Source: an uncultured Acidobacteriaceae bacterium
Lineage (GTDB): Bacteria > Acidobacteriota > Terriglobia > Terriglobales > Acidobacteriaceae
Reading direction: 5' to 3'
DNA: 64,000 nucleotides
Assembly (NCBI GenBank): GCA_963713645.1
Contig: CAVQMQ010000008.1
Coordinates: 6,473-70,472, forward strand
The notes beneath the pieces were generated by a model. That model saw only the letters and a program-made list of their open reading frames with translations. It did not search any database and was not told where the DNA came from. This document shows positions 1 through 64,000 of this stretch, in pieces (position 1 is the stretch's first letter; each line of letters starts with the position of its first letter). The position numbers and the translations under genes were made by a program.

Positions 1-144
1 GACGCGATCTTCACCGACTATCGGACTGCGTTCTCAAAACAAATGAGCAAGTTGGGTTACTGGAGCGATTGGAAGCTATTCAACTCATCGGATTTTGGAG
101 TTCCTCAGCTCCGCAGATCGAGATTAACTCAAGAGGCTTTCTAA
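1..144 (+). pseudogene. C5 DNA cytosine methyltransferase fragment (5' end outside window), stops just after motif VIII
   Basis: Frame +1 reads DAIFTDYRTAFSKQMSKLGYWSDWKLFNSSDFGVPQLRRSRLTQEAF* (TAA 142-144). SDFGVPQLR is C5-MTase motif VIII; the TRD and motifs IX-X are missing. Confidence 0.75.
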
Positions 145-447
145 GTTGACTTCTGAAAGTCCGTTATACGACTCGGTGTGAATCAGTGCACCACCCATAA
201 AGTACTTATCCCAAATTCCATCAGTGTCTTCTCCCTCAGCATGAAGGCAAAAGATAGTGCTTGGGTAGCGCATAGACCATGCACACAGGGAGTCCTCATG
301 CTCATACCACTTCCGAGGGTTCCGTGAATCCCCGTCAGGCCGTAGTGCGGCTGATGCTGTTTCGTCAGATGCGATCAACTCGGCAAAGTCGATTTCAGAT
401 ATTGGATTTCGTGCCTGCCGCAAGCTGTACTGCGTGTAATATCCCAT
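124..447 (-). CDS. hypothetical protein, phage-like (107 aa)
   Basis: Clean ATG ORF. The MGYYT...KWYEHE...YP..IF.L..EGE...W..YF pattern recalls small phage hypotheticals (recognition from memory only). Confidence 0.55.
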   Translation of the reverse strand: MGYYTQYSLRQARNPISEIDFAELIASDETASAALRPDGDSRNPRKWYEHEDSLCAWSMRYPSTIFCLHAEGEDTDGIWDKYFMGGALIHTESYNGLSEVNLESLLS

Positions 448-563
448 CGTCGCTCCTTTCTAAATCTCTGGCCAAAGGATCTCGGGAAATAGCCAAGCTC
501 AGAAATCCCGACGATGTTCTATTGTAGAACATTTTTGTGCTTCGCAGAGGATACTCTTTCGTT

Positions 564-809
564 GTGCCGCAACGTCAAGGTGGAACGAATATCTCTGGAA
601 AGCGGATAGCGGAAGCACGATGTGCTGCCAAGCCTCCGTTGACGCAGGAGGAGCTCTCGGGCAAGTTGGCCCTGCTTGGTGTTCTGATGGATCGGGCTGC
701 GATTGCGAAGGTCGAAAACAACCTGCGACGTGTCCTCGACTACGAATTAAAGGCATTCGCGACAGCCTTGGATGTTGAGGTCGACTGGCTACTGGGAGGC
801 GGTCAGTGA
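564..809 (+). CDS. XRE-family helix-turn-helix regulator
   Basis: SGKRIAEAR...LTQEELSGKL...DRAAIAKVE...FATALDVEVDWLL. Stop overlaps the next GTG start (GTGA 806-809). Start uncertain (537 or GTG 564). Confidence 0.8.
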   Translation: MPQRQGGTNISGKRIAEARCAAKPPLTQEELSGKLALLGVLMDRAAIAKVENNLRRVLDYELKAFATALDVEVDWLLGGGQ

Positions 810-1459
810 AAGACCCAACCTCCCAACTCCGTACAGCTACCCGACGGGCTAAGTCAGACGTGGCGAACAAGCTAATCAGCATGTTTCTCCACGATTTGAG
901 CAAGGTAATCTCACAGAATTGGCAACTCAGAGTGGACGGGGAGGAATACGGGAGCCTTGTTCGGCAATCTTTCGCAAACCAATGTCCATATTGCTCCCGC
1001 GATCTCGCGGCATCGGAAGCGGTGATTGAGCACCTGGATGGGATGAACCGTATTCGGGCGGGTTTTCACGTTCCGGGAAATGTGTTGGTTGCATGCAGGA
1101 AATGTAACAGCGAAAAGCGCCGTGATGACGCGTTAAGGGTTCTTTTGCTTGCCGAGACAGGCTGGGAGTCCTTTTTGTCACACGATGGGACTCGGTGCGC
1201 CGCATCGTGCCAGACATGCCGGTATTGGGGAACGATCTTTCCAGATGCGGACGAACGGGGAATGAGGTTATATGAAAACCTGCTGCGTATTCGTGTCTTT
1301 CGTGGTAGGTTTACAGAGTATCAAGCACTCCTTCCGACACTTATGGAGGCTTTACCTGCCCTCCTTACAAAACTGTATTCCGACTGCCAAATCTTTGCAG
1401 AGACAGAAATCAAGTTGCTTCTGGAAAGGTTCAAGGAGACCCCCGGGATTAAACTTTAA
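806..1459 (+). CDS. HNH endonuclease with zinc-binding cysteines
   Basis: CPYC...IEHLDG...GNVLVACRKCNSEK is an HNH/Zn-finger signature, followed by a second cluster CAASCQTC. Confidence 0.8.
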   Translation: MKDPTSQLRTATRRAKSDVANKLISMFLHDLSKVISQNWQLRVDGEEYGSLVRQSFANQCPYCSRDLAASEAVIEHLDGMNRIRAGFHVPGNVLVACRKCNSEKRRDDALRVLLLAETGWESFLSHDGTRCAASCQTCRYWGTIFPDADERGMRLYENLLRIRVFRGRFTEYQALLPTLMEALPALLTKLYSDCQIFAETEIKLLLERFKETPGIKL

Positions 1460-1467
1460 TCTGTGGA

Positions 1468-1764
1468 TTGTATTGCAGTGACCGCGCGCAGAATACACGC
1501 TCCGAAGCGCTAAATCTGATTCGCAACCGCAAAGGACGGCTTCCTCATATTGTTGTCGTAACGGAAGAACCGAGTCCAAGCAGGCTTGCATCGATTGCAA
1601 TTGGCACTGGCGATATCGATTGCGTTTATCACTTTGCGCTCCACGAGCTTCTAGAAACAATCGAAGAGTGCGGATCGGATGACGCGAAAGAACTTATGTC
1701 AACAATGACCAACGGAAAACGCCTCCGCGATATATCCGATCTTCCGCTCGATCTTGCCGTGTAA
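1468..1764 (+). pseudogene. C-terminal third of an NgoMIV-family type II restriction endonuclease
   Basis: SDRAQNTRSEALNLIRNRKGRLPHIVVVT...GTGDIDCVYHFAL...GKRLRDISDLPLDLAV matches the NgoMIV C-terminus. In-frame TAA at 1450-1452 just upstream, so the N-terminal part is absent. Confidence 0.85.
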
Positions 1765-1775
1765 AGAGGCTTCAA

Positions 1776-2192
1776 GTGGCAGATACACTCACGGCTGAGC
1801 GGCGCTCAGAGAATATGCGGCGCATCCGCAGTAAAGGAACCAAGCCTGAGTTGCTTGTGCGCCGTTTTGTTCATGCGCAAGGCTTTCGGTATAGGTTGCA
1901 TGTTGCCAATCTTCCTGGAAAACCTGACCTCGTGTTTCCTAAGCTGAATAAGGTTATTTTTGTTCACGGATGCTTTTGGCATTTGCATAAGGGGTGCCGC
2001 GAAGGCCGCATTCCCGAATCACGGCGTGAATACTGGAAGCCGAAGTTGCTTAAGAATGTTGAACGAGACTGTTCGCATGTCGCAGCTCTTCGCACACTAG
2101 GATGGAAGATTCTCGTAATTTGGGAATGCGAACTGAAGGACTTCGAGCAAGTCGAAAAGAAATTGCTTGAGTTTCTGATGCGGCGAATTTGA
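1776..2192 (+). CDS. vsr: very short patch repair endonuclease
   Basis: MADTLTAERRSENMRRIRSKGTKPE...LPGKPDLVF...FVHGCFWH...IWECE, in the usual position beside a C5-MTase. Confidence 0.92.
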   Translation: MADTLTAERRSENMRRIRSKGTKPELLVRRFVHAQGFRYRLHVANLPGKPDLVFPKLNKVIFVHGCFWHLHKGCREGRIPESRREYWKPKLLKNVERDCSHVAALRTLGWKILVIWECELKDFEQVEKKLLEFLMRRI

Positions 2193-2635
2193 AGCGGGAG
2201 TTGCCGCGGATTCCGATGGCGCCGGAGTTTCGCAAGTATGCGGAGATTGGCGCGGCGTTGATGAAACTGCATATTGAATACGAGAAGCAAGAAGAATATC
2301 CGCTGGAGCGCAGGGAGACGGGCAAGCTAGACTGGCGCGTGGAGAAGATGTCTCTCTCGAAGGACAAGACGGTGCTGAAGTACAACGAGTTTTTGACGCT
2401 GAGCGGGATTCCGGCGGAGGCGCAGGAGTACCGGCTGGGCAACCGGAGCGCGCTGGAGTGGGTGGTGGACCAGTACAGGGTTTCGACCGATGCGCGGTCG
2501 GGGATTGTGAACGATCCGAACCGGGAGGACGATCCCGAATATATAGTGCGGCTGATTGGGCAGGTGGTGACGGTGAGCGTGGAGACGGTGCGGCTGGTGC
2601 GGGAGTTGGCTGGGCTGTCGATCGATCAGGTTTGA
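2183..2635 (+). pseudogene. C-terminal specificity-domain remnant of a Type ISP restriction-modification enzyme
   Basis: ANLKRELPRIP...YRLGNRSALEWVVDQY...SGIVNDPN...YIVRLIGQVVTVSVET is typical of Type ISP C-termini. No credible start or RBS; GC-rich codon style differs from the upstream cassette. Confidence 0.8.
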
Positions 2636-2666
2636 ACGCGGCTTATCGAGATTGATGCTTGCCGAG

Positions 2667-2812
2667 GGAACCTCTGATTAAGTGATAGAGTCGAGCAAAG
2701 CTTCCCTCAGGGGCTAAAGCCCACGCTGATTTTGCTGCATTTGCGGCACGACTAAAGTCGTGCCCTTTCAAAACATCGACTCAATCAAAACATCGACTTT
2801 ATCAGAGGTTCC
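2667..2812. repeat. 146-bp element with 17-bp terminal inverted repeats enclosing REP-like hairpins
   Basis: GGAACCTCTGATTAAGT (2667-2683) vs ACTTTATCAGAGGTTCC (2796-2812), 16/17 match. Internal hairpins GGGC-TAAA-GCCC and GGCACGAC-TAAA-GTCGTGCC (2745-2764). Confidence 0.55.
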
Positions 2813-3028
2813 TTAGATGCCCATGCCGAATTCGCTGGCTTGCTGTTCGCCGGCATTCGAGTAGAAGTCATACGGGGTGCGGCGCTTGAATTTATAGCGG
2901 CTGCGCAGTTCGCGGCCCAGATAGATGCCGAGGGCCAGAGCGGCCACTCCCACCGAACACCATCCGATCACGCGCAATGCACTTGAAGACTCTTCGACAG
3001 GCGCGAGGGCTTCGGGTTCAGTGGTCAT
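2813..3028 (-). CDS. small single-pass membrane protein (71 aa)
   Basis: ATG ORF with one hydrophobic segment (VIGWCSVGVAALALGIYLG) followed by a basic patch. Confidence 0.6.
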   Translation of the reverse strand: MTTEPEALAPVEESSSALRVIGWCSVGVAALALGIYLGRELRSRYKFKRRTPYDFYSNAGEQQASEFGMGI

Positions 3029-3211
3029 AGCAACGATCTCCTGCGCTCATAATACCGCAGTTACGGTTAATTTGGCGCAAACCTGGACAGCAGTTTTCCG
3101 GATTTTGTTGCTCAGTGATGTTCGCGGATCTTTCAAGGAATGCTGGTTGTGCCGAGGGACGAGAAGCGGCAGCAGCCCTTGGGATACCATAAGAGCAGTC
3201 GAGGGAACCGC

Positions 3212-3508
3212 ATGTTTGTCGTTGTCTGGCAGTTCGAGATTGCCGAGGAGAAAATTGCCGCGTTTGAGGCCGCTTACGGGCCGGAAGGTGCATGGGCGCA
3301 GCTTTTCCGCTCCTCGCCGAGCTACCTGGGCACCGAGTTGCTGCGCGACGCCTACGTGCCGGGCAACTACCTGACCATCGACCGCTGGGAGAGCGAAGAG
3401 GCCTTTCGGGCCTTCCGCAAAGACAACGACACCGCCTACGAGACGCTGGACCGCGATTGCGACTCGCTGACCAGCCGGGAGATGCGGATTGGGGCATATG
3501 CGGGCTGA
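3212..3508 (+). CDS. antibiotic-biosynthesis-monooxygenase (ABM)-like protein
   Basis: MFVVVWQFEI...FEAAYGPEGAW...YLGTELL...YLTIDRWESEEAF. ATG 3212 has a GAGGG RBS upstream. Confidence 0.7.
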   Translation: MFVVVWQFEIAEEKIAAFEAAYGPEGAWAQLFRSSPSYLGTELLRDAYVPGNYLTIDRWESEEAFRAFRKDNDTAYETLDRDCDSLTSREMRIGAYAG

Positions 3509-3773
3509 AGGGATGCGCCTCTGCGGATGCCTCCGGGATGGTGCAGTCCGACAAATCAGGGCAAGAATAGGCGCAAGTGGGATTGTCCTAAGTGTCATGA
3601 ATTGAATAACTTTCCTGATCATTAACAGTATTCGCCAAATCTTCGCTATTTTTTTCTATCAATCTCTGTCCAGCCCTGCTACAATCCCATCGAAATGCCT
3701 TCCAGGAATTTTGATTCTCACTCACTCAATTTTGGAGTGCGACGGCCTGGATTGCCCCCAAGGAGATGAACTG

Positions 3774-4850
3774 ATGGCCATTGCCGATGATCGCGCCAAA
3801 GCCGTAGAACTTGCCCTTTCACAGATCGAAAAACAGTTTGGTAAAGGGTCGATTGTCCGGCTCGGGTCGCGGGAGGCGTTGCTGCCGATTGCGGTGATCT
3901 CCACTGGCTCGATCAGCTTTGATGCGGCGCTGGGAGTAGGTGGCGTGCCGCGCGGGCGCGTGATTGAGATTTTTGGGCCAGAGTCGTCGGGCAAGACGAC
4001 GATTACGCTGCAGATCATTGCCGAGGCGCAGCGGTTGGGTGGGTTGGCGGCCTTTGTAGATGCCGAGCATGCGCTCGACCCCGGCTACGCGAAAAAACTA
4101 GGCGTGGACACCGACAATTTGCTGGTCTCGCAGCCGGACAGCGGCGAGCAGGCGCTGGAGATTACCGAGGCGCTGGTGCGGAGTGGCGCGATTGACGTGC
4201 TGGTGGTGGATTCAGTGGCCGCGCTGGTTCCCAAGGCCGAGTTGGACGGCGAGATGGGCGACTCGCATATGGGTTTGCAGGCGCGGTTGATGTCGCAGGC
4301 GCTGCGCAAGCTGACCGGGACGGTATCGAAATCGCGCACGGCGCTGATCTTCATCAATCAGCTGCGCGAAAAGATTGGCGTGATGTTCGGCAATCCCGAG
4401 ACGACGACCGGCGGCCGCGCGCTGAAATTTTACTCCTCGGTCCGCGTGGACATTCGCCGCATTGCTGCCGTGAAGGAAGGCGATGTGGTGACCGGCTCGC
4501 GCACCAAGGTCAAGATCGTGAAGAACAAGGTGGCCGCGCCCTTCCGCGAGGCGGAGTTCGACATTTTATACGGCGAGGGGATCAGCCGCGAGGGCGATGT
4601 GCTGGATCTGGCCGTGGCCAATAACATCGTCGAGAAATCCGGTGCGTGGTACAGCTACGCCGGCGAACGCATTGGCCAGGGCCGCGAAAACACGCGCACC
4701 TTCCTCAAGGAAAATAAGGAAATTTTCGCCAAGATGGATACCGAGCTGCGCAAGAAGCTGGGGATTGGCGGCGGCAGCGCAGAGGTTCCTGCAGTGCCGG
4801 TGGCCGGACCGGCAGAGGCCAAGGAAGCCGTGCGTGCGCGCAAGGGGTAA
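3774..4850 (+). CDS. recA: recombinase RecA
   Basis: [49 protein letters not shown] at 3761-3765 supports ATG 3774. Confidence 0.99.
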
Positions 4851-4922
4851 TCTTCGCCAAATGACACTGAACGCGGCTGCCTGCGGGTAGCCGCTTTTCG
4901 TTGGTGTGAATCTCCGCATTCC

Positions 4923-5444
4923 CTATGCCTTCTTGAATCGGATGAATGGCGCCAGCGCTTCCTGCCAGCGCAAGAGTTTTTCTTCGCGCGTCATCCCCGC
5001 ATTGGCTGGACTGGTGGATGGAAGCGTCTGCAGCGGGATAGGGTGGATGCCGGCGGGTAGTGGCAGGACCAGGCGGCGGAAGAGCTTTTCAGCCTCCTGG
5101 CCGTTGAAGCAGATCATTTCAATGCGCGGATGACAGCTTAGAAATGCGTTGAAATTATTCGGCTGCACGGTTTCGAGCAGGATATTTGCATCGCTGCTTC
5201 CCGAGCGCTCGGCGGCATGGCAGACATCCCAGAGAGCGATGCCGCTTTGCTTCAACTGGCGGAGCCGATGCTGGTAAGGCAGGTCAGGCGAAGCGCCGAC
5301 GAGTTCTCCCATGATCCACCAGAAGCTGTTGCGCGGATGAGCGTAGTATTCAACCTGCTCCAGCGACTTGACGCCCGGCAACGTGCCGAGGATCAGCACG
5401 CGGGCATCCGGGGCCGCAATCGCATCGAATCCGACAGATCTCAT
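4923..5444 (-). CDS. uracil-DNA-glycosylase superfamily protein (hypoxanthine/deoxyinosine glycosylase type)
   Basis: VLILGTLPG..SL...YYAHPRNSFW...IALWDV...FNG...LPSTSPANA. ATG 5444 chosen as start. Confidence 0.85.
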   Translation of the reverse strand: MRSVGFDAIAAPDARVLILGTLPGVKSLEQVEYYAHPRNSFWWIMGELVGASPDLPYQHRLRQLKQSGIALWDVCHAAERSGSSDANILLETVQPNNFNAFLSCHPRIEMICFNGQEAEKLFRRLVLPLPAGIHPIPLQTLPSTSPANAGMTREEKLLRWQEALAPFIRFKKA

Positions 5445-5549
5445 AGAAGATAGTCTATTCGGAAAAGCGTGCCCGGAAGGCAGTTCACAACGCGGGATTC
5501 CGGCGAGGCCTCGCCGCCACGCGCTGCTAGAATCCGCATAGAGACACCG

Positions 5550-6056
5550 ATGAGCGCAAAGGCCCTCTATCCCGGAACGTTTGATCCGCCGACCAACGGT
5601 CACATTGACCTGATCCAGCGGGGGGCACGGCTTTTTGAGCACCTCACGGTCGCCATTCTCAATAATCCGGTCAAGAATCCGCTGTTCACGGTTGATGAGC
5701 GGGTAGAGATGCTGCGCGAGTCGACCAGCGCGCTCGACAATGTATCAGTAGCCACCTTTGACGGCATGATGGTGGACTTTGCCCGCGAGCTGGGCGCGAC
5801 AGCAGTTCTGCGCGGCATTCGAGCTATCTCCGACTACGAGCATGAGTTCCAGATGGCGCTGATGAACCGGCGGATGGCCCCGGATATTGAGACGGTCTTC
5901 TTGCAGCCGGCGGGGCGCTACTCGTTTGTCAGCTCGCGGATGGTCAAGGAAGTGGTCAGCTTTGGCGGCGATGTTGCGGGCCTCGTGCCTCCGAATGTGC
6001 TGACGCGGCTGCGCGGGCGCATTGGCGGGAAAATTGTCGGCCTGCGGGGCGAGTAA
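5550..6056 (+). CDS. coaD: pantetheine-phosphate adenylyltransferase
   Basis: ALYPGTFDPPTNGHIDLI...LRGIRAISDYEHEFQMALMNR...SFVSSRMVKEV. Confidence 0.97.
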   Translation: MSAKALYPGTFDPPTNGHIDLIQRGARLFEHLTVAILNNPVKNPLFTVDERVEMLRESTSALDNVSVATFDGMMVDFARELGATAVLRGIRAISDYEHEFQMALMNRRMAPDIETVFLQPAGRYSFVSSRMVKEVVSFGGDVAGLVPPNVLTRLRGRIGGKIVGLRGE

Positions 6057-6189
6057 GGGCAGATTTTTCAGGATGTGAATTTTGCCGGCTTGCGGGGCGG
6101 TTCACGCAGCATTTTGTTGGCATAGACCAGAAGAAAAAGTGCAAAAAGACTGCGTTTTCTGCGCTTTTTTTCCTGTATTTCGGGCTGAT

Positions 6190-8316
6190 TCAGGCGCTTT
6201 TTGGGCCATTTTTGACGGGAATGGGCGCGGATTTGGGTTGCGGGTCTTCGCCCATTTGAGCGGCGCGCAGCTTTGCCTGCACGCGGGCGAGGTTGCCGGC
6301 GGTTCCTGTGTATCTCGGGAAGTGGTTCTCGGGCGTGAAAACTTCCAGCGCCAGCCGGTAAGCGTCAGCCGCATCGTCCAGTTCTCCCATCCACTCAAGC
6401 GCATGGCCGAGGTTGTTTTGCGTCATCGCCCAGTCGAGCGGAACCTTCTCCCGCGTCCGTTCCTTGAGCGCCTCGCGGTAGGCCGCGACCGCTGCATGAA
6501 GGCGTTCCGTGTTGCCCTCGCGTTCGCCGAGCATCGAGAGCGCTGTGCCGAGGTTGTTTTGCGTCATGGCCCACTGGAGCGGAACCTTCTCTCGCGTCCA
6601 TTCCTTGAGCGCCTCGCGGTAGGCCGCGACCGCTGCTTCCAACTGCTCAGTGCCGCTCTCGCGTTGGCCGAGAGTCCAGAGAACAGCGCCGAGGTTGTTT
6701 TGCGTCATCGCCCAGTCGAGCGGAACCTTCTCCCGCGTATATTCCTTGAGCGCTTCGCGGTAGGCCGCAACCGCGGCTTCCAACTGCTCAGTGCCGCTCT
6801 CGCGTTCGCCGAGAGTCCAGAGAACAGTGCCGAGGTTGTTTTGCGTCATCGCCCAGTCGAGCGGAACCTTCTCCCGCGTATATTCCTTGAGCGCCTCGCG
6901 GTAGGCCGCGACCGCTGCTTCCAACTGCTCAGTGCCGCTCTCGCGTTCGCCGAGTCTCCAGAGCGCAAGACCGAGGTTGTTTTGCGTCGTGGCCCATTGG
7001 AGCGGAACCCTCTCCCGCGTATATTCTTTGAGCGCCTCGCGATAGGCTACGACCGCTGTTTCCAGGCGTTCTGTGTTGCCCTCGCGCTCGCCGAGTCTCC
7101 AGAGCGCGAGGCCCAGGTTGTTTTGTGTCATCGCCCAGTCGAGCGGAACCTTCTCCTGCGTATATTCCTTGAGCGCCTCGCAATAGGCTGCAACCGCGGC
7201 TTCCAATTGCTCCGTGCCGCTATTTCGTTCGCCGAGAGTCGAGAGAACAGTGCCAAGGTTGTTTTGCGTCATCGCCCACAAGAGCGGAACCTTCTCCCGC
7301 GTATATTCCTTGAGCGCCTCGCGGTAGGCTGTGATCGCAGCTTCCAATTGCTCAGTGCCGCTCTCGCGTTGGCCTAGTCTCAAGAACGCATTGCCGAGGT
7401 TGTTTTGTGTCATCGCCCAGTCGAGCGGAACCTTCTCTCGTGTCCGTTCCTTGAGCGCCTCGCGGTAGGCCGCGATGGCCCGTTTGAGCGCGTCAGAATC
7501 GCCACGCTGTTCTCCAATCGTGAACTCTGCCAACGCATAGGAGCGGAGCAGAAGACCGCGTTGATCCGGTCTCATCGACTCGGGGAGATTGGCAACGATT
7601 TTGCCGAGCTTTTCAGCCACGGGGATGAGGACATCGCCAACATATTTGCCCGGGTTCACGGCTGGCAGCGCCAGTTGCGCCGCAATAGCGGCAAGAGCTG
7701 CTGCCAGTTCAGCATCGAACTTTTGTGTGAGGAGCATCTCCTGGTCGAAGGTAAACCGTCCCTGCGCCGCAACTTTATACGCCGGTGAGGTGAAGCGCAG
7801 CTTTACGACCTGAGAATCTTTTATGACCTGGCCCCAAATGAGCAGATCTCCTTTGTATTTCTTGTGATCGAGATAAAGCTGGCCTTTACGATTGGCGTCG
7901 AGTGCGTCATCTCCCGGATTGCCCGTCTCTTTGCCGCAGAATTCCTTTCCGGCGTGAAGAATCTGCACCGTTTCCCCCAGCTGCTCTGTGAGAGTATCAA
8001 CGATATGTTTCCGGTGCGAGTTCTCTTTGTCGCCCCTGAGTTCCGCTACATAGATTGCAACCTTGCCCGGCTTGGGCTTGCCGTCGGGATGCCTGCGCAA
8101 ATTCAGAACAAGGTCAAAGAGAGCAAAGAGGATGGCAAGGAAAATCCAAACAGCTAAAGTAACTATTGGAGTGAGAACTTCCGGTTTGGCTTGCTTCTTG
8201 ATCGAGTCCGGAAGATATTGCGTCAGATTGAATACGGCAATAATCGCAGGGACTGCCAGCAGGAAGAGGCCTGCAATGGCTTTCGGATCGAGAAGAATAT
8301 TTAACAGGCGCTTCAC
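6190..8316 (-). CDS. membrane-anchored tetratricopeptide-like repeat protein (708 aa)
   Basis: Two N-terminal hydrophobic segments, a ~200-aa non-repeat domain, then 7 complete 47-aa repeats (xWAMTQNNLG...AYREALKEYTREKVPL) plus partial copies. Confidence 0.9.
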   Translation of the reverse strand: MKRLLNILLDPKAIAGLFLLAVPAIIAVFNLTQYLPDSIKKQAKPEVLTPIVTLAVWIFLAILFALFDLVLNLRRHPDGKPKPGKVAIYVAELRGDKENSHRKHIVDTLTEQLGETVQILHAGKEFCGKETGNPGDDALDANRKGQLYLDHKKYKGDLLIWGQVIKDSQVVKLRFTSPAYKVAAQGRFTFDQEMLLTQKFDAELAAALAAIAAQLALPAVNPGKYVGDVLIPVAEKLGKIVANLPESMRPDQRGLLLRSYALAEFTIGEQRGDSDALKRAIAAYREALKERTREKVPLDWAMTQNNLGNAFLRLGQRESGTEQLEAAITAYREALKEYTREKVPLLWAMTQNNLGTVLSTLGERNSGTEQLEAAVAAYCEALKEYTQEKVPLDWAMTQNNLGLALWRLGEREGNTERLETAVVAYREALKEYTRERVPLQWATTQNNLGLALWRLGERESGTEQLEAAVAAYREALKEYTREKVPLDWAMTQNNLGTVLWTLGERESGTEQLEAAVAAYREALKEYTREKVPLDWAMTQNNLGAVLWTLGQRESGTEQLEAAVAAYREALKEWTREKVPLQWAMTQNNLGTALSMLGEREGNTERLHAAVAAYREALKERTREKVPLDWAMTQNNLGHALEWMGELDDAADAYRLALEVFTPENHFPRYTGTAGNLARVQAKLRAAQMGEDPQPKSAPIPVKNGPKSA
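6405..7485 (-). repeat. intragenic 141-bp tandem repeat (TPR units)
   Basis: GGTTGTTTTG recurs at 6411 and 6552 (141-bp period) and onward; near-identical units; boundaries approximate. Confidence 0.9.
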
Positions 8317-8513
8317 AGGGCGCTCCTTAAAACTGCGGAAGAGAGATGCAATCCATCATGTCACGAGGTGGTCTGGAATTACACCAAGAATCCGTAGGGT
8401 GAGGGATGGAATTCTTTCGACTTCGCTGTAAGAACTTGTTGAAAAAGTAACTCGCAGCAGAGAAATCCGCCGGGCAATTGCATGAATCAAGAATCGGCGC
8501 TGGTGGGGATCGC

Positions 8514-8608
8514 CGCTCCCCTACGGGGCGCGGAAATTTGCGGCCACTGGTTCCCCGGATTTCGCTTCGCTGCATCCGGGGCTATTGTCGCAGCGTCCCT
8601 ACGGGACG
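8514..8608. repeat. cluster of short REP-like hairpins upstream of tyrS
   Basis: CCCCGGAT-N13-ATCCGGGG and CGTCCC-TAC-GGGACG (8594-8608), plus a related CCCCTACGGGG. Confidence 0.4.
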
Positions 8609-8708
8609 AAAGAAAGCGCGGTTGAGACAAGCGGTGTTGACGCGGTTGCCCTGAGAAAGTCCGCTGCGTCCGGGACTGGCGGTAGTGGACCTTATACTGA
8701 AAGACGGC

Positions 8709-9947
8709 ATGAGCGAGTTTATTGCTGTAGACGAACAGATGGACCTGCTGCAAAAGGGCGCGGCGGAGATTATCCGAGTGAGCGACCTGCGCGAGCGCTT
8801 GGAAGAGAGCCGCAAAACCGGGCGGCCGTTGCGCGTGAAGGCCGGCTTTGACCCCACCGCGCCTGACCTGCACCTGGGCCACACCGTGCTGATGCGCAAG
8901 CTGCGGCACTTTCAGCAGTTGGGCCATACGGTCATCTTTCTGGTGGGCGACTTTACCGCGCTGATCGGCGACCCGACGGGCCGCAACGTGACGCGCAAGC
9001 CGCTCACCCGCGAACAGATTGATGTGAACGCGCAAACGTATCTGGATCAGGCCTTCAAGATTCTCGACAGAGAGCTGACCGAGGTGCGCTATAACTCCGA
9101 GTGGCTGGACAAGCTGGGCTTTGAGGGAACGATCCGGCTGACGGCGCACTTTACCGTCTCGCAGATGCTGGAGCGGGATGAGTTCCACAAACGCTTCCAA
9201 GCCGAGCAGCCGATCAGCATGCATGAGTTTCTGTATCCGGTGATGCAGGGGTACGATTCGGTGGCGTTGGAGGCGGATGTGGAGCTGGGCGGCACCGATC
9301 AGCGCTTCAACCTGGGCTGCGGGCGCGAGTTGCAACGGCACTATGGGCAGAAGCCGCAAATCGTGCTGATGACGCCGATTCTCGAAGGGCTGGACGGCGT
9401 GCAGAAGATGTCTAAGTCGCTGAATAATGCGATAGGCATCAACGAGCCTCCCTCAGAGATGTACGGCAAGCTGATGAGCATTAGCGATGAGCTGATGTGG
9501 AAGTATTATCTCTTCCTGACCGATCTAACGCAATCGGAGATTGACGCCCTACGCAGAGCAGTGGCGGCAGGTTCGATGCATCCGATGGAAGTGAAGAAGT
9601 GGCTGGCGCGGGAGATTACCGGGGGCTTCCACGGCGGGGAAGAAGCTGCGGACGCGGATGAGAACTGGGCGCGGATGTTTCAGCAGAAGGCTGTCGCTGA
9701 GGACCTCGAAGAGGTTTTGATCACGTTCGCGGATGTGACCGGGCCTAAAGGGGAGTTACATATTCCTAAACTGTTAGTAAAGATGGGACTCGCGGCCAGC
9801 GGCACAGAAGCGAATCGCAAGATAGCCGAAAATGCAGTCAAGCTTGATGGAGAATTGTTCGGGCGTGCCAGGGTTTACTTCATCGAAGTGCCGGCGCGGA
9901 TAGTGGTGAGGCTGGGCAAACGGGCCAAAGTTGCCGTGATTTCGTAA
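8709..9947 (+). CDS. tyrS: tyrosine--tRNA ligase
   Basis: [13 protein letters not shown] (HIGH-like), [19 protein letters not shown] and a C-terminal S4 domain. Confidence 0.97.
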
Positions 9948-9989
9948 ATTATTTTGTTTTTTTGTTTCGGCAGGTTGGCGTCCTGCCAT

Positions 9990-10035
9990 CCCACCCATGC
10001 GACAAAAACAAGTACGTCGCATGGATGGGGCACCC
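9990..10035. repeat. REP-like hairpin ending GGGCACCC
   Basis: CCCACCCATGCGAC-AAAAACAAGTAC-GTCGCATGGATGGG-GCACCC between convergent tyrS and asnS; near-identical to copies at 21511 and 62848. Confidence 0.8.
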
Positions 10036-10083
10036 AGCTTTGTTCTACTGCAAAGTATCCAAGCAAAAAACATCTGAGTTGTT

Positions 10084-11427
10084 CTACGGATAGATGCGGT
10101 GCAGAGTGCGCGCAAATGGAATCGTTTCGCGGACGTGGTCGAGTCCGCAGATCCAGGCAACGGCGCGCTCGATTCCCATGCCGAAACCACTGTGGGGCAC
10201 ACTGCCGTAGCGGCGCAGGTCGAGGTACCACTGGAAGGCTTCCTTGGGCAGGTTGTGCTGCTCGATTCTTGCGTTGAGCAGTTCATAGCTCGAAACGCGC
10301 TGCGAGCCGCCGATGATTTCGCCGTAGCCCTCGGGAGCGAGGACATCGACGCAGAGTGCGTAGCGAGGGTCTTGAGAGTCCGGCTCCATGTAAAAGGCCT
10401 TCACGTTGGCTGGATAGCGATGGACCATCACCGGACGGTCAAACTGCGAGCTGAGCCAGGTTTCGTCGGGCGAGCCGAAGTCGTTGCCGTACTCAAAAGG
10501 AGCTTCGAGATGGCCGTCTTTATGCGCCTGATTGAGCATATCGGCGGCTTCGTCATAGCGCAGGCGCGGGAAGGGCGGCGCGATGGATGCGAGCTTTTCC
10601 GGATCGCGGCCGATGACTGCTAGCTCCGGTGCGCGGTTTTTCAGGACGCTTTGCACGATGTGCGAGAGGAAGTTTTCGGCCAGTTCGAGCAGGCCGTCGA
10701 GGTCGAGATAAGCGACCTCCGGCTCGATCATCCAGAACTCAGTGAGATGGCGGCGGGTCTTGGATTTTTCGGCGCGGAAGGTTGGGCCGAAGCTGTAGAC
10801 CTTGCCCAATGCGAGCGCGGTAGACTCGATGTAAAGCTGGCCGGACTGAGTGAGGAAGGCTGGATCGCCAAAGTAATCGACTGGGAAGAGCGTCGAAGTC
10901 CCTTCGCAGGCTGCCGGAGTGAGGATCGGTGGATCGGTGCGGATGAAGCCGTTGGTGTCGAAATACTCGGCAGCCGCGCGCATTATCTCGGCGCGGATGC
11001 GCAGGATGGCTGACTGACGCGGGGAGCGGACCCAGAGATGGCGGTGCTCCATCAGGAAATCAACGCCGTGGTCTTTGAGGCTGATGGGGTAAGGGTCGGA
11101 CTCGGGGATGCGGTGAACGACTTCGAGTCCTTCGACATCGAGTTCGAAGCCGCCGGGGGCGCGCTTGTCGGCACGGACTTTGCCGGTGACGATGACCGAG
11201 GATTCCTGGGTGAGTCCCTTGAGGGATTCAAAGACCTCGGCGGGAACGCTCTTGACATGCGCCACGCCCTGCACGGTTCCAGTGCCGTCGCGAAAGATGG
11301 GAAAGAGCAGTTTGCCGCTCTCGCGCAGATTATAGAGCCAGCCGCGCAGGGTGACGGATTGGCCTTCATGCTGGCCGAGGGTGGCAATGGTAGCGATGGG
11401 CGGAGTTACGGCGGTCTCTTCGGACAT
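10084..11427 (-). CDS. asnS: asparagine--tRNA ligase
   Basis: OB-fold VTLRGW...[54 protein letters not shown]. Confidence 0.96.
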
Positions 11428-11530
11428 TTGGTTGCGCTCCCTGAGCGGCGGTGTCTTCCGGATGCCAGAAAAATCCCCCGCCAAAGATTTAAGGATAACG
11501 CGGGCGGCTTTCTTGCGTATCCTTATCCGC

Positions 11531-13723
11531 ATGAACCATTGCATGGAGCAGACCTTTCGATTGGGATTGGTGTTCTGGGTTGGGATCAGCGCTGCGGCAG
11601 CGCAGACGATTCCGAGCACGACAGCGCAAGCGATTCACGGCCGCGACGGGATTGTATTGCCTGCGCCGCCGGCAGCCGAGGCGGTTCCGGTTATTGACGA
11701 TTATTTCGGAACCAAGATCACTGACAAGTATCGTTGGCTGGAAGATGCCAAGAGCCTGGAGACGCAAACCTTTATCGAGGCCCAGAACGCGTATACGGAT
11801 CGCTATATGCGCCAGGCGAAGATACGGCCCGATCTGGTGGATGATCTGGATGCGTTGGAGCATGTTTCGGAGTGGGGCCTGCCGGTGGAGAGGGGTGGGA
11901 ATCTTTTCTTTGAGAAGCGGCTGGCCGGCGAAGAGCAGGCGTCAATCTACGTGCGCCGGGGGTGGGCGGCAAAAGACGAGCGGTTGATCGATCCGGCAAA
12001 GCTGAGCCGGGATGCGAATTCTTCGGTTGAATTGCTGGATGTATCGCGCGACGGCTTGTTAGTCGCTTATGCGGTGCGGGAAAGCGGCGCGGAAGAGACG
12101 GCGATCCATGTGGCGGAGGTGAAGACGGGCAAAACGCTGGAAGATGAACTGCCGCTTGCGGTCTACCGCTCGGTGAACTTCACCGTGGATGGCAAAGGAG
12201 TCTATTACACGCGGGTGGGGAAGGCTGGGACACTGCTTTATCAGCATCTAATTGGAATGCGCCTCAGCCGGGATGTGCTGCTTTTTGGGCGTGAGTTTTT
12301 CAGCGAGCAGCTGGGCGCAACGGATCTCTTCACATCGAGTGTTACCGATGACGGGCGCTACCTGGTGGTGGAGATTGATCGCGGCGTACCGGCGCGGCGG
12401 GTGGATATTGTCTTTCGCGATCTGAAGAAGCCGGGTTCGCCTTTTGAGCTATTGGTCTGGGGACTGGATGCGCGGTTCAAGGCGGTTTGGACCAAGGGCG
12501 AGTGGTACGTGGAGACGAATTATCAGGCGGCGAAGGGGAGGGTCTTAAAGGCCGAACCGGGAGTTTTGCCAGACGTCTGGCCGACAGTGATTCCTGAAGG
12601 GCTGGCGCCGATTGAGAATTTTTCGATTGTGGGCGGAAAGATTTATCTGACGCGATTGAATGACGGCAAGCCGGGGAACGCAGCCTATGCGCTGGATGGA
12701 AAAGCGGCAGGGAAACTAGACGCGGAGGGAATCGCGGCGGTTTCAGCGGTTGCGGGCGGGACCGAGGCCCGGTACGGATTCTTGAGGGTGGAGTCGGTGC
12801 TGAATCCGCCGGTTGTCTACCGGCTGGATACTTTGACCGGCAAACGCGAGGTCTTTGGGCAGACAAAGGCGCCTTTCGACGCGGCGCGGTACGAGGTGAA
12901 GCAGGTCTTTGTGAAGTCGAAGGACGGCATGGAAATCCCAATATTTATCGCAGGGAAGAAAGGGCTGAAGCAGGACGGGACGGAGCGGTTGCTGATGACG
13001 GGAACGGGCAGCTTCGGCGAGAGCAATCTGCCACGCTGGAGTCCGGTCTACGCCTGGTGGTTGCAGCAGGGCGGATGGCTGGCATTGCCAGGCGTGCGCG
13101 GCGGAGGTGAGTACGGAGAAAGCTGGCACCGGCAAGCGATACTTGACACAAAACAGACCGCCTTCGACGACTGGTTCGCCGCAGCGGAGTATCTGATTGC
13201 GAACAAGTACACTTCATCGGCGCATCTCGCGATTCTTGGCCGAGGCGCAGGCGGATTGCTAGTTGGAGTTGCGCTTACCCAGCACCCGGAGCTTTTTTCA
13301 GCAGCGGTCTGCGCCGATCCTCTTTTGGATATGCTGCGGTATCAAAAGTTTGGCAATGGGGCGCTGTGGACCGGGGAGTTTGGATCGGCGGAGAAGGAAA
13401 AGCAGTTTCCTTATTTGGCTAAATACTCTCCCTATCAAAATGTGAAGGCGAAGACGGCTTATCCGGCGGTTCTTCTCACGACTTCCGACACTGGCGCCTG
13501 GGCAGATCCGCTCCATGTGCGCAAAATGACGGCGCTGCTACAGGCGCGCTCCACAGGAGGGCGTCCGATCCTTCTCAGGGAAACAGCCCTCGGACCTGCG
13601 CTAACCGCCGTAGGGGGTGAGGCGTTTGCGATCCGTTCAGGCGTAGAGCCGCAGATGCAGTTACACGCCGACGAACTGGCGTTTCTTTGGACAGAAACGG
13701 GTCCAAGTCCAACGGCGCACTAG
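11531..13723 (+). CDS. secreted prolyl-oligopeptidase (S9A) homologue, apparently catalytically dead
   Basis: Signal peptide, DKYRWLED, beta-propeller region and [11 protein letters not shown] are present, but the nucleophile elbow reads GRGAGG rather than GxSxGG. Start 11531 or 11543. Confidence 0.85.
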
Positions 13724-13803
13724 CTAAAAGCAGAAATGGATTGACCCGCAGAGGGAAATTCCGGCGTGATCTCATGTCTTTACCGATTACTTCCGATAAG
13801 GGG

Positions 13804-13959
13804 ATGGGAACTCCCGTGTGCTTCGCTTGCCGCGATGGCCACTTGTATCGCAGCCTGACGAATGAGCCAGTCTTGCGCTTCAATGAAGTGGCCTGTTGCA
13901 CCAAGTGTGGTTTGAAGTCAGCGCAATCCCGGCCATTCTGGAATGGCTTTGTGGAATGA
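13804..13959 (+). CDS. putative small zinc-ribbon protein (51 aa)
   Basis: MGTPVCFAC...CCTKC has two CxxC pairs and fills the gap between two + strand genes; could be spurious. Confidence 0.35.
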   Translation: MGTPVCFACRDGHLYRSLTNEPVLRFNEVACCTKCGLKSAQSRPFWNGFVE

Positions 13960-14019
13960 GCAAAGACGGGATTTTTTGGTGCCCCGATGGAATTGCCGAG
14001 ACTAGGGAGACGAGCTGAA

Positions 14020-15408
14020 ATGCCGCAGATCGTATTGGAGACCAGCAAAAAGGATGGCATTTTGGAAGCCGACCGATTGGCTGCGCTCCACGTAACCGGG
14101 ATTTTGGACACGGAGCCGGAGGCAATCTACGACACGCTGACGCGCCTGACCGCCGAGTATTTTCAGGCGGATGTGGTTGTGTTGGGATTTGGGGATGAGA
14201 CCCGGCTCTGGGCCAAGTCCAGCTGGGGCGAGCAAATTCGCGAGGTTCCGCGGAAAAACTCGATTTTTGATATGGTTCTTGCCGAAAACGGCCCTGTCGT
14301 TGTCTCCGATGTCAGACTGCATCCGCAAATGAAGGGAAAGGAGATGCAACTCCGGCGCTATGGTTTGCGCGCCTTCGTCAGCGTTCCGGTGCGCGCTGCC
14401 GAGGGTGAGATTCTGGGGACGCTCACCGTTTTACATAAGCTGCCGAACTCTAGCATCGGCGCGGAGGAAGTGGGCATTCTGGAGAGCCTGGCCGAGATGG
14501 TGACCAACCAGTTGGAACTGGGCAAGCTGCGGAAAGCCTACACCGGCCGGCGGGTGCGCCGGAGCCGTGCAACCCGGAAAGAGACCAAGGCGGCAGCGGC
14601 TGAAAATCACAGCTGGCCGCAGGTGGCGGATCTGCGCCGCGCGCTGGATCAAGGTCAATTTGTGCTCTATTACCAGCCGGAGGTAGAACTTGCGACGCGC
14701 AGAATCGTTGGCCTGGAAGCATTAATTCGCTGGCAGCATCCGGTGCGGGGACTTGTGCCGCCGGGGGATTTTATTCCGTTAGCGGAGGAATCCGGCCTGA
14801 TATTGCCGATCGGGGACTGGGGTCTGGCCGAGGCATGTCAGCAGATTCAGAACTGGAATCAACAGAGCGCCACCTATGAATCGTTGCGCGTCTGCGTCAA
14901 CCTCTCTGCGCGGCAATTCTCCCGGCAGGGTCTGGCGGACCATGTGGCGAGCCTGCTGGCCCAGTCAGGCGTTGCCAACCACCAACTCGGCCTGGAGTTG
15001 ACCGAATCGAGCCTGATGCCTAATATGGGCATTGCCCTCGAAGTCCTGATCAACCTGCGCCGGTTGGGTGTCTCGCTGCTGATGGATGACTTTGGCACCG
15101 GCTACAGCTCACTAAACCAACTGCACACATTTCCTTTTGACGTACTCAAGATTGACCGCTCGTTTGTCTCCCGCATGGCGGAAGGCGATCAAGCGCTGCA
15201 AATAGTCCGAACCATTATTGAACTGGCTCGCGTGCTGGGGATGGATGTGGTGGCGGAAGGCATTGAGACCCGCGAACAATACCGGCTGCTGAAGCAAATG
15301 GGATGCCGTTTTGGCCAGGGGTACCTGATGGCGCGGCCAATGACGGCCGAGGCTGTGACTCGGCTGCTCGAACTCCCCGGAAGGGTTCTGCCCGACCAGA
15401 TGGAATGA
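14020..15408 (+). CDS. GAF-EAL c-di-GMP phosphodiesterase
   Basis: N-terminal RLAAL...ILDTEPE GAF domain; [36 protein letters not shown] and GQGY intact; no GGDEF domain. Confidence 0.9.
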
Positions 15409-15575
15409 GATTCGACGGCCTGCGCAGCTGCCTGTAAGACAACCTGGATTTGTAGGACAACCCAGAGCGTTTCATTTTGAAACTGGATTGGAGCGCGTCC
15501 TTATCTGGAATCCCTTATTTCAGAAAGATGGGAAAGCTCTCACCATTTGCATTCGCTCGCAGGTATGCTCCAGCC

Positions 15576-16304
15576 ATGCAACAGAGTGATGCAAACACGA
15601 CTTCTGTCAATTCGGCAAGCTTCGCCACGTTACTGGCCTCGCTGGCCGCCCCGGCGAAAAAGCCGTCGAGTGGTTGGAGCAATGAGGGGCTGGAGGACGA
15701 TGTGGCCACGCTGAGCTACGAGCATGCCTTGCGCGCCCATGCCCGCTACAGGCCGGAGACTACTCCGGCAACGTTGGACGACCAGTCTCTGACACAGGCA
15801 CCCGATCCGGTTTCCTCCTATCAGCGCACCGCCGAGCCGCAAGTATCCACCACAACGGAAGAGGCGCGACCAGCCTATGCCGGATCGCCGGCCTTCAACC
15901 CGGCAGCGGCGGAATCCAGCTTCGGGAAAAGCCATAGTTATGGCGGATCTCGCCGGATGGCAACGCGCATGGAACGGAACCTGCTGCGGGCCAGCGTCAC
16001 CATCCGCATGAGCGAGGCGGAGTGTGAGCAACTGCATCGGCGCGCGGCAGAGGCAGGAGTAACGGTTTCGTCGTATCTGCGCTCCTGCACATTTGAGGCG
16101 GAAGCGCTGAGGGCGCAGGTGAAAGAGACACTGGCACAGTTGCGGGCGGTGACGCAGCCGATGAAAACGGCTGCTGTTCCGGCCGAGCGAGCCAGTCGGC
16201 CGGGTTTTTGGCGGCGATTATGGATACGTCTCTGGCGCAAAGGACCTCACACGGGTGACGTGCCGGACGAATCAGGAAGTGGCCGGCGCATGGCTCGCGC
16301 ATAG
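15576..16304 (+). CDS. hypothetical protein with a MobC/CopG-like ribbon-helix-helix domain
   Basis: ASVTIRMSEAECEQLHRRAAEAGVTVSSYLRSC, flanked by low-complexity sequence. Confidence 0.65.
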   Translation: MQQSDANTTSVNSASFATLLASLAAPAKKPSSGWSNEGLEDDVATLSYEHALRAHARYRPETTPATLDDQSLTQAPDPVSSYQRTAEPQVSTTTEEARPAYAGSPAFNPAAAESSFGKSHSYGGSRRMATRMERNLLRASVTIRMSEAECEQLHRRAAEAGVTVSSYLRSCTFEAEALRAQVKETLAQLRAVTQPMKTAAVPAERASRPGFWRRLWIRLWRKGPHTGDVPDESGSGRRMARA

Positions 16305-16314
16305 CAGAGCATCG

Positions 16315-17829
16315 TCATTCCACTTCCAGCACCAGGCACTTCAGGTATTCGGTCTCGGGCAGGCCCAGAATCACCGGATGGTCGGGCGCTGCGCCACGGC
16401 GCTCGTGCAAGCGGACGCGACGATGCGCGTCCGCTGCCGCCGAGGTAACGGCGGCTTCAAGATCGGCCCAGCTTACATGATGCGAGCAGGAACAGGTGAT
16501 GAGCAGGCCGCCGGGACGCATCATGCGCAAAGCTCGCAGATTGAGTTCCTTGTAGCCGCGCAAGGCTCCTTCTACTGCGCGCTGGCTTTTGGCGAAAGCA
16601 GGCGGGTCGAGAACGATGGTGTCGAAGATCTCGCAGGCATCCGACCAGTCGCGGAGAATCTGGAAGGCGTCGGCCTCAACCCAATCGACTTCGCCGGTGA
16701 GCTGCGCCCGGTTCGCTTCCAGGTTGCGTTCGGCGACTTCGAGGGATGAACGGGACGAGTCGATGCCCGTCACTCTTTTGCAGATCCGCGCCAGATGAAG
16801 CGCGAAGCCGCCCTGATAGGTACAGACATCCAGCGCCCGGCCGCCTGGAGCGAGGAGCCACGCCCACCGATGAGCGGCAATGTAGTTTGCGCTCTGGTCA
16901 AGAAAGGCTCCAGTCTTCTGCCCGGCGTTGGCATCGAAATGGAAGAGCAGGCCGTTGAGCTTGAACTGTGTGCTGGTGATGGGGTTGGCGGGGTCGGTGG
17001 CCCAGAGCGGGGTGAGGTTGGGTGCGGCCAGCCCTTCCAACTCACGCATGCGCGGGTCAGGGCGTTCCAAAATGGTGGACGGATTCAGCTTTTCTTGAAG
17101 CACGCGAACGCAGGTTGCGCGGACGGCCGGATTGTCGAGTCCCTTGGTCAGCAGTTGCAGGATGATGAGGTCGCCGTATTTATCGATGATCAGGCCGGGC
17201 AGTTCGTCGGCTTCGCTGAAGCAGAGACGGCAGGAGTCTGCTTGATCCATCAGTCGAGGCATGTGACGGATCAGTCGAGGCAAGCGGCGGAGAATGGCGG
17301 AGCGGAGGCGGGCTTCAAGCAGCGCCAGCCACGCGGCTTCATCCAGCGCCTCGCGGGAGACCAGCCGCAGCGCAATCTGCGAGGTGGGGCTATAGAGCGC
17401 GGTTCCCAGCAGCAGGCCGCGGCTATCGGCAACCGGCAGCAACGCTGGCGGTTCGCCGGGGCCGGCTTCGATGAACTCGATGTCCGAGGCGTAGACCCAG
17501 AGATGGCCGACGCGAAGCCGATCAGCGGCGCGGCGGCTGATCGTAGCGCCAATGACCCTTGAACGCTGTTTGGCCGGTTGCGAGGCTTGATTGTGCGGCT
17601 TGGTGCTGGTGGGCCGAGGCTTTGGCTTAGGGTAGGGTTTTGCTGGGGAATCCTGGCCGGAAGAGTGCGCGACCGGCGGGTTCTCGCGCTGCGGACCGCG
17701 GGAAGCGGCCTGTTTGCTTTGGTTAAGCGGCACCCTGGGACTGCCCGGAAAGGTTTTTCCCCCCTTAGCCTTGGCTGTCCAGGGCGCTGCTTGAGTTGTT
17801 TCAGGTTTCGGCCTGCGCGGTTTTGTCAT
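16315..17829 (-). CDS. class I SAM-dependent rRNA methyltransferase (RlmI-like, PUA domain)
   Basis: GHLWVYASDI, GQKTGAFLDQ, LDVCTYQGGF, IVLDPPAFAKS, ETEYLK. Long Pro/Lys-rich N-terminal extension, so start uncertain. Confidence 0.85.
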   Translation of the reverse strand: MTKPRRPKPETTQAAPWTAKAKGGKTFPGSPRVPLNQSKQAASRGPQRENPPVAHSSGQDSPAKPYPKPKPRPTSTKPHNQASQPAKQRSRVIGATISRRAADRLRVGHLWVYASDIEFIEAGPGEPPALLPVADSRGLLLGTALYSPTSQIALRLVSREALDEAAWLALLEARLRSAILRRLPRLIRHMPRLMDQADSCRLCFSEADELPGLIIDKYGDLIILQLLTKGLDNPAVRATCVRVLQEKLNPSTILERPDPRMRELEGLAAPNLTPLWATDPANPITSTQFKLNGLLFHFDANAGQKTGAFLDQSANYIAAHRWAWLLAPGGRALDVCTYQGGFALHLARICKRVTGIDSSRSSLEVAERNLEANRAQLTGEVDWVEADAFQILRDWSDACEIFDTIVLDPPAFAKSQRAVEGALRGYKELNLRALRMMRPGGLLITCSCSHHVSWADLEAAVTSAAADAHRRVRLHERRGAAPDHPVILGLPETEYLKCLVLEVE

Positions 17830-17867
17830 TTGCTCCCTTGAGCCGGGAGCGAATGGGCCGCCGGCGG

Positions 17868-18296
17868 TTACTTAACCTGAAGAGTTTCCAGGTAGCGGCT
17901 CAGATTACTGATTCTAAGCTGCTTCTCCTGGGGGTTGGTCTGGTTCATCTTACCAAGGATTGGTCCCCAAACCGGCATTTGTGCCGAACCATGCGCGCGC
18001 ATTTCTGTTCCAAACTGCAAAATGCTCACGATGTGCGTATCCGGGAACTTCCCGTGGTTATTACGGCTCAGCATTGTTAGATCCGATGCCGGCGTTTTCA
18101 ATGCCGGTGCGACGGGGCCGTTGCCCTTGCCGTCGGTGCCGTGGCAAGGTGCGCAATAGCTTGTAAACATCAGTTTGCCGCTGGTGGGCGTGGTTTTGTC
18201 CACCGGGATAGTGACTTTTCCGTTTGGCTGATCTGCCGAGGCCATGGCAACAATAAATACCGCAGCCAAGGCTGTAAGTATGAGGGGTTTGAACAT
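17868..18296 (-). CDS. monoheme cytochrome c
   Basis: Signal peptide, CAPCH, distal Met in HGSAQMPVWG. Confidence 0.88.
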   Translation of the reverse strand: MFKPLILTALAAVFIVAMASADQPNGKVTIPVDKTTPTSGKLMFTSYCAPCHGTDGKGNGPVAPALKTPASDLTMLSRNNHGKFPDTHIVSILQFGTEMRAHGSAQMPVWGPILGKMNQTNPQEKQLRISNLSRYLETLQVK

Positions 18297-18614
18297 AAGT
18301 TCCTCCGTTCTGGACCTCTACTCCGAAGGAGACTGTACGCCTTTCTTCAAATAACTTGCCTGTGACGGCGAGCACAGGATGTAAGTTGCGAGTAGTAACT
18401 ATCCCGATCCGGGATGATATATTACGTAAGTTTTTATTCGTCTTGAATCTAGATCAACGTGTATTAGTCGCGAGCATTACTTTTTTATCTTTGCCGGCAA
18501 GCGAACAGCGCGCGGCAGCGCGTTTTTTGATGCTCATTTCATGCTGACGGGCCGGGTGGATGGCTGACCGAGGACGGAGATTCGGGCAGGGTTGCCACTC
18601 GCGCGATTTTTCTG

Positions 18615-18645
18615 TTGACAGACGTTACCAAAAGAAGATAACGTC
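18615..18645 (+). promoter_or_regulatory. possible sigma70 promoter with overlapping inverted-repeat operator
   Basis: TTGACA at 18615-18620, then GACGTTA-N11-TAACGTC (18621-18645) spanning the spacer and a weak -10 (GATAAC). Confidence 0.35.
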
Positions 18646-18767
18646 ACCATCGCCGAAGAGAAGCCGTTTCCGCCGTGCTTCAAACGAGTGCAGCTGATCT
18701 GCGGAATTGAAAAATCGTTTTTCTTAATTTGACAGTTTGAGAAGGATCATCCAACGGGTCCGTTGAT

Positions 18768-18886
18768 TAGAGCGGCTCTCCAATACCCCTGGAGTGGTTG
18801 GAATGGTGCAAGGTGGCTTTTTTCTTAAGGGAAAAAACGACTTTAGAGCATCAGCTCCGCTCTGCTCCAATTGGTGAACCGCTATA
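18768..18886. mobile_element. MITE-like repeat, copy B
   Basis: TAGAGCGGCTCTCCAAT...GTGGCTTTTTTC..GAAAAAACGAC...TCCGCTCTGCTCCAATTGGTGAACCGCTATA; aligns end to end with three other copies. Confidence 0.7.
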
Positions 18887-18986
18887 TTGCCCAACCCCAG
18901 GATCCGGACAAAGATATCGGCATCATGTCTCGAAGCACGATCATTTCTATGATCTCGGTCGGTCATGTGATGTACAAGGAGAAACC

Positions 18987-21477
18987 ATGTCTCAAAAGCC
19001 CACTCCCCCTTGCCGGCGTGCAGCTATTCGCCGGTTGACCGGGTACTTATCAGTACTCGCGGTACTCTTTCTAACTTATGCTGCTCCGCGCGCCTCCGCT
19101 CAGACCGCCTGCAGCGTTGTCTATACAATCAGCAGCCAATGGTCGGGCGGGTTTGGCGCCACGATCGCCATCAACAATACGGGAACCACCGCGATATCCA
19201 ATTGGACACTGACCTGGAGCTTTGCCAACGGGCAGACGGTCTCGGAACTGTGGAACGGTGTCGAGACCCAAAGCGGCGCAAACGTAACAGTAAAGAACGA
19301 GAGCTACAACGGCAGCATTCCCGCCGGAGGAAGTTATACCGGCATGGGATTCAACGGGACCTGGAACAATGTTACCAATGCAATTCCCACATCGTTTGCA
19401 ATCAACGGAGTTACCTGCGGCGGAACGACCAACGTGGGCAGTTTCACGCTGAAGCCTTCGGCGTCTACTTTGTCGATAGCGCAGGGCGCGAGCGGGACGG
19501 ATACGATTTCAGTAACTGATGTAAGTCCATTTACCGGCAGTGTAACTCTGGCTGCATCTGGATTACCTTCTGGTGTAACTGCTGCATTCGGGACTAACCC
19601 GACGACGGGCACCAGCGTGATAACATTCGCCGCAAGCTCGACGGCCGCTGCCGGAACATCGACAGTGACGATCTCCGGTGCCTCCGGCTCGCTGACAGCA
19701 TCCACCACGATAGCGCTGACGATAACTTCGACGGGGACAGGCGGCTTTACGCTGAAGCCTTCGGCGTCCACTTTGTCGATAGCGCAGGGCGCAAGTGGAA
19801 CGGACACAATTACTGTGACCGATGTAAGTCCGTTTGCGGGCAGCGTCACTCTGGCGGCGTCTGGATTGCCGTCGGGAGTTACTGCGGCGTTCGGCACCAA
19901 CCCGGCAGCCAGCACCAGCGTGGTTACATTTACCGTGAGGCTCGACGGCTGCGGCTGGAACTTCCACAATAACAATTAAGGGAACTTCTGGATCGTTGAC
20001 CGCGAGCACGACTATTTCGCTTACGGTAACTGCGATTACGGCAGCCAATGCCACCGTGACGGTGAATCCAGCCAGTACTGGCATTGCAGTGACCAATCAG
20101 CTTCTCGGCATGAACATGGCCGTTTGGAACGATGCGACTCTCGCGGACGCAGTGACCCCGTTCGAGACCGGCGGCATCAAGGCGGTGCGCTGGCCGGGCG
20201 GATCGACTGCCGACGTCTACCATTGGGAAGGCACCAGCAACAACCCTTCAAGCCCGAGTTTGTGCCCCGCCGGCAGTTTCAATTTTCCAAGCGACACATT
20301 TGCGGACTTTGTCAGCGAACTGGCGGTTCCGGCCGGCCTGGATATTGCGCTCACAGCGGCTTACGGCACCAATGCGGCCTGCAATGGGGGCGGCGTGCCA
20401 AGTGAGGCTGCCGCATGGGCGGCCAACGCATTGACTCTCGGCGTGACGGTGAGCCACATGACGGTAGGCAACGAAGTATACGGGCACTGGGAGACCGACA
20501 TGCATTCGGTGCAGTGGGATCCTCCAACATACGCCGCCGCTGTAGGAACTAGCACCAGCAACGGCTACTACGAGCAAATCAAAACGGCATCGCCGAAAAC
20601 GCTGGTGGGTGTCGCTGTCGATGCCGGAGCGCCTGCCGTGGACGATGTCACTGCCGGTTGGGATACGACAGTACTCGCGGACTCGCAATTTGACTTTGTC
20701 GAATACCACTACTATCCGCAGGGCCCGGGGGGTGAAAGCGACAGCTTCCTGGTGCAGCAGGCTGCTCAGGGTTTGACCACGAATATCAACATCATCAAGA
20801 GCGAACTGAGTTCTGCCGGGAAGGCGGCTACGCCCATTTACGTGGGCGAGATGGGCTCGGTATCTTCCAATCCTGGCAAACAGAGCTGGTCGATTACTCA
20901 GGGCTTGTTTGCAGGCCAGGTGCTGGGCGAAATGATGAACGACGGGGTATCGCGCGCAACCTGGTGGATTGGCTTCGGCAATTGCAACGGTACCGCCGGA
21001 AACGATAGTGCTTCGCTCTATGGATGGCAGGATTTCGGAGCCTACAATGTCTTCTCCGACGGATCTTTGGATTCTACCTGCCCGAACGCGGGTTCGCTCG
21101 GCACCCCGAATCCCACGGCGATCGCGTTTCAACTCTTTAGCCAGGTGCTTATCGATGGCGAGCATGTATTGACCCCGAGCGTCACCGGCGACACCACCGA
21201 TGTGGTTGCCTACGCGGCCACCAACAGCGGCGGCGAAGCGCTGGTCTTGTTCAACCGCAACGAAAATAGCAGCGAGACAGTGCAGGTTACAGTGAGCGGC
21301 AAGACAACTTCAACCGCCGTGACGGAAACGACCTATGACAAGGCGATCTACGACGAGTCGAACCCGGCCACAACCAACACCTGGGCTCCGCCGATTACCA
21401 CCAACCTCGGCGCGCCGGCGCTCCCGCTGACGTTAACCCTGGCTCCGTGGAGCATGAACGTGGTGATTATTCACTGA
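18987..21477 (+). pseudogene. secreted CBM2 + two Ser/Thr-rich beta repeats + clan GH-A glycoside hydrolase (GH44/GH51-like), split by a +1 frameshift near 19939
   Basis: CBM2 (CSVVY...QWSGGF...WTLTW...LWNG...GFNG...C); catalytic part RWPGGSTADVYHW, TVGNE, YVGEMG. Removing one G from GTGAGGCTC restores homology to the first repeat and joins the two ORFs (about 829 aa). May be a sequencing error. Confidence 0.85.
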
Positions 21478-21510
21478 GCATTTTCAGGGGTTCTGTAAGA
21501 TGGTTGCTCT

Positions 21511-21556
21511 CCCACCCTAGCGACAAAAACAAGTACGTCGCGAGGGTGGGGCACCC
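21511..21556. repeat. REP-like hairpin ending GGGCACCC
   Basis: CCCACCCTAGCGAC-AAAAACAAGTAC-GTCGCGAGGGTGGG-GCACCC. Confidence 0.8.
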
Positions 21557-21621
21557 AAAGCTTCTACGATCCGTGAAAATGCTATTGAGAGGTAAAGCGG
21601 CGTATTGCGTTGCGACGTTAT

Positions 21622-21663
21622 AAAAAATTGCCCCCAGGCTGCAATGGCCTGGGGGGATTTTTT
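21622..21663. terminator. bidirectional intrinsic terminator
   Basis: A-tract, CCCCCAGGC-N7-GCCTGGGGG stem, T-tract, between convergent genes. Confidence 0.8.
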
Positions 21664-21690
21664 GAGGAGCAAGTATTCTGATCTACAGCG

Positions 21691-22989
21691 CTATTGGCTT
21701 GGCGGCTTGGCGGAAGAGCTGTCCTTCGCCGCAGGAGCGGCGTCTGCGGGTTTGTCAGGCGGAGCAGGCGCGGCTGCTTTCTGTCTGCGGTCGGCGGCCT
21801 TCTGCAACTCTTCGTCCTGCTTTTCTTTTTCCGCGGCGGCCTGCGCGTCGGTCACATAGCGGAAGACCTGCAACCGTCCGGGAAATTGCTCGGTGGTGAA
21901 GACCCGGTTGTACTTGTCGATCGCTACACCCACCAGGGCTTTGAACTGGCCGGGCAACTCGCCGTGTCCCTGGCCGATATATGTGAGCAACTGGCCATCG
22001 CGGTTGAAGACCTGAAGGCGGTCTTCCATCTCGTCGGCCACCCAGATATGCCCGTCGCCATCAACAGCGATACCCTTGGGCCGCGCGAAGCATCCGGGGC
22101 CATCGCCATGCTTGCCGAAGAGGCTGATGAAGTTGCCGTCGGCATCGAAGATCTCGACGCGATTGTTCAGCGTGTCGGTCACGTAGACATTGCCGTCCTG
22201 ATCGAGAGCCACGCCCTGCGGCGCGCCGAAGTCGCCTGGGCTGGTAAGGAAGTGATTCTTGCCGCCGGTGCCGATGCGCCTGAGCAGCTTGAGTGTGTCC
22301 GCGTCGTAGACGATGACCTGGTCCTGCTGAGTATCTACGACGTAGAGAAAACGGTTGGCTGTATCTATGGCCAGGCCGACCGGGTCTTCGAGGCCCTCGG
22401 TGATCTGGCCTTCAACTTCATGTTTCTTGTTGAAGATCATCACACGGTGCATCTTGCCGTCAGAGACAAAGAGGCGGTCATCGTCATCGATGGCCAAACC
22501 GTTGATCCAGCCGAAGTGAGCCTCGTAGCCGTTACGAATCATCTGTACGTCACGTGTAACCGTGTTGAAGATGAAAACAGCGCCCACCTTTTGATCGGCC
22601 ACATAGACCAGGCCATTGGAGTCGATGGCAATGCCGTAGGGGCCGATAAGTTGGAAGGGAAAGGTCTTGGGATTAAATTTTTCAGCCTGCGATTGCCCGC
22701 CCGCCAGGCGGTCCATCCAGGTGGCCTTGGGTTTGTCGTTGGCTGCCGGGGTGTAATCGATCTTTGCGCCGGCATAGTAGTCGAGCCAGCGAACGCGGGC
22801 GATGTTGGGCGGGCTGGGCCAGACTAGCTTGGAGGGGTCAAAGGGGAATTTGCGCGGACCGACAGCGGGCGCAGGAGTGTCGGCCTTTTTCTTCGCTGCG
22901 CTGGCGGGAAAAGGAAGGGTGAGCGAGAGCAGCAGGAAGGCAGCGAGCAGCCTGGGAGCGCGAGGCGAATTCGTGAATAAGTAGTTCAT
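21691..22989 (-). CDS. secreted NHL-repeat beta-propeller protein
   Basis: Signal peptide, WPSPPNIARVRW leader, repeated PxGxAxD...YVxD...RV.IF units. Confidence 0.9.
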   Translation of the reverse strand: MNYLFTNSPRAPRLLAAFLLLSLTLPFPASAAKKKADTPAPAVGPRKFPFDPSKLVWPSPPNIARVRWLDYYAGAKIDYTPAANDKPKATWMDRLAGGQSQAEKFNPKTFPFQLIGPYGIAIDSNGLVYVADQKVGAVFIFNTVTRDVQMIRNGYEAHFGWINGLAIDDDDRLFVSDGKMHRVMIFNKKHEVEGQITEGLEDPVGLAIDTANRFLYVVDTQQDQVIVYDADTLKLLRRIGTGGKNHFLTSPGDFGAPQGVALDQDGNVYVTDTLNNRVEIFDADGNFISLFGKHGDGPGCFARPKGIAVDGDGHIWVADEMEDRLQVFNRDGQLLTYIGQGHGELPGQFKALVGVAIDKYNRVFTTEQFPGRLQVFRYVTDAQAAAEKEKQDEELQKAADRRQKAAAPAPPDKPADAAPAAKDSSSAKPPSQ

Positions 22990-23001
22990 CTCAAACTCCG
23001 T

Positions 23002-24496
23002 TTACTTCTCCGGGGAAGTTGTTTCTTTCATATTCAGGCGGTTCTTGTGGCAGTTGTCGCAGAAGGCCATGTTGTTTTCCTGGTCTTTTACCAACAGGTC
23101 AGCGTGCGATGAGGCATGCGCTTGATGGCAACTGAGGCAACTGAGCGGCGTCTTCACTTTTGTTTGATTCGTCGGGTCCATCACGTCCGAGACAGGATGG
23201 TACTCGACTGGGTGCCCGAGGCCAAAGCGCAAAGGCAGAATAGCCACCTTGTTCTTCTTGTAGTAATCGTCAGGAAGCTTGACCGTGCCGTTAAAGATCG
23301 TCAGCAGATGCTGGTCCGCGACAGGCTGCGGAGCCGAATCCGGTCCGTGGCACTCAAGGCAAAGCGCATTGCCCTTGGCGCGCAGCAGGTGATCGTTGTC
23401 GCCGCCATGCGGAGTGTGGCAAGTTGCGCAGCCTTGCGTAAAGGCGGGCTGATGGTGGAACGGCTTTTTGCCCAGGTCGCCGATGTCGGTGTGGCAGCCG
23501 GTGCAGATGCTCACCGGATCTGTCTTGGGCAGGCCGGGTTCGTTGCTGGCGTGCGGGCTGTGGCAATCGGTGCAGTCGCCTGCCGCGCCGGGGTGCGGCA
23601 CTTTCGCGGAGTCGATGAGCTTGGCTTTGTCGTCGTGGCAGGTAACGCAGAGTGCTTTCACGTCGGTCTGCGTCAGCACGACTTTTCCGTCTTTGGCCGG
23701 CGCGTGGCACATTTCGCAGCTCTTTGCCTCAAAGGGCACATGCTGAAACTTGGCCATCAGCTTGGGCGCGGCGGATTGATGCGGGTCGTGGCACTCCAGG
23801 CAGTTGGCCGTGGCGAAGGGCTGATTCTGATGGGCCTTGGCCAGCTCTGGATCTTTCGCATCGTGGCAATCGAGGCAGAGCGCGGGGGCGGCTTTGGTCA
23901 AATGGAAGCGGTTCTCAACTGTCGGCTCAGCGCCGGTTTTGTGGGTCAGGTGGCAGGCGTCGCAGCCTGCTTCGAGCGCTGCATGGCGGCTGCCCTTCTC
24001 CGGCACATTCAGCCCGGTCTTGTGGCAACTGAGGCAGAGGTTTTCTTTCTCACTGCCCGACATCGGCTTGAGCAACTGATTCTTGTTGTCGCTGACGTGG
24101 GGATCGTGGCAGGTGAGGCAGTCGCGCACCGCCGGCGGATGGACTGTGCCTTTGATGTCGGCGGCTTTTTTATCCGCGTGGCAACTGATGCAGAGCGATA
24201 CCGGCGTCGCGGTGATCAGCTTGACTCGGGTGACATCTTTATTGACGCGGACCTCATGGCAACCGAGGCAGCCGGCGGCCATCGCCGAGTGAACTGACTT
24301 GCCCTTGCTCTTGTCGTCGTGGCACTCCACGCATTTGGCGGCGTCGGTTCTTGGGGTCGAGCGGCACGGGATGAACGGCGGCCGAGGCGCGCGCGGCCAG
24401 CATCGCAAAGAAAATGGCCCAAAGAAAAATCCGCGGCGTGTGACAGCCGGACTTGGCGACCGTTCGGCACCACGCGCGATGAGGAACCAACTGCAT
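23002..24496 (-). CDS. 16-heme c-type cytochrome (paired-CxxCH type); N-terminus separated by a +1 frameshift near 24348
   Basis: 16 CxxCH counted. The signal peptide (IFLWAIFFAMLAARASA-AVHPVPLDPK) lies in another frame from ATG 24496 (GGAG RBS); deleting one base in AAGAACCGAC gives ...PK-TDAAKCVECH. Confidence 0.88.
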
Positions 24497-24514
24497 ACCG
24501 ACTCCGAAACAGGC

Positions 24515-24670
24515 TATAGCGGTTCTCCAATTGGTGTAGAGCGGAGTAGATGCTCTACAGTGGCTTTTTCCTTTCCGGGGTCCCCAGCGACAGGTCTTTG
24601 TCGCTGGGGTGGAAGTAAAAGCCACCCTGCACCATTTCAGCCACCCCACAAGAATTGGAGAACCGCTCAG
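24515..24670. mobile_element. MITE-like repeat, copy A (inverted), with a nested REP hairpin
   Basis: TATAGCGGTTCTCCAATT...AATTGGAGAACCGCTC. The hairpin CCCCAGCGACA-N6-TGTCGCTGGGG (24582-24609) sits in the loop of the central stem. Confidence 0.75.
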
Positions 24671-24766
24671 ATTGCGGGCAGGTTGCCGGCACACGCGGAC
24701 GGGTGCAAGCAACGGAAGAACAACAATTTCTCATGTGTATTAGAAATGGCGGAGGGAATCTGCGAC

Positions 24767-24782
24767 GGTGATTTATATCACA
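24767..24782. promoter_or_regulatory. CRP-type operator
   Basis: GGTGA-tttata-TCACA (9/10 match to TGTGA-N6-TCACA) in the divergent region between the 16-heme and tetraheme-B genes. Confidence 0.55.
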
Positions 24783-24967
24783 GTGCCGACCTTACCGGAG
24801 GGCGCTGTGGTGATCCCAACGCGGGAATCACCACAGCGCTGAACCAAAACGAAAGCGGCTGGAATTCTTAGGTAACGCCGACGCGTGCGGTTGCCAACGA
24901 AGAAGCAGAAACAGAAGCCGATCAGTTGAGGATGCAACCGACTCGCAGGTCAGGAGCGTTTTCCTCA

Positions 24968-25831
24968 ATGATTCGAATTATTTTGTTGGTCCTGCTGTTT
25001 CTTGCTACCGCAAGCTTCGCCCCGGCGCAGATCGTGTCGGCGACGACCGATGTGCTGGGCGCGCACCTGAACTATGGCCGGGGTTGCGCGGCCTGCCATG
25101 CTCCGCACAGCGGATCGGAAGGCAACGGCAACACAAAAAAAGCCGACTCCGCTTCCGGCAATTCTATGCTCTGGGGCGAGGATGTGAGCAGCCTCTACGG
25201 CAAGACCATCACTACAGGCGGAGGCAAATTTGTCGAGACGCTGCCCACCAGCATGTCGGCCACTACGCCGGATGTGAACGGAATGCTGACCTGCCTCAGT
25301 TGCCACGACGGCAACTATGCGTCGAGCGCGATGATGAAGAACCAGCTCTATGAGACGCTGCCCGCGAGTTACGGAACGCATAACACCGTGCCCACACTGC
25401 TGGGCAATAACAGCACCGGCGCTGGCAATTATCTCAACGAGCATCCAACAGGACTAAGCGCGGTGATCAAGTGCGGCGGCAACGGCTGGGATTGCTCACA
25501 GGCCAATGGCGTGGTGAGCATGAAGGGCGCGAACTCCAGCCAGTTTGTGGCTAACTACGGATTCTTTGTGCAGCCAGGGAGTTATAACAACAGCGCCGTG
25601 GTGGTTTGCACCACCTGCCACAATCCGCACACGATGAATGTGGTGACGGTAACTCACGGAACGAACTCCGGCCTGCCTGCGGGCAACTACGCGACGATGT
25701 TCTTTTTACGCGGCCCCTATAACCCGAAGGATACTAACTCGCAGTCAAACCAGACGGCGCAGTTCTGCCGCCAGTGCCACGGAGATTTGTCGAATGAGAT
25801 GAATGGCAGCACGGCGGGAACGGTGTTTTAG
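24968..25831 (+). CDS. secreted tetraheme cytochrome c, OmcE-like layout (paralog B)
   Basis: Signal peptide; GAH...CAACHAPH...LW...CLSCHDG...LNEHP...CTTCHNPH...FLR...CRQCH; CAGGAG RBS. Confidence 0.88.
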   Translation: MIRIILLVLLFLATASFAPAQIVSATTDVLGAHLNYGRGCAACHAPHSGSEGNGNTKKADSASGNSMLWGEDVSSLYGKTITTGGGKFVETLPTSMSATTPDVNGMLTCLSCHDGNYASSAMMKNQLYETLPASYGTHNTVPTLLGNNSTGAGNYLNEHPTGLSAVIKCGGNGWDCSQANGVVSMKGANSSQFVANYGFFVQPGSYNNSAVVVCTTCHNPHTMNVVTVTHGTNSGLPAGNYATMFFLRGPYNPKDTNSQSNQTAQFCRQCHGDLSNEMNGSTAGTVF

Positions 25832-26017
25832 TGCCCGGATATACTGATTGCGTTCGGCGGATATTAAAGAATGAAAAGCCTGGAGGGTTATGCTTTCTCA
25901 TGTCCAGAAATGCGAGGGGCATAGGATAGCCATTCTTTGTACTCGATTAGGCCTTTGACACTTGCCTCGATGTGGTATTCTATATTCGCCTGCTCTGGCG
26001 ACTCTGCGCGATCAACT

Positions 26018-26173
26018 ATGAATCATCACCGTATTCGTGCGCCTAAAAGGCGCACCAGAGCAGATTTCGTTCATATCCTCGTGCAAGTAAAGCTCTTCGC
26101 TCTTGAGCTTGCGGCGACGATTCTATTCGTTGTATGGGTTTATCGTGAGCTAATCCATGAACTCCGGCGCTGA
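26018..26173 (+). CDS. putative small membrane protein (51 aa)
   Basis: Basic N-terminus then FVHILVQVKLFALELAATILFVVWVY; TTGACA upstream (25955) and a GC hairpin with T-tract downstream. Confidence 0.4.
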   Translation: MNHHRIRAPKRRTRADFVHILVQVKLFALELAATILFVVWVYRELIHELRR

Positions 26174-26299
26174 GTTCTTCTATACGCAGGTGTTCGAGCT
26201 GGACAGGTGTTGGGCGCCCCGGGCCGAGACATTCGGACCTAGGGCACTGGGTATTGGTCTTCAGGCCCGGGCCTTTTTATCGCGGCAGCTGAATCGAAA

Positions 26300-26466
26300 G
26301 GCCCGCGGCTAAAGCAGGGTTGCTGGTGAGGCTGGATTCGGCGGCCTGAAGGCCGCTGCTCCCTCCGACTTTTTCATTATGCATTGATGGATGGTTAATT
26401 TCTTTAATCTGGAGCGCGGAGTTTGTGCTTTCCCATGTCCCCAAAAGCGAGGGACATGGGGCACCC
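26300..26466. repeat. REP-like hairpins
   Basis: GCGGCC-TGAA-GGCCGC near 26341 and TCCCATGTCCC-CAAAAGCGA-GGGACATGGG-GCACCC (26431-26466). Confidence 0.65.
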
Positions 26467-26533
26467 AGCTTCTATGAAAGATTGAGATGTGGTCCACCCG
26501 CCGGGGGTCTGATCGCCGCGCACCGCCTCGATT

Positions 26534-27052
26534 TCAATAGGCGGCAACGGCTTTCTTGACGATCGGCCGGAGCGTATCCAGGTCTGAGTAGGGGGAACTC
26601 ATAAATATAATGCCCTGGCCCTTTGTGAATACCACGAACAACCCCTGCACCCCTTCTTGGAAGTACGCGAACGCGTGGTCGCCGATTCCGCTTTCATCTC
26701 GGGTATGGAGTACCCTGGCGTCTTTCATGGCATGTGCCCGCATGCGTGTGAACGCTTGCTCCGGACTCTCGCCCTTTTCCGCCTGGACTAAGGAAATACT
26801 TAAGTACGCCGGCGGCTTGCCCTTTTCTGGCGCCATGCACATACAGGTGTACATCCTGGGCGTCAGAGTCGGCGGCTTGGAGGCCTTAAGCAGTACCATC
26901 AGATCGGCTGGCTGCACTAAGCCGCAGAGCTTCTTCGACGTTTCGGTCTCAAACTGCGCGCCAGCCGGACTCGCGCTCAGCAGCGCCGCCAGTATCATAT
27001 TCGCTGCGATCCAGCAGCGCCTGTCTTTATGCGAGTGCACTCGATTTTGCAT
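26534..27052 (-). CDS. secreted hypothetical protein (DUF3558-like cysteine pattern)
   Basis: Signal-like ILAALLSASPAGA-Q, LCGLV...TCMC, GIGDHAF. Confidence 0.55.
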   Translation of the reverse strand: MQNRVHSHKDRRCWIAANMILAALLSASPAGAQFETETSKKLCGLVQPADLMVLLKASKPPTLTPRMYTCMCMAPEKGKPPAYLSISLVQAEKGESPEQAFTRMRAHAMKDARVLHTRDESGIGDHAFAYFQEGVQGLFVVFTKGQGIIFMSSPYSDLDTLRPIVKKAVAAY

Positions 27053-27877
27053 CGGAGCTTCCATGGTTTTCACGCGCACCTCTGCGCAATGCAAGTTGCA
27101 TCGGATAGGAACTCGAAGATTATAGCATTTGGCAGGTGGGCGGGTCCCCGCAAGATCGCTTTGTGTAAGGACCGAAACCGTCGCACTCGGCGGCTATCCG
27201 TCGAGAAAAATGAAAGGCAGCGCCCTTCAAACGGACAGCGATCCTGCGACTGCACCTCCGCGCTCGCCGTCTGCAAGAACATCCTCTCTGCGTTATACCT
27301 CAGCGCCCTCAGTGTCTCTGCGTTTGATTTTTCCTAATCCGGCGTAGTCGGAACCAAAGGGGTTGTGGCTATGATGCGGTGTGGACATCGAACTGCTAAC
27401 GGAAGGCGAGTTTAGAATCGGACGCTCGAAAAACCCGTTCCCTGTCGTCAAGAGCTGTGCCCCCTCAGCTCCCCACGGGCTGACCTGCCTCCCACTGGTT
27501 GGAAATTTGGTAGCATTTTGGTAACAAATACCGCCGACTGGGCCGGTTTTGCAGGTTTATCCGTCTCATAAGTCTCATTAGGGTATAAATATACTTGACA
27601 AACCAATGGTGAGGGTTAAAGCGTGACACCGCTTGAAAACACGCTTACCTTTTGGTTCTGCAGCAAATAGGTTTGTCTACGCCGTAGAAATGAGCAAATT
27701 TATGAAGGAACTGCCGGAGCATGTGATAGCTCCACCTACGCACGCGGATGGTGAGTCAAGTATATATATGCCGTTCTAACGAACTGATTTTATTTATTCA
27801 TGCGGATTATGAATCAGTATCTTGTACAGTTCGACGGCGAGTTGTCCCACTCACGATCTTCAGATAGAAGCCGCCCC

Positions 27878-28020
27878 CTACTCCGTCCACGGATCGAGCA
27901 GCTTCACTGGAGTCCCTTGCACATCGCGGATATTCCGCGTAACCAGCGTCAGATCGTGCTGTACGGCGGTTGCTGCCAGCAGCGTGTCCACAAGAGGTCT
28001 TGGCCGCACCCCTGACCAAT
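27878..28020 (-). pseudogene. C-terminal remnant of a PIN-domain (VapC-like) toxin
   Basis: RPRPLVDTLLAATAVQHDLTLVTRNIRDVQGTPVKLLDPW is a PIN C-terminal motif; the N-terminal half is absent and a REP hairpin lies just upstream. Confidence 0.75.
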
Positions 28021-28060
28021 CTCCTATAGCCTGGCGTCGGGATCGGGAAACGTCTGTGGT

Positions 28061-28094
28061 TTCCCAGGTCCCAAAAAGCGGAACCTGGGAGACC
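28061..28094. repeat. REP-like hairpin
   Basis: TTCCCAGGTCC-CAAAAAGC-GGAACCTGGGA-GACC, same family as 26431 and 61798. Confidence 0.65.
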
Positions 28095-28107
28095 ATTTAT
28101 TCCGCGC

Positions 28108-29187
28108 TCAAAAATACGCGCAGGAATCGGTGTATGTTCCTCCGTTGGAGTAGGCGGCTGAGCTTAAGTCCCACTTCAGGCTGATGCCATCTCCCTTTCC
28201 TTCGACCGTTACCGAGACAGAAGCACTTCCAACGAAGGCCACGTCGCCATCTGTTTGAGCAATCGTCCGGCTTGTACTGCCCGTTGTTCCGGTAACGCCC
28301 TTATTGTCATGACCAAAGTGGTATCCAGGCCACCCACTTCCGCTGGAGGTATTGCTGAGAGCAAACGGCTGCGGCTTGCAACTGGTATCGCAGGTAATGC
28401 CGGCCTGCTGCTCCCCCAGACTCAAGGTCCACACGGTAATCCCGTAAATATCCTTACCGGTTGCGTCGTAATGAGCCCATGTATAAGTCAGGCCATAGTC
28501 CTTGGGGTGGCTCGCAAGACCGCATGTCCCCTTTGCTTCAGAGGTGGCGTCAGACGCAGGCTGCCGGGAGGTAGTGGCATTTGCGGGCTGGGTTAGATAT
28601 GTCACCCGCGGCCCCCATCCTTCCGCCTTCAGGCGAAGGCGGGTTTCGACCTTCGTCTGCAGGTAGTCCACGACCGGATCAAGCACCGCGCAGTGATCGA
28701 GTCCGGACCAGCAGAACTCCAGCGCTTCGTGGGAGCGCTGATCTCCGCCGATGGTTGCGCTTACCTGAAGGAGGCGATAGGAACCGTCTTCAAGAGGAAG
28801 CCCGAAGTCGGCGAACCTGTCTGCCTGATCTTCCATGTTGCGTTGCCCGTAGGCCGGATCTTCCGGCACGGCAAAACGGGGATTGCTGAGAATGGTTCCG
28901 GTCTGGTCGGCAAGGATGCGGTACTCGGGCACCGTGATCAACGTGTTAAAAGGCTTGCCTGCAAGGGCCGTCATGTCGCCGGACTCGAGCGTCTCTACGC
29001 TGAAGGAAATCGCTCCGGAGGTTGCAGTGGCGTACTCATTGTAGAGTCCTTCCGCATAATTGGCGACGAGCGGAGGTTGCGTGAAAGCGAGGGTTGGTTT
29101 CAGGGCTTGCTGCGTTCTGGCGATCGGCCCACTGGCCAAAAGTGAGACGAGCAGAATTCCGGTCACGTTCCAATTTGTGCTGTTCAT
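28108..29187 (-). CDS. secreted hypothetical protein (359 aa, 6 Cys)
   Basis: ATG with GAGAGG RBS, signal peptide, Gly/Ser/Thr-rich beta-type C-terminal half; no family recognised. Confidence 0.7.
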   Translation of the reverse strand: MNSTNWNVTGILLVSLLASGPIARTQQALKPTLAFTQPPLVANYAEGLYNEYATATSGAISFSVETLESGDMTALAGKPFNTLITVPEYRILADQTGTILSNPRFAVPEDPAYGQRNMEDQADRFADFGLPLEDGSYRLLQVSATIGGDQRSHEALEFCWSGLDHCAVLDPVVDYLQTKVETRLRLKAEGWGPRVTYLTQPANATTSRQPASDATSEAKGTCGLASHPKDYGLTYTWAHYDATGKDIYGITVWTLSLGEQQAGITCDTSCKPQPFALSNTSSGSGWPGYHFGHDNKGVTGTTGSTSRTIAQTDGDVAFVGSASVSVTVEGKGDGISLKWDLSSAAYSNGGTYTDSCAYF

Positions 29188-29245
29188 AGGAACCTCTCCA
29201 TTTTCGGATTGTGATGGTCACGGATTGTGGGTGGACGCGGATTAC

Positions 29246-29362
29246 TAGAGCGGTTCTCCAATTTCTGTGGAGTAGCTGAAATTGTGCAAGGTGACTTTTT
29301 CTTGAGTAAAAAGTCACTTGAGTACATCAATTCCGCTCTACACCAATTGGAAAACGGCTATA
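29246..29362. mobile_element. MITE-like repeat, copy C
   Basis: TAGAGCGGTTCTCCAATT...GTGACTTTTTC-TTGA-GTAAAAAGTCAC...TCCGCTCTACACCAATTGGAAAACGGCTATA. Confidence 0.75.
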
Positions 29363-29687
29363 GCCGCGCCTTGGGTTCTGAAACCAGGCAACTGCAAAGC
29401 AAGGTTTTTAGTTAATTGCACTACAGATAGGGGAAGATGGAGCAGACACTGCTTTGTTCCCGTGCAGGGCCAATAGGAACGATGCTTCGTGAATCTGGGT
29501 TGCGTTGGCGTGTCAAGCGCTGACTAAGGAGGTCCAGCTAGTCACAGACTGTACCCTGGAAGGTTCTGGATGTCAAGACGGACATTTGTGTGCACAGGGG
29601 CAAATAGGACGCGGTGTCACTCACCATTTAGGCTTAAGCCGTTCTAATCTATGGCTACACTACTCCTTGACTCGCGGTGATAATTTC

Positions 29688-31574
29688 TTATTTTTTTACG
29701 CCGACAATTTTGCGCACGCTGGTTTGCGTGACGGAGCCGTCGGCGTTATGCGCGGCCTGGTGGCAGACCATGACACAGGTGTTGGCGGTGCGGTTGTAGC
29801 TGATGGGCAGGCCGCCGTTCGAGGCCACTACGTTGACATCGAAATTGATCAGCCGCTCACCGGTGATGGTTCCGCTGGTGGCTCCCATGCCGTGAGCGGT
29901 GTGGCACGCAGAGCAACTGAAGCCGGAGTTGATGTGGGTGCTGTGCTGGCTCCAACTGGTGTTTTTGATGATCTGGTTTCCGAGGTCGTGGCATTTGCCG
30001 CAGAGACCGTAAGGTCCGTTGACGCTGAGATCGGGATTGGGAAAGAGATTGTTGATGAGCTGGCCAGGTGCGGCGGCCTGGCTGAACTCGTAGCGGCGTT
30101 CGAGGATATGCGTCCAGCGCGAGCCGTGCGGACCATTGGAGCCAATGCCGCCGAACTCGCGGTTGTCATCGCTGTTGTGGCAGTCGGAGCAGAGAATCTG
30201 CGTACCCATAGCTCGGCCCTGCGTAGCTCCGTCAAGGTTGAGCATATTGGTCAGCAGGCTGGGCTGGGTGAGCGTGCTGTTGTTCGTATGCGTGACCGGA
30301 TGGCTCGATGTGGCCGTGGCCGCGAACTGCGGAATCTGGTTGAGCGGGTCACCGGCTGAGACGGCGCGGACCGGGAAGTAGCCGTAGATGGGCTGCACCT
30401 GCTTGCCCGAGCTTGTGCCGTGGCAGCGCAGGCAGCTTTCATATTGGTTGACGGCGGGGGTGAGGACGGTGATGCCGTCGGTGGCGCTGATGCCCGCCGC
30501 GTCTTTTTGCGAAACGCGAATCGCCGGAGCGGGCGGGAATGTGCCGACAACCTCGGACCCGTGGGCGCTGTGGCAATCGACGCAGGTGGCGTGGCGGTTG
30601 TTGTTGAGCAGCGTGCTCTCGGCGGCGTCGTGCGGGTTGGCCGAGGTGGGGAAGGGATGGCCCACCTTTGGCGTGGCGTACTCGGCAAAGACGTTGGCGT
30701 AGGTGGGCATCGGCGAGACGTTCGCGCCATTGTGGCAGGCGATGCAGTCCTGCTCGTTCGGTCCGCGCAAAATGCGCGATGCCCCGGCTGCATTGTGTGG
30801 CGCGTGGCAGGCGATGCAAGCTGCTCCGGCGACGGCTGGATAGCTGCCCAGCAACGCGGTTGGAGAAATTTTATCGGTCGAAAGAGCATGGGCGCTGATG
30901 GCCCAGTCAGCGAGCGGGTTGACGTGGCCGCTCAACTGGCGGGTGGGGTCGTGACAAGCGAGGCAAAGCTGGCCGCTGGAGCTATCTTTTACGAGAAAGT
31001 TCAGCGAGACAGTGTCTTTGGCCTGGACGTGGGGATTGTGGCAAGAGGAGCACTCGACATTGCCCTTGATCAGCTTGACCGCGCCGGTGGGGTCGGCGGT
31101 TTTGCCGCCGGCGGCAAGCGTTGCAACGAGGTCGATATTGTCTTTGAGAGGCGTGACCAGGCTGAAGGGGTGTGAGTTCTGCAGGTTGCTGCCAAAAACA
31201 TCCGTGGAGTACATCGATCCATGCGTGGTGACTTGGCCGTAGACCACCGTAGTGCCAAGAGCAACGGTACCGTCGTGGCAACTGAGGCACTGATTGCTGT
31301 CAGCGCCGAGAGTAGGCTGGCGGCTTTTATTTGTTTCAGTATCGCTGCTGTAGACGGAGTAGGTCTGCGTGGTGAGCTTCTGGTTCCACAGTCCGCGATT
31401 GAGTCCTGAGTGGGGCGCGTGGCAGTAAGCGCAGGCATCGGGGCGCGCGCCGGTGATGGGCGACTTGCTGCCGGGGCCGAAGCTATGCATGCCCATCACG
31501 TCGCCGGAGATTTGCGCGGAGAGCGCGCTGGCGGAAGCAAGAAGCAAAAAAGAGCAAAGAAACCGGAGGTTCAC
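29688..31574 (-). CDS. secreted 12-heme cytochrome c with an N-terminal OmcE-like tetraheme module
   Basis: Minus strand confirmed from the sequence (GTG at 31574, TAA at 29688-29690). 11 CxxCH plus a terminal CVMVCH; start overlaps the upstream NHL stop (GTGA). Confidence 0.9.
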   Translation of the reverse strand: MNLRFLCSFLLLASASALSAQISGDVMGMHSFGPGSKSPITGARPDACAYCHAPHSGLNRGLWNQKLTTQTYSVYSSDTETNKSRQPTLGADSNQCLSCHDGTVALGTTVVYGQVTTHGSMYSTDVFGSNLQNSHPFSLVTPLKDNIDLVATLAAGGKTADPTGAVKLIKGNVECSSCHNPHVQAKDTVSLNFLVKDSSSGQLCLACHDPTRQLSGHVNPLADWAISAHALSTDKISPTALLGSYPAVAGAACIACHAPHNAAGASRILRGPNEQDCIACHNGANVSPMPTYANVFAEYATPKVGHPFPTSANPHDAAESTLLNNNRHATCVDCHSAHGSEVVGTFPPAPAIRVSQKDAAGISATDGITVLTPAVNQYESCLRCHGTSSGKQVQPIYGYFPVRAVSAGDPLNQIPQFAATATSSHPVTHTNNSTLTQPSLLTNMLNLDGATQGRAMGTQILCSDCHNSDDNREFGGIGSNGPHGSRWTHILERRYEFSQAAAPGQLINNLFPNPDLSVNGPYGLCGKCHDLGNQIIKNTSWSQHSTHINSGFSCSACHTAHGMGATSGTITGERLINFDVNVVASNGGLPISYNRTANTCVMVCHQAAHNADGSVTQTSVRKIVGVKK

Positions 31575-32641
31575 CTGGTTCCTCCGGCAGCGGATTTTTT
31601 CAGAGCCGCGTATTGAAAGACCTGAACGCGGCGATTAAACGAATCGACGACGAAGACGTGATCGGATGAATCGATGAAGAGGCCGGAGGGCAACTGAAAC
31701 TGGCCGGCGTGGGTTCCTGCTTCGCCGAAGTTATAGAGGAGTTCTCCTTGGCGGTTGAAGACCTGCACCATGCCCCACTGGGCATCGACGATGTAGAGAT
31801 CGCCTTCAGAGTCCGCGCTGACGGCTTTGGGGCGGAAGATTGCGCCGGGCGAGTCGCCGAGCTTGCCAATGGCGTACTGGAATGCGCCGGAGCGGTCGAA
31901 GACCTGGATGCGGAAGTTCATGGCATCGACGACGATGAGGTTGGGTCCGTCGAGGCGCAACTCGGTGGGGAGATTGAATTCGCCGTCGGCCTGGCCGGAT
32001 TTGCCGATGGTCTGAAGGACGCGGCCTTCCATGTCGAGAACATAGACCTGGTCGCGCAGCGTGTCCGTCACATAGATGCGCTGGGCTGCGGAGTCAACGG
32101 CGATGCCAGTGGGACGCTTGAAAAAACCTTCGCCTTTGACGCTCCCGAGGACGCGGAGGAATTTGCCGCTGGGTGCGAAGACGAAGATCTTGCCCGCGTC
32201 GGAGTCAGTGACATAGATATTGTCCTGGGCATCGACGGCGATGCACTGCGGGGTGCGCATCGGGTTTTTGTCTTTCTCGTTGCGCTCGATGAATTTGTAT
32301 TTGCGCTCGGTGAAGTCGAAGATATGCACGCCCTCTGCGCCAGGATCGGTGACAAGGATGCGGCCGTGGGAGTCAACGGCGATGCTGTAGGGGCGGACGA
32401 GAGAGTGATAATCGGGCGCGCCGGCGATCACATCAACGAGCTTGTTCCAGAAGCCGCGATTGGGCTTGACTTCAAACTCAGAGCTGAAATTGCGCTGCCA
32501 GGTGAGCTTGCGGCCGCCATCGAGCGACATCTCCCACTGCTCGGGCGTTGTGGCGTGGGGCTTGTTTGCCGCGGTTGCGCAGAGCGGAGTGAGCGCGATG
32601 ACGGCCAGCAACAGGGCCGCGCGCTGAGGTTCCCGCCGCAT
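31571..32641 (-). CDS. secreted NHL-repeat beta-propeller protein
   Basis: Signal peptide; RPYSIAVD, RPTGIAVD, LPTELRLD, RPKAVSAD, LPSGLFID repeats; ATG 5 nt after the barrel stop. Confidence 0.9.
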   Translation of the reverse strand: MRREPQRAALLLAVIALTPLCATAANKPHATTPEQWEMSLDGGRKLTWQRNFSSEFEVKPNRGFWNKLVDVIAGAPDYHSLVRPYSIAVDSHGRILVTDPGAEGVHIFDFTERKYKFIERNEKDKNPMRTPQCIAVDAQDNIYVTDSDAGKIFVFAPSGKFLRVLGSVKGEGFFKRPTGIAVDSAAQRIYVTDTLRDQVYVLDMEGRVLQTIGKSGQADGEFNLPTELRLDGPNLIVVDAMNFRIQVFDRSGAFQYAIGKLGDSPGAIFRPKAVSADSEGDLYIVDAQWGMVQVFNRQGELLYNFGEAGTHAGQFQLPSGLFIDSSDHVFVVDSFNRRVQVFQYAALKKSAAGGTR

Positions 32642-32646
32642 CGCTC

Positions 32647-34500
32647 TCAGAAGAAGTTGAACCAACGCGAGACTCCGATATAGAACGAGGATACAACCTG
32701 CGGCGCTGTGCCGGAGGTGCTAAAGCCCTGCTCGATGCGGGCGAAACCGCTGTTGAAATTCAACTTGCGGAATTGGTACTGCACCAGGGTATTGAACTGG
32801 TTGCTCTGGTTGGTGGAGGAGATCGAGTTGCTGAATGTATTGCTGAGGGATTTGGAATAGGCCGCCGCGATGACGAATTTCTTCACCGGCGTGCTCGATA
32901 GTCCAATGGAATAACTGTTGCCGCCGAAGAGGCTGACCAGATCAGAGTCGCTGGTCGTCGTGCCAACCGGAACTGGCACCAGCCCGGAGCCGGTTTCAAG
33001 AGCCTGTCCGCTGGCTTTGGAGTAGCTGCCAGTAGCGGTGATCAGCGGTCCATAGCCGATGCTGGCGTTGTAACTCTGGCTGCTGTTGGCGGTGCCTGCA
33101 TCTTCAGTCAAACCTGTGCGCGAGGCTCCCGCGCCGGCGCTCACGTTGAATTTTCCCCAGCGGCGGCGGGCATTGGCCGAGTAGTTATAGAAGGAGTTCG
33201 TATAGGTGACGAGCAGAGTCTGAACATTCTGGGCGTAGCCGAAGGAGCCGTTGACCTGCCAGCCAAGAAGCTGCTTGGAGTAGTTTTCCGTGGTTGAAAA
33301 TCCCAGGGAGTTTTCTCCGGTTTTTTCGGCGGTATTTTCAGTCACCGTCATTGCCGCGTTGAAGGTGCCGTCGAGCAGCGCATAAGCGTAGGTTGCGCTT
33401 GCGCCGTAGGATTGCACGCCGTAGTCTTGGCCGAGGTAGGATTGGGAGCGGCGTTCGGCGAAGACAGACCCCTGCAGATCGGCGAGCGGAGCGTAACTCG
33501 CTACCGCCAGCAGATCGAGCGAGTTGGAGGACTGGTCTGAATCTGTTCCGGAGACCACGCCGCCAGCCGCGACGACGGACTGCTCCAATTGCCCGGCGAG
33601 ATTGTCAGAGTAATTCGCGCTGACCGAGACGGTGAGCTTGCCGGCGGGATGCACGGCAGCGAGGGCGTTCATCATGTCAATGGTTCCGCTAGAGCCTGCG
33701 CCGAGGTATTCGCTGTTCCAACTGGAGCGGTTGATGCCGGCGGAGACTGAGCCTTTGAGGGGCAGAACATGCGAGACATTGAAGCCGAGGGCGCTGCTGC
33801 TGGACTTAGATTCTGAATCCGCTTCGCCGGAGACGACTTCGGGGATGAGCGCATGGCCGCCGCCGAGGGAATAATAGGCGCCCATGACGAAGCCCGCGTA
33901 TTTATAGCCGGAGTGCAGGTTGAGGGAATGGAATGCGTTTTGTCCCTGATCGCTGGTTCCGTAGACGGAATACTGGCTCGAGCCCATCTGGAATCCGGCG
34001 GAAAAACTTGGCGCGTCTGGGAGGTTCTCGCTCCAGTTGAAGCCGAAGGTATCGCTGTTGCCGTGGGTGACGTAATTGGCCATGCCGGGCACGGCGTAGT
34101 TGCCCTCGCTGTTGTAGGCCTTGGAATAGTTGATGGAACCGGGGAAGCGGCTGCCGCCGAAGATGTTGGCGGAGGCATCGATGCCACTGGCATCGGAGAT
34201 GGACTGGAAGTTGGAATTGGCCCGCGATTGATTCAGGTAGAGACCGACATTGAAGGAAAGAAAATTCGGGTTGTAATAGGAGCCGTTGAAATTGGCTGCT
34301 CCGCCGACGGTCCAGGTATGATCGGAAGCCGTCTGATTGCCGTAATCGGCGGTATAACCCGGCGCAATCGTGCCACTCAGGTCGGTGCTGAAGTCGCCGA
34401 ATTTGATTTGTGCGCTGGCCGGAAAAGCGAGCAGCAGAAACCCAGCCAGCAGGAAAGATGCTGCGGGCCAGGAATTCGTTGCTGTGCGACTGCTGTGCAT
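32647..34500 (-). CDS. outer-membrane beta-barrel protein (617 aa)
   Basis: Signal peptide, many alternating-hydrophobic Ser/Gly/Tyr-rich strands, no Cys, C-terminal aromatic signature IGVSRWFNFF. Confidence 0.82.
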   Translation of the reverse strand: MHSSRTATNSWPAASFLLAGFLLLAFPASAQIKFGDFSTDLSGTIAPGYTADYGNQTASDHTWTVGGAANFNGSYYNPNFLSFNVGLYLNQSRANSNFQSISDASGIDASANIFGGSRFPGSINYSKAYNSEGNYAVPGMANYVTHGNSDTFGFNWSENLPDAPSFSAGFQMGSSQYSVYGTSDQGQNAFHSLNLHSGYKYAGFVMGAYYSLGGGHALIPEVVSGEADSESKSSSSALGFNVSHVLPLKGSVSAGINRSSWNSEYLGAGSSGTIDMMNALAAVHPAGKLTVSVSANYSDNLAGQLEQSVVAAGGVVSGTDSDQSSNSLDLLAVASYAPLADLQGSVFAERRSQSYLGQDYGVQSYGASATYAYALLDGTFNAAMTVTENTAEKTGENSLGFSTTENYSKQLLGWQVNGSFGYAQNVQTLLVTYTNSFYNYSANARRRWGKFNVSAGAGASRTGLTEDAGTANSSQSYNASIGYGPLITATGSYSKASGQALETGSGLVPVPVGTTTSDSDLVSLFGGNSYSIGLSSTPVKKFVIAAAYSKSLSNTFSNSISSTNQSNQFNTLVQYQFRKLNFNSGFARIEQGFSTSGTAPQVVSSFYIGVSRWFNFF

Positions 34501-34577
34501 ACTGCCTTGAATCTCATTCCCTTATCCGGTATCGCTTGCCGTCCGACTTTCAATGCAGCGTTGCCGGTTGCCTCTTG

Positions 34578-34694
34578 TAGAGCGGTTCTCCAATCGGTGT
34601 GCCCTTGCCAACACTGTGCAGGTGGCTTTCTCTTCGGGAAGAAAGCCACTCAGCGGTAGTGGTTTCGGTGTACTGCAATTGGAGAACCGCTGAG
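34578..34694. mobile_element. MITE-like repeat, copy D (diverged)
   Basis: TAGAGCGGTTCTCCAAT...GTGGCTTTCTC-TTCG-GGAAGAAAGCCAC...AATTGGAGAACCGCT. Confidence 0.7.
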
Positions 34695-34730
34695 GGCCAG
34701 CGCCTGGAATCCAGGCGCGTTTCGCATTGC

Positions 34731-35756
34731 TTACAGAATCTCGACCTTCGTGCTCTGCCGCAGCTTTTTATCCAGGTCGGCGCGCAGGTCGTTTTTCTTC
34801 TTCTCGTGCAGTTCTTTTTCCAGTTGCGCTTTCACCTCTTCAAATTTCGCTTTGCCTGCCGGGGTGTGCACGTTGAGGTGAACGATGGTGTAGGCCTGAT
34901 CCATCTGGATGAGATCGCTGACATCGCCGGGCTTCATTGCCGCGAGAGCCTTGATCACCTGCGGGGCAAGCTGGTCAACAGGAAGAGGCTTATGCTGGCC
35001 CATCATTACGCGGTAATCGTCGTCAGAGAGCTTCTCGGCGAGCAGGCCAAATTCCTCCGCTGTCTTTGCGGCTTTCGCTTGTTGCAGCGCCTGCTCGGCG
35101 CGCTTGCGGCCTTCCTTCGACTGATCGGCGGTGGCGTTTGGGGGAGGGAGAACGGAAATCGTCTGGAAGGTGTAGGACTCGGGGTGCTGGAATCGGGATG
35201 GATTCTTTTCGTAGTAAGCCCGCAGTTCTTCCGGCGTGACACTGCTCCTGCTTTCTACTTCAATTTTCAGAAAGGCTTCAATCAGCAGCGAGCGGCGAAT
35301 CTTCTCTTCGAGCAATTTTTCAGAACCGTGAAAGTCGGCCTGCAGGGATGCGTTGAATTCTTCGGGGGTTGCGTATTGCTTGCGGAAATCCTCTTCGGCA
35401 TGTTGCAGCTTCGCTGCGGGCACGGTCATCTTGCGGCGCTGCGCTTCCTGATAGACCATCTCTTCGAAGACGATCATCTTCAGCGCGCCATCGCGGATCT
35501 GAGATTCCAGTTCTTTGGGGACGCCGTTGTGTTGGCGGGCGTAGGGAAAGATCGCATATTCTTCGCGGACCAGATCGGCATCGGTGAGGACCGTGCCGTT
35601 GACGCGCGCCACGGGCTTATCCGCGATCTGCGTGAGCGCATTCGGCTGCTGTGTAGCTTGCTGCTTGAGGACGGTTGGTGCGTGAGAGGCCACCTGTGCG
35701 TCGGCAGCGGTGAGTGCCAGCAGAAGGAATCCGCAAGTTGTGAGTTTGTGCATCAT
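34731..35756 (-). CDS. SurA/PrsA-like peptidylprolyl isomerase (parvulin) chaperone
   Basis: Signal peptide, KPVARVNG, SurA-N-like helices, YYEKN..RF, F..LA..LSDD, KPGDVSDLI. Confidence 0.85.
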   Translation of the reverse strand: MMHKLTTCGFLLLALTAADAQVASHAPTVLKQQATQQPNALTQIADKPVARVNGTVLTDADLVREEYAIFPYARQHNGVPKELESQIRDGALKMIVFEEMVYQEAQRRKMTVPAAKLQHAEEDFRKQYATPEEFNASLQADFHGSEKLLEEKIRRSLLIEAFLKIEVESRSSVTPEELRAYYEKNPSRFQHPESYTFQTISVLPPPNATADQSKEGRKRAEQALQQAKAAKTAEEFGLLAEKLSDDDYRVMMGQHKPLPVDQLAPQVIKALAAMKPGDVSDLIQMDQAYTIVHLNVHTPAGKAKFEEVKAQLEKELHEKKKNDLRADLDKKLRQSTKVEIL

Positions 35757-35795
35757 GGTGGACCTTCAGATTCCGGTTTCCGTCGAGTGTTTTGC

Positions 35796-35826
35796 AAAAA
35801 AATGGGGAGGGAAACTGCCCCTCCCC
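35796..35826 (-). terminator. intrinsic terminator directly after tetraheme paralog A
   Basis: Minus strand GGGGAGGG(G)-CAGTTT-CCCTCCCC-A-TTTTTTT, 16 nt after the stop codon. Confidence 0.8.
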
Positions 35827-35842
35827 GTTCTATGCAGGTCGA

Positions 35843-36712
35843 TTAGAAGGTTGTGACAGCGGTGCTGCCGTTCATTTCGTTGGACTCGCCACCGTGGCAC
35901 TGGCGGCAGAACTGCGCGGTCTGGTTGCTGTTCGCAGTGCCGCTGGCCGGGTTGTAGGGTCCGCGCAGGAAGAACATGGTCGCGTAGTTGCCGCTGGTCA
36001 GGCCGGACTTCGGTCCGTTGGTGACCTTGACCACGTTCATCAAGTGCTGGTTGTGGCAGGTGGTGCAAACCACAACGGGCTGGTTGTTATAGGTGCCAGG
36101 CGAGACAAAGAATCCGTAGTTGGTGACGAAGAGGCTGGAGCCCGCTCCGTTCATCTGCACCGCGCCCGTCGCGCTGATGGTGCAATCCCAGTTGTACTGG
36201 CCGCCGCAACCCATGACGGCATTGAGTCCTACCGGGTGATCGTTGAGGTAGTTGCCGGTGGTGGTGCCGTCGTTGCCGAGCAGGGTTGGGATGGTGTTGG
36301 CGGTACCGTAGGTGGCGGGCAGGGTCTCATAGACCTGGTTCTTCATCATGGCACCCTGCGCGTAGTTGCCGTCGTGGCAGCTGAGGCAGGTGAGCAGGCC
36401 GGAAACGTCAGGCGTGATGGCCGCCATGCTGGTGGGCAGGACTTCTACATCAGCTCCGCCGCCAGTGGTGATGGTTTTGCCGTAGAGGCTACCGACATCC
36501 TCGCCCCAGAGAGCGACGTTGCCCGAGGTTGGATCGGCGGTCTTGGCGTTGCCGTTGCCGTATGCGCCACTATGTGGGGCATGACAGGCAGCGCAGCCGC
36601 GGCCGTAATTGAGATGTGCGCCGAGTACGTCGGTAGACGGCGTGGTGATCTGGGCCGCCGCAAAGCCGGCGCCTGCCAGAAACATCAGGGAGATTAAAGA
36701 AATGCGTTTCAT
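35843..36712 (-). CDS. secreted tetraheme cytochrome c, OmcE-like layout (paralog A)
   Basis: AGGAGG RBS, signal peptide; GAH...CAACHAPH...LW...CLSCHDG...LNDHPV...CTTCHNQH...FLR...CRQCH; exactly 8 His in the mature chain. Confidence 0.9.
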   Translation of the reverse strand: MKRISLISLMFLAGAGFAAAQITTPSTDVLGAHLNYGRGCAACHAPHSGAYGNGNAKTADPTSGNVALWGEDVGSLYGKTITTGGGADVEVLPTSMAAITPDVSGLLTCLSCHDGNYAQGAMMKNQVYETLPATYGTANTIPTLLGNDGTTTGNYLNDHPVGLNAVMGCGGQYNWDCTISATGAVQMNGAGSSLFVTNYGFFVSPGTYNNQPVVVCTTCHNQHLMNVVKVTNGPKSGLTSGNYATMFFLRGPYNPASGTANSNQTAQFCRQCHGGESNEMNGSTAVTTF

Positions 36713-37002
36713 GTAGTAGAGCCTCCTGGTGCTCACTCTTGCTGCTCGACTGAACTGCGATGTTGGCCTCTCCGGCGCTTTCGTCAGTTCAGCCTTCCTG
36801 GACAACATCTGCCTGACCGATGCCGTAGCCGTGAGCGCAAGCGTTCCTGGGCGGCATCCCTAATTGATTGTTGAGGCTAACGTTCTTGTATCCAGCGTGA
36901 TAGCGGGTTGCCGGAACTCGCACTCCTTTGGCAGACTGTCCCGTACCCTTACCTTGGTGTAAGGGCGAGTGAAAATCGGTTACGGAGTGTATCGTTTTCA
37001 TA

Positions 37003-37226
37003 CGTGAGTCCCATCACCCTGTGTAATGCAGATAGCCGTGGATTAAGGCTTCCGCACACACTCGACATGCTCCCTGTATTTATTCAGGTGACAAGAGTCA
37101 CCCTCTGTGATGTGAGTCACGCATGGTAATTAAAGGCTTCTTTGTGATAGTCATCACACGCCTGCGTGATGCAGAGTGCCTGCCGGATTTTCCCTCCCCG
37201 CTAAAGTAATTGTGAGCAGTCTCACA
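37003..37226. promoter_or_regulatory. array of five CRP-type operators
   Basis: CGTGA-N6-TCACC (37003), GGTGA-N6-TCACC (37087), TGTGA-N6-TCACG (37106), TGTGA-N6-TCACA (37143), and AAT-TGTGA-N6-TCACA-TTT (core at 37211). Confidence 0.75.
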
Positions 37227-37249
37227 TTTGAGCAGAGAAAAGATAAGGA

Positions 37250-38044
37250 ATGGTCAACGAGGCACCAACAGCGATCAAAGCAATTCCCACACTGAAGACG
37301 GTGCAGGTTTACACGATGGCTGGGTTGTGCTTGCTGGGCGGGCTGGCGACGGGTTATTTGCTGGGGGGATCTCATGCGCCGGCTGCTCCTGGGCAACCGG
37401 CGTCCGTCGCCGCAACGGCTCCGGTTCTGCCAAGCGCGGCCAATGCTGCACAGATGCCGGGACTCGCAGAGATGAAGCAGGGAACGGCTGTGCAGGCGCA
37501 ACCGGCTTCAGGCGCAGTACGGTCTCCGCATACTGGCAGCGTGGCAAGCGGCGGACGGATGCCCAGCCTGCAAGAGATGAAGCAGATGGCCGACAAACAG
37601 GCCGCGCCGCTGCTCGAAAAGCTGAAGAGCGATCCCAACAACGGCGCATTGCTGGTGCAGGTGGGAGGCATTTATCATTCGACGCACCAGTTCGCCGAGG
37701 CGGTTGCCTATTACGGCAAAGCCGTGCAGGTTGAGCCGAAGAACGTTGACTATCGCACAAAGCTGGCGATCAGCATCTATCGAGGCGGCGACGCGGATGG
37801 AGCGATCGCTCAACTGAATCAGACGTTGAGTATCGACCCCAAGAACGCGAATGCTCTCTTCAACCTGGGTATGATCCGGTTGCAGGGCAAGCAGGACGGC
37901 AAGGGCGCGTTGGCAGCCTGGCAGATGTTGCTCAAGTCCAATCCGCAATTGAGTCCCGACCGCAAGGCGGCTGTACTGAAACTGATGGCCGATGTGATGA
38001 CGACGCTTGGCGAAGAGCCGGGAACGCGAGGCGCAAAGCAATGA
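37250..38044 (+). CDS. membrane-anchored TPR protein
   Basis: N-terminal TM (VYTMAGLCLLGGLATGYLL), Pro/Ala linker, TPRs (DPNN, EPKNV, DPKNANALFNLG). Confidence 0.85.
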   Translation: MVNEAPTAIKAIPTLKTVQVYTMAGLCLLGGLATGYLLGGSHAPAAPGQPASVAATAPVLPSAANAAQMPGLAEMKQGTAVQAQPASGAVRSPHTGSVASGGRMPSLQEMKQMADKQAAPLLEKLKSDPNNGALLVQVGGIYHSTHQFAEAVAYYGKAVQVEPKNVDYRTKLAISIYRGGDADGAIAQLNQTLSIDPKNANALFNLGMIRLQGKQDGKGALAAWQMLLKSNPQLSPDRKAAVLKLMADVMTTLGEEPGTRGAKQ

Positions 38045-38697
38045 CAGATATCCGACAAACCAGAGAATGGACGCGAGGGCAGGCAGCTCTGTTGTTCGCG
38101 GTCTGCCTTGTCGTGGGCATTGCGGGTGGCTGGACGATTCGCGGATTCAATACCACGGCAGCAAGCAACTCCGCGCCAATGGCCAATGCAGCTACGGCGC
38201 AAGGGAATAAAGTGGGCACTGCAGCGCCCACTGCCACGCGGCTGAAAGAGATGGCGGATGCCCAGGCAGCGCCTCTGGTGGAGAAGCTTAAAGCAGAGCC
38301 CAAAAATCCTGATCTGCTCATAGGCATCGGCAACCTATATTACGACGCGCAACAGTACCCTATCGCCGTTGACTACTACGAACGCGCGCTTGAGGCCCGG
38401 CCCTCGGATGCAGCCGTGCGCACCGATATGGGGACTGCCTACTGGTATATGGGCGATGCCGACCGGGCGCTTGCCGAGTTCGATAAGGCGCTCGGCTATG
38501 CGCCGAACAATCCCAATACGCTCTTCAATCGCGGCCTGGTGAAGTGGAAGGCAAAAAGGGACGGCGCGAGTGCGGCCGCCGATTGGCGGAAGCTGCTGGC
38601 CGTGGACCCGAACTACGCCGAAAAAGGTCAGGTGAACCAGATGCTGTCCGAAGTGGGAAAGCAAGCGGCAGCGCAGCCTGCGATGTCAGGAAAGTGA
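38041..38697 (+). CDS. membrane-anchored TPR protein (paralog of the preceding gene)
   Basis: N-terminal TM, QAAPLVEKLKAEPKN, PNNPNTLFNRG; ATGA overlap with the upstream stop. Confidence 0.85.
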   Translation: MTDIRQTREWTRGQAALLFAVCLVVGIAGGWTIRGFNTTAASNSAPMANAATAQGNKVGTAAPTATRLKEMADAQAAPLVEKLKAEPKNPDLLIGIGNLYYDAQQYPIAVDYYERALEARPSDAAVRTDMGTAYWYMGDADRALAEFDKALGYAPNNPNTLFNRGLVKWKAKRDGASAAADWRKLLAVDPNYAEKGQVNQMLSEVGKQAAAQPAMSGK

Positions 38698-38843
38698 ATC
38701 TAATCAAGCCTGCGATGCTTTCCATGCAGGATAGCGATTAGTGTATTATTCCGGCTGATGACAAGATGGAGCGGCTCTGGTAAATTCCCCAAGACAGGCA
38801 GTTGGCGACAAGCTCACCCACTATTAAAACGCGGAGCCGGTAG

Positions 38844-41800
38844 ATGATTCGCGCACTGATTGATTTTGCACTCAAGAATAGAGCGCTGGTGTTGGCGGGA
38901 ACGCTGGTGCTGACCGTATGGGGAGTGATTGCCTTTCGCGGGCTGCCGATCGAGGCCTATCCGGACGTCGCCAATAACTATGTACAGGTGATTACGCAGT
39001 GGCCGGGCCGTAGCGCGGAAGAGATTGAGCGCCAGGTTACGGTGCCAGTTGAGATTCAGATGGCAGGTATGCCGCATCTGGTCCACCTGCGATCGACAAC
39101 GCTGGCCGGCATCTCCAGCCTCATGCTCATCTTTGACGATGAGTCGACAAGCGACATCAATCGCGAGCATGTGCTTGAGCGGTTGAGCCAGGTAAGCCTG
39201 CCGGCCAATCTGGTTCCGCAGATGGGGACGGATTGGAGTCCAGTCGGACAGATCTATTGGTACACGCTTGAGAGCACTAACCCGTCCTACGACGTGATGG
39301 AGTTGAAATCTCTTGAAGATTGGGAATTGGAGAAATCCTTCAAAGGCGTCAAGGGAGTAGTGGACGTTTCCAGCTTCGGCGGGCCAACCAAGGAATACCA
39401 GATCAGATTGGACCCGGAGAAGCTCGTATCTTATGGTCTATCTATTGGCCAGGTAGAGCAGCAGTTAGCAAATAACAATACAAACGGCGGCGGAAGCTTT
39501 ATTGAGCAGGGCTCACAGCAGATCAACGTTCAGTCGCTTGGACTGTATTCCAGCGTGCAGGATATTGAAGATACAGTTATCAAAACACAGAGCGGCGCGG
39601 CCATCACTGTTAAGGATATTGCCACGGTGACGCAAGGGGCCAAGATCCGGTTGGGGCAGATCGGCAAGGCGACTCACCGCGAAGATGGCGTAATTGTGGA
39701 TAATCCGGATACCGTTGAGGGGATTGTTCTGCTGCAGAAGGGCGACGATTCCGATCCAGTTTTGCAGGGAATCCATAAGGAAACAGACGCGCTGAACAAC
39801 GGAATCCTTCCCAAAGGCGTCAAGGTGGTTCCATTCCTGGATCGCTCCAAATTGGTGGCCTATACGGTCGAAACAGTCGAGCATAATCTGACGGAAGGAA
39901 TGATTCTAGTCGCGATCATTCTTTTTCTCTTCCTAGGCAACGTACGTGGCGCAATTATAGTTACTCTTACTATTCCTTTCGCGTTGATGTTTGCATCCAT
40001 CTGCCTGGACCTCAGCCATATTCCTGCCAATTTGCTTTCATTGGGAGCGCTGGATTTCGGGATGCTGGTTGATGGATCGGTCGTGATGATCGAAAACATG
40101 GTGCGGCATCTTGCGAATAAAGAAGACCAATCCGCTCCGGCGGAGAAGATTGCACGGGCCGCGCGCGAGGTAATGAAGCCGGTCTTCTTCGCTCGTGGAA
40201 TTATTATCACTTCTTATCTGCCGATTTTCACCTTGAAAGCCGTGGAGGGGCGGCTCTTCAAGCCGATGGCGTGGACAGTTACGTTTGCGCTGATCGGCGC
40301 ACTGGTCTTTGCAATCATTATTGCCCCGGTACTGGCAAGCATCTTTTTCCGCAAAGGAGCGAAGGAGTGGAACAACCCGATTATGCTCTGGCTGATCCGT
40401 CAATATAGCGTCGCGGTCCGTGCAACCATTGAAAACCGCAAAACTACTTTGGGCATCGCCGCGGCGCTTTTTCTCATTGCAGTTTATCTGACGTTTGGCG
40501 GTCCCATTGGGTCGGAGTTTCTTCCCCATCTTGACGAGGGGTCCATCTGGGTGCGTGGCACGCTGCCGCCTAGCGAAGGGCCAACACCAAGTGTTGATTT
40601 CACGAACAAGGCTAGGATTGTCATGGCGTCGTTTCCCGAGGTAACTCAGGTCGTGAGCCAGACCGGGCGTCCCGATGATGGTACTGATACCGCAGGATTC
40701 TTCAATACCGAGTATTTTGTTGACCTGAAACCGAAGAAAGAGTGGCGGCCTGTCTTCAGGCAGGATAAGGACGCACTTATCGCCGCTATCGACACACAGC
40801 TCTCAAAATTCCCTGGAGTGATATGGAATTACTCTCAACCGATTTCTGACAATATGGAGGAAGCGGTTTCAGGTGTCAAGGGTGAGCTTGCGGTCAAGCT
40901 ATACGGGGACGATCTACGCACTCTTGAAAAAAAAGCCGATGAGATTAAGGAGCAGATGCAGGTTGTCAACGGTGTCGAGGACCTGGGCATCTTCCGCATT
41001 GTCGGGCAGCCAAATCTGAATTTACAAGTTGATCGCGACGCGGCCAAACGCTGGGGAATCAACGTATCGGATATTCAGGATGCGGTGCAGACTGCTGTCG
41101 GTGCGAACGCAGTTACGCAAGTACAGCAGGGCGAGGCTCGCTTCGATGTTACGCTGCGCTATCAGCAGCAGTATCGCGATACCCGCGAGGCAATTGAAAA
41201 TGTTCGTCTGCTTGCCCCTTCGGGCGAGCGTGTTTCTCTGAGTCAGGTTACTAAGATCAGCACAGACGATGGAGCCGAGCAGATCAACCGCGAAGTCGGA
41301 CAGCGCTATATCGCAATCAAATATTCGGTGCGTGGACGCGATCTGGGATCGACCGTGGAAGAAGCCATCGCCAAGGTGACCAAGAATGTTCAGTTACCAC
41401 CGGGATACCACTTGGAATGGGCCGGCGAGTATGAGAGCCAGAAGCGCGCCAATGCTCGCATGGAGATTGTGGTGCCGGTAACAGTGATTAGTATTTTTCT
41501 CATCCTGTATACCATGTTCCGTTCGTATAAGTGGGCGGCGCTCATTCTGATCTCAGTCATTCTGTCTTCTATCGGAGGCCCGTTGGCCTTGTTTATCACG
41601 CATACCAATTTTTCGGTCTCGTCGGCTGTCGGCTTCCTTGCACTGTTTGGCGTCTCGGTGCAAACCGGCGTCATCATGATCGAATTCATCAACCAACTGC
41701 GGGCCGGCGGCTACGCGATTGAAGGCGCTGCTATTCGCGGTGCTGTTCTAAGGCTTCGCCCCATTATGATGACCATGTTAGTTGCGACTCTGGGCCTGCT

Positions 41801-41978
41801 GCCGGCAGCGCTGTCGCATGCCATCGGCTCTGACTCTCAGCGGCCGTTTGCCATCGTGATTGTCGGCGGCTTGCTTGCCAATCTGGTGATCGGAATCTTT
41901 TTGCTGCCAACGCTGTACGTATGGTTTGCCAGCGATACCGACAAGCTGCCAGAACCGGAAGCGAACTTTGAAGGCTAA
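38844..41978 (+). CDS. CusA/CzcA-family heavy-metal efflux RND permease
   Basis: LPIEAYPD, GALDFGMLVDGSVVMIEN, FKPMA, RLRPIMMT, GSDSQRPFA; 1044 aa. Confidence 0.93.
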   Translation: MIRALIDFALKNRALVLAGTLVLTVWGVIAFRGLPIEAYPDVANNYVQVITQWPGRSAEEIERQVTVPVEIQMAGMPHLVHLRSTTLAGISSLMLIFDDESTSDINREHVLERLSQVSLPANLVPQMGTDWSPVGQIYWYTLESTNPSYDVMELKSLEDWELEKSFKGVKGVVDVSSFGGPTKEYQIRLDPEKLVSYGLSIGQVEQQLANNNTNGGGSFIEQGSQQINVQSLGLYSSVQDIEDTVIKTQSGAAITVKDIATVTQGAKIRLGQIGKATHREDGVIVDNPDTVEGIVLLQKGDDSDPVLQGIHKETDALNNGILPKGVKVVPFLDRSKLVAYTVETVEHNLTEGMILVAIILFLFLGNVRGAIIVTLTIPFALMFASICLDLSHIPANLLSLGALDFGMLVDGSVVMIENMVRHLANKEDQSAPAEKIARAAREVMKPVFFARGIIITSYLPIFTLKAVEGRLFKPMAWTVTFALIGALVFAIIIAPVLASIFFRKGAKEWNNPIMLWLIRQYSVAVRATIENRKTTLGIAAALFLIAVYLTFGGPIGSEFLPHLDEGSIWVRGTLPPSEGPTPSVDFTNKARIVMASFPEVTQVVSQTGRPDDGTDTAGFFNTEYFVDLKPKKEWRPVFRQDKDALIAAIDTQLSKFPGVIWNYSQPISDNMEEAVSGVKGELAVKLYGDDLRTLEKKADEIKEQMQVVNGVEDLGIFRIVGQPNLNLQVDRDAAKRWGINVSDIQDAVQTAVGANAVTQVQQGEARFDVTLRYQQQYRDTREAIENVRLLAPSGERVSLSQVTKISTDDGAEQINREVGQRYIAIKYSVRGRDLGSTVEEAIAKVTKNVQLPPGYHLEWAGEYESQKRANARMEIVVPVTVISIFLILYTMFRSYKWAALILISVILSSIGGPLALFITHTNFSVSSAVGFLALFGVSVQTGVIMIEFINQLRAGGYAIEGAAIRGAVLRLRPIMMTMLVATLGLLPAALSHAIGSDSQRPFAIVIVGGLLANLVIGIFLLPTLYVWFASDTDKLPEPEANFEG

Positions 41979-42067
41979 GAGCGCACTGCCGGATAGCAGT
42001 GTTGCATCCCCGGAAAATGTGAAATCCATGTGCCGGTGTAACACAGATTTGCGATACAAATCAAGAT

Positions 42068-42114
42068 CGCGGCGAATCTCGCGTGTCTCATAACACTCAG
42101 AGAGATTCGCCGCG
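42068..42114. terminator. 13-bp hairpin between convergent genes
   Basis: CGCGGCGAATCTC-N21-GAGATTCGCCGCG. Confidence 0.5.
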
Positions 42115-42140
42115 TTTACCTATTCTCGTTTGCAGGGGCG

Positions 42141-42719
42141 CTACTTTGCGCCAGCCAGGTTACCCACAAGTGTTAGATCAATATCGACCACCTTGGCGAC
42201 TTTCAAGATGAAGATGCTTGGGTCTTTCAAGCCCCACTGAACGTAGGGAACCTGAAATTGTGTCTTCGCCGTGAGAGTTGCCCCGTCTATGTGAATCTGC
42301 ATGGGTACGGTCAGGTCATGCGGTGTGCCGTGCAGCGTAAATACGCCGGTGACCTGGATCGTTGAGTCGCCCGAGGCGGCGACAGTTCCCGTATAGCTTT
42401 TGGGCATGAAGGAGACCTCGGCGAATTTGGCCACTTCCAGAACGTCTGAGTTCATCTTCTTGTCGCGGCTTGGTTCGCCGCTGTTTCCGCTGCCGGCGGC
42501 GACGACGATGGAGCCGGAGATTGTCTGTGCGCCGCGGTCAAAATCAATTGATCCGGTTTGCACGTGGAAGGTTCCGTCGACGTGATGGCCGCTGCCGCCC
42601 AGCGCAAAGGCAACTTTGCTTGGGTCAGGATTAACGGTGAAGGTTTGATGCTGAGCAAACGCAACCGGGGCGAGGATCAGCGGGAGCGCGAGGAAGAGAG
42701 GGTTTGCAATAGTCTTCAT
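42141..42719 (-). CDS. YceI-family (polyisoprenoid-binding) periplasmic protein
   Basis: Signal peptide; SKVAF...HHVDGTF...SRDKKM..DVLE...FTLHGTPH...FQVPYVQWGL. Confidence 0.88.
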   Translation of the reverse strand: MKTIANPLFLALPLILAPVAFAQHQTFTVNPDPSKVAFALGGSGHHVDGTFHVQTGSIDFDRGAQTISGSIVVAAGSGNSGEPSRDKKMNSDVLEVAKFAEVSFMPKSYTGTVAASGDSTIQVTGVFTLHGTPHDLTVPMQIHIDGATLTAKTQFQVPYVQWGLKDPSIFILKVAKVVDIDLTLVGNLAGAK

Positions 42720-42742
42720 AGTCTGTCTCCTAAATGATGGTG

Positions 42743-44641
42743 TTATCGGTTTTGAATCGGCTGTGCGATTTGTTGCGACAACCAAAGGGCAATGGATGAA
42801 ATATCCTGATCAGAAAGATATTCATGGCCGGGCATATCGGTTCCGGGGACGCCGAATTTTGCAATTTGAGCCAGACGCGCAACTCGATCTACAACTATTC
42901 CTGAAGGCGTCAGGTAGTAGAAAGGTCCAACGGCAAGATCGGGAGGCAGCTGTTTGAAGCTGGATTTCCATGCGAGGCGCGTGTGTCCGTTGGCGCTGTG
43001 GCATGTTGAGCAATGACGCTGAAAGAGCTGTTCGCCGTCTATCGGATTGGCTTGTGCGATCGCAGCGGCAGACGGACGCCAAAGCAACTCGGCACTCTGA
43101 TGCTCCTCGGCTCCGCTGGTTTTGAGGCTCATCAGATAAGCGACAAGATCATCGCCGCGCTGGTTCTGAAAGAGAAACGCATACGAAGGCATGATGGAAG
43201 CGCCGCTGACCTCGGGCGGGTTGTAGAAATGTGCCTTCAGCCACAACTCTGAGCGACGACTGCCAACTTCGGCAAGGTCTGGACCCTGGCGGCGGTTGCC
43301 GATGAGGGGAGGCTTTTGCTGATGGAGTTGCTGGAAGGATTCAACTGGACCCCAGAGCAAGACATCCGGCGAGTTAGGACGTACATACTGGGTGTGGCAG
43401 TTGATGCAGCCCTCAGAGATATAGATTTTCCTTCCGTGTTCGAGTTGCGAGAGCGGAGTTGAAATGCGCGTGGCGTTGACGATGCGATCCAATGAGAGGG
43501 ATGCAATAAGGATCGCTACGGTGAGCAGAAGTTCGCGCTTGCGCCGCAGAAGAAAGCGGAACAGTACCGTTAGCAGGATGACCGCTCCAGCTGCGAGCAC
43601 GAAGAGCGGAGGGATATACCCAAGGTGCTGGCCCATGCCAATGCCGAGCGCGGAACCTGCCCAACCAGCAATCGCGTAGAGCCATCCGGCTTGGCGGCCG
43701 CGCTCCGCGGTAGATGTGGCCGGGCTGAGCAGGGCGGGATAAGCGACCAGCGCCACGGAGTAAAGCGAGACACCGACGGGATAGAAGATAGAGGCTAGAA
43801 CTATGCATCGGGGCGCAAGCAGCAAAAGACACGCGGAACCAAGCACAACGAATGCGGCGGAGAGGATAACTGAGAGACTTCTGCGACGCAGCAGCCATAC
43901 GCTGATCAGAGCCGCGACGAGATGCAGAAGAGCATTGGCGCTGAGGTGCAGTGATCCCTGCCATGTTCCGGCCTTGAGCGATGGCGTGTTCTGAATAATA
44001 AAGAAGGCTGCGGAATCGAGCCATACCAGCGCAGTGAAGCAAGCTAGTACAGAGAAAAACGGTAGTGCGGGCTTCGACGCAACACGCAATTCGTTTAGCG
44101 GCACCAATGCAGGGAACAGCGTTGCTCCGACTCCGGCGAGGCACAACAAGCCTGCTACTACACTTTGCATTTCGGCGGAGGCGATAAAGAATGGAGGCAG
44201 ATTGCAGACAAGGTAGCCAACGCCTGTTCCCAGACCGACGAGGAGCAGGGGATTCCGGTTACCTGTCCATTGGCGCAGGTGAGTGACAAGGGTGACTGTA
44301 AGCAGGCCGAGCCCTGCGCCGATGAGAAACGAGACTGCGATGATTGTGAAAAGCCCGAGAGGTAACAGCGAACTGAACGCAGCTACGCTGCAGATGATGA
44401 GTCCGATGCGAAGACGCAGATTCGGCGCGGGCAAGAAATTCAGCCGCGGCGCAAGAAGGCTGAGAAGAATGCCGCCGCTGGCCATTGCGGCCATGACGGA
44501 ATTTAAGTGATTGCCGCTAATGCCAAGGGTTGCCAACCGCTTGAGAAAAGCGAACTGCGCGAAGATCAGGAAATAGACATAGGTGATTGCGACAAGGCAC
44601 GCGCCCTGCCATCCGGAGCGGCTGTGTCTAGTGTGCGACAT
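42743..44641 (-). CDS. fusion of an MFS-like membrane domain, a cbb3 subunit II (CcoO)-like monoheme domain and a second cytochrome c domain
   Basis: About 12 hydrophobic segments, then GRKIYISEGCINCHTQYVRP...GNRRQGPDL...HFYNP...IMPSY, then CSTCH...MPG. Confidence 0.82.
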   Translation of the reverse strand: MSHTRHSRSGWQGACLVAITYVYFLIFAQFAFLKRLATLGISGNHLNSVMAAMASGGILLSLLAPRLNFLPAPNLRLRIGLIICSVAAFSSLLPLGLFTIIAVSFLIGAGLGLLTVTLVTHLRQWTGNRNPLLLVGLGTGVGYLVCNLPPFFIASAEMQSVVAGLLCLAGVGATLFPALVPLNELRVASKPALPFFSVLACFTALVWLDSAAFFIIQNTPSLKAGTWQGSLHLSANALLHLVAALISVWLLRRRSLSVILSAAFVVLGSACLLLLAPRCIVLASIFYPVGVSLYSVALVAYPALLSPATSTAERGRQAGWLYAIAGWAGSALGIGMGQHLGYIPPLFVLAAGAVILLTVLFRFLLRRKRELLLTVAILIASLSLDRIVNATRISTPLSQLEHGRKIYISEGCINCHTQYVRPNSPDVLLWGPVESFQQLHQQKPPLIGNRRQGPDLAEVGSRRSELWLKAHFYNPPEVSGASIMPSYAFLFQNQRGDDLVAYLMSLKTSGAEEHQSAELLWRPSAAAIAQANPIDGEQLFQRHCSTCHSANGHTRLAWKSSFKQLPPDLAVGPFYYLTPSGIVVDRVARLAQIAKFGVPGTDMPGHEYLSDQDISSIALWLSQQIAQPIQNR

Positions 44642-45038
44642 TGCGTAGCCAGCCTTTGCGCAGACCAATTGCCTGAATGATGACGGATGCACCGTCCGTA
44701 AGGGCGACTGTAGCCCAGCCAGCCTCAAGCCGATGGCTGAGAATCTCAGCAATAACCAGAGAAGCCACGCTGGCGCGGGTGATCGCAGTCAACCCCCATA
44801 TCATTTCAATGCGGCAGTGGCCGGCGCCGCGCAGCGTCAGAAGAGCGCCATAAAAGCAGGCGAGCCCGACGGAGAGTACGAATGCTCCGATGAACGAGAG
44901 GAAGGGCAGCGCATCATCGGGAGCGTGCACGCGCATCAACGTCAACGTAAACGCCGGAGCGAGGATGAGCAGCGTTCCGGTCAATGTGTCCGAAAGGCCG
45001 ATGAGTAGCTGATAGCCAATGAGGATGGAACGGTTCAT
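44628..45038 (-). CDS. small multi-pass membrane protein (136 aa)
   Basis: About four hydrophobic segments; start and stop overlap both neighbours. Confidence 0.75.
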   Translation of the reverse strand: MNRSILIGYQLLIGLSDTLTGTLLILAPAFTLTLMRVHAPDDALPFLSFIGAFVLSVGLACFYGALLTLRGAGHCRIEMIWGLTAITRASVASLVIAEILSHRLEAGWATVALTDGASVIIQAIGLRKGWLRNVAH

Positions 45039-46366
45039 GCGGCCAATTCCTCCACGGCAATTGTGGATATTTTGTTTGGCTTGTGCAGGAGAGACGAGGC
45101 CTCGATGAGCCAGTCAAGGGACGAGGCCAGCATCACGACGCCAACTGCAAGGCGAAGGATGTAGATGGTGTCTCGCGCTGCTGTGGGAACAATGGTGAAG
45201 GCCGGGTCGCCGCCTTCGCGCCATCCGGCGATGAACATCAGCAGAACATAAGCCAGTACGCCAAGGTTCCAGCCGTAGAAGGATCGCTTGCTGGTGAAGA
45301 TCCTGCCGTCTTCGCCGAGAAGTTGGACTAATACGAGAATCAGCAGGCTGGTGACGAAGCCTGCCATCGCCAGCAGGGAATGGCCGACAAGACCGTCGGT
45401 GAATTTGAAGTGATCGAGTACGCCGGGAAGAAAGAATATCCATCCAGTAACAACCAAAGCCGCCCACCAGAGATACGTTGCAATGCGCCAGCGGCGCGTG
45501 TTTTCGTTCCAGGAGAATGCCGCGTAATAAAGAGGGATGAGCGGCACCCAGACGAGCAGGCTGCCGAGAGAGAGAAACTGCGCGGGGCTGTGATGGCTGC
45601 TATCGGCTCGGCCAAGTGCGAAGCATAGAAGAAACTCCGCGAGCAGCGTAATCCACGCGATTACAACCGCTTTGGAGCGGCGTGCAGTTCGCCGGGTCAG
45701 GCCGTAGGGGAGCATCAAGAGAATCGCGACAATGATCAGCGAAGACTCGAGTTGACTTGCGCCGGTGGGGCCGCCGGTATCGGGATTGATCGCCGGGTAG
45801 TAGGACGGACCTGACGCGAGATATATCAGGAATGGAACAGTCAGTAGAAAAGCGAGGGCAAAGATTTTTGCAGATCGTGCGGGGAGGGTTGTGTTGGTTG
45901 CGAACTTCGAGCCACAAACAAATGCGAGGGCGAGTAGCAGCCACAGAGCGAGCATCGCCAGCGGAAAGAAGATGCGCGCGTAGCCGGACCAATCGAGAAA
46001 CAGCTTGCCACTGGAATGGCCGGAGAGCCAGGAGTACGCGCCTGCGCCGAGCGCCGCGGACCACACCCACAGAACCGGCCTGCACCATTGCGCGAAGGGT
46101 TCGCGATCTGCTCCAAAGACCTTGAGAAGGAATGCCGCCAAGGGAAGACTCACCCATCCGTAGAGTTCCAGATTCATGTGAACCATGATCCAGCGCCCGT
46201 AGGTCCATTCGCCTAGGAATGGATTCAGTGCGGGAAAGAGCAGAAGAATTGCGATCAGCATCCCAATCGCATTCGAAACGACAAGCCAGAGCAGGCTATG
46301 CCACACTGCACTGATGACACCGTTGGGCGCATTCTGCGATGAGAGATTCGGCTCAGCCGGATGCAT
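45035..46366 (-). CDS. degenerate heme-copper-oxidase subunit I (CcoN)-like membrane protein
   Basis: WTYGRWIMVHMN (cf. CcoN TFGRLRPLHTN), SSHHS, KFTDGLVGHSL (cf. YTDWTIGHVH); GGAGG RBS before ATG 46366. Confidence 0.7.
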   Translation of the reverse strand: MHPAEPNLSSQNAPNGVISAVWHSLLWLVVSNAIGMLIAILLLFPALNPFLGEWTYGRWIMVHMNLELYGWVSLPLAAFLLKVFGADREPFAQWCRPVLWVWSAALGAGAYSWLSGHSSGKLFLDWSGYARIFFPLAMLALWLLLALAFVCGSKFATNTTLPARSAKIFALAFLLTVPFLIYLASGPSYYPAINPDTGGPTGASQLESSLIIVAILLMLPYGLTRRTARRSKAVVIAWITLLAEFLLCFALGRADSSHHSPAQFLSLGSLLVWVPLIPLYYAAFSWNENTRRWRIATYLWWAALVVTGWIFFLPGVLDHFKFTDGLVGHSLLAMAGFVTSLLILVLVQLLGEDGRIFTSKRSFYGWNLGVLAYVLLMFIAGWREGGDPAFTIVPTAARDTIYILRLAVGVVMLASSLDWLIEASSLLHKPNKISTIAVEELAA

Positions 46367-47054
46367 GAATCCTCCCATCGTGCATTTCGAGCAAACGGTC
46401 ACAACGTCTGGCAAGGTTGCGATCGTGCGTGGCCATCAAGAGAGTCACCTGCTCGGTGGCAACGATCTCCAGCAATAACTCAAAGACCGCGCCGCTGGAT
46501 TTCTCGTCGAGTGAACCGGTCGGCTCATCGGCCAGCAGAATTTTTGGACTGTTCATAAGCGCGCGGCAGAGCGCGGTGCGTTGGCGCTCACCGCCGGAGA
46601 GCTTCTGAATGCGATGGCCGAGGCGATGAGTCAGGCCGGTGCGCTCGGTGAGTTGATGCAGGCGCTGCTGTGCCAGATCACGATCTGTTCCGGCCGCGAC
46701 GGAGGGAATCAAGCAATTCTCTTCTAGCGTGAGATCGGGAATCAGGTTGTGCAACTGAAAGACGAAGCCGACCTCGTGGCGCAGAAGGCGCAGCAGGTTT
46801 CGGCGGCTGTTAACCTCGATGTTATTGACGGCGACGTGCCCGCGATCCGGCGAGTCCAGACCGCCGAACAAGTGCAACAGCGTGCTTTTTCCGCAGCCGG
46901 AGGGGCCGCAGAGGGCAACCGTCTGGCCGGCGAAGGCCTCGAAATCAACGCCCTTGAGCACTGCAATCGCACCGTCGTCGTAGCTCTTCCATACATCCTT
47001 GGAGCGGAGGACGATGCGCGGCTGATTGTTGAGTTGTTCCTTCACAGAATTCAT
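46353..47054 (-). CDS. ABC transporter ATP-binding protein (LolD/MacB type)
   Basis: GPSGCGKST, VFQLHNL, LSGGERQR, LLADEPTG, ATHD. Confidence 0.93.
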   Translation of the reverse strand: MNSVKEQLNNQPRIVLRSKDVWKSYDDGAIAVLKGVDFEAFAGQTVALCGPSGCGKSTLLHLFGGLDSPDRGHVAVNNIEVNSRRNLLRLLRHEVGFVFQLHNLIPDLTLEENCLIPSVAAGTDRDLAQQRLHQLTERTGLTHRLGHRIQKLSGGERQRTALCRALMNSPKILLADEPTGSLDEKSSGAVFELLLEIVATEQVTLLMATHDRNLARRCDRLLEMHDGRIHASG

Positions 47055-48169
47055 TCGAATCGCAGCGCCTCCACCGCTCGGACGCGCATGGCATAGGCTG
47101 CAGGGTAGAGTGCTCCGGCGATGCCGGTGAGCAGCGCCAGCAAGATCACGATCAGCATGACCACTGGTTGAATCGACACATCTACATAGCCGTGAAGAGC
47201 CGGAATCAGCTTGAGCGTGAAGAGCAGACAGGTTCCTGTCACAAGGCCTAACACTGCGCCCAGCAAAGACACGACTGCGGACTCACCGAAGATCATGGTG
47301 GCGATCTGCGCGTTCGAGAAGCCATTGACGCGCAGGATGGCGATCTCGCGAATACGCGTGAAGACCGACATGATCATCGTGTTGGCGACGCCGAGGCCGC
47401 CCAGAACCAAGCCGCATCCGCCGACTGCCCAGGCCGTGGCCTTGAGGATTCTGAATTGCGAATAGGAACGGCTGAACTCCGCGTCTTGGAGGCCGATGAG
47501 GTCGGAGAACTTCGCTGTCACCATCGCCTTGAAAGCATCCGCGTTGTCTTTGTTGCGCAGCTTGACGGTGATGACAGAGGAGGTTCCCTCTTTGTGAAAG
47601 AAGCTCTGCGCTGAACTGAGCGGCATGAAGACGCCGCCATCTTCAAAGCCATTTGCGGTGTGCAGAATCCCGATGACATGAAAGACGCCGTGGCCAATGG
47701 GCACGTGATCATCGAGCTTTGTCGAGAGGAAACCTGCGGCGCGTTCTCCGAGGACAACATCGTCTGCGTGCTGTCCGAACCGGAGCCGATCACCGGCGGT
47801 CCAAGTGGCTTTGCGAATGCGCGCATCGGCAGCGGTGACGCCAAAGCAGGTGATGATGGGATGACCGGCGCTGGAGACGATGCCGAAGAGAACCGGATCA
47901 GCATGAGCGACCATTGGCCATGAGGCGATCTGCTCGACCGCCGCAGCGGGGACATTGCTGAAAAAAAGATCAGAGACATTGCGCTCGAAGACAATGATCT
48001 GGCTATCGCTCGATAGGATTCCGGAGAACATGCCGATAGCGCCTTGCAGGATGGTGACCACCGTTAGCATGGCCGCGACACTGAAGGCGATGCCCGCAAT
48101 GCTGATAAAAGACCGGATGCGATGGCGGCGCAGATTCGTCACAATCAACTTGAGAAAGATCACGAACAC
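47051..48169 (-). CDS. ABC transporter permease (LolE/FtsX/MacB type)
   Basis: RSFISIAGIAFSVAAM, periplasmic domain, NTMIMSVFTRIREIAILR, LYPAAYA...VEALRFE. Confidence 0.9.
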   Translation of the reverse strand: MFVIFLKLIVTNLRRHRIRSFISIAGIAFSVAAMLTVVTILQGAIGMFSGILSSDSQIIVFERNVSDLFFSNVPAAAVEQIASWPMVAHADPVLFGIVSSAGHPIITCFGVTAADARIRKATWTAGDRLRFGQHADDVVLGERAAGFLSTKLDDHVPIGHGVFHVIGILHTANGFEDGGVFMPLSSAQSFFHKEGTSSVITVKLRNKDNADAFKAMVTAKFSDLIGLQDAEFSRSYSQFRILKATAWAVGGCGLVLGGLGVANTMIMSVFTRIREIAILRVNGFSNAQIATMIFGESAVVSLLGAVLGLVTGTCLLFTLKLIPALHGYVDVSIQPVVMLIVILLALLTGIAGALYPAAYAMRVRAVEALRFE

Positions 48170-49092
48170 TCTCCAACGGGAATTGCAGAGAAGTGCCCGG
48201 TGACCCGGACAAGCTCCTCTTCCAGTTCGCTGCGCAGTTTTTCAAGAAACGTCAGGTGGGGCCTGGTTTTCAGAATCCGGAAAAGCGTTCTGTCGCCGAT
48301 GCGAATGAAGCGCGTGAGACGTTGGATCGCATCGGGAATTCCCATTGCCGATGCGGCGTTGGGACGGTCGAGCAGCAGGTCGCGGGCTACTGTTTTCCCT
48401 GCTTGAGCCGCGTTGCCGAGCACATCCTTGAGGTCATCGACCATTTGGTAGCTGAGGCCCCAGCAGTGTGCAATCCGCTCGAGCATTTGCAACTCGCGCG
48501 CAGATGCGCCGCCGATCAGAGCAGGGAGGACCAGCGTAAGACGGATCAATGAAACCGTTTTGCCGCGCGCGATGGTTTCTGTCGTCTGGCGATTGTGAGG
48601 CAGGGTTGCGTAGTGGAGGTCGAGGCTCTGTCCGTTGAGCAGTCCTTCGACGCCGAGACGCTGTTCGATATATTCAAGGGCGCGTGATTGGATCTGCGGT
48701 GAAGCGCCGGAGACCGCGCGCCAGCTCATTGCGTAGGCGCGATTGACGAGCGCAAGGGCTGCAAGAATTGCGCCGGCCTCGCCGTAGGCAAGATGCACGC
48801 ATGGGACTCCGCGGCGCTCGGTTGCATTGTCCATGCAGGGCAGATCATCGAAGAGAAGCGATGCAGTATGAAAATATTCGAGTGCGATGGCAAGGTCTTT
48901 GGCGGAGTCATGCTGGAGTCCGTATGCGGTTGCCATTTGATAGATCATACGCGGGCGGATCAGGCTTCCCGGGTTGTCCAGCACATGACGCAGGGCCTCT
49001 TCCAGATGCGGATCGAGTGCTGCCGGTAGCGGCAGACCCGCACTGAATGCTTGCGAAAATGGCTTTGAACTCACTGTGTTATTCAATTGCAT
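48160..49092 (-). CDS. polyprenyl (trans-isoprenyl) diphosphate synthase
   Basis: FARM FDDLPCMD...RRG, GQSLD, KT, SARM YQMVDDLKD. Confidence 0.9.
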   Translation of the reverse strand: MQLNNTVSSKPFSQAFSAGLPLPAALDPHLEEALRHVLDNPGSLIRPRMIYQMATAYGLQHDSAKDLAIALEYFHTASLLFDDLPCMDNATERRGVPCVHLAYGEAGAILAALALVNRAYAMSWRAVSGASPQIQSRALEYIEQRLGVEGLLNGQSLDLHYATLPHNRQTTETIARGKTVSLIRLTLVLPALIGGASARELQMLERIAHCWGLSYQMVDDLKDVLGNAAQAGKTVARDLLLDRPNAASAMGIPDAIQRLTRFIRIGDRTLFRILKTRPHLTFLEKLRSELEEELVRVTGHFSAIPVGECS

Positions 49093-49427
49093 TGCCGACC
49101 CTCCGGTTCCTACGATGAACTTCACGTGGGCTTCCTGCAACTTTCAAAATAGTTCAGATACCGCGGCTCGCGATGAGGAGCCTGTTTCTAGTCTTCAGAG
49201 TTGAGACGAAAAAGTACAGCCCCGGGGAGCAGTTTTCGCATATCATTCAATGACGATTTGTTCATCTGCGAGATGGGCTCCCATAATTTGGGCCAAGAGA
49301 CAATTTGCCGACAAGAGTATGACAATCCCGTCATTTCGATGCGATCGGGGTGACTGAATGCGATTTGGTTGACTCTGTTGCGATGAGATGAAATCCAGGA
49401 CAGGAGCCAATGCACTAATATCCATTC

Positions 49428-50105
49428 ATGCGGCTCTTGCTGGTCGAGGACGAGATCGATATACAAAGCTTCCTGCGCGCCTCGCTGACGGAGGCGGGAT
49501 ACCTGGTGGAAGTAGCGGCGGATGGGCGAAGCGCTGAACACCTGGCTACGAAAGGGCAATTCGACATACTCATTGTCGATCTCGGCCTCCCTGACCAGGA
49601 TGGTATCAGCCTGATTCTTCGCTTGCGCCAGCTTGGAGTCCACGCGCCAGTACTGATTCTGTCCGCGCGCCGCAGCGTGGATGACAGAGTGCGCGGCCTG
49701 GAGCAGGGCGGTGACGATTACCTGACCAAGCCCTTTGCACTTGCCGAGTTGCTGGCCCGCTTGCGCAATCTGCTCAAGCGCAACAGCCCATCCGCGCAGG
49801 AGGCAACCAAGCTGCGTGTATTGGATCTCGAACTCGATCTTCTGCGCCGCGAGGCGACGCGGTCAGGGCAACTGTTACAGCTTACACAGCAGGAGTTTGT
49901 GCTTCTGGAATATCTCTGCCGCAATACGGGCCGCGTGGTTACTCGCTCCATGATTCTTGAACAGGTGTGGGGGATGCGCATCCAGCCGGACACAAATGTC
50001 GTGGATGTGCATATCTATCGCTTGCGCGGCAAGGTGGATGGCGAGGGGCAGCGGCCGCTGATCCGTACGCTGCGCGGAGTGGGCTATGTCCTCAAAGACG
50101 GCTAA
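49428..50105 (+). CDS. OmpR-family response regulator (CusR-like)
   Basis: LLVEDE, DLGLPD, DDYLTKPF, NVVDVHIYRLRGK, IRTLRGVGY. Confidence 0.93.
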   Translation: MRLLLVEDEIDIQSFLRASLTEAGYLVEVAADGRSAEHLATKGQFDILIVDLGLPDQDGISLILRLRQLGVHAPVLILSARRSVDDRVRGLEQGGDDYLTKPFALAELLARLRNLLKRNSPSAQEATKLRVLDLELDLLRREATRSGQLLQLTQQEFVLLEYLCRNTGRVVTRSMILEQVWGMRIQPDTNVVDVHIYRLRGKVDGEGQRPLIRTLRGVGYVLKDG

Positions 50106-51513
50106 GCCGGTAGTGCGCAGCGCCGCGTGGCGTATCTCGTTGTGGGCCACGCTGGCTTTTGCCTGCGCAACCATGTTGGTTTTCATTTTGCTGCACCGCT
50201 TCGTCGCCAACGATATTCAGCGCCGCAGCGATGCCTGGCTTTCGGGAGAAGTTGAAGTTCTGGGCGATGTAGCCGAGCGCACACCGAAGGACGCTCTGTA
50301 TGGAAGGGTTGTCGGGGAAGTGGCCGAACTCGCCGGCAAGGAAGTTCCCAACAAGGAGCCGGGAAGTGGCAATGCCAATGACTCGGTGTTCTTTCTCCAG
50401 ATTGGCGGCGATGGCTCGCGAAAGTTGTGGGTTGGAGCCGGTGACGGACTGAACAACCTCAAGGCAATTCAGGCGGCGCATGTTCTACCGGAGCGTCCAA
50501 CGGATCTTGCGGTGAGCGGGTTTTCCATTCCGTTTCGAGTGGCGTCAATCCAAATGGACGACGGAAGCCTGATCTATCTTGGACTCTCTGAGCGGGACGA
50601 GTTGAGGGTACTGAGGAATCTTCGTCTTCGCTTTCTGTTTTGGTGGCTGTTGATTGTTTTCTTCGGATTCGGAATTGTCTTTTTCACCACGCGCCGCATG
50701 TTGGGTCATGTTCGCAGAATTACTGAAGCGGCTTCGGGTATCGGCCATTCTGACCTTACAGCCAGGGTGCCGACTACAGCGCGCAGAGATGAAGTAGCGC
50801 AGCTTGCGCTGACTCTCAATCACATGCTGGACCGGATTGAGAGCTCGATGCATCAGTTGCATACGATTACCGACGCACTGGCACACGATCTACGCAGCCC
50901 CTTGACGGCAATCCGCGGAAAGCTGGAGATGTCATTGTCGGCAGCCTCCGAGCGCAGCTCATCCGAGCAGATTGCCTCAGCCATCGAAGAGCTGGACAGG
51001 CTTGCCGACTTTCTGAACAAATCATTGGATGTTGCCGAGGCCAAGGCCGATGCGCTACGACTGAACCGGAGCAAAGTGGATCTGGATGAGCTGCTCAGAG
51101 TGATGAGCGACCTTTACGGGCCATCCATGTCAGAAAAGGGCGTAGAGGTAAGGATCGAGAGCACTGGCCCGTTGTTCGTCGAGGCTGACGCGGCGCTGGT
51201 TCACCGCATGATTGCAAATCTCTTCGACAACGAACTAAAGCACCTGATAGCTGCCGGGACGGTCACAATCCGCTTAAGCACTCAGGAGGGTTTTGCGTGT
51301 TTAGCGCTCACCGACGATGGCCGAGGCTTTGAGCCTAAGGTGCTTGCGCATCTGTTTGAACGGCGCATCAAGGGGCGAGAGTCGAGTGGTCATGGACTGG
51401 GCCTGGCCTTCGTGGATGCAGTTGTGCACGCTCACGGGGGCAGTGTCTCGGCGTGCAATCGCGCCCAGGGCGGTGCGCAAATTGAGGTCAGATTGCCGGC
51501 CATCTCTGCATAA
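50086..51513 (+). CDS. HAMP sensor histidine kinase (CusS-like)
   Basis: Two TMs, HAMP, LAHDLRSPL, NLFDN, DDGRG, GHGLGLA. Confidence 0.92.
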   Translation: MSSKTAKPVVRSAAWRISLWATLAFACATMLVFILLHRFVANDIQRRSDAWLSGEVEVLGDVAERTPKDALYGRVVGEVAELAGKEVPNKEPGSGNANDSVFFLQIGGDGSRKLWVGAGDGLNNLKAIQAAHVLPERPTDLAVSGFSIPFRVASIQMDDGSLIYLGLSERDELRVLRNLRLRFLFWWLLIVFFGFGIVFFTTRRMLGHVRRITEAASGIGHSDLTARVPTTARRDEVAQLALTLNHMLDRIESSMHQLHTITDALAHDLRSPLTAIRGKLEMSLSAASERSSSEQIASAIEELDRLADFLNKSLDVAEAKADALRLNRSKVDLDELLRVMSDLYGPSMSEKGVEVRIESTGPLFVEADAALVHRMIANLFDNELKHLIAAGTVTIRLSTQEGFACLALTDDGRGFEPKVLAHLFERRIKGRESSGHGLGLAFVDAVVHAHGGSVSACNRAQGGAQIEVRLPAISA

Positions 51514-51612
51514 GCGGTTGCTTTTCACGGTCCTGCGATGATGACGAAAACTTCATGTGCCTGGCCGTATTGCCACATGGGTAGCGGTCGATAAAGAAGC
51601 CAGAGGTGATTC

Positions 51613-51801
51613 ATGAGCCTGTCAATTCCTGGTTCCATTGCTCCTGTAACGAGTCAGCCTGATATTCACAAGGCGGCTCCAGCTCCTGTCCCAACCCAAG
51701 CAGTTTCAACCACCGCACAAACAGACACTGTGACCCTGAGTCCTGCAGCATTGAAGGCATCGCAAGGCGGCGACGTCAATCATGACGGCGACTCGCACTG
51801 A
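51613..51801 (+). CDS. small protein (62 aa) with a His/Asp-rich tail
   Basis: GAGGTG RBS; DTVTLSPAA motif and terminal GGDVNHDGDSH. Confidence 0.6.
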   Translation: MSLSIPGSIAPVTSQPDIHKAAPAPVPTQAVSTTAQTDTVTLSPAALKASQGGDVNHDGDSH

Positions 51802-51845
51802 TACAGCATGAAAAGCCCTGCCGTTGACTGATGGGAATAAGCAGG

Positions 51846-51890
51846 AAGAGCCTTGAAAGCCGCTGGCATGGGGAATTGTTCAAGGCTCTT
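51846..51890. terminator. 12-bp hairpin between convergent genes
   Basis: AAGAGCCTTGAA-N21-TTCAAGGCTCTT. Confidence 0.5.
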
Positions 51891-51916
51891 GCTGTGCCGC
51901 AATAGTTCTATCGCAG

Positions 51917-53116
51917 CTATTTAGCAACCGGATCGTCGTTGTGCTGCCGAGCCAGTATCTGCTGCGCGATCATTCGTTCGCGCTTGCCGTCCTGGGGACG
52001 ATCAAGCTGGAAATAGGCGTTGGCCAGTTCCCAGTGCGCATCAAAGTAGTTGGGTTCAGCCTTTACTAACTCTTCCAGCGTCGCCACGGCCTCGGTATAT
52101 CTTCCGGTGGCGTCGTCCAGCTTCGCTAGTTCAAGGCGGGCCAGCGGAACGGTGGGCCGCAGCGACAGAGCGAGTTCAAGCAGCGGCCTCGCGCTCTCAT
52201 AATTTTTCTCTTTGAGCCGGATCGCGCCGAGGCCGATATTGGCGTCGAAGTCGCGAGGGTCGGCGCGCAATGCTTTCTGGTAAGAGAGGGCTGCACCGCT
52301 CATATTCCCCAGTGCATAGTCGGCTTGCCCGATCATCGTAGCAAGTCCGGGAATTGTGGAGTCCAAGCGCATTGCGGCTTCCAGATCGGGGAGGGCGGAG
52401 TCCATTTCTAACCGTTGCAGACGTGTGGAGCCGGCAATTACGTAGGCATCGGCCCTGTGGGTGGCCTGCGCCACCTTCTCCATGAGCGGAACGCCGTCCT
52501 GTCCCTTGCCGGATTGGATCAGACTGTAGGCGAAGAGATATTCCAGGTCCATATTGTCTTTGTTGGCCGGCTCAAGCGGACTCAGCAGATCAACCGCCTC
52601 GGCTTCCCGTCCCAGCTTGATGTAGACGTATCCGAGCATTACGGCGAGATGCACATCGCGGGGCGAGGCCAGGTGCATGGTCTCGAACTGCTGCCGGGCG
52701 TGGGCCAGATCGCCTTTGTTGTAATAGGCCATGCCGAGGTTTGTGCGCACGCCAGCATTGTCCGGGGCGGCTGCCAGTACGCGCATGTCTTCGTCAATGG
52801 CGGCGTCGAATTGGCCGGTGGCGGCCAGGGCTGCGCCGAGTCCGGCGTGGGCCTCTATCATGCCGGGCTGGATCGCCAATGCCTTTTGAAAATCGTCGAT
52901 CGCGGATCGATTGTCGCCACGCTGCTGCGCGGTAACACCGGCACGCAGAAGCGCATCGGCTGAAGCGGGAGTAGGTTGATGAGCGGTTTGCCCGGCAACC
53001 GCGTGTGCGCAGATGGTCAGCAGCAAGAATGCAGATGGAATCCAGTGCGTCGATCGCGAAAACCGGATTGAAGCTGCCAATTGCTGACCTCCAGGGTCCG
53101 TTCTTTGCGCTCTCAA
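51917..53116 (-). CDS. secreted TPR protein
   Basis: Signal-like AFLLLTICAHAVAG and multiple TPRs (AHAGLG, VRTNLGMAYY, ANIGLG); start uncertain. Confidence 0.85.
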   Translation of the reverse strand: MRAQRTDPGGQQLAASIRFSRSTHWIPSAFLLLTICAHAVAGQTAHQPTPASADALLRAGVTAQQRGDNRSAIDDFQKALAIQPGMIEAHAGLGAALAATGQFDAAIDEDMRVLAAAPDNAGVRTNLGMAYYNKGDLAHARQQFETMHLASPRDVHLAVMLGYVYIKLGREAEAVDLLSPLEPANKDNMDLEYLFAYSLIQSGKGQDGVPLMEKVAQATHRADAYVIAGSTRLQRLEMDSALPDLEAAMRLDSTIPGLATMIGQADYALGNMSGAALSYQKALRADPRDFDANIGLGAIRLKEKNYESARPLLELALSLRPTVPLARLELAKLDDATGRYTEAVATLEELVKAEPNYFDAHWELANAYFQLDRPQDGKRERMIAQQILARQHNDDPVAK

Positions 53117-53531
53117 AAAGAACCGCAGCTCTCATTGCAAACGCTTTTCAGCGGTTGAATGAGATTCAGGAAGTTGTTGAAATAGCAGCTAGCAGCCGCG
53201 AATTTCACACGCAAGGGCTAAAGCCCTTATTGGTTTTGCGGCATCTACGGAATGACTGAAGTCATTCCCTGATACAAAACCGGGGTTGTTCAACAAGCTC
53301 CTGGAAGCGGTCTCGCCAACCTTTAATACTAGCGGACTGATTTTCACTCTGTCACGATCAGTGGCGCGGATGATCAAGCGGCTATACCAGAAGTCAATGC
53401 GAAGTTCGCTTTCGATTATGTTAACTTGTCGTTACACCAGATTTTTTGACGAGTTGATTGGCCACGACGCAATTGGGTGTCGAAGGACGGTGAACCCCAA
53501 AAATTCCAGGCGTGGGCCATTATGAGGGTGG

Positions 53532-56500
53532 ATGGGAATACAAGTTGCGCTGAGCCACCGGACGCATTACCGGTACAAGAAGGCGATCTCGCTGGGACCG
53601 CAGGTAATACAGTTGCGTCCGGCGCTTCACTGCCGCACGCCGATTCTCAGCTATTCGCTTGAGGTTACTCCCGCCAATCATCATCTCTACTGGCAACTGG
53701 ACCCGCATCACAACCGCCGCGCGCGCGTGCTCTTTCCGGAGAAGACCAGCGAATTTGCGGTGGATGTGAACCTGGTGGCGGATATATCGCCGTCGAACCC
53801 TTTCGATTTTCTGCTTGAGCCGGGGTTTGAGGAATTTCCATTCAAGTACTCTGCCGAGACGGCCAGGGATTTGCAGGTTTACCTCTCTGTGGATACGCCG
53901 GGACCGCTGCTTCAGGCTTACCTGGAACAATTTCGAGGCATCCGGGACGGCTCGATCAATTTTCTTCTGCATGTGAACCGCAAGGTACAGGCCGATATTG
54001 GCTATGTGACACGGCTGGAGCCGGGAGTGCAGAGCTGCGAAGAGACGTTGCAGGCGCGCACCGGTTCTTGCCGCGACTCCTCGTGGCTGCTGGTGGAGAT
54101 GCTGCGGAATCTGGGCATTGCGGCGCGATTTGTTTCCGGCTACCTGATTCAACTGGCGAGCGCTGAGGAGAACGCGCCGAAAGCTGATTCGGCTGACCTT
54201 CATGCCTGGGCGGAGGCTTATCTGCCGGGTGCGGGCTGGATTGGGCTGGACCCGACCTCGGGTATGGCTGCCAGCGAGGGGCATATTCCACTGGTGTGCA
54301 TGCCGACCGCGGTGCAGGCCGCGCCGATTGAAGGCACTGTAGAGCTGGCAGACACCGCGTTCAGCTACAGCCTCACGGTGCGGCGTTTGAATGAAGCTGC
54401 GGAACCGGGAAGGCCATTTACCGAGGCTGCATGGCAGCGAGTGCGCGAACTGGCGCATGGGATTGACCGGGATCTGGCAGTGAACGATGTGCGCCTGACG
54501 ATGGGCGCTGAGCCGACGTTTGTCGGCGTTGAGACGCCGGAGAGTCCGCAATGGAATATTGACGCGCTGGGCGACGAGAAGCGAACGCAGGGAATGGCGT
54601 TGATTCGAGGGTTGCGCGAGCAGATGGCGCCGGGGGCGCTGCTTCACTTTGGGCAGGGCAAATGGTATCCGGGTGAACCGCTGCCGCGCTGGGCGCTGAG
54701 TTGCTATTGGCGCACGGACGGAGTGCCGGTGTGGAAAGATGTCCGGCTGATTGCAAATGAGGAGCAGGACGACAAATTCGGCGTGGCGGAGGCGCTGAAA
54801 TTTACCACCGCGCTGACGCGGCGTCTTCAAGTGAGCAGCGAAAACATTCTGCCGGCATTTGAGCCGGGAACAGACTCAACGGAACCTGCCGGGTACATTG
54901 TTCCCATTCGCCGCCGGCAGCCGGAAGGGCAGATCGGCTGGTCGAGCCAGTTGTGGTTCCCGCGCCCGGAACGGCTGGAGCTGCTGGCCGGGGATTCTCC
55001 AATCGGCTATCGCATCTCGACCGATTCGATTCCCTGGGTTGCGCCGGATGAGCTTGAATATGTTTACGAGGCCGCGCCGCTCGACGATCACGCCGTTCTG
55101 CCGCTGATCCGGCCTGTGCACATGGAGCTGTTTGCGGCTGAACCCAAGCCCGATCCATTGCCTGCCGTTGCGCGCGATGCAGAGACCGCGCCGGAGCTGA
55201 TTCGCCCCTCGCTGTGCGTTCAGGCTCGCGAAGGGCGGCTGCATGTCTTTTTGCCCTACGCGCCGGTGCTGGCGGATTATCTGGATTTGGTCGCGGCTGT
55301 CGAGGATACCGCGAAACATCTCAAGATGCCGGTCTGGGTTGAGGGATACGCGCCAGCCTCCGATCCGCGGCTGCGAAATTTCAGCGTGACGCCTGATCCC
55401 GGCGTGCTGGAGGTCAATTTGCCGCCAGCCAGCAGTTGGGATGAACTCGAAGAGATCAACCGGGTGCTGGACGAAGAGACGCGGCGCAACCGCCTGACGA
55501 CCGAGAAGCTCGCCTACGACGGCAGCGAGATGGCGACTGGCGGGGGCTGCCACATTGTGATTGGCGGAGCAACGCTGTTTGACAGCCCGATACTGCGCCG
55601 GCCCGACCTTTTGCGCAGCATGTTGATCTTCTGGCAGAACCACCCCGCGCTTTCGTACCTGTTTTCAGGCATGTACGTGGGGCCGACCAGCCAGTGTCCG
55701 CGCGTGGATGAGGCGCGGCTGGATGCGCTGTATGAGCTGGAGGTCGCGTTTCGGCATCTGCCCCAAGGCGATTGCCCGGCGTATGTTGTGGATGGATTGT
55801 TCCGCAACCTGCTTGCGGATGTAACGGGAAATACGCATCGGGCGGAGTTCTGCGTGGACAAGCTCTTTGCGCCGAAGGGCTTTGGCTTGCAGTTGGGACT
55901 GCTTGAGTTGCGTGCCTTTGAGATGGCGCCGCACGTTCGCATGACGCTGCTGCAGATGCTGCTGATTCGCGGCCTGGTCTGCATGTTCTGGAAGACGCCC
56001 TTCGATGGCAAACTGATTCGCTGGGGCACAGAGCTGCACGACCGGTTCATGCTGCCGGATGCGGCCAAGCGCGATCTCTTTGACGTGCTTGGGCAGTTGC
56101 GTCGTTCCAGCATTGATTTCGAAGAAGACTGGTTTGCCGCGCATCTGGAATTTCGTTTTCCGAAGATTGGAAGCATCTTTGTCGAAGGCGTCGAACTGGA
56201 ACTGCGCCACGCACTTGAGCCGTGGAATGTGCTTCCGGAGGAGACGGTTTCAGGAGGCACGGTGCGCAGTGTGGACTCATCGCTGGAGAGAATTCAGGTA
56301 AAGCTCACCGGGCAAACGCGCGAATCGCGTTATGTTGTTGCCTGCAATGGACGGCGTGTTCCGCTGCATCCCACGCCGGAAAACGGCGTCGAGGTCGCCG
56401 GAGTACGCTTTCGCGCGCGCAGGCTTTCCGAGACGCTGCATCCGACAATTCCTGTCCATGCGCCGCTGGTTTTTAACGTGATTGATCGCTTCAAGGGGCG

Positions 56501-56741
56501 CTCGATTGGCCAGTGTACTTATTTTGTTGCGCCTCCCGACGGCCGCATCTACCCAGGCCGCCCGGTGAGCGCTGGCGAGGCCAAAGAGCGGCGGCTGGAG
56601 CGCTTTCAAGCCAGCTTGGGCGCGCCGGTCCAAATGGAAACGCCCGAGGAAGAAACCAATTCGATCTTTCCTTCTACGCTTGACCTGCGTCTGCCGCCTG
56701 CCGGAAAATCAGGGGCAAGAACCCCGGGGACCGAGTCGTGA
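53532..56741 (+). CDS. transglutaminase domain fused to DUF2126-type putative amidoligase
   Basis: Triad GSCRDS / DLHAW / GLDPT; LTMGAEPTFV, VTPDPGVLEVN, GGGCHIVIGG, HPALSYLFSG, ELRAFEM. Confidence 0.9.
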   Translation: MGIQVALSHRTHYRYKKAISLGPQVIQLRPALHCRTPILSYSLEVTPANHHLYWQLDPHHNRRARVLFPEKTSEFAVDVNLVADISPSNPFDFLLEPGFEEFPFKYSAETARDLQVYLSVDTPGPLLQAYLEQFRGIRDGSINFLLHVNRKVQADIGYVTRLEPGVQSCEETLQARTGSCRDSSWLLVEMLRNLGIAARFVSGYLIQLASAEENAPKADSADLHAWAEAYLPGAGWIGLDPTSGMAASEGHIPLVCMPTAVQAAPIEGTVELADTAFSYSLTVRRLNEAAEPGRPFTEAAWQRVRELAHGIDRDLAVNDVRLTMGAEPTFVGVETPESPQWNIDALGDEKRTQGMALIRGLREQMAPGALLHFGQGKWYPGEPLPRWALSCYWRTDGVPVWKDVRLIANEEQDDKFGVAEALKFTTALTRRLQVSSENILPAFEPGTDSTEPAGYIVPIRRRQPEGQIGWSSQLWFPRPERLELLAGDSPIGYRISTDSIPWVAPDELEYVYEAAPLDDHAVLPLIRPVHMELFAAEPKPDPLPAVARDAETAPELIRPSLCVQAREGRLHVFLPYAPVLADYLDLVAAVEDTAKHLKMPVWVEGYAPASDPRLRNFSVTPDPGVLEVNLPPASSWDELEEINRVLDEETRRNRLTTEKLAYDGSEMATGGGCHIVIGGATLFDSPILRRPDLLRSMLIFWQNHPALSYLFSGMYVGPTSQCPRVDEARLDALYELEVAFRHLPQGDCPAYVVDGLFRNLLADVTGNTHRAEFCVDKLFAPKGFGLQLGLLELRAFEMAPHVRMTLLQMLLIRGLVCMFWKTPFDGKLIRWGTELHDRFMLPDAAKRDLFDVLGQLRRSSIDFEEDWFAAHLEFRFPKIGSIFVEGVELELRHALEPWNVLPEETVSGGTVRSVDSSLERIQVKLTGQTRESRYVVACNGRRVPLHPTPENGVEVAGVRFRARRLSETLHPTIPVHAPLVFNVIDRFKGRSIGQCTYFVAPPDGRIYPGRPVSAGEAKERRLERFQASLGAPVQMETPEEETNSIFPSTLDLRLPPAGKSGARTPGTES

Positions 56742-59224
56742 CTGTCAATCTATACCAGAGCCTGCTCCCTTGCGGAGAGGCTTTCAACGAGGCCTCTGCC
56801 GACGGCGCGACTCCCCGCGCGCACTGGGCACGGCTGATGGAATCGCTGCAAGGCATCGGACCCGATGAGCTGGAACGGCGCTGGGGGCGGGCGGAGCGGC
56901 GGATTCGCGAGAACGGCATCACTTACAACATTTACAACGATCCCCTCGGGGCGCAGCGGCCCTGGAAGATCGATGTGCTGCCCTTTTTGATTTCGGCAGA
57001 AGAGTGGCGCTATATCGAGGCGGGCATCATTCAACGCGCCCAGTTGCTGAGCCTGCTGCTCGAAGATCTGTACGGATCGCAGAGTCTGGTTTTGAATGGG
57101 CATTTTCCCGCCGAGTTGCTGTATGCCAACCCGGCCTATCTGCGGCCAATGGTGGGTGTGCGCGTGCCCGCGCAGAGCTATCTGCACATGCTTGCCGTCG
57201 ATCTGGCCCGCTCACCGGACGGGCAATGGTGGGTGGTGTCGGATCGCACGCAGGCTCCGTCGGGCAGCGGTTATGCTCTGGAAAACCGCACCATCGTCTC
57301 CGATGTCCTGCCGGCCCTCTTCAGAGACTCGAATGTGCTGCGGCTTGCGCCGTTTTTCCGCGCACAGCGGGAGGCGCTGACTGCATTGGCCGGAGTCGCG
57401 AACCCGCGCATTGTGTTGCTCACTCCAGGCCCATTCAACGAGACCTACTTTGAGCACTCCTATCTGGCTCGCTATCTGGGCTTCACGCTGGTGGTAGGCG
57501 CCGATCTGACGGTCCGCGATCGCTGCGTGTTTCTCAAGACGGTAGGCGGGCTGGAACAGGTAGATGTGATCCTGCGCAGGGTGGATGACAGCTTCTGCGA
57601 TCCGTTGGAGCTGCGCAGCGATTCGCTGCTCGGCATACCGGGGCTGGTGGATGCAATTGTCGCGGGGAGTGTGAAGGTTGCCAATGCGCTGGGCAGCGGA
57701 GTGATTGAGACGGCGGCGATCATGCCCTTTCTTTCCGGCTTGTCGAGCTATCTAACCGGCGAGCGGCTGAAGCTGCCATCGGTGGCAACCTGGTGGTGCG
57801 GGCAGCCATATGCGCTGGACTGGGTGCTGAAGAATCTTGACTCGGTGGTGGTGAAGCCGGCTTTTCCATCGCGCGGCATGGAGCCGGTCTTTGGCGCGGA
57901 GCTGGAGCAGGGCGCGCGGCACAAGCTGGCCGAGGAGTTATGCGCCCGTCCGCATGATTATGTGGCGCAGGAGCAGATAGTTCTCTCCAATGCGCCGGTT
58001 TGGGATCATGGCAATCTTTACCCGCGCTCTCTGGTTCTGCGTGCTTATGTGCTGAACACCGGCTCGGGGTGGACGGCGATTCCCGGAGGCCTGGTGCGGG
58101 TTGCCGAAGTGGGTGGATCGGTGGTCTCGATGCAGCGCGGCGGGCATAGCAAGGATGTGTGGGCGTTGTCCGACAGCCCTGTAGACACCTTCAGCATGCT
58201 GCATCCGCGCAGCGAGCCTGTGGCGTTACGCCGCGAAGCTCCCAGCGTACCGAGCAGCGTGGCGGATAACGTCTTCTGGCTGGGCCGGTATGTGGAACGG
58301 GCCGAGGCCATGGCTCGCATTACGCGCACGATGGCCGCGCGCGCGCGCCGCGCCGGCGAAGCCGAATTCGGCTGCCTGCTGCGGCTGCATAGCTGTCTTG
58401 GAACTCGCCAGAGCAAGATGCCGAAGCGGCACAAAAACATTACACCGGCGGATTTTGAGCGGGAACTGATCTCTATTGTCAGTGATGCGAGACGCACAGA
58501 CAGCATTGCCTCCACGCTGGGTGAGATTGCGCGCGTCGGGGGCAGCGTGCGCGAACGCCTCTCGGCCGATATGACTTTCCTGCTCGGCCAGTTGTGTACT
58601 TCGATTCCGGCCGGTCAGGACACGCCTTTCCTGGAGATTCCGCCAATGCTGACAGGATGTCTGGAGCTGTTATCGGCGTTTTCAGGCATGGAACGTGAAA
58701 ACATCAATCGCGGCGTCGGATGGCTGTTCATGAGCATTGGCCGGCGGCTGGAGCGCGCGATGTTTCTCTCGCGGCAACTGCGCGAGATTACGCGGCCGCT
58801 CGACGAATCGGATTGGCCGTTGCTGGAGTGCCTGTTGGAAGTGGCCGACAGCTCGATGTCGTACCGGGCGCGCTATTACACCACGCTACAACCCTTGGCG
58901 GTGCTCGATGCATTGATGGCCGATGAGAGCAACCCCCGCTCTCTGGACTTTCAGTTGACGCACCTCCTCCATCTCTACACGCAACTCCCAAGGCATTTGC
59001 CGGAAGACCTGAACGCAATGAGGGAAGCGCTGACATTGCTGCGCGGTTTCGATCTGCGCAAGATGAGCTATCCGCTCCCCGGCGCGGCAAGCTCCGCCAA
59101 GGGACTCAACCGGCTGGAGCATTTCTTGAGAGGGTTGGAAGTGCTGCTGCCCTCCTGGTCAAATAATCTTTCGAGCCGGTACTTCAGCCACGCTCGTACT
59201 TTGCCCATCACCGTAGGCCTATGA
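56738..59224 (+). CDS. circularly permuted type 2 ATP-grasp protein fused to alpha-E (DUF403) domain
   Basis: DRTQAPSGSGYALENR, LLTPGPFNETYFEH, ILRRVDD, GGHSKDVW, FWLGRYVERAE, NPRSLDFQL. Confidence 0.9.
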   Translation: MTVNLYQSLLPCGEAFNEASADGATPRAHWARLMESLQGIGPDELERRWGRAERRIRENGITYNIYNDPLGAQRPWKIDVLPFLISAEEWRYIEAGIIQRAQLLSLLLEDLYGSQSLVLNGHFPAELLYANPAYLRPMVGVRVPAQSYLHMLAVDLARSPDGQWWVVSDRTQAPSGSGYALENRTIVSDVLPALFRDSNVLRLAPFFRAQREALTALAGVANPRIVLLTPGPFNETYFEHSYLARYLGFTLVVGADLTVRDRCVFLKTVGGLEQVDVILRRVDDSFCDPLELRSDSLLGIPGLVDAIVAGSVKVANALGSGVIETAAIMPFLSGLSSYLTGERLKLPSVATWWCGQPYALDWVLKNLDSVVVKPAFPSRGMEPVFGAELEQGARHKLAEELCARPHDYVAQEQIVLSNAPVWDHGNLYPRSLVLRAYVLNTGSGWTAIPGGLVRVAEVGGSVVSMQRGGHSKDVWALSDSPVDTFSMLHPRSEPVALRREAPSVPSSVADNVFWLGRYVERAEAMARITRTMAARARRAGEAEFGCLLRLHSCLGTRQSKMPKRHKNITPADFERELISIVSDARRTDSIASTLGEIARVGGSVRERLSADMTFLLGQLCTSIPAGQDTPFLEIPPMLTGCLELLSAFSGMERENINRGVGWLFMSIGRRLERAMFLSRQLREITRPLDESDWPLLECLLEVADSSMSYRARYYTTLQPLAVLDALMADESNPRSLDFQLTHLLHLYTQLPRHLPEDLNAMREALTLLRGFDLRKMSYPLPGAASSAKGLNRLEHFLRGLEVLLPSWSNNLSSRYFSHARTLPITVGL

Positions 59225-60099
59225 TCTACAAAATCGTTCATCGCACGACGACCAGTTACAGGCATCCGGTCTCGGTGGGCAAGCATGTGGCTTGCCTGCG
59301 TCCACGATCTACGCACAACCTGCATTTGCTCAGTAACGAAGTGCAGATCGAGCCTGCGCCGGCATCGGTCACCGAGCGAGTCGATTATTTCGGAAACCTG
59401 CTCTCCTTCTTCACCGTTCAGGAGCCGCACAAGGAGCTGGTGGTTGAAGCCAGAAGCGAAGTGAGGATGGAAGAGAATCCAGCCCCGTTGCCTGAGGGTA
59501 CGATTGCGTGGGAAGAGGCAGTGCGGCATCTTACCGGTGATCGAAGTGCCGAGGCGTTCGCAGCCTACGAGTTCAGCTTCGAGTCGCCGCGCATCAAGAC
59601 GCGCCCGGAGTTTGCGGCGTATGCGCTTGAGTCCTTCACTCCGCAGCGCGCGCTGATGGAAGGGCTGCTTGATCTGACGGCGCGCATTCACAGCGATTTC
59701 CGCTTTGATTCGAAAGTGACCAATGTCCGCACCACCACCGATGAGGTTTTTCGCAAGCGGCACGGCGTATGCCAGGATTTCGCGCATTTTCAGATTGCCT
59801 GCCTGCGCTCACTGCGGCTCCCGGCGCGCTATGTCAGCGGATACCTGAGGACCCATCCCCCACCGGGCAAGCCGAGGCTGGTGGGCGCCGATGCATCGCA
59901 CGCGTGGGTCTCTGTTTATTGCCCCGGAGAAGGCTGGATCGATCTTGACCCGACGAACAATGTGGTTCCTTCGAGCGGGCACGTGACGCTTGCCTGGGGC
60001 CGGGACTACGGAGACGTTAGCCCGCTGTATGGCGTGATCCAAGGCGGCGGTGACCACATACTCAACGTGGCCGTGGACATCGACGAGATCGAAGCCTGA
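59221..60099 (+). CDS. transglutaminase-family protein
   Basis: GVCQDFAH, ARYVSGY, ASHAW, DLDPTN, GRDYGDVSP. Confidence 0.92.
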   Translation: MIYKIVHRTTTSYRHPVSVGKHVACLRPRSTHNLHLLSNEVQIEPAPASVTERVDYFGNLLSFFTVQEPHKELVVEARSEVRMEENPAPLPEGTIAWEEAVRHLTGDRSAEAFAAYEFSFESPRIKTRPEFAAYALESFTPQRALMEGLLDLTARIHSDFRFDSKVTNVRTTTDEVFRKRHGVCQDFAHFQIACLRSLRLPARYVSGYLRTHPPPGKPRLVGADASHAWVSVYCPGEGWIDLDPTNNVVPSSGHVTLAWGRDYGDVSPLYGVIQGGGDHILNVAVDIDEIEA

Positions 60100-60234
60100 T
60101 TGAGGCAACAGCGAGTTCTGGTTTTCAGGGAAGAGAATATCCCTGTCGTCTCGGTTATGATATACAAAATTGTACGCATTATATGAATCAGGATCACAGG
60201 TTCCTTGTGCTCTGGTACTGACGAGGGGAAGCGG

Positions 60235-60480
60235 TTGAGCGAGGGCAAGATTTCCATCACCGTGAACGGCAGGCCGGTCAAAGTTGCCGAGGGAACCACC
60301 GTGGCCGCAGCGGTGATGATGTCGGGTGAATCATGCAGGCTTTCTGTCAATGGCGAGGCGCGCTCTCCGCTCTGCGGGATGGGCGTCTGCATGGAGTGCC
60401 GCGTAACCATCGACGGAGTATCGCAGCAGCGGAGCTGCCAGTTGGCCTGCGCTCCGGGGATGCAGGTGGTAACGGGATGA
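60235..60480 (+). CDS. (2Fe-2S)-binding protein (HcnA-like)
   Basis: ITVNG...PLCGMGVCMECRVTIDG...SC; TTG start with GAGGGG RBS. Confidence 0.85.
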   Translation: MSEGKISITVNGRPVKVAEGTTVAAAVMMSGESCRLSVNGEARSPLCGMGVCMECRVTIDGVSQQRSCQLACAPGMQVVTG

Positions 60481-61772
60481 GCGCGGCCTACGATCTCGTG
60501 GTAGTGGGGGCCGGCCCTGGCGGGATCGCCGCTGCCGCAGTTGCGGCTGAAGTGGGAAAGCGCGTCTGCCTGCTGGATAACAATCCCTCTCTGGGCGGGC
60601 AGATATGGAGAGGATTTCGCTCCGACAATGCAGGCAAATATCCCCACGGCAGGAAATTTATCCGCTGGACAGACCGGCTGAAGGCTTCGGACTGCGAAAT
60701 ATGGCAGGGTCGGCAGGTGGTGGATGCCCCTGCGCCGCAGCGGCTGCGCCTGGAGTGTGGCACTGAGAGCTGCGATCTGGCTTACAAACGTCTAATTCTG
60801 GCCACCGGCGCTCGGGAGCGGTTCTTACCCTTCCCCGGCTGGACTTTGCCGGGAGTGATGGGCGCTGGAGGCCTGCAGGCATTGGTCAAGGGAGGACTAG
60901 ACCCGCGCGGCAAGCGAGTGGTTGTAGCCGGCAGCGGGCCGTTACTGCTGGCCGTGGCGGCGGGGTTGTCGAGTGCCGGCGCAGTGCTTGTGGGCATCTT
61001 CGAGCAAGCCTCTGTGGCGCAAGTAGCTCAGTTTGGTCTGCACCCGCTGCTGGCCCAGCCGGGAAAAATCGTCGAGGGCGCGGGCTACCGGCTGCGAGCG
61101 CACTCGGCGGCTTACAGGCTGGGCTGGTGGGTGAAACGGGTTGAGGGGCAGTGCCGTGTCAAGCAGGTGATTGTGACGAACGGGCGCACGGAGCGCACCC
61201 TGCATTGCGACTGGCTGGCCTGCGGATTTGGCCTTGTTCCCAATCTGGAGCTGCCACGCCTGCTGGGCAGCCGTATTATTGACGGCACGGTCGAAGTGGA
61301 TTCCCTGCAACAAAGTTCGGTTCCGGGCGTGGCCTGCGTGGGCGAATTGACCGGGATTGGCGGCCTGGAGAAAGCGCTGATCGAAGGCGAAATTGCCGGC
61401 TGGGCCGCGGCGGAGCGCACCTCTGAAGCGAGTAAGCTGCTTGGCCGTCTGCGCCGGGTGCGGGATTTTTCCCGGCGCATGGAGCTCGCTTTCGCTCTGC
61501 GTCCGGAACTCGCAACTTTGCCGGTTCCGGAGACCGTGGTTTGCCGCTGTGAAGATGTTGTGCACGGGGCGCTGCTGGGATGTAACTCAGCGCGCGAAGC
61601 CAGGCTGCATACCCGCTGCGGCATGGGTGCGTGCCAGGGCAGGATCTGCGGTGCGGCTACTGAGTTTCTCTACGGCTGGGGGCAGCCAAGCGTCCGGCCA
61701 CCGGTTTTTCCTGCAAGAATTTCCACGCTCGTTGCTGATTTGGACGCGACTAAGGATTTTGAGGGCTACTGA
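60477..61772 (+). CDS. FAD/NAD(P)-dependent oxidoreductase with BFD-like C-terminus (HcnB / opine- or hydroxyproline-oxidase type)
   Basis: VVGAGPGG, LATGARERFLPFPGWTLPGV, VCRCEDV, TRCGMGACQGRIC; ATGA overlap with the upstream gene. Confidence 0.88.
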   Translation: MSAAYDLVVVGAGPGGIAAAAVAAEVGKRVCLLDNNPSLGGQIWRGFRSDNAGKYPHGRKFIRWTDRLKASDCEIWQGRQVVDAPAPQRLRLECGTESCDLAYKRLILATGARERFLPFPGWTLPGVMGAGGLQALVKGGLDPRGKRVVVAGSGPLLLAVAAGLSSAGAVLVGIFEQASVAQVAQFGLHPLLAQPGKIVEGAGYRLRAHSAAYRLGWWVKRVEGQCRVKQVIVTNGRTERTLHCDWLACGFGLVPNLELPRLLGSRIIDGTVEVDSLQQSSVPGVACVGELTGIGGLEKALIEGEIAGWAAAERTSEASKLLGRLRRVRDFSRRMELAFALRPELATLPVPETVVCRCEDVVHGALLGCNSAREARLHTRCGMGACQGRICGAATEFLYGWGQPSVRPPVFPARISTLVADLDATKDFEGY

Positions 61773-61797
61773 GCTCTTGATGTTTGAGTCTGTGCAT

Positions 61798-61832
61798 TCC
61801 CCGGTCCCCAAAAGCGAGGGACCTGGGCACCC
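61798..61832. repeat. REP-like hairpin ending GGGCACCC
   Basis: CCCGGTCCC-CAAAAGCGA-GGGACCTGG-GCACCC. Confidence 0.65.
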
Positions 61833-62032
61833 GGTGATGGTTTATCCCAAACTCTGCGACGTGCTGCCGATCTTTCAGTTTGTTGCAGATCTTGAATTCC
61901 GCTGACGGCCAATGTATCCAAATGAAGATACATGAGTGGTATGATTTCGGCTGAAACCATTTTTCAGATACTGGCGGGAAAACAACCTGGGTGCGATTCC
62001 AGCGTAGTTTGAAGCCTGAAAGTGAAGGCCAA

Positions 62033-62776
62033 ATGGCACCTTCAGCAACAAAAGAAGCCAAGGATTTGAAGAAGCGGTCGACCAAGGCTGAACATGGGAC
62101 AAGCGTCGATACGGCATTCCAGCGGGTTCGCGATCTGATCGTTCACGGCAATCTTGCGCCGGGCAGTTGGATTGTCGAAGGCGATCTGTGCGAGCACCTG
62201 AACATGAGCCGCACGCCGGTGCGCGGCGCGCTCTATCTGCTGCAACGCGAAGGCTACATTCTCGAGTACCGCAACGGCAGCAAGTCGCGGATGATTGTCG
62301 CCCCATTGACCAAGGAAGACGCCAACGAGCTGTATCCGATCATTGGCCGCATCGAAGGTTTATCCGGACGCCGCGCCGCCGCGCTGCCCCAGGCCGAGCG
62401 GGATGAACTGGCGGTCCGTCTGAAGCAGATCAATGAAAAGCTGGACAAGATTGCGCGGGAGCGGACATATAACGGCCCGGATATCTTTGACCTGGACCAT
62501 GAGTTCCATCGCGTGCTGGTGAAGGCCGGCTCGGGACCGCGGCTGACCGCGCTGCACCGCGCTATTGAGCCGCAGACAGAGCGCTATTGGCGTCTGTACG
62601 CCAGCTCGATCATCAACGAGCTGCATGTTTCTGTCAGCGAGCACGAGGAGATTATCGCCGCGGTGCTGGAGGGCAACCCGGACCGGCTGGAGCGCGCGCT
62701 CTGCGTTAACTGGGAGAATGGCTGCAAGCGGTTGGCGCACGTGATCGATCTCTTCGGCGAGCGCGGAAGCTGGTAG
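62033..62776 (+). CDS. GntR-family regulator (FCD)
   Basis: GNLAPG..IVE..LCE.LNMSRTPVRGAL..L..EG; DHEFH; EHEEI. Confidence 0.92.
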   Translation: MAPSATKEAKDLKKRSTKAEHGTSVDTAFQRVRDLIVHGNLAPGSWIVEGDLCEHLNMSRTPVRGALYLLQREGYILEYRNGSKSRMIVAPLTKEDANELYPIIGRIEGLSGRRAAALPQAERDELAVRLKQINEKLDKIARERTYNGPDIFDLDHEFHRVLVKAGSGPRLTALHRAIEPQTERYWRLYASSIINELHVSVSEHEEIIAAVLEGNPDRLERALCVNWENGCKRLAHVIDLFGERGSW

Positions 62777-62847
62777 GAAATCCCCTGCGCTGCGGATGAA
62801 GGCCTGTTCATGGAGACCCTGGTCTGGGGCATCCGGCATCGTGCTCT

Positions 62848-62960
62848 CCCACTCTAGCGACAAAAACAAGAACGTCGCGAGGGTGGGGCACCCATTTTCG
62901 GTACATATGTCCAGCATTGTGCGTTCCCATTTCCCCAAATTCGAGGGACATGGCGCACCC
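62848..62960. repeat. two tandem REP-like hairpins
   Basis: CCCACTCTAGCGAC-N12-GTCGCGAGGGTGGG-GCACCC (62848-62893) and a degenerate short-type copy (62924-62960). Confidence 0.75.
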
Positions 62961-63001
62961 CCCAGCAGTGCTTCTGGGAGTGCGGATCGTCAGTATGGGC
63001 T

Positions 63002-64000
63002 TCAGCTCAGGTCATGGAAGAAAGCGGCGAGGTCTCCGGCGACCGCTGCTGGTTGCTCAGCCGGGGCGAAGTGCCCGCCGCGCGGAAAGACCGTCCAGCG
63101 TTGGATGTTGTAGATACGCTCCAGATACGAGCGCGGCGGCTCGCCCTCGGAGACGGTTTGGCGCGCGAAAACACCAAATGCGGTGGGCGTGGCGACATAA
63201 GCGGGAACGACCGGGTGCCAGCGATTGTCCCAATAGTCGCGCATCGATGAGGTAATGGTCTGCGTGACCCAGTACAGGGTGAGCGTGGCGCAGAAGAAAT
63301 CATCGGGCGGCATGGTGTCGCTCCAGGAGCGCCATTTCTCGCCAATGTACGCGGCGAGGCCCGCTGGGGAATCGTTGAGCCCATAGCCGAGAGTTTGCGG
63401 CTTGGTGGACTGGATCGCGCTATAGCCGCGCTCCGTGGTTTCCCAGCGCCGGATCACCGCGAGATAGGAACGCTCGGCATCGGTCAGCTCCGTGTCGTTC
63501 ACGACGGGGGCAAGATCCGACTCCAGTGTGGTGAGATGAATCCCGATCACCGACTCGGGATGGTCCAGCGCAAGGATCGTCGTCACCCCGGCCCCAAAGT
63601 CATACCCGCTCGCGCCATAGCGGGAATACCCAAGCTCAGCCATAAGCCGGTGCCAGCGCTCCGCAACATACCTGTAGTTGATACCAACCTTGAGTGGGCG
63701 CGGCGAGAATCCATAGCCGGGCAGGGAGGGTACGACCACGTCGAAGTCCTTGAGCATGGGCAGCATCTCAACGTAATCGAGGAAACTGCTGGGCCAGCCG
63801 TGCGTGAGGATGAGCGGTACGCCTTTGCCCGATGCCGCACGCTGGTGCACAAAGTGAATGCCCTCCCAGGTGAAGTGGTTGAGCGCATTGAGCCGCTGTT
63901 CCCAGGCACGCCAGTCAAACTCATGCGCCCAGTAGGATACGCGGCACCGTAGCCAGTCCAACTCGGTGCCCTGTTCCCAGCCGATGCAGGGTATTTGGTC
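63002..64000 (-). CDS. epoxide hydrolase (alpha/beta hydrolase), 5' end beyond window
   Basis: Frame stays open to base 64000 (GWEQGTELDW); LTHGWPSS, PSLPGYGFS, GYDFGA nucleophile, GGHFAPAEQP. Confidence 0.92.
   Translation of the reverse strand, partial: DQIPCIGWEQGTELDWLRCRVSYWAHEFDWRAWEQRLNALNHFTWEGIHFVHQRAASGKGVPLILTHGWPSSFLDYVEMLPMLKDFDVVVPSLPGYGFSPRPLKVGINYRYVAERWHRLMAELGYSRYGASGYDFGAGVTTILALDHPESVIGIHLTTLESDLAPVVNDTELTDAERSYLAVIRRWETTERGYSAIQSTKPQTLGYGLNDSPAGLAAYIGEKWRSWSDTMPPDDFFCATLTLYWVTQTITSSMRDYWDNRWHPVVPAYVATPTAFGVFARQTVSEGEPPRSYLERIYNIQRWTVFPRGGHFAPAEQPAAVAGDLAAFFHDLS

What the first reader, a model, noticed from the sequence alone, without database searches (positions are those of the whole stretch)
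37003..37226. Five CRP-type boxes in 224 bp (plus a sixth at 24767) mark the cytochrome promoters
Seen: two perfect TGTGA-N6-TCACA sites (37143, 37211; the latter with AAT/TTT flanks like the E. coli consensus), one 9/10 and two 8/10 sites in the divergent promoter of tetraheme A and the TPR pair. A 9/10 site also lies in the divergent promoter of tetraheme B and the 16-heme gene. A perfect 10-bp site is expected about once per 10^6 bp at even composition. I noticed no comparable sites elsewhere but did not scan exhaustively. Inference: one CRP/FNR-superfamily regulator co-controls both halves of the locus, perhaps via a cyclic nucleotide or redox signal.
Basis: partly seen in the sequence, partly recalled or inferred. 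Interest (0 to 1): 0.7.

Follow-up and report, generated by a model that had tools for sequence, protein, structure and literature searches.

The report
Redox-regulator boxes flanking acidobacterial cytochrome cluster
The palindromes are real, genus-conserved docking sites for a CRP/FNR-type gene switch that probably senses oxygen or redox state rather than cAMP, and they place a soil acidobacterium's multihaem "nanowire-like" cytochrome cluster in a wider low-oxygen energy regulon.

Summary
Genome-wide, perfect TGTGA-N6-TCACA occurs 7 times in intergenic DNA (0.73 expected) and 3 times in coding DNA (3.2 expected). The core GTGA-N6-TCAC is specific to the 6-bp spacer.

In 20 Terracidiphilus relatives, every orthologous locus has at least 2 boxes upstream of tetrahaem A, and 15 also have a box on the 16-haem/B side. 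Sites 3 and 4 are confined to one clade, and the perfect site 5 is unique to this genome.

The likely regulators are two near-universal Crp/Fnr paralogues encoded outside the window. Both have a CRP-like R-E-x-x-x-R recognition helix, lack the cAMP-binding residues, and carry four invariant cysteines (CxxCx8C plus a beta-roll Cys) arranged differently from FNR.

Boxes also precede ccmF, ccmE, nuoA (twice), hydrogenase, POR, feoA, usp and the second paralogue's own gene. A -10-like hexamer peaks 31 nt from box centres, which fits class II activation.

The sensed signal and the tetrahaem A promoter architecture remain inferred. I found no description of this regulon in the held literature, but other reports in this scan describe the same kind of regulon in other Acidobacteria.

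The parts
37003..37018 (.). Box 1, CGTGAGTCCCATCACC (8/10). Its GTGA/TCAC columns are invariant in 15 orthologous promoters. It lies 292 bp upstream of the tetrahaem A ATG.
37087..37102 (.). Box 2, GGTGACAAGAGTCACC (8/10). It is conserved across the genus and sits 84 bp from box 1, about 8 helical turns.
37106..37121 (.). Box 3, TGTGATGTGAGTCACG (9/10). It lies in an ~85-bp insertion that four aligned relatives (G024, G062, G055, G103) share in full; G120 and G005 share only its box-4 part.
37143..37158 (.). Box 4, TGTGATAGTCATCACA (perfect). It lies in the same clade-specific insertion as box 3. In the four-box relatives this box is followed by a -10-like TCnACT at +30 towards the TPR genes. 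That hexamer has degenerated in this genome.
37211..37226 (.). Box 5, TGTGAGCAGTCTCACA (perfect). It is unique to this genome. Its centre is about 31 bp before the TPR start codon at 37250.
24767..24782 (.). Box on the 16-haem/B side, GGTGATTTATATCACA (9/10). At least one box lies in the equivalent promoter in 15 of 20 relatives.
24739..24744 (-). A -10-like hexamer, TCTAAT, starting 31 nt from the centre of the 24767 box. It reads towards the 16-haem gene.
   Evidence: sequence
18361..18376 (.). TACAGT lies at +32 towards the monohaem cytochrome c gene (17868-18296, minus strand).
29688..36712 (-). Presumed operon downstream of boxes 1-5: tetrahaem A (35843-36712), SurA-like PPIase (34731-35756), 617-aa protein with no Pfam match, called an outer-membrane barrel in earlier notes (32647-34500), NHL propeller (31571-32665) and 11-haem cytochrome (29688-31574).
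   Evidence: same gene order in G096
37250..38697 (+). Divergent pair of TPR proteins, 37250-38044 and 38041-38697, with weak matches to the CcmH/CycH-type TPR domain.
21691..24408 (-). 16-haem cytochrome (23002-24408) and NHL propeller (21691-22989), downstream of the 24767 box on the minus strand.
24968..25831 (+). Tetrahaem B. It is divergent from the 16-haem gene here. In G096 (the one relative whose gene map was listed) it lies downstream of the 16-haem gene in the same orientation.

Best explanation
The boxes are operator sites (core GTGA-N6-TCAC, consensus tGTGAt-N4-aTCACa) for four-cysteine members of the Crp/Fnr family.

The genome encodes two such paralogues, both outside the window: G000:C31:21447-22160 (237 aa) and G000:C3:337147-337917 (about 256 aa). 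Both carry the CRP-type recognition helix R-E-T-V-T-R and an N-terminal C-x2-C-x8-C motif plus an invariant Cys in the beta-roll. Neither has the cAMP-contact residues.

I infer that the active, probably metal- or Fe-S-loaded, dimer forms when oxygen or redox potential falls. It then binds the boxes and, at most targets, activates transcription from a class II position with the box centred near -42.5.

The Terracidiphilus multihaem (OmcE-like) cluster is an accessory locus, present in 36 of 121 genus genomes, that has been wired into this genus-wide regulon. Two invariant boxes about 8 helical turns apart sit in the divergent tetrahaem A operon / TPR promoter, and one box sits in front of the 16-haem(-B) operon. 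In this genome's clade the A/TPR region gained two more boxes, and this genome gained a fifth.

What is shown:
- the sites exist, are non-random and are conserved;
- the candidate regulators have these sequence features;
- the -10 hexamer sits at a fixed distance from the boxes genome-wide;
- the box-preceded gene set is as listed.

What is inferred:
- which paralogue binds;
- that the effect at tetrahaem A is activation;
- the nature of the signal.
For: Site reality.

Conservation at this locus: 67 core hits in 264 kb of 20 orthologous loci against about 3.7 expected. Of these, 49 are in the A/TPR promoter and 17 on the 16-haem/B side, and the N7 control spacer gives 0 hits. In the alignment of 15 intergenic regions (mean identity 41%), the invariant columns are almost only A's start/RBS and the GTGA/TCAC of boxes 1 and 2.

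Regulon conserved elsewhere:
- The box upstream of ccmF is kept in 12 of 13 genus genomes.
- The box CGTGAGGCCCATCACAT upstream of the C3 paralogue, together with CAnACT at +31, is invariant in 13 of 13.

Regulators:
- Of the Crp-family genes found in the genome, only these two have the R-E-x-x-x-R helix. That residue pattern goes with TGTGA-N6-TCACA in CRP and HcpR1 (PMC5701242).
- Both are near-universal in the genus: the C31 paralogue matched in 120 of 121 genomes, with a 237-aa orthologue of at least 81% identity in about 110, and the C3 paralogue matched in 109 of 121.
- C13, C16, C25 and C64 are 100% conserved, and R/E/R 97-99% conserved, in 67 diverse family representatives.

Geometry: the summed -10-like score peaks sharply at +31 from box centres, 42.9 against a background of about 7.

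Genes preceded by boxes: ccmF, ccmE, two nuoA genes, NiFe-hydrogenase small subunit, ATP-synthase b, H+-PPase, POR, phosphoketolase, feoA, tandem Usp, radical-SAM enzymes and cytochromes.
Against: - No binding, expression or TSS data exist.
- None of the five A/TPR boxes in this genome has a good -10 hexamer at +29..+33 in either direction.
- In this clade a ~37-bp insertion separates box 1 from the conserved block next to it, so how tetrahaem A is controlled is unclear.
- Box 5 lies 31 bp before the TPR start codon, a position more typical of repression.
- The two paralogues cannot be told apart by phyletic pattern.
- The cysteine set is not the FNR set, since C112, nearest to FNR C122, is only 52% conserved. 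Fe-S binding is therefore a guess.
- Neither protein reaches NCBIfam cut-offs for Fnr, CRP, FixK or FnrL.
- The AlphaFold model was of low confidence, pLDDT 57.
Confidence: 0.7

Rival explanations
1. The boxes are bound by the same regulators, but at this locus they act mainly as a repressor array, for example keeping the cytochrome and TPR genes silent under one redox state through multi-dimer occupancy or looping. On this view they are not class II activator sites.
For: - No canonical -10 lies at +31 from any of the five A/TPR boxes in this genome.
- Box 5 sits between any upstream promoter and the TPR ATG.
- Boxes 1 and 2 are spaced at near-integral helical turns in different clades (84/85, 51, 54+51 and 126 bp), as expected for cooperating dimers.
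Against: - In relatives, the box nearest the TPR genes is followed by a conserved TCnACT at +30, which is class II geometry.
- The rest of the regulon shows activator geometry.
- The B-side box has TCTAAT at +31.
Confidence: 0.15
2. A classical cAMP-CRP catabolite system, or another cyclic-nucleotide-binding Crp paralogue, recognises the boxes and links cytochrome expression to carbon status, as in Shewanella.
For: - The box equals the E. coli CRP consensus.
- The best PDB sequence matches of the C31 regulator are the cAMP-binding GlxR and Mycobacterium CRP.
- Shewanella CRP controls omcA/mtrC (PMC4417206).
- The genome has about 9 further Crp-family genes with cNMP-type domains.
Against: - In the R-E-R paralogues the cAMP contacts G-E...R-T-S are replaced by G-L...H-E-V.
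- The CRP equivalog score is 55 bits against a cut-off of 266.
- The other paralogues carry different recognition helices (TRSRVSF type, or VRELISR) that are not predicted to read GTGA.
Confidence: 0.07
3. The boxes are chance palindromes or parts of a mobile or repeated element (a MITE-like family is present in this locus) and have no regulatory role.
Against: - Enrichment is specific to the N6 spacer and to intergenic DNA.
- The box columns are invariant inside otherwise 41%-identical orthologous promoters.
- The boxes lie outside the reported MITE coordinates.
- The same boxes are conserved at unrelated loci.
Confidence: 0.02

Closest known systems
FNR of Escherichia coli / Aliivibrio fischeri (O2 sensor with an N-terminal [4Fe-4S] cluster; class II promoters)
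   Same: - Same superfamily fold.
- An N-terminal Cys-rich extension that the Fnr model and the PDB FNR chains align from Cys13.
- Global, near-universal regulator.
- Box centred about -42 from the inferred start.
- The candidate regulon covers respiration, ccm, hydrogenase, feo and usp.
   Different: - The cysteine pattern is C-x2-C-x8-C plus an invariant beta-roll Cys64, instead of C20-x2-C23-x5-C29 plus C122.
- The recognition helix is R-E-T-V-T-R, not E-x-x-S-R, so the box is GTGA-N6-TCAC rather than TTGAT-N4-ATCAA.
- It scores 59 bits against the 228-bit Fnr cut-off.
- No cluster has been demonstrated.
E. coli CRP (CAP) and multi-site CRP promoters (class II/III; the malE-malK divergent region, cited from my own knowledge)
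   Same: - Identical consensus box.
- R-E-x-x-x-R helix.
- Several dimers within one divergent control region.
- Class II geometry.
   Different: - The cAMP-binding residues are absent.
- The N-terminal cysteines are absent from CRP.
- The regulon concerns redox and energy metabolism rather than catabolite control.
HcpR1 of Desulfovibrio desulfuricans (PMC5701242)
   Same: - A non-cAMP Crp/Fnr regulator with R, E and R at helix positions 1, 2 and 6.
- It binds a perfect TGTGA-N6-TCACA and controls its own gene.
   Different: - HcpR1 is an NO-stress regulator, not co-located with the hcp/frdX genes that define HcpR in other Desulfovibrio species.
- A link of these boxes to hcp was not tested here.
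- The phylum and the sensor region differ.
Shewanella oneidensis CRP control of omcA-mtrCAB (PMC4417206)
   Same: A CRP-box regulator controls genes for extracellular-electron-transfer multihaem cytochromes.
   Different: - Shewanella CRP depends on cAMP.
- The cytochromes are of the MtrC/OmcA type, not OmcE-like tetrahaems.
Two-tier Fnr-to-Dnr cascades (Pseudomonas ANR/DNR, from my own knowledge; Dinoroseobacter FnrL/Dnr, PMC5398030)
   Same: A second paralogue's gene carries a conserved class II box of the family motif (13 of 13 genomes). This suggests either a cascade or autoregulation.
   Different: Here both paralogues share the same helix and the same cysteine motif. Which one senses what is unknown.

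Membership tests
Crp/Fnr-superfamily operator sites | A 5-6-5 inverted repeat TGTGA-N6-TCACA (core GTGA-N6-TCAC) | tested here: met
Crp/Fnr-superfamily operator sites | Non-random occurrence: enriched in intergenic DNA and specific to one spacer length | tested here: met
   Perfect sites: 7 intergenic against 0.73 expected. Core: 48 with N6 against 7-12 for other spacers.
Crp/Fnr-superfamily operator sites | Conserved in orthologous promoters | tested here: met
   N7 control gives 0 hits
Crp/Fnr-superfamily operator sites | A cognate regulator with HTH_Crp_2 plus a cNMP-type beta-roll, and a helix matching the box (R-E-x-x-x-R) | tested here: met
   helix rule from PMC5701242
Crp/Fnr-superfamily operator sites | Class II position (box centre about -41.5) at target promoters | tested here: inconclusive
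   Met statistically for the regulon, for the 24767 and 18361 boxes, and for the TPR promoter of relatives. Not seen for any A/TPR box in this genome. No TSS data.
Crp/Fnr-superfamily operator sites | Physical binding by the regulator | not testable with these tools
   Needs EMSA, DAP-seq or ChIP.
cAMP receptor protein (CRP/GlxR type) | Phosphate-binding cassette residues (G-E ... R-S/T) that contact cAMP | tested here: not met
   G-L ... H-E-V in the alignments with GlxR and E. coli CRP
cAMP receptor protein (CRP/GlxR type) | Reaches the NCBIfam CRP equivalog cut-off | tested here: not met
   55 bits against 266
FNR (O2-sensing [4Fe-4S] regulator) | Ligand set C20-x2-C23-x5-C29 plus C122 | tested here: not met
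   C-x2-C-x8-C plus invariant C64. The Cys nearest C122 is only 52% conserved.
FNR (O2-sensing [4Fe-4S] regulator) | E-x-x-S-R helix and TTGAT-N4-ATCAA box | tested here: not met
   RETVTR helix and GTGA-N6-TCAC box
FNR (O2-sensing [4Fe-4S] regulator) | Reaches the NCBIfam Fnr subfamily cut-off | tested here: not met
   59 bits against 228
FNR (O2-sensing [4Fe-4S] regulator) | An oxygen-labile Fe-S cluster | not testable with these tools
   Only the four invariant cysteines are shown.
FNR (O2-sensing [4Fe-4S] regulator) | A regulon of respiratory and low-oxygen functions | tested here: met
   ccmE/F, nuoA (two), hydrogenase, POR, feoA, usp, radical SAM and cytochromes. This rests on site position only.
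HcpR1-type NO-responsive regulators | R, E and R at helix positions 1, 2 and 6, with a TGTGA-N6-TCACA box | tested here: met
HcpR1-type NO-responsive regulators | Control of hcp or NO-detoxification genes | not tested
   I did not look for hcp among the box-preceded genes.

The most novel reading that the evidence does not exclude
An uncharacterised four-cysteine clade of Crp/Fnr sensors (CxxC-x8-C plus a beta-roll Cys, with a CRP-type helix) is the master low-oxygen/redox switch of Acidobacteriaceae and directly turns on their OmcE-like 'nanowire' cytochrome cluster. The growth of the A/TPR control region from 2 to 4 to 5 boxes within one genus is recent cis-regulatory evolution that tunes how sharply extracellular electron transfer is switched on.
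Probability: 0.4. Interest if true: 0.6.

Novelty: new variant of a known kind. Interest (0 to 1): 0.5.

Why it matters
Acidobacteriaceae such as Terracidiphilus are recovered again and again as genomes from peat, bog and soil metagenomes (record titles). My searches of the held literature found no description of how they switch their metabolism when oxygen runs out (the microaerobic Acidobacteriaceae study PMC8407424 does not mention Fnr).

These boxes give a concrete, testable handle:
- a defined motif;
- two candidate sensors;
- a candidate regulon covering cytochrome c maturation, complex I, hydrogenase, POR and iron uptake;

If that link holds, extracellular electron transfer in these bacteria is an oxygen- or redox-controlled trait, and this bears on iron and humic reduction in peat.

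The same locus with two boxes is present in a cultured strain, Occallatibacter savannae AB23, so the prediction can be tested.

Tried and rejected
- Rfam scan of 24300-38000: only sub-threshold noise, so no known riboswitch or leader RNA.
- DNA-level search with the whole intergenic region in 40 relatives: almost nothing matched. The region is not conserved as a whole, only the boxes and the start-proximal leader.
- Leader of tetrahaem A: the sequence is conserved, but only 1 of 13 predicted pairs covaries. This gives no support for a structured RNA.
- Sigma-54 reading of the conserved block next to box 1: spacing and orientation do not fit (my inspection). Rejected.
- Phyletic co-occurrence to pick the regulator: both paralogues are near-universal while the locus is in 36 of 121 genomes, so this does not discriminate.
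- Autoregulation of the C31 paralogue: no consistent box upstream of it. By contrast, the C3 paralogue has invariant boxes.
- ccmF box in the neighbouring family: not found in 7 genomes, so this box position is shown only within the genus.
- AlphaFold model of the C31 regulator from a shallow alignment: pLDDT 57 and no coordinates available. Not used, and no fold search was run.

Full report
**Observation**

The region 36713-37249 is the 537-bp divergent spacer between tetrahaem A and the first of two TPR genes. Tetrahaem A is on the minus strand with its ATG at 36712. The first TPR gene is on the plus strand with its ATG at 37250.

The spacer holds five copies of the core GTGA-N6-TCAC:
- 37003 (CGTGAGTCCCATCACC)
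- 37087 (GGTGACAAGAGTCACC)
- 37106 (TGTGATGTGAGTCACG)
- 37143 (TGTGATAGTCATCACA, perfect)
- 37211 (TGTGAGCAGTCTCACA, perfect)

Two perfect sites compare with 0.04 expected from shuffles of the window.

**Is it more than chance?**

In the whole 6.2-Mb assembly (57% G+C) I called ORFs crudely and split the sequence into coding and intergenic parts.
- Perfect boxes: 7 in intergenic DNA against 0.73 expected from composition, and 3 in coding DNA against 3.2 expected.
- One-mismatch boxes: 54 against 22.6 intergenic, and 77 against 105 coding.
- The core occurs 48 times in intergenic DNA with a 6-bp spacer, but only 7-12 times with spacers of 3-5 or 7-10 bp.
- The symmetrised logo is tGTGAt-N4-aTCACa.
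- No other intergenic region has more than two core sites, whereas this one has five.
- A PWM trained on 56 sites from other contigs ranks 37143, 24767, 37211, 37106 and 18361 as the five best hits of the window. 37087 ranks sixth and 37003 ninth, and all seven are intergenic.

**Conservation**

The tetrahaem A/B cluster is present in 36 of 121 genus genomes sampled.

I fetched 20 orthologous loci, 264 kb in total. They contain 67 core sites against about 3.7 expected from composition:
- 49 lie in the A/TPR spacer, with at least 2 in every locus.
- 17 lie on the 16-haem/B side, in 15 of the 20 loci.
- One is unassigned.
- The control spacer N7 gives no hit in any of the 164 loci held.

In an alignment of 15 A/TPR spacers with 41% mean column identity, the invariant columns are almost exclusively A's start and ribosome-binding site, the GTGA...TCAC of box 1, and the GTGA...AC of box 2. 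So the two "8/10" boxes are the ancestral, constrained ones.

Boxes 3 and 4 sit in an ~85-bp insertion that four aligned relatives (G024, G062, G055, G103) share in full. Box 5 is unique to this genome.

The box 1 to box 2 distance is 84-85 bp in most genomes. In others it is 51, 54+51 or 126 bp. All of these are close to whole numbers of helical turns. With only about four independent architectures, I read this as suggestive only.

In G096 the 16-haem gene and B form one co-oriented pair with the box about 130 bp upstream. In the window B has come to lie on the other side of the box.

**The regulator**

The genome has 12 clear HTH_Crp_2 genes plus weaker hits. Only two carry R-E-x-x-x-R in the recognition helix, as T(S/T)RETVTR:
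- C31:21447-22160 (237 aa)
- C3:337147-337917

R, E and R at helix positions 1, 2 and 6 is the pattern associated with TGTGA-N6-TCACA in CRP and in Desulfovibrio HcpR1 (PMC5701242). The other paralogues have TRSRVSF-type or VRELISR helices.

Both candidates begin with C-x2-C-x8-C. In alignments with GlxR and E. coli CRP, the cAMP contacts (G-E ... R-T/S-S) are replaced by G-L ... H-E-V.

The best PDB matches are GlxR and Mycobacterium CRP, followed by Aliivibrio FNR aligned from Cys13. Neither protein reaches the curated NCBIfam cut-offs for Fnr (59 against 228 bits), CRP (55 against 266), FixK, FtrB or FnrL.

A search of 1.8 billion representative proteins found 299 clusters at E of 1e-30 or better. 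Among the 123 full-length members of the best 150 hits, 65 have the C-x2-C-x8-C motif and about 108 have an RE[TSA][VI][TS]R helix. Across the 67 aligned sequences that carry the motif (the two paralogues plus the retrieved representatives):
- C13, C16, C25 and C64 are 100% conserved.
- R201, E202 and R206 are 97-99% conserved.
- C112, the residue nearest FNR's C122, is only 52% conserved.

This is therefore a distinct four-cysteine clade, and not FNR proper.

Both paralogues are near-universal in the genus. The C31 protein is 81-95% identical in about 110 of 121 genomes, and the C3 protein is about 75-85% identical in 109 of 121. The cytochrome cluster is accessory. The locus was therefore plugged into a pre-existing global regulon, and phyletic patterns cannot say which paralogue acts on it.

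**Regulon and geometry**

Genes directly downstream of strong intergenic boxes:
- ccmF (perfect box) and ccmE
- two nuoA genes
- a NiFe-hydrogenase small subunit
- ATP-synthase b and H+-pyrophosphatase
- pyruvate:ferredoxin oxidoreductase and phosphoketolase
- feoA and a tandem Usp
- two radical-SAM enzymes
- an HTH-less cNMP-domain protein
- a monohaem protein with a giant NHL protein
- the C3 paralogue itself, with a divergent dihaem cytochrome

The ccmF box is conserved in 12 of 13 genus genomes inside a 35%-identical region.

Upstream of the C3 paralogue, the box CGTGAGGCCCATCACAT and a CAnACT hexamer at +31 are invariant in 13 of 13 genomes. A second box serves the dihaem gene. This indicates autoregulation or a C31-to-C3 cascade.

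Over all intergenic boxes, the summed score for a -10-like hexamer peaks sharply at +31 nt from the box centre, 42.9 against about 7 elsewhere. This puts the box centre near -42.5, which is the class II activator position of CRP and FNR.
- The 24767 box has TCTAAT at +31 on the minus strand, pointing at the 16-haem gene.
- The 18361 box has TACAGT at +32, pointing at the monohaem gene.
- In relatives, the box nearest the TPR genes is followed by a conserved TCnACT at +30.

**What remains unclear at the A/TPR spacer**

- In this genome none of the five boxes has a convincing -10 at +29..33 in either direction.
- The TCnACT hexamer has degenerated here.
- A perfect box 5 has appeared about 31 bp before the TPR ATG. 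That position would block rather than recruit RNA polymerase, unless translation starts at the downstream ATG at 37316.
- On the A side, box 1 keeps a distance of 271-313 bp to the ATG in 14 of the 15 aligned genomes (118 bp in G120). It adjoins a conserved 40-bp block in two-box genomes, but a ~37-bp insertion separates them in this clade.
- The long A leader is conserved in sequence without covariation support for structure, and Rfam finds nothing.

I therefore rate [quoted passage not shown] as very likely. "Activation at low oxygen" is likely for the 16-haem operon and the TPR genes, and plausible but unproven for the A operon.

**Comparison with known systems**

The system works like FNR: a global regulator with an N-terminal cysteine sensor, class II activation, and a respiratory regulon. 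It reads a CRP-type box, as HcpR1 of Desulfovibrio does. It fails the defining tests for both FNR and CRP membership.

Control of extracellular-electron-transfer cytochromes through CRP boxes is known in Shewanella, where it depends on cAMP (PMC4417206). Two-tier Fnr/Dnr cascades are known (PMC5398030).

I found no description of an acidobacterial regulon of this kind in the held literature. PMC8407424, on microaerobic Acidobacteriaceae, does not mention Fnr.

Earlier AI notes of this scan report the same four-cysteine regulator and boxes in other Acidobacteria, and OmcE-likeness of the tetrahaems here. I saw the first set only after my own analysis, treat all of them as unchecked leads, and did not test OmcE-likeness.

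**Verdict**

This is a new variant of a well-known kind of switch. It matters mainly because it makes redox control of an acidobacterial multihaem cluster directly testable.

Noticed in passing
window 18361-18376: A seventh CRP-type box (TGTGACGGCGAGCACA, 9/10) with TACAGT at +32. It lies 65 bp upstream of a 142-aa monohaem class I cytochrome c gene (17868-18296, minus strand).
   Followed up: partly
window 36713-36870 (minus-strand leader of tetrahaem A): The ~150 nt before the A start codon are conserved in sequence across the genus and include the inverted repeat CTGAAC...GTTCAG. A second repeat, GCACGA-n-TCGTGC, is degenerate in this genome. RNAalifold finds only 1 covarying pair and Rfam finds nothing. 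This could be a protein operator or a translational element.
   Followed up: partly
window 36940-36985 and relatives (alignment A1, columns 266-312): A ~40-bp block (GATGGGCGTTCTnGCACAGT..TTGGTGAAAAGCCCCA) next to box 1 is strongly conserved in relatives but weakly in this genome. A ~37-bp insertion separates it from box 1 in this genome and five aligned relatives (G064, G024, G062, G055, G103), all but G064 carrying boxes 3-4. Its function is unknown.
   Followed up: no
G000:C35:156741-157235 (outside the window): A 164-aa protein with only a cNMP-binding-type domain and no HTH sits behind two strong boxes (TGTGATGTGAATCACC and TGTGATTTGAATCACC). It may be a sensor-only modulator of the same regulon.
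   Followed up: no
G000:C28:19755-19796 (outside the window): Two perfect boxes 26 bp apart lie between a 445-aa monohaem protein gene and a 1829-aa NHL/Ig-repeat protein gene. This is the only other place in the genome with two perfect boxes.
   Followed up: partly
   Followed up: no
window 24805-24836: A near-perfect 14-bp inverted repeat (CTGTGGTGATCCC..GGGAATCACCACAG) lies just downstream of the 24767 box. It contains GGTGA/TCACC half-sites at the wrong spacing (N14). It could be a hairpin or an unrelated operator.
   Followed up: no

What the first reader, a model, noticed from the sequence alone, without database searches (positions are those of the whole stretch)
42141..49092. Unusual operon: polyprenyl synthase + LolDE-type ABC exporter + degenerate cbb3-like subunits + YceI
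Seen: seven co-oriented genes; six have overlapping start/stop codons and YceI follows 23 nt later. A two-component system is divergent. Known: YceI proteins bind polyisoprenoids/quinones, LolDE/MacB-type ABCs move lipidic cargo out of the inner membrane, and CcoN/CcoO are redox membrane subunits. Inference: a pathway that makes a prenyl compound, redox-modifies it on a repurposed oxidase scaffold, exports it and carries it in the periplasm. It could be a quinone-like shuttle or envelope lipid and could feed the nearby cytochrome system. I know of no characterisation of this combination.
Basis: partly seen in the sequence, partly recalled or inferred. Interest (0 to 1): 0.75.

Follow-up and report, generated by a model that had tools for sequence, protein, structure and literature searches.

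The report
Copper-site-less cbb3-like haem complex, isoprenoid-lipid operon
This operon, conserved in hundreds of soil and freshwater bacteria, joins a relative of the cbb3 respiratory oxidase that cannot form the normal copper site to genes that make, extract and carry an isoprenoid lipid, and it is the very locus that papers on Acidobacteria have been calling a "high-affinity cbb3 oxidase".

Summary
Seven minus-strand genes (42141-49092) are translationally coupled and a two-component system is divergent.

The genes encode:
- a third, non-housekeeping short-chain prenyl-diphosphate synthase;
- a MacB/FtsX-type ABC pair;
- a 12-helix remote homologue of CcoN;
- a 4-helix protein;
- an MFS-CcoO-cytochrome c fusion;
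- a secreted YceI.

The synthase, CcoN-like protein, 4-helix protein and MFS-CcoO fusion stay together across Acidobacteriota, Verrucomicrobiota, Lentisphaeria and Bdellovibrionales. The lipid exporter alternates between the ABC pair and an HpnN-like MMPL pump. Some lineages fuse the synthase to an isochorismate synthase.

The CcoN-like protein keeps the helix-II His and the haem-b3 His. It lacks the helix-VI CuB His in all 76 members aligned. In Acidobacteriaceae, including this window, it also lacks the second haem-b His.

Published qPCR primers place the "cbb3 oxidases" of Acidobacterium capsulatum and Terriglobus roseus inside this cluster. Those genes were barely expressed, and in A. capsulatum significantly repressed, at low O2.

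Best reading: an envelope isoprenoid-lipid or quinone redox and export module, not an O2 reductase. The chemistry is unproven. The suggested link to the neighbouring cytochrome cluster is not supported.

The parts
50086..51513 (+). Sensor histidine kinase (475 aa): 2 TM, periplasmic domain, HAMP, HisKA, HATPase
   Evidence: The best NCBIfam hit is heavy-metal sensor kinase TIGR01386 at 196.8 bits, below its 292.55 cut-off. The periplasmic domain has no conserved His/Met/Cys cluster in 75 orthologues. It is divergent from the operon in nearly all Acidobacteriaceae loci.
49428..50105 (+). OmpR-type response regulator (225 aa), CusR/CopR/HprR-like
   Evidence: TIGR01387 scores 238.3 bits, below its 279.2 cut-off. 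The protein is 70-95% identical across Acidobacteriaceae loci.
49319..49334 (-). Operator-like box 1, ATGACGGGATTGTCAT, about 94-109 nt upstream of the regulator ATG
   Evidence: ATGA(A/C)N6GTCAT, allowing up to one mismatch, occurs in 61 of 62 Acidobacteriaceae RR-IDS intergenic regions. There are 96 boxes against 0.4 expected from shuffles.
49250..49265 (-). Operator-like box 2, ATGAACAAATCGTCAT, about 158-173 nt upstream of the synthase ATG
   Evidence: It has the same 16-bp palindromic layout as the E. coli CusR/HprR box CATTACAAAATTGTAATG quoted in PMC9302797.
48160..49092 (-). Dedicated short-chain trans-prenyl-diphosphate synthase (310 aa from ATG 49092)
   Evidence: PF00348 at 134 bits. 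It falls below every NCBIfam equivalog cut-off (FPPsyn 158 against 275). DDLPCMD, RRG, DDLKD and GK..D are 99-100% conserved in 134 cluster-linked orthologues, and Ala/Ser sit at positions -5/-4 before the first Asp-rich motif. It is the third PF00348 gene of the genome.
47051..48169 (-). MacB/FtsX-type (type VII ABC) permease with a periplasmic core domain (372 aa)
   Evidence: PF12704 + PF02687. LolCE scores 76 bits against a 362 cut-off. There is a single permease gene and no adaptor gene.
46353..47054 (-). ABC ATPase (233 aa), LolD/MacB-like
   Evidence: PF00005. LolD TIGR02211 scores 212.7 bits, below its 307.75 cut-off.
45035..46366 (-). CcoN-like 12-TM haem protein (443 aa) that lacks a complete CuB site
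   Evidence: There is no Pfam, NCBIfam or PDB hit for the single sequence. The family profile hits CcoN over its full length (9g6b_A 2.5e-8, 3mk7_A 1.8e-7). The AF2 model has pLDDT 91.8 and its top folds are CcoN at TM 0.68. H63 and H329 are invariant. The helix-VI His is Ala/Pro in 76/76 and position 331 is Leu here.
44628..45038 (-). p136: 4-TM subunit of unknown fold family (the 'cco gene of unknown function' of the literature)
   Evidence: It is conserved between the CcoN-like gene and the MFS-CcoO gene in all variants. It is naturally fused to the CcoN-like protein in L109, L122 and L133. Only a weak DUF4345 signal appears, in 7 of 43 members.
42743..44641 (-). Fusion protein (632 aa): 12-TM MFS fold + 13th TM + CcoO-type monohaem c domain + CcoP-like monohaem c domain
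   Evidence: PF02433 at 98.9 bits plus PF00034/PF13442. The family profile hits CcoO at 2.7e-34 and the second haem domain of CcoP at 9.5e-12. The AF2 model has pLDDT 84.9. Its N-terminal domain matches MFS transporters (NorA, SV2A, VMAT2; E about 2e-6). Both CxxCH motifs and both Met ligands are invariant in 57 sequences. The fusion is in one frame in most loci of all phyla.
42141..42719 (-). Secreted YceI-family lipid-binding protein (192 aa, signal peptide ...VAFA/QH)
   Evidence: PF04264 at 72.6 bits. It is the last gene in Acidobacteriaceae and the first gene in the MMPL-type variant.

Best explanation
The operon encodes an envelope module built around a cbb3-derived haem complex that is not a canonical O2 reductase.

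Shown:
- The CcoN-like protein, p136 and the MFS-CcoO-cytochrome c fusion belong together. They are always adjacent and are sometimes fused into one chain.
- They are always accompanied by a catalytically intact, dedicated short-chain prenyl-diphosphate synthase.
- They are usually accompanied by a lipid exporter (a MacB-type ABC pair here, an HpnN-like MMPL pump elsewhere), by a periplasmic YceI and by a two-component system.

Inferred mechanism:
1. The synthase makes a C15-C20 prenyl diphosphate, probably C20. This ends up in a membrane lipid. In lineages with a fused isochorismate synthase it is plausibly a short-tailed naphthoquinone.
2. The MFS domain presents or flips that lipid next to the haem-b3 pocket of the CcoN-like subunit.
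3. Electrons pass between the periplasmic cytochrome c pool and the pocket through the two c haems, and so reduce or oxidise the lipid.
4. The FtsX/ABC extractor pulls the lipid from the outer leaflet and hands it to YceI for transit through the periplasm.
5. The divergent CusR/HprR-like system switches the operon on through two conserved boxes, in response to an unknown envelope signal.
For: - Synteny. All seven genes plus the divergent two-component system are present in practically all 80 Acidobacteriaceae loci. The core IDS - CcoN-like - p136 - MFS-CcoO appears in about 60 loci of other lineages, out of 489 found.
- Exporter swap. FtsX+ABC occupies the slot in one variant and MBL + HpnN/BstA-like MMPL in 28 loci of the other.
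- Fusions. CcoN-like+p136 is fused in L109, L122 and L133. The synthase is fused to an isochorismate synthase in L096, and six more loci carry that enzyme next door.
- Synthase. Its catalytic motifs are conserved, and it is additional to the housekeeping synthases.
- Not a canonical oxidase. The helix-VI CuB His is absent in 76/76. The second haem-b His is absent in 87/87 Acidobacteriaceae members.
- Expression. The A. capsulatum and T. roseus orthologues (identified) run at about 1-20 TPM. The A. capsulatum genes are significantly down-regulated at low O2 (PMC8407424).
- Regulation. Conserved operator boxes are present.
- Precedent. A YceI-type lipocalin working with a membrane cytochrome in lipid chemistry has been described (BcnA-LcoA, PMC9113575).
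Against: - No prenyltransferase, cyclase or other enzyme that would turn the prenyl diphosphate into a defined lipid is conserved in the cluster.
- The isochorismate synthase is present in only 7 of about 61 non-Acidobacteriaceae loci.
- YceI is missing from most Opitutaceae clusters.
- A semi-conserved His-His pair (88% and 72%) sits at the periplasmic end of helix VII. Acidobacteriaceae have also gained Gln205 and Glu207 on helix VI. A non-canonical metal centre acting on a small molecule therefore cannot be excluded.
- No cofactor, ligand or activity has been measured.
- The low expression was seen only in oxygen-shift experiments.
Confidence: 0.5

Rival explanations
1. It is still a terminal reductase for a small molecule (O2, NO, H2O2 or similar) with a non-canonical catalytic centre. 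The isoprenoid genes would only supply a bound cofactor, such as a tightly bound short-chain quinone or a prenylated haem, or a lipid needed for assembly.
For: - The full HCO subunit-I fold is closest to CcoN.
- The haem-b3 His and the helix-II His are invariant.
- A complete c-haem entry path, CcoO plus a CcoP-like domain, is conserved.
- A His-His pair is kept in most members, and Acidobacteriaceae have a new Gln/Glu pair on helix VI.
- The literature treats it as an oxidase (PMC5900883, PMC8407424).
Against: - The helix-VI CuB His is missing in every member.
- The His-His pair is lost in 12-28% of members.
- The low-spin haem loses one axial His in the whole Acidobacteriaceae clade.
- The genes were not induced in either organism, and were significantly repressed in A. 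capsulatum, at nanomolar O2 while both organisms respired with caa3 or bd oxidases.
- This reading does not explain why two unrelated lipid exporters and YceI travel with the cluster.
Confidence: 0.2
2. It is an envelope oxidative-stress defence, comparable to the BcnA (YceI-type lipocalin) - LcoA (cytochrome b561) system. An isoprenoid antioxidant is made and delivered to the periplasm or outer membrane. The haem complex uses respiratory electrons to quench lipid radicals or regenerate the antioxidant. A CusR/HprR-type system that senses oxidants or copper would control it.
For: - YceI is paired with a membrane haem protein, with a precedent in PMC9113575.
- The regulator is closest to the CusR/CopR/HprR group.
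- The conserved boxes have the same 16-bp palindromic layout as the E. coli CusR/HprR box, which controls the periplasmic repair system MsrPQ.
- Expression falls when O2 falls.
Against: - No cytochrome b561 is present.
- YceI is absent from most Opitutaceae clusters.
- The sensor's periplasmic domain shows no conserved redox- or metal-binding residues.
- The box is not found upstream of the clusters in other phyla.
- No stress data exist.
Confidence: 0.2
3. The genes are neighbours by accident or share only transcription. In this reading a housekeeping prenyl synthase, a Lol-like transporter, a decaying cbb3 remnant and YceI have no common function.
For: No enzyme links the synthase product to the haem complex. 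The genes are barely expressed in the two cultured species tested.
Against: - The same order with overlapping stops and starts holds across 55-83% protein identity in 80 loci, and the core holds across phyla.
- All ORFs are intact and the catalytic or ligand residues are invariant.
- Gene fusions join the parts.
- Housekeeping synthases exist elsewhere in the genome.
Confidence: 0.03

Closest known systems
cbb3-type cytochrome c oxidase core CcoN/CcoO/CcoP (C-family haem-copper oxidase; PDB 3MK7, 8SMR, 9G6B)
   Same: - The subunit-I fold has 12 TM helices and is closest to CcoN (TM 0.68).
- The helix-II His and the haem-b3 His are conserved.
- The partner carries a genuine CcoO domain (E about 1e-34) and a CcoP-like second c domain.
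   Different: - No helix-VI CuB His in any member, and no identifiable His-Tyr cross-link.
- The second haem-b His is lost in Acidobacteriaceae.
- PF00115 and the NCBIfam CcoN models do not recognise it.
- CcoO is fused behind a 12-TM MFS domain.
- There is an extra 4-TM subunit.
- It is always linked to a prenyl synthase and lipid-handling genes.
- It is not induced by low O2.
BcnA-LcoA lipocalin / cytochrome b561 lipid-peroxyl detoxification system (PMC9113575)
   Same: A secreted YceI-family lipid binder is genetically linked to a membrane b-haem protein, and the proposed action is on envelope lipids.
   Different: - The haem protein here is HCO-derived and fed by c haems, not a b561.
- The cluster adds a synthase, an exporter and an MFS domain.
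- No phenotype is known.
HpnN/BstA (MMPL, HAE3) hopanoid/sterol exporters and MacB/LolCDE type VII ABC extractors
   Same: The cluster carries either an HpnN/BstA-like pump (316 bits to TIGR03480, below cut-off) or a MacB/FtsX-type pair. Both kinds move lipidic cargo out of the inner membrane.
   Different: All score below the equivalog cut-offs. The ABC variant has a single permease gene with no LolC/LolE pair and no MacA adaptor. The cargo is unknown.
Dedicated prenyl synthase for a specialised quinone pool in the Listeria extracellular-electron-transfer locus (DmkA/DmkB; recalled from memory, not checked here)
   Same: An extra polyprenyl synthase is encoded inside a respiratory-type gene cluster. 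In some lineages here the synthase is fused to an isochorismate synthase, which catalyses the first menaquinone step.
   Different: No UbiA/MenA-type prenyltransferase is in the cluster. The isochorismate synthase is present in only 7 loci and not in this window.

Membership tests
cbb3-type oxidase subunit CcoN (C-family HCO) | 12-TM HCO subunit-I fold | tested here: met
   The AF2 model has pLDDT 91.8 and pTM 0.91. The top Foldseek hits are 3mk7, 6xkw and 8smr CcoN at TM 0.68 and E 1.7e-9. The family profile hits CcoN over its full length at 2.5e-8.
cbb3-type oxidase subunit CcoN (C-family HCO) | Recognised by curated family models (PF00115 COX1; NCBIfam CcoN) | tested here: not met
   There is no Pfam or NCBIfam hit. 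A PF00115 scan of the whole genome finds only the aa3-type gene on contig 3.
cbb3-type oxidase subunit CcoN (C-family HCO) | Three His ligands of CuB (helix VI His; helix VII His-His) and the cross-linked Tyr | tested here: not met
   The helix-VI position is Pro here and Ala/Pro/Thr/Ser in 76/76. A His-His pair (258/259) is present here but only 88% and 72% conserved, and its equivalence to H257/H258 is uncertain. No Tyr could be assigned.
cbb3-type oxidase subunit CcoN (C-family HCO) | Bis-His low-spin haem b (helix II His + second helix X His) and the His of high-spin haem b3 | tested here: not met
   H63 and H329 are present and invariant. Position 331 is Leu here and Leu/Phe/Ile in 87/87 Acidobacteriaceae members, whereas it is His in 61/61 members from other lineages.
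cbb3-type oxidase subunit CcoN (C-family HCO) | CcoO monohaem partner | tested here: met
   PF02433 scores 98.9 bits against a 29.6 cut-off. The profile hits CcoO 8smr_F at 2.7e-34. The CxxCH motif and the Met ligand are invariant. The domain is, however, fused to an MFS domain.
cbb3-type oxidase subunit CcoN (C-family HCO) | Physiological role as a high-affinity O2 reductase (induced or used at low O2) | not testable with these tools
   In the literature, the orthologues ACP_0885-0888 and Terro_4248-4250 run at about 1-20 TPM and were not induced at nanomolar O2. The fall was significant for the A. capsulatum genes (PMC8407424). Orthology was verified here through the published primers.
trans-isoprenyl diphosphate synthase (PF00348) | Two Asp-rich motifs and the RRG / GK..D substrate-binding residues | tested here: met
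   PF00348 scores 134.3 bits. DDLPCMD, RRG, DDLKD and GK..D are 99-100% conserved in 134 orthologues.
FPP synthase IspA / GGPP synthase CrtE equivalogs | Score above the NCBIfam cut-off | tested here: not met
   FPPsyn scores 158.3 against 275 and CrtE scores 122.1 against 460. The genome's real FPP synthase scores 317.6.
LolCDE lipoprotein-release transporter | LolD and LolC/LolE equivalog scores; two paralogous permeases | tested here: not met
   LolD scores 212.7 against 307.75 and lolCE scores 76.3 against 362.45. There is one permease gene only.
MacB/FtsX type VII ABC transporters | FtsX 4-TM permease with a MacB periplasmic core domain, plus an ABC ATPase | tested here: met
   PF12704 at 74.1 bits, PF02687 at 63 bits and PF00005 at 122.2 bits.
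YceI family | YceI domain, secreted | tested here: met
   PF04264 scores 72.6 against 23.7. An N-terminal signal-like sequence, MKTIANPLFLALPLILAPVAFA, is present. Ligand binding was not tested.
Major facilitator superfamily | 12-TM MFS fold | tested here: met
   Foldseek matches NorA, SV2A and VMAT2 at E 2e-6 to 1e-4, with TMt up to 0.72. There is no Pfam MFS hit, and the CcoA-type Met motifs are not among the invariant residues.
CusRS/CopRS/HprRS heavy-metal or oxidant two-component systems | NCBIfam subfamily cut-offs; metal-binding sensor residues | tested here: not met
   TIGR01387 scores 238.3 against 279.2 and TIGR01386 scores 196.8 against 292.55. The periplasmic domain has no conserved His/Met/Cys. 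The operator layout is similar to the CusR/HprR box.

The most novel reading that the evidence does not exclude
The haem-copper-oxidase scaffold, known so far to reduce only O2 and NO, has been converted here into a copper-site-less enzyme. Its substrate would be a membrane isoprenoid or short-tailed quinone made by its own operon. An MFS domain fused to CcoO would feed that lipid to the haem-b3 pocket. Cytochrome c would supply or take the electrons. A lipid extractor plus YceI would then carry the product through the periplasm, as a mobile redox carrier or a protective lipid for the outer envelope.
Probability: 0.2. Interest if true: 0.85.

Novelty: new variant of a known kind. Interest (0 to 1): 0.72.

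Why it matters
1. Genome surveys and physiological studies count this locus as a high-affinity cbb3 oxidase and use it to call Acidobacteria microaerobes (PMC5900883, PMC8407424). The ligand analysis and the published expression data together say that this inference is unsafe. They also explain the puzzling silence of the "cbb3" genes at nanomolar O2.
2. It defines a widespread family (489 loci in one-genome-per-species collections) of haem-copper-oxidase relatives that lack a complete CuB site. These are hard-wired to isoprenoid synthesis and lipid export, an association not described for any oxidase.
3. It offers a tractable route to the long-unclear function of YceI proteins. It could also show how lipids or quinones cross the periplasm in abundant soil phyla, since A. 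capsulatum, T. roseus and Edaphobacter modestus are cultured and carry the cluster.

Tried and rejected
- **Single-sequence searches.** Searches of the CcoN-like protein against Pfam, NCBIfam and PDB found nothing. Only a family profile and a fold search revealed CcoN.
- **Second FixO hit.** A second FixO hit in the genome (contig 28) was checked as a possible paralogous cluster. It is a multihaem cytochrome of an unrelated Rieske/cytochrome b operon.
- **p136.** It has no PDB relative and only a weak DUF4345 signal.
- **Neighbour clustering.** Clustering of all neighbouring ORFs was noisy because of antisense ORFs. It still showed no further widely conserved partner, and in particular no UbiA/MenA prenyltransferase or haem O synthase.
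- **Link to the adjacent cytochrome conduit.** A functional link to that cluster or to the AcrB pump was rejected, because they are shared only with L001.
- **Copper sensing.** It could not be supported from the sensor sequence.
- **Operator box elsewhere.** The Acidobacteriaceae operator box is absent upstream of the clusters in other phyla.
- **Promoter and terminator scans.** Sigma-70 promoter and intrinsic terminator scans gave nothing useful.
- **Primer scans.** The A. capsulatum primer was not found in genome contigs but was found through the genome search.
- **Literature.** Searches for the gene combination or for the locus tags found no functional study.


Full report
**1. Observation.**

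The region holds seven co-oriented minus-strand ORFs. Inspection of the junctions gives these starts:

| Gene | Start | Junction with the gene before it |
|---|---|---|
| IDS | ATG 49092 | first gene |
| FtsX permease | GTG 48169 or 48163 | overlaps the IDS stop at 48160 |
| ABC ATPase | ATG 47054 | ATGA overlap |
| CcoN-like gene | ATG 46366 | 14-nt overlap |
| p136 | ATG 45038 | ATGA overlap |
| MFS-CcoO-c gene | ATG 44641 | 14-nt overlap |
| YceI | ATG 42719 | 23 nt after the preceding stop, with AGGAGA upstream |

A response regulator (49428-50105) and a histidine kinase (50086-51513) are divergent.

**2. What the proteins are.**

Pfam and NCBIfam give the following:
- A polyprenyl synthase. 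PF00348 scores 134 bits. It is closest to the short-chain FPP/GGPP models but falls below every equivalog cut-off.
- A MacB/FtsX-type permease (PF12704 + PF02687) and an ABC ATPase. These are LolD/LolCE-like but far below the Lol cut-offs, and there is a single permease gene.
- A 669-aa ORF (632 aa from the likely start) with a FixO/CcoO domain (PF02433, 98.9 bits) and a further cytochrome c domain.
- YceI (PF04264) with a signal-like N-terminus.
- No family at all for the 459/443-aa and 136-aa membrane proteins.

The organism is a Terracidiphilus-like Acidobacteriaceae (names of the hits).

**3. The 443-aa protein is a remote, ligand-poor CcoN.**

A single-sequence search of the PDB finds nothing. 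An exhaustive search of 1.84 billion cluster representatives finds only 354 clusters. The family is therefore small and distinct, and is not simply absorbed into CcoN.

A profile of 68 members matches CcoN of solved cbb3 oxidases over the full length (9g6b_A 2.5e-8, 3mk7_A 1.8e-7). An AlphaFold model built on 76 sequences is confident (pLDDT 91.8, pTM 0.91, 12 TM helices). Its best structural matches are CcoN (TM 0.68, E 1.7e-9), ahead of NO reductases and ba3 oxidases.

Ligand accounting:
- The helix-II His (H63, equivalent to CcoN H60) is invariant.
- The first helix-X His (H329, the haem-b3 ligand) is invariant.
- The helix-VI CuB His is replaced by Ala/Pro/Thr/Ser in 76 of 76 sequences. 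It lies inside a new, highly conserved motif, YPPINPxSGG(A/P)TGxSLL.
- A His-His pair sits at the periplasmic end of helix VII (258/259, present in this window). It is kept in only 88% and 72% of members.
- The second helix-X His (CcoN H347, the other axial ligand of low-spin haem b) is His in 61/61 members from other lineages. It is Leu/Phe/Ile in 87/87 members of the Acidobacteriaceae set, and Leu in this window.
- The Acidobacteriaceae clade has also fixed Gln205 and Glu207 on helix VI, His319 and Met377.

A canonical binuclear haem-copper centre therefore cannot form. In this clade even the low-spin haem site is altered. A PF00115 scan finds only one COX1-type (aa3-like) oxidase subunit I in the genome, and FixO occurs only in this cluster.

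**4. The partner subunits.**

The profile of the 632-aa protein family hits CcoO at 2.7e-34 and the second haem domain of CcoP at 9.5e-12. Both CxxCH motifs and both Met ligands are invariant.

The N-terminal 390 residues fold confidently as a 12-TM MFS transporter. A 13th helix follows and puts the cytochrome domains in the periplasm. The Met-rich Cu motifs of the CcoA importer are not among the conserved residues. Instead a WLDSAAFxIIQ helix, His240, and several Tyr, Asn and Trp residues are invariant.

p136 is a 4-TM protein. It has a few invariant polar residues (R88, D115, Q122), no solved relative, and only a weak DUF4345 signal.

**5. Comparative genomics.**

With the window protein as query, 123 loci were found and 80 kept. 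All are from Acidobacteriaceae-type genomes, including Edaphobacter modestus DSM 18101 and Granulicella. In practically every one of sufficient length the order is HK-RR (divergent), IDS, FtsX, ABC, CcoN-like, p136, MFS-CcoO, YceI. This holds at 55-83% identity of the CcoN-like protein.

With a profile of distant members, 489 loci were found. They come from Opitutaceae and other Verrucomicrobiota, Thermoanaerobaculia, Holophagae and other Acidobacteriota, Lentisphaeria and Bdellovibrionales. The invariant core is IDS - CcoN-like - p136 - MFS-CcoO fusion.

Three architectures exist:

| Variant | Lineages | Gene order |
|---|---|---|
| a | Thermoanaerobaculia, other Acidobacteriota, some Verrucomicrobiota and others | (RR/HK divergent) YceI - IDS - core - MBL-fold hydrolase - ~690-aa MMPL pump; no ABC genes |
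| b | Opitutaceae | IDS - FtsX - ABC - core - RR - HK; mostly without YceI |
| c | Acidobacteriaceae | as in this window |

The MMPL pump is HpnN/BstA-like. It scores 316 bits to the HpnN model, with MMPL and sterol-sensing domains. Two unrelated families of lipid exporters therefore replace each other at the same locus. This is the strongest indirect evidence that a lipid leaves the inner membrane as part of the function.

Further links:
- The CcoN-like protein and p136 are fused in L109, L122 and L133.
- A 1130-aa family member (P0157) matches the CcoN-like query over its first ~390 residues. Its length would fit an all-core fusion, but the C-terminal part was not examined.
- The MBL hydrolase is fused to the CcoO-c protein in L096 and L111.
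- In seven loci an isochorismate synthase sits directly upstream (TIGR00543, 298-310 bits, above its 224.75 cut-off). In L096 it is fused to the IDS in one 812-aa protein.
- L088 also carries a MenG/UbiE-like methyltransferase.

No other gene is widely conserved next to the cluster. In particular there is no UbiA/MenA prenyltransferase or haem O synthase.

**6. The synthase.**

In 134 cluster-linked orthologues the motifs DDLPCMD, RRG, DDLKD and GK..D are 99-100% conserved. Ala and Ser occupy positions -5/-4 before the first motif. By the established chain-length rule for short-chain synthases this points to C20 rather than C15. This is an inference.

The genome has two further PF00348 genes. 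One is a true FPP synthase (317.6 bits against a 275 cut-off). The other is a long-chain, octaprenyl-type synthase.

**7. Regulation.**

The regulator and kinase are closest to the CusR/CopR/HprR and heavy-metal sensor groups but fall below their cut-offs. The periplasmic sensor domain has no conserved His/Met/Cys, so copper sensing is not supported by sequence.

In 61 of 62 Acidobacteriaceae RR-IDS intergenic regions there are one or two copies of ATGA(A/C)N6GTCAT. That is 96 boxes against 0.4 in shuffles. In the window they lie at 49319-49334 and 49250-49265. The layout is the same 16-bp palindrome type as the E. coli CusR/HprR box CATTACAAAATTGTAATG (PMC9302797).

The box is not found upstream of the clusters in the other variants, whose two-component systems are only 25-45% identical. 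Consensus promoter and terminator scans were uninformative.

**8. Link to the literature.**

Eichorst et al. 2018 (PMC5900883) and Trojan et al. 2021 (PMC8407424) report 'cbb3-type high-affinity terminal oxidases' in Acidobacteria. [quoted passage not shown] The locus tags are ACP_0885/0887/0888 and Terro_4248-4250.

I located these operons through the published qPCR primers:
- **A. capsulatum.** The primers match a 338-bp amplicon at G084:C1:1033311-1033648, on a 4.127-Mb single-contig genome. This lies inside a homologue of the window's CcoN-like protein (52% identity, motif GHSL). IDS, FtsX and ABC lie upstream, p136 and MFS-CcoO downstream, and YceI is divergent.
- **T. roseus.** The primers give a 283-bp amplicon in Terriglobus roseus DSM 18391 (NC_018014). 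This lies inside a 56%-identical homologue preceded by IDS, FtsX and ABC, with a divergent RR/HK.

The published 'acidobacterial cbb3 oxidase' is therefore this cluster. In those experiments the genes ran at about 1-20 TPM. The A. capsulatum genes fell a further 2-3.6 log2 units, significantly, when O2 dropped from 10 to 0.001 µM. The T. roseus genes stayed at about 0-12 TPM, with only marginal changes. Meanwhile caa3 and bd oxidases carried respiration. The authors themselves asked whether the enzyme 'has lost its function'.

No paper was found that notes the missing ligands or the isoprenoid and lipid-export context.

**9. Interpretation.**

Shown:
- The operon is a conserved, multi-phylum unit.
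- The haem subunit derives from CcoN but lacks a complete CuB site.
- The c-haem entry path is intact.
- A dedicated active-looking prenyl synthase is obligatory.
- A lipid exporter of one of two kinds, and often YceI, accompany it.

Inferred: the complex exchanges electrons between the periplasmic cytochrome c pool and a membrane isoprenoid lipid or short-tailed quinone. The MFS domain presents this lipid. It is then extracted and carried by YceI.

The YceI-lipocalin/cytochrome b561 system BcnA-LcoA, which protects envelope lipids from peroxyl radicals (PMC9113575), is the nearest functional precedent. A stress-defence version of the model is a serious rival. A non-canonical small-molecule reductase is another serious rival. 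It would use the retained His-His pair and, in Acidobacteriaceae, the new Gln/Glu on helix VI.

That conduit, the AcrB pump and the other flanking genes are shared only with the closest relative, L001.

**10. Earlier notes of this scan.**

Notes on three other genomes (e1-1390895, e1-4391604, e1-5240650) and on this genome (e1-5265156, e1-5265157) reach compatible readings. They are AI notes and were not used as evidence. Everything above was derived here.

- the clade-wide His-to-Leu/Phe change of the low-spin haem ligand in Acidobacteriaceae;
- the operator boxes;
- the primer-based identification of the published A. capsulatum and T. roseus 'cbb3' loci;
- the IDS-isochorismate synthase fusion.

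**11. Verdict.**

The cluster is a real, uncharacterised variant within the haem-copper-oxidase superfamily, embedded in an isoprenoid-lipid module, and it is currently mis-labelled in databases and papers. The mechanism remains hypothetical.

Noticed in passing
L087 (G000 contig 28: 4000-22000), ORFs 6808-15653 minus strand: An unrelated respiratory operon. It has an FeS/flavoprotein (660 aa), a Rieske protein, a split cytochrome b, a 688-aa multihaem cytochrome c with a FixO-like segment, a cytochrome c with a Big_1 domain, a cupredoxin-like protein and a 445-aa protein with no family.
   Followed up: partly
window 53532-60099 (+): A DUF2126/transglutaminase (1069 aa), a circularly permuted ATP-grasp + Alpha-E protein (828 aa) and a second transglutaminase-like protein (292 aa) form a co-oriented trio. 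They are shared with L001 but are not part of the module.
   Followed up: no
window 38844-41978 (+): An AcrB-type RND pump (1044 aa) is convergent with yceI. No membrane-fusion or outer-membrane partner was examined. It is not conserved next to the module.
   Followed up: partly
L096:6894-9332 and L096:11708-14758; L111:12935-14533: Rosetta-stone fusions occur in Multivoradales and Thermoanaerobaculia MAGs. One joins the prenyl synthase to an isochorismate synthase (812 aa). The other joins the MFS-CcoO-cytochrome c protein to an MBL-fold hydrolase.
   Followed up: partly
L058, L075, L146: MAG bins labelled Rhodanobacteraceae, Lichenicola and Acetobacteraceae carry complete Acidobacteriaceae-type clusters at 57-61% identity. 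This points to mis-binning or horizontal transfer.
   Followed up: no
window 45035-46366, positions 205, 207, 319, 377 of the protein: Acidobacteriaceae-specific fixed residues (Gln205 and Glu207 on helix VI, His319, Met377) accompany the loss of the second helix-X His. This may be a remodelled cofactor site.
   Followed up: partly
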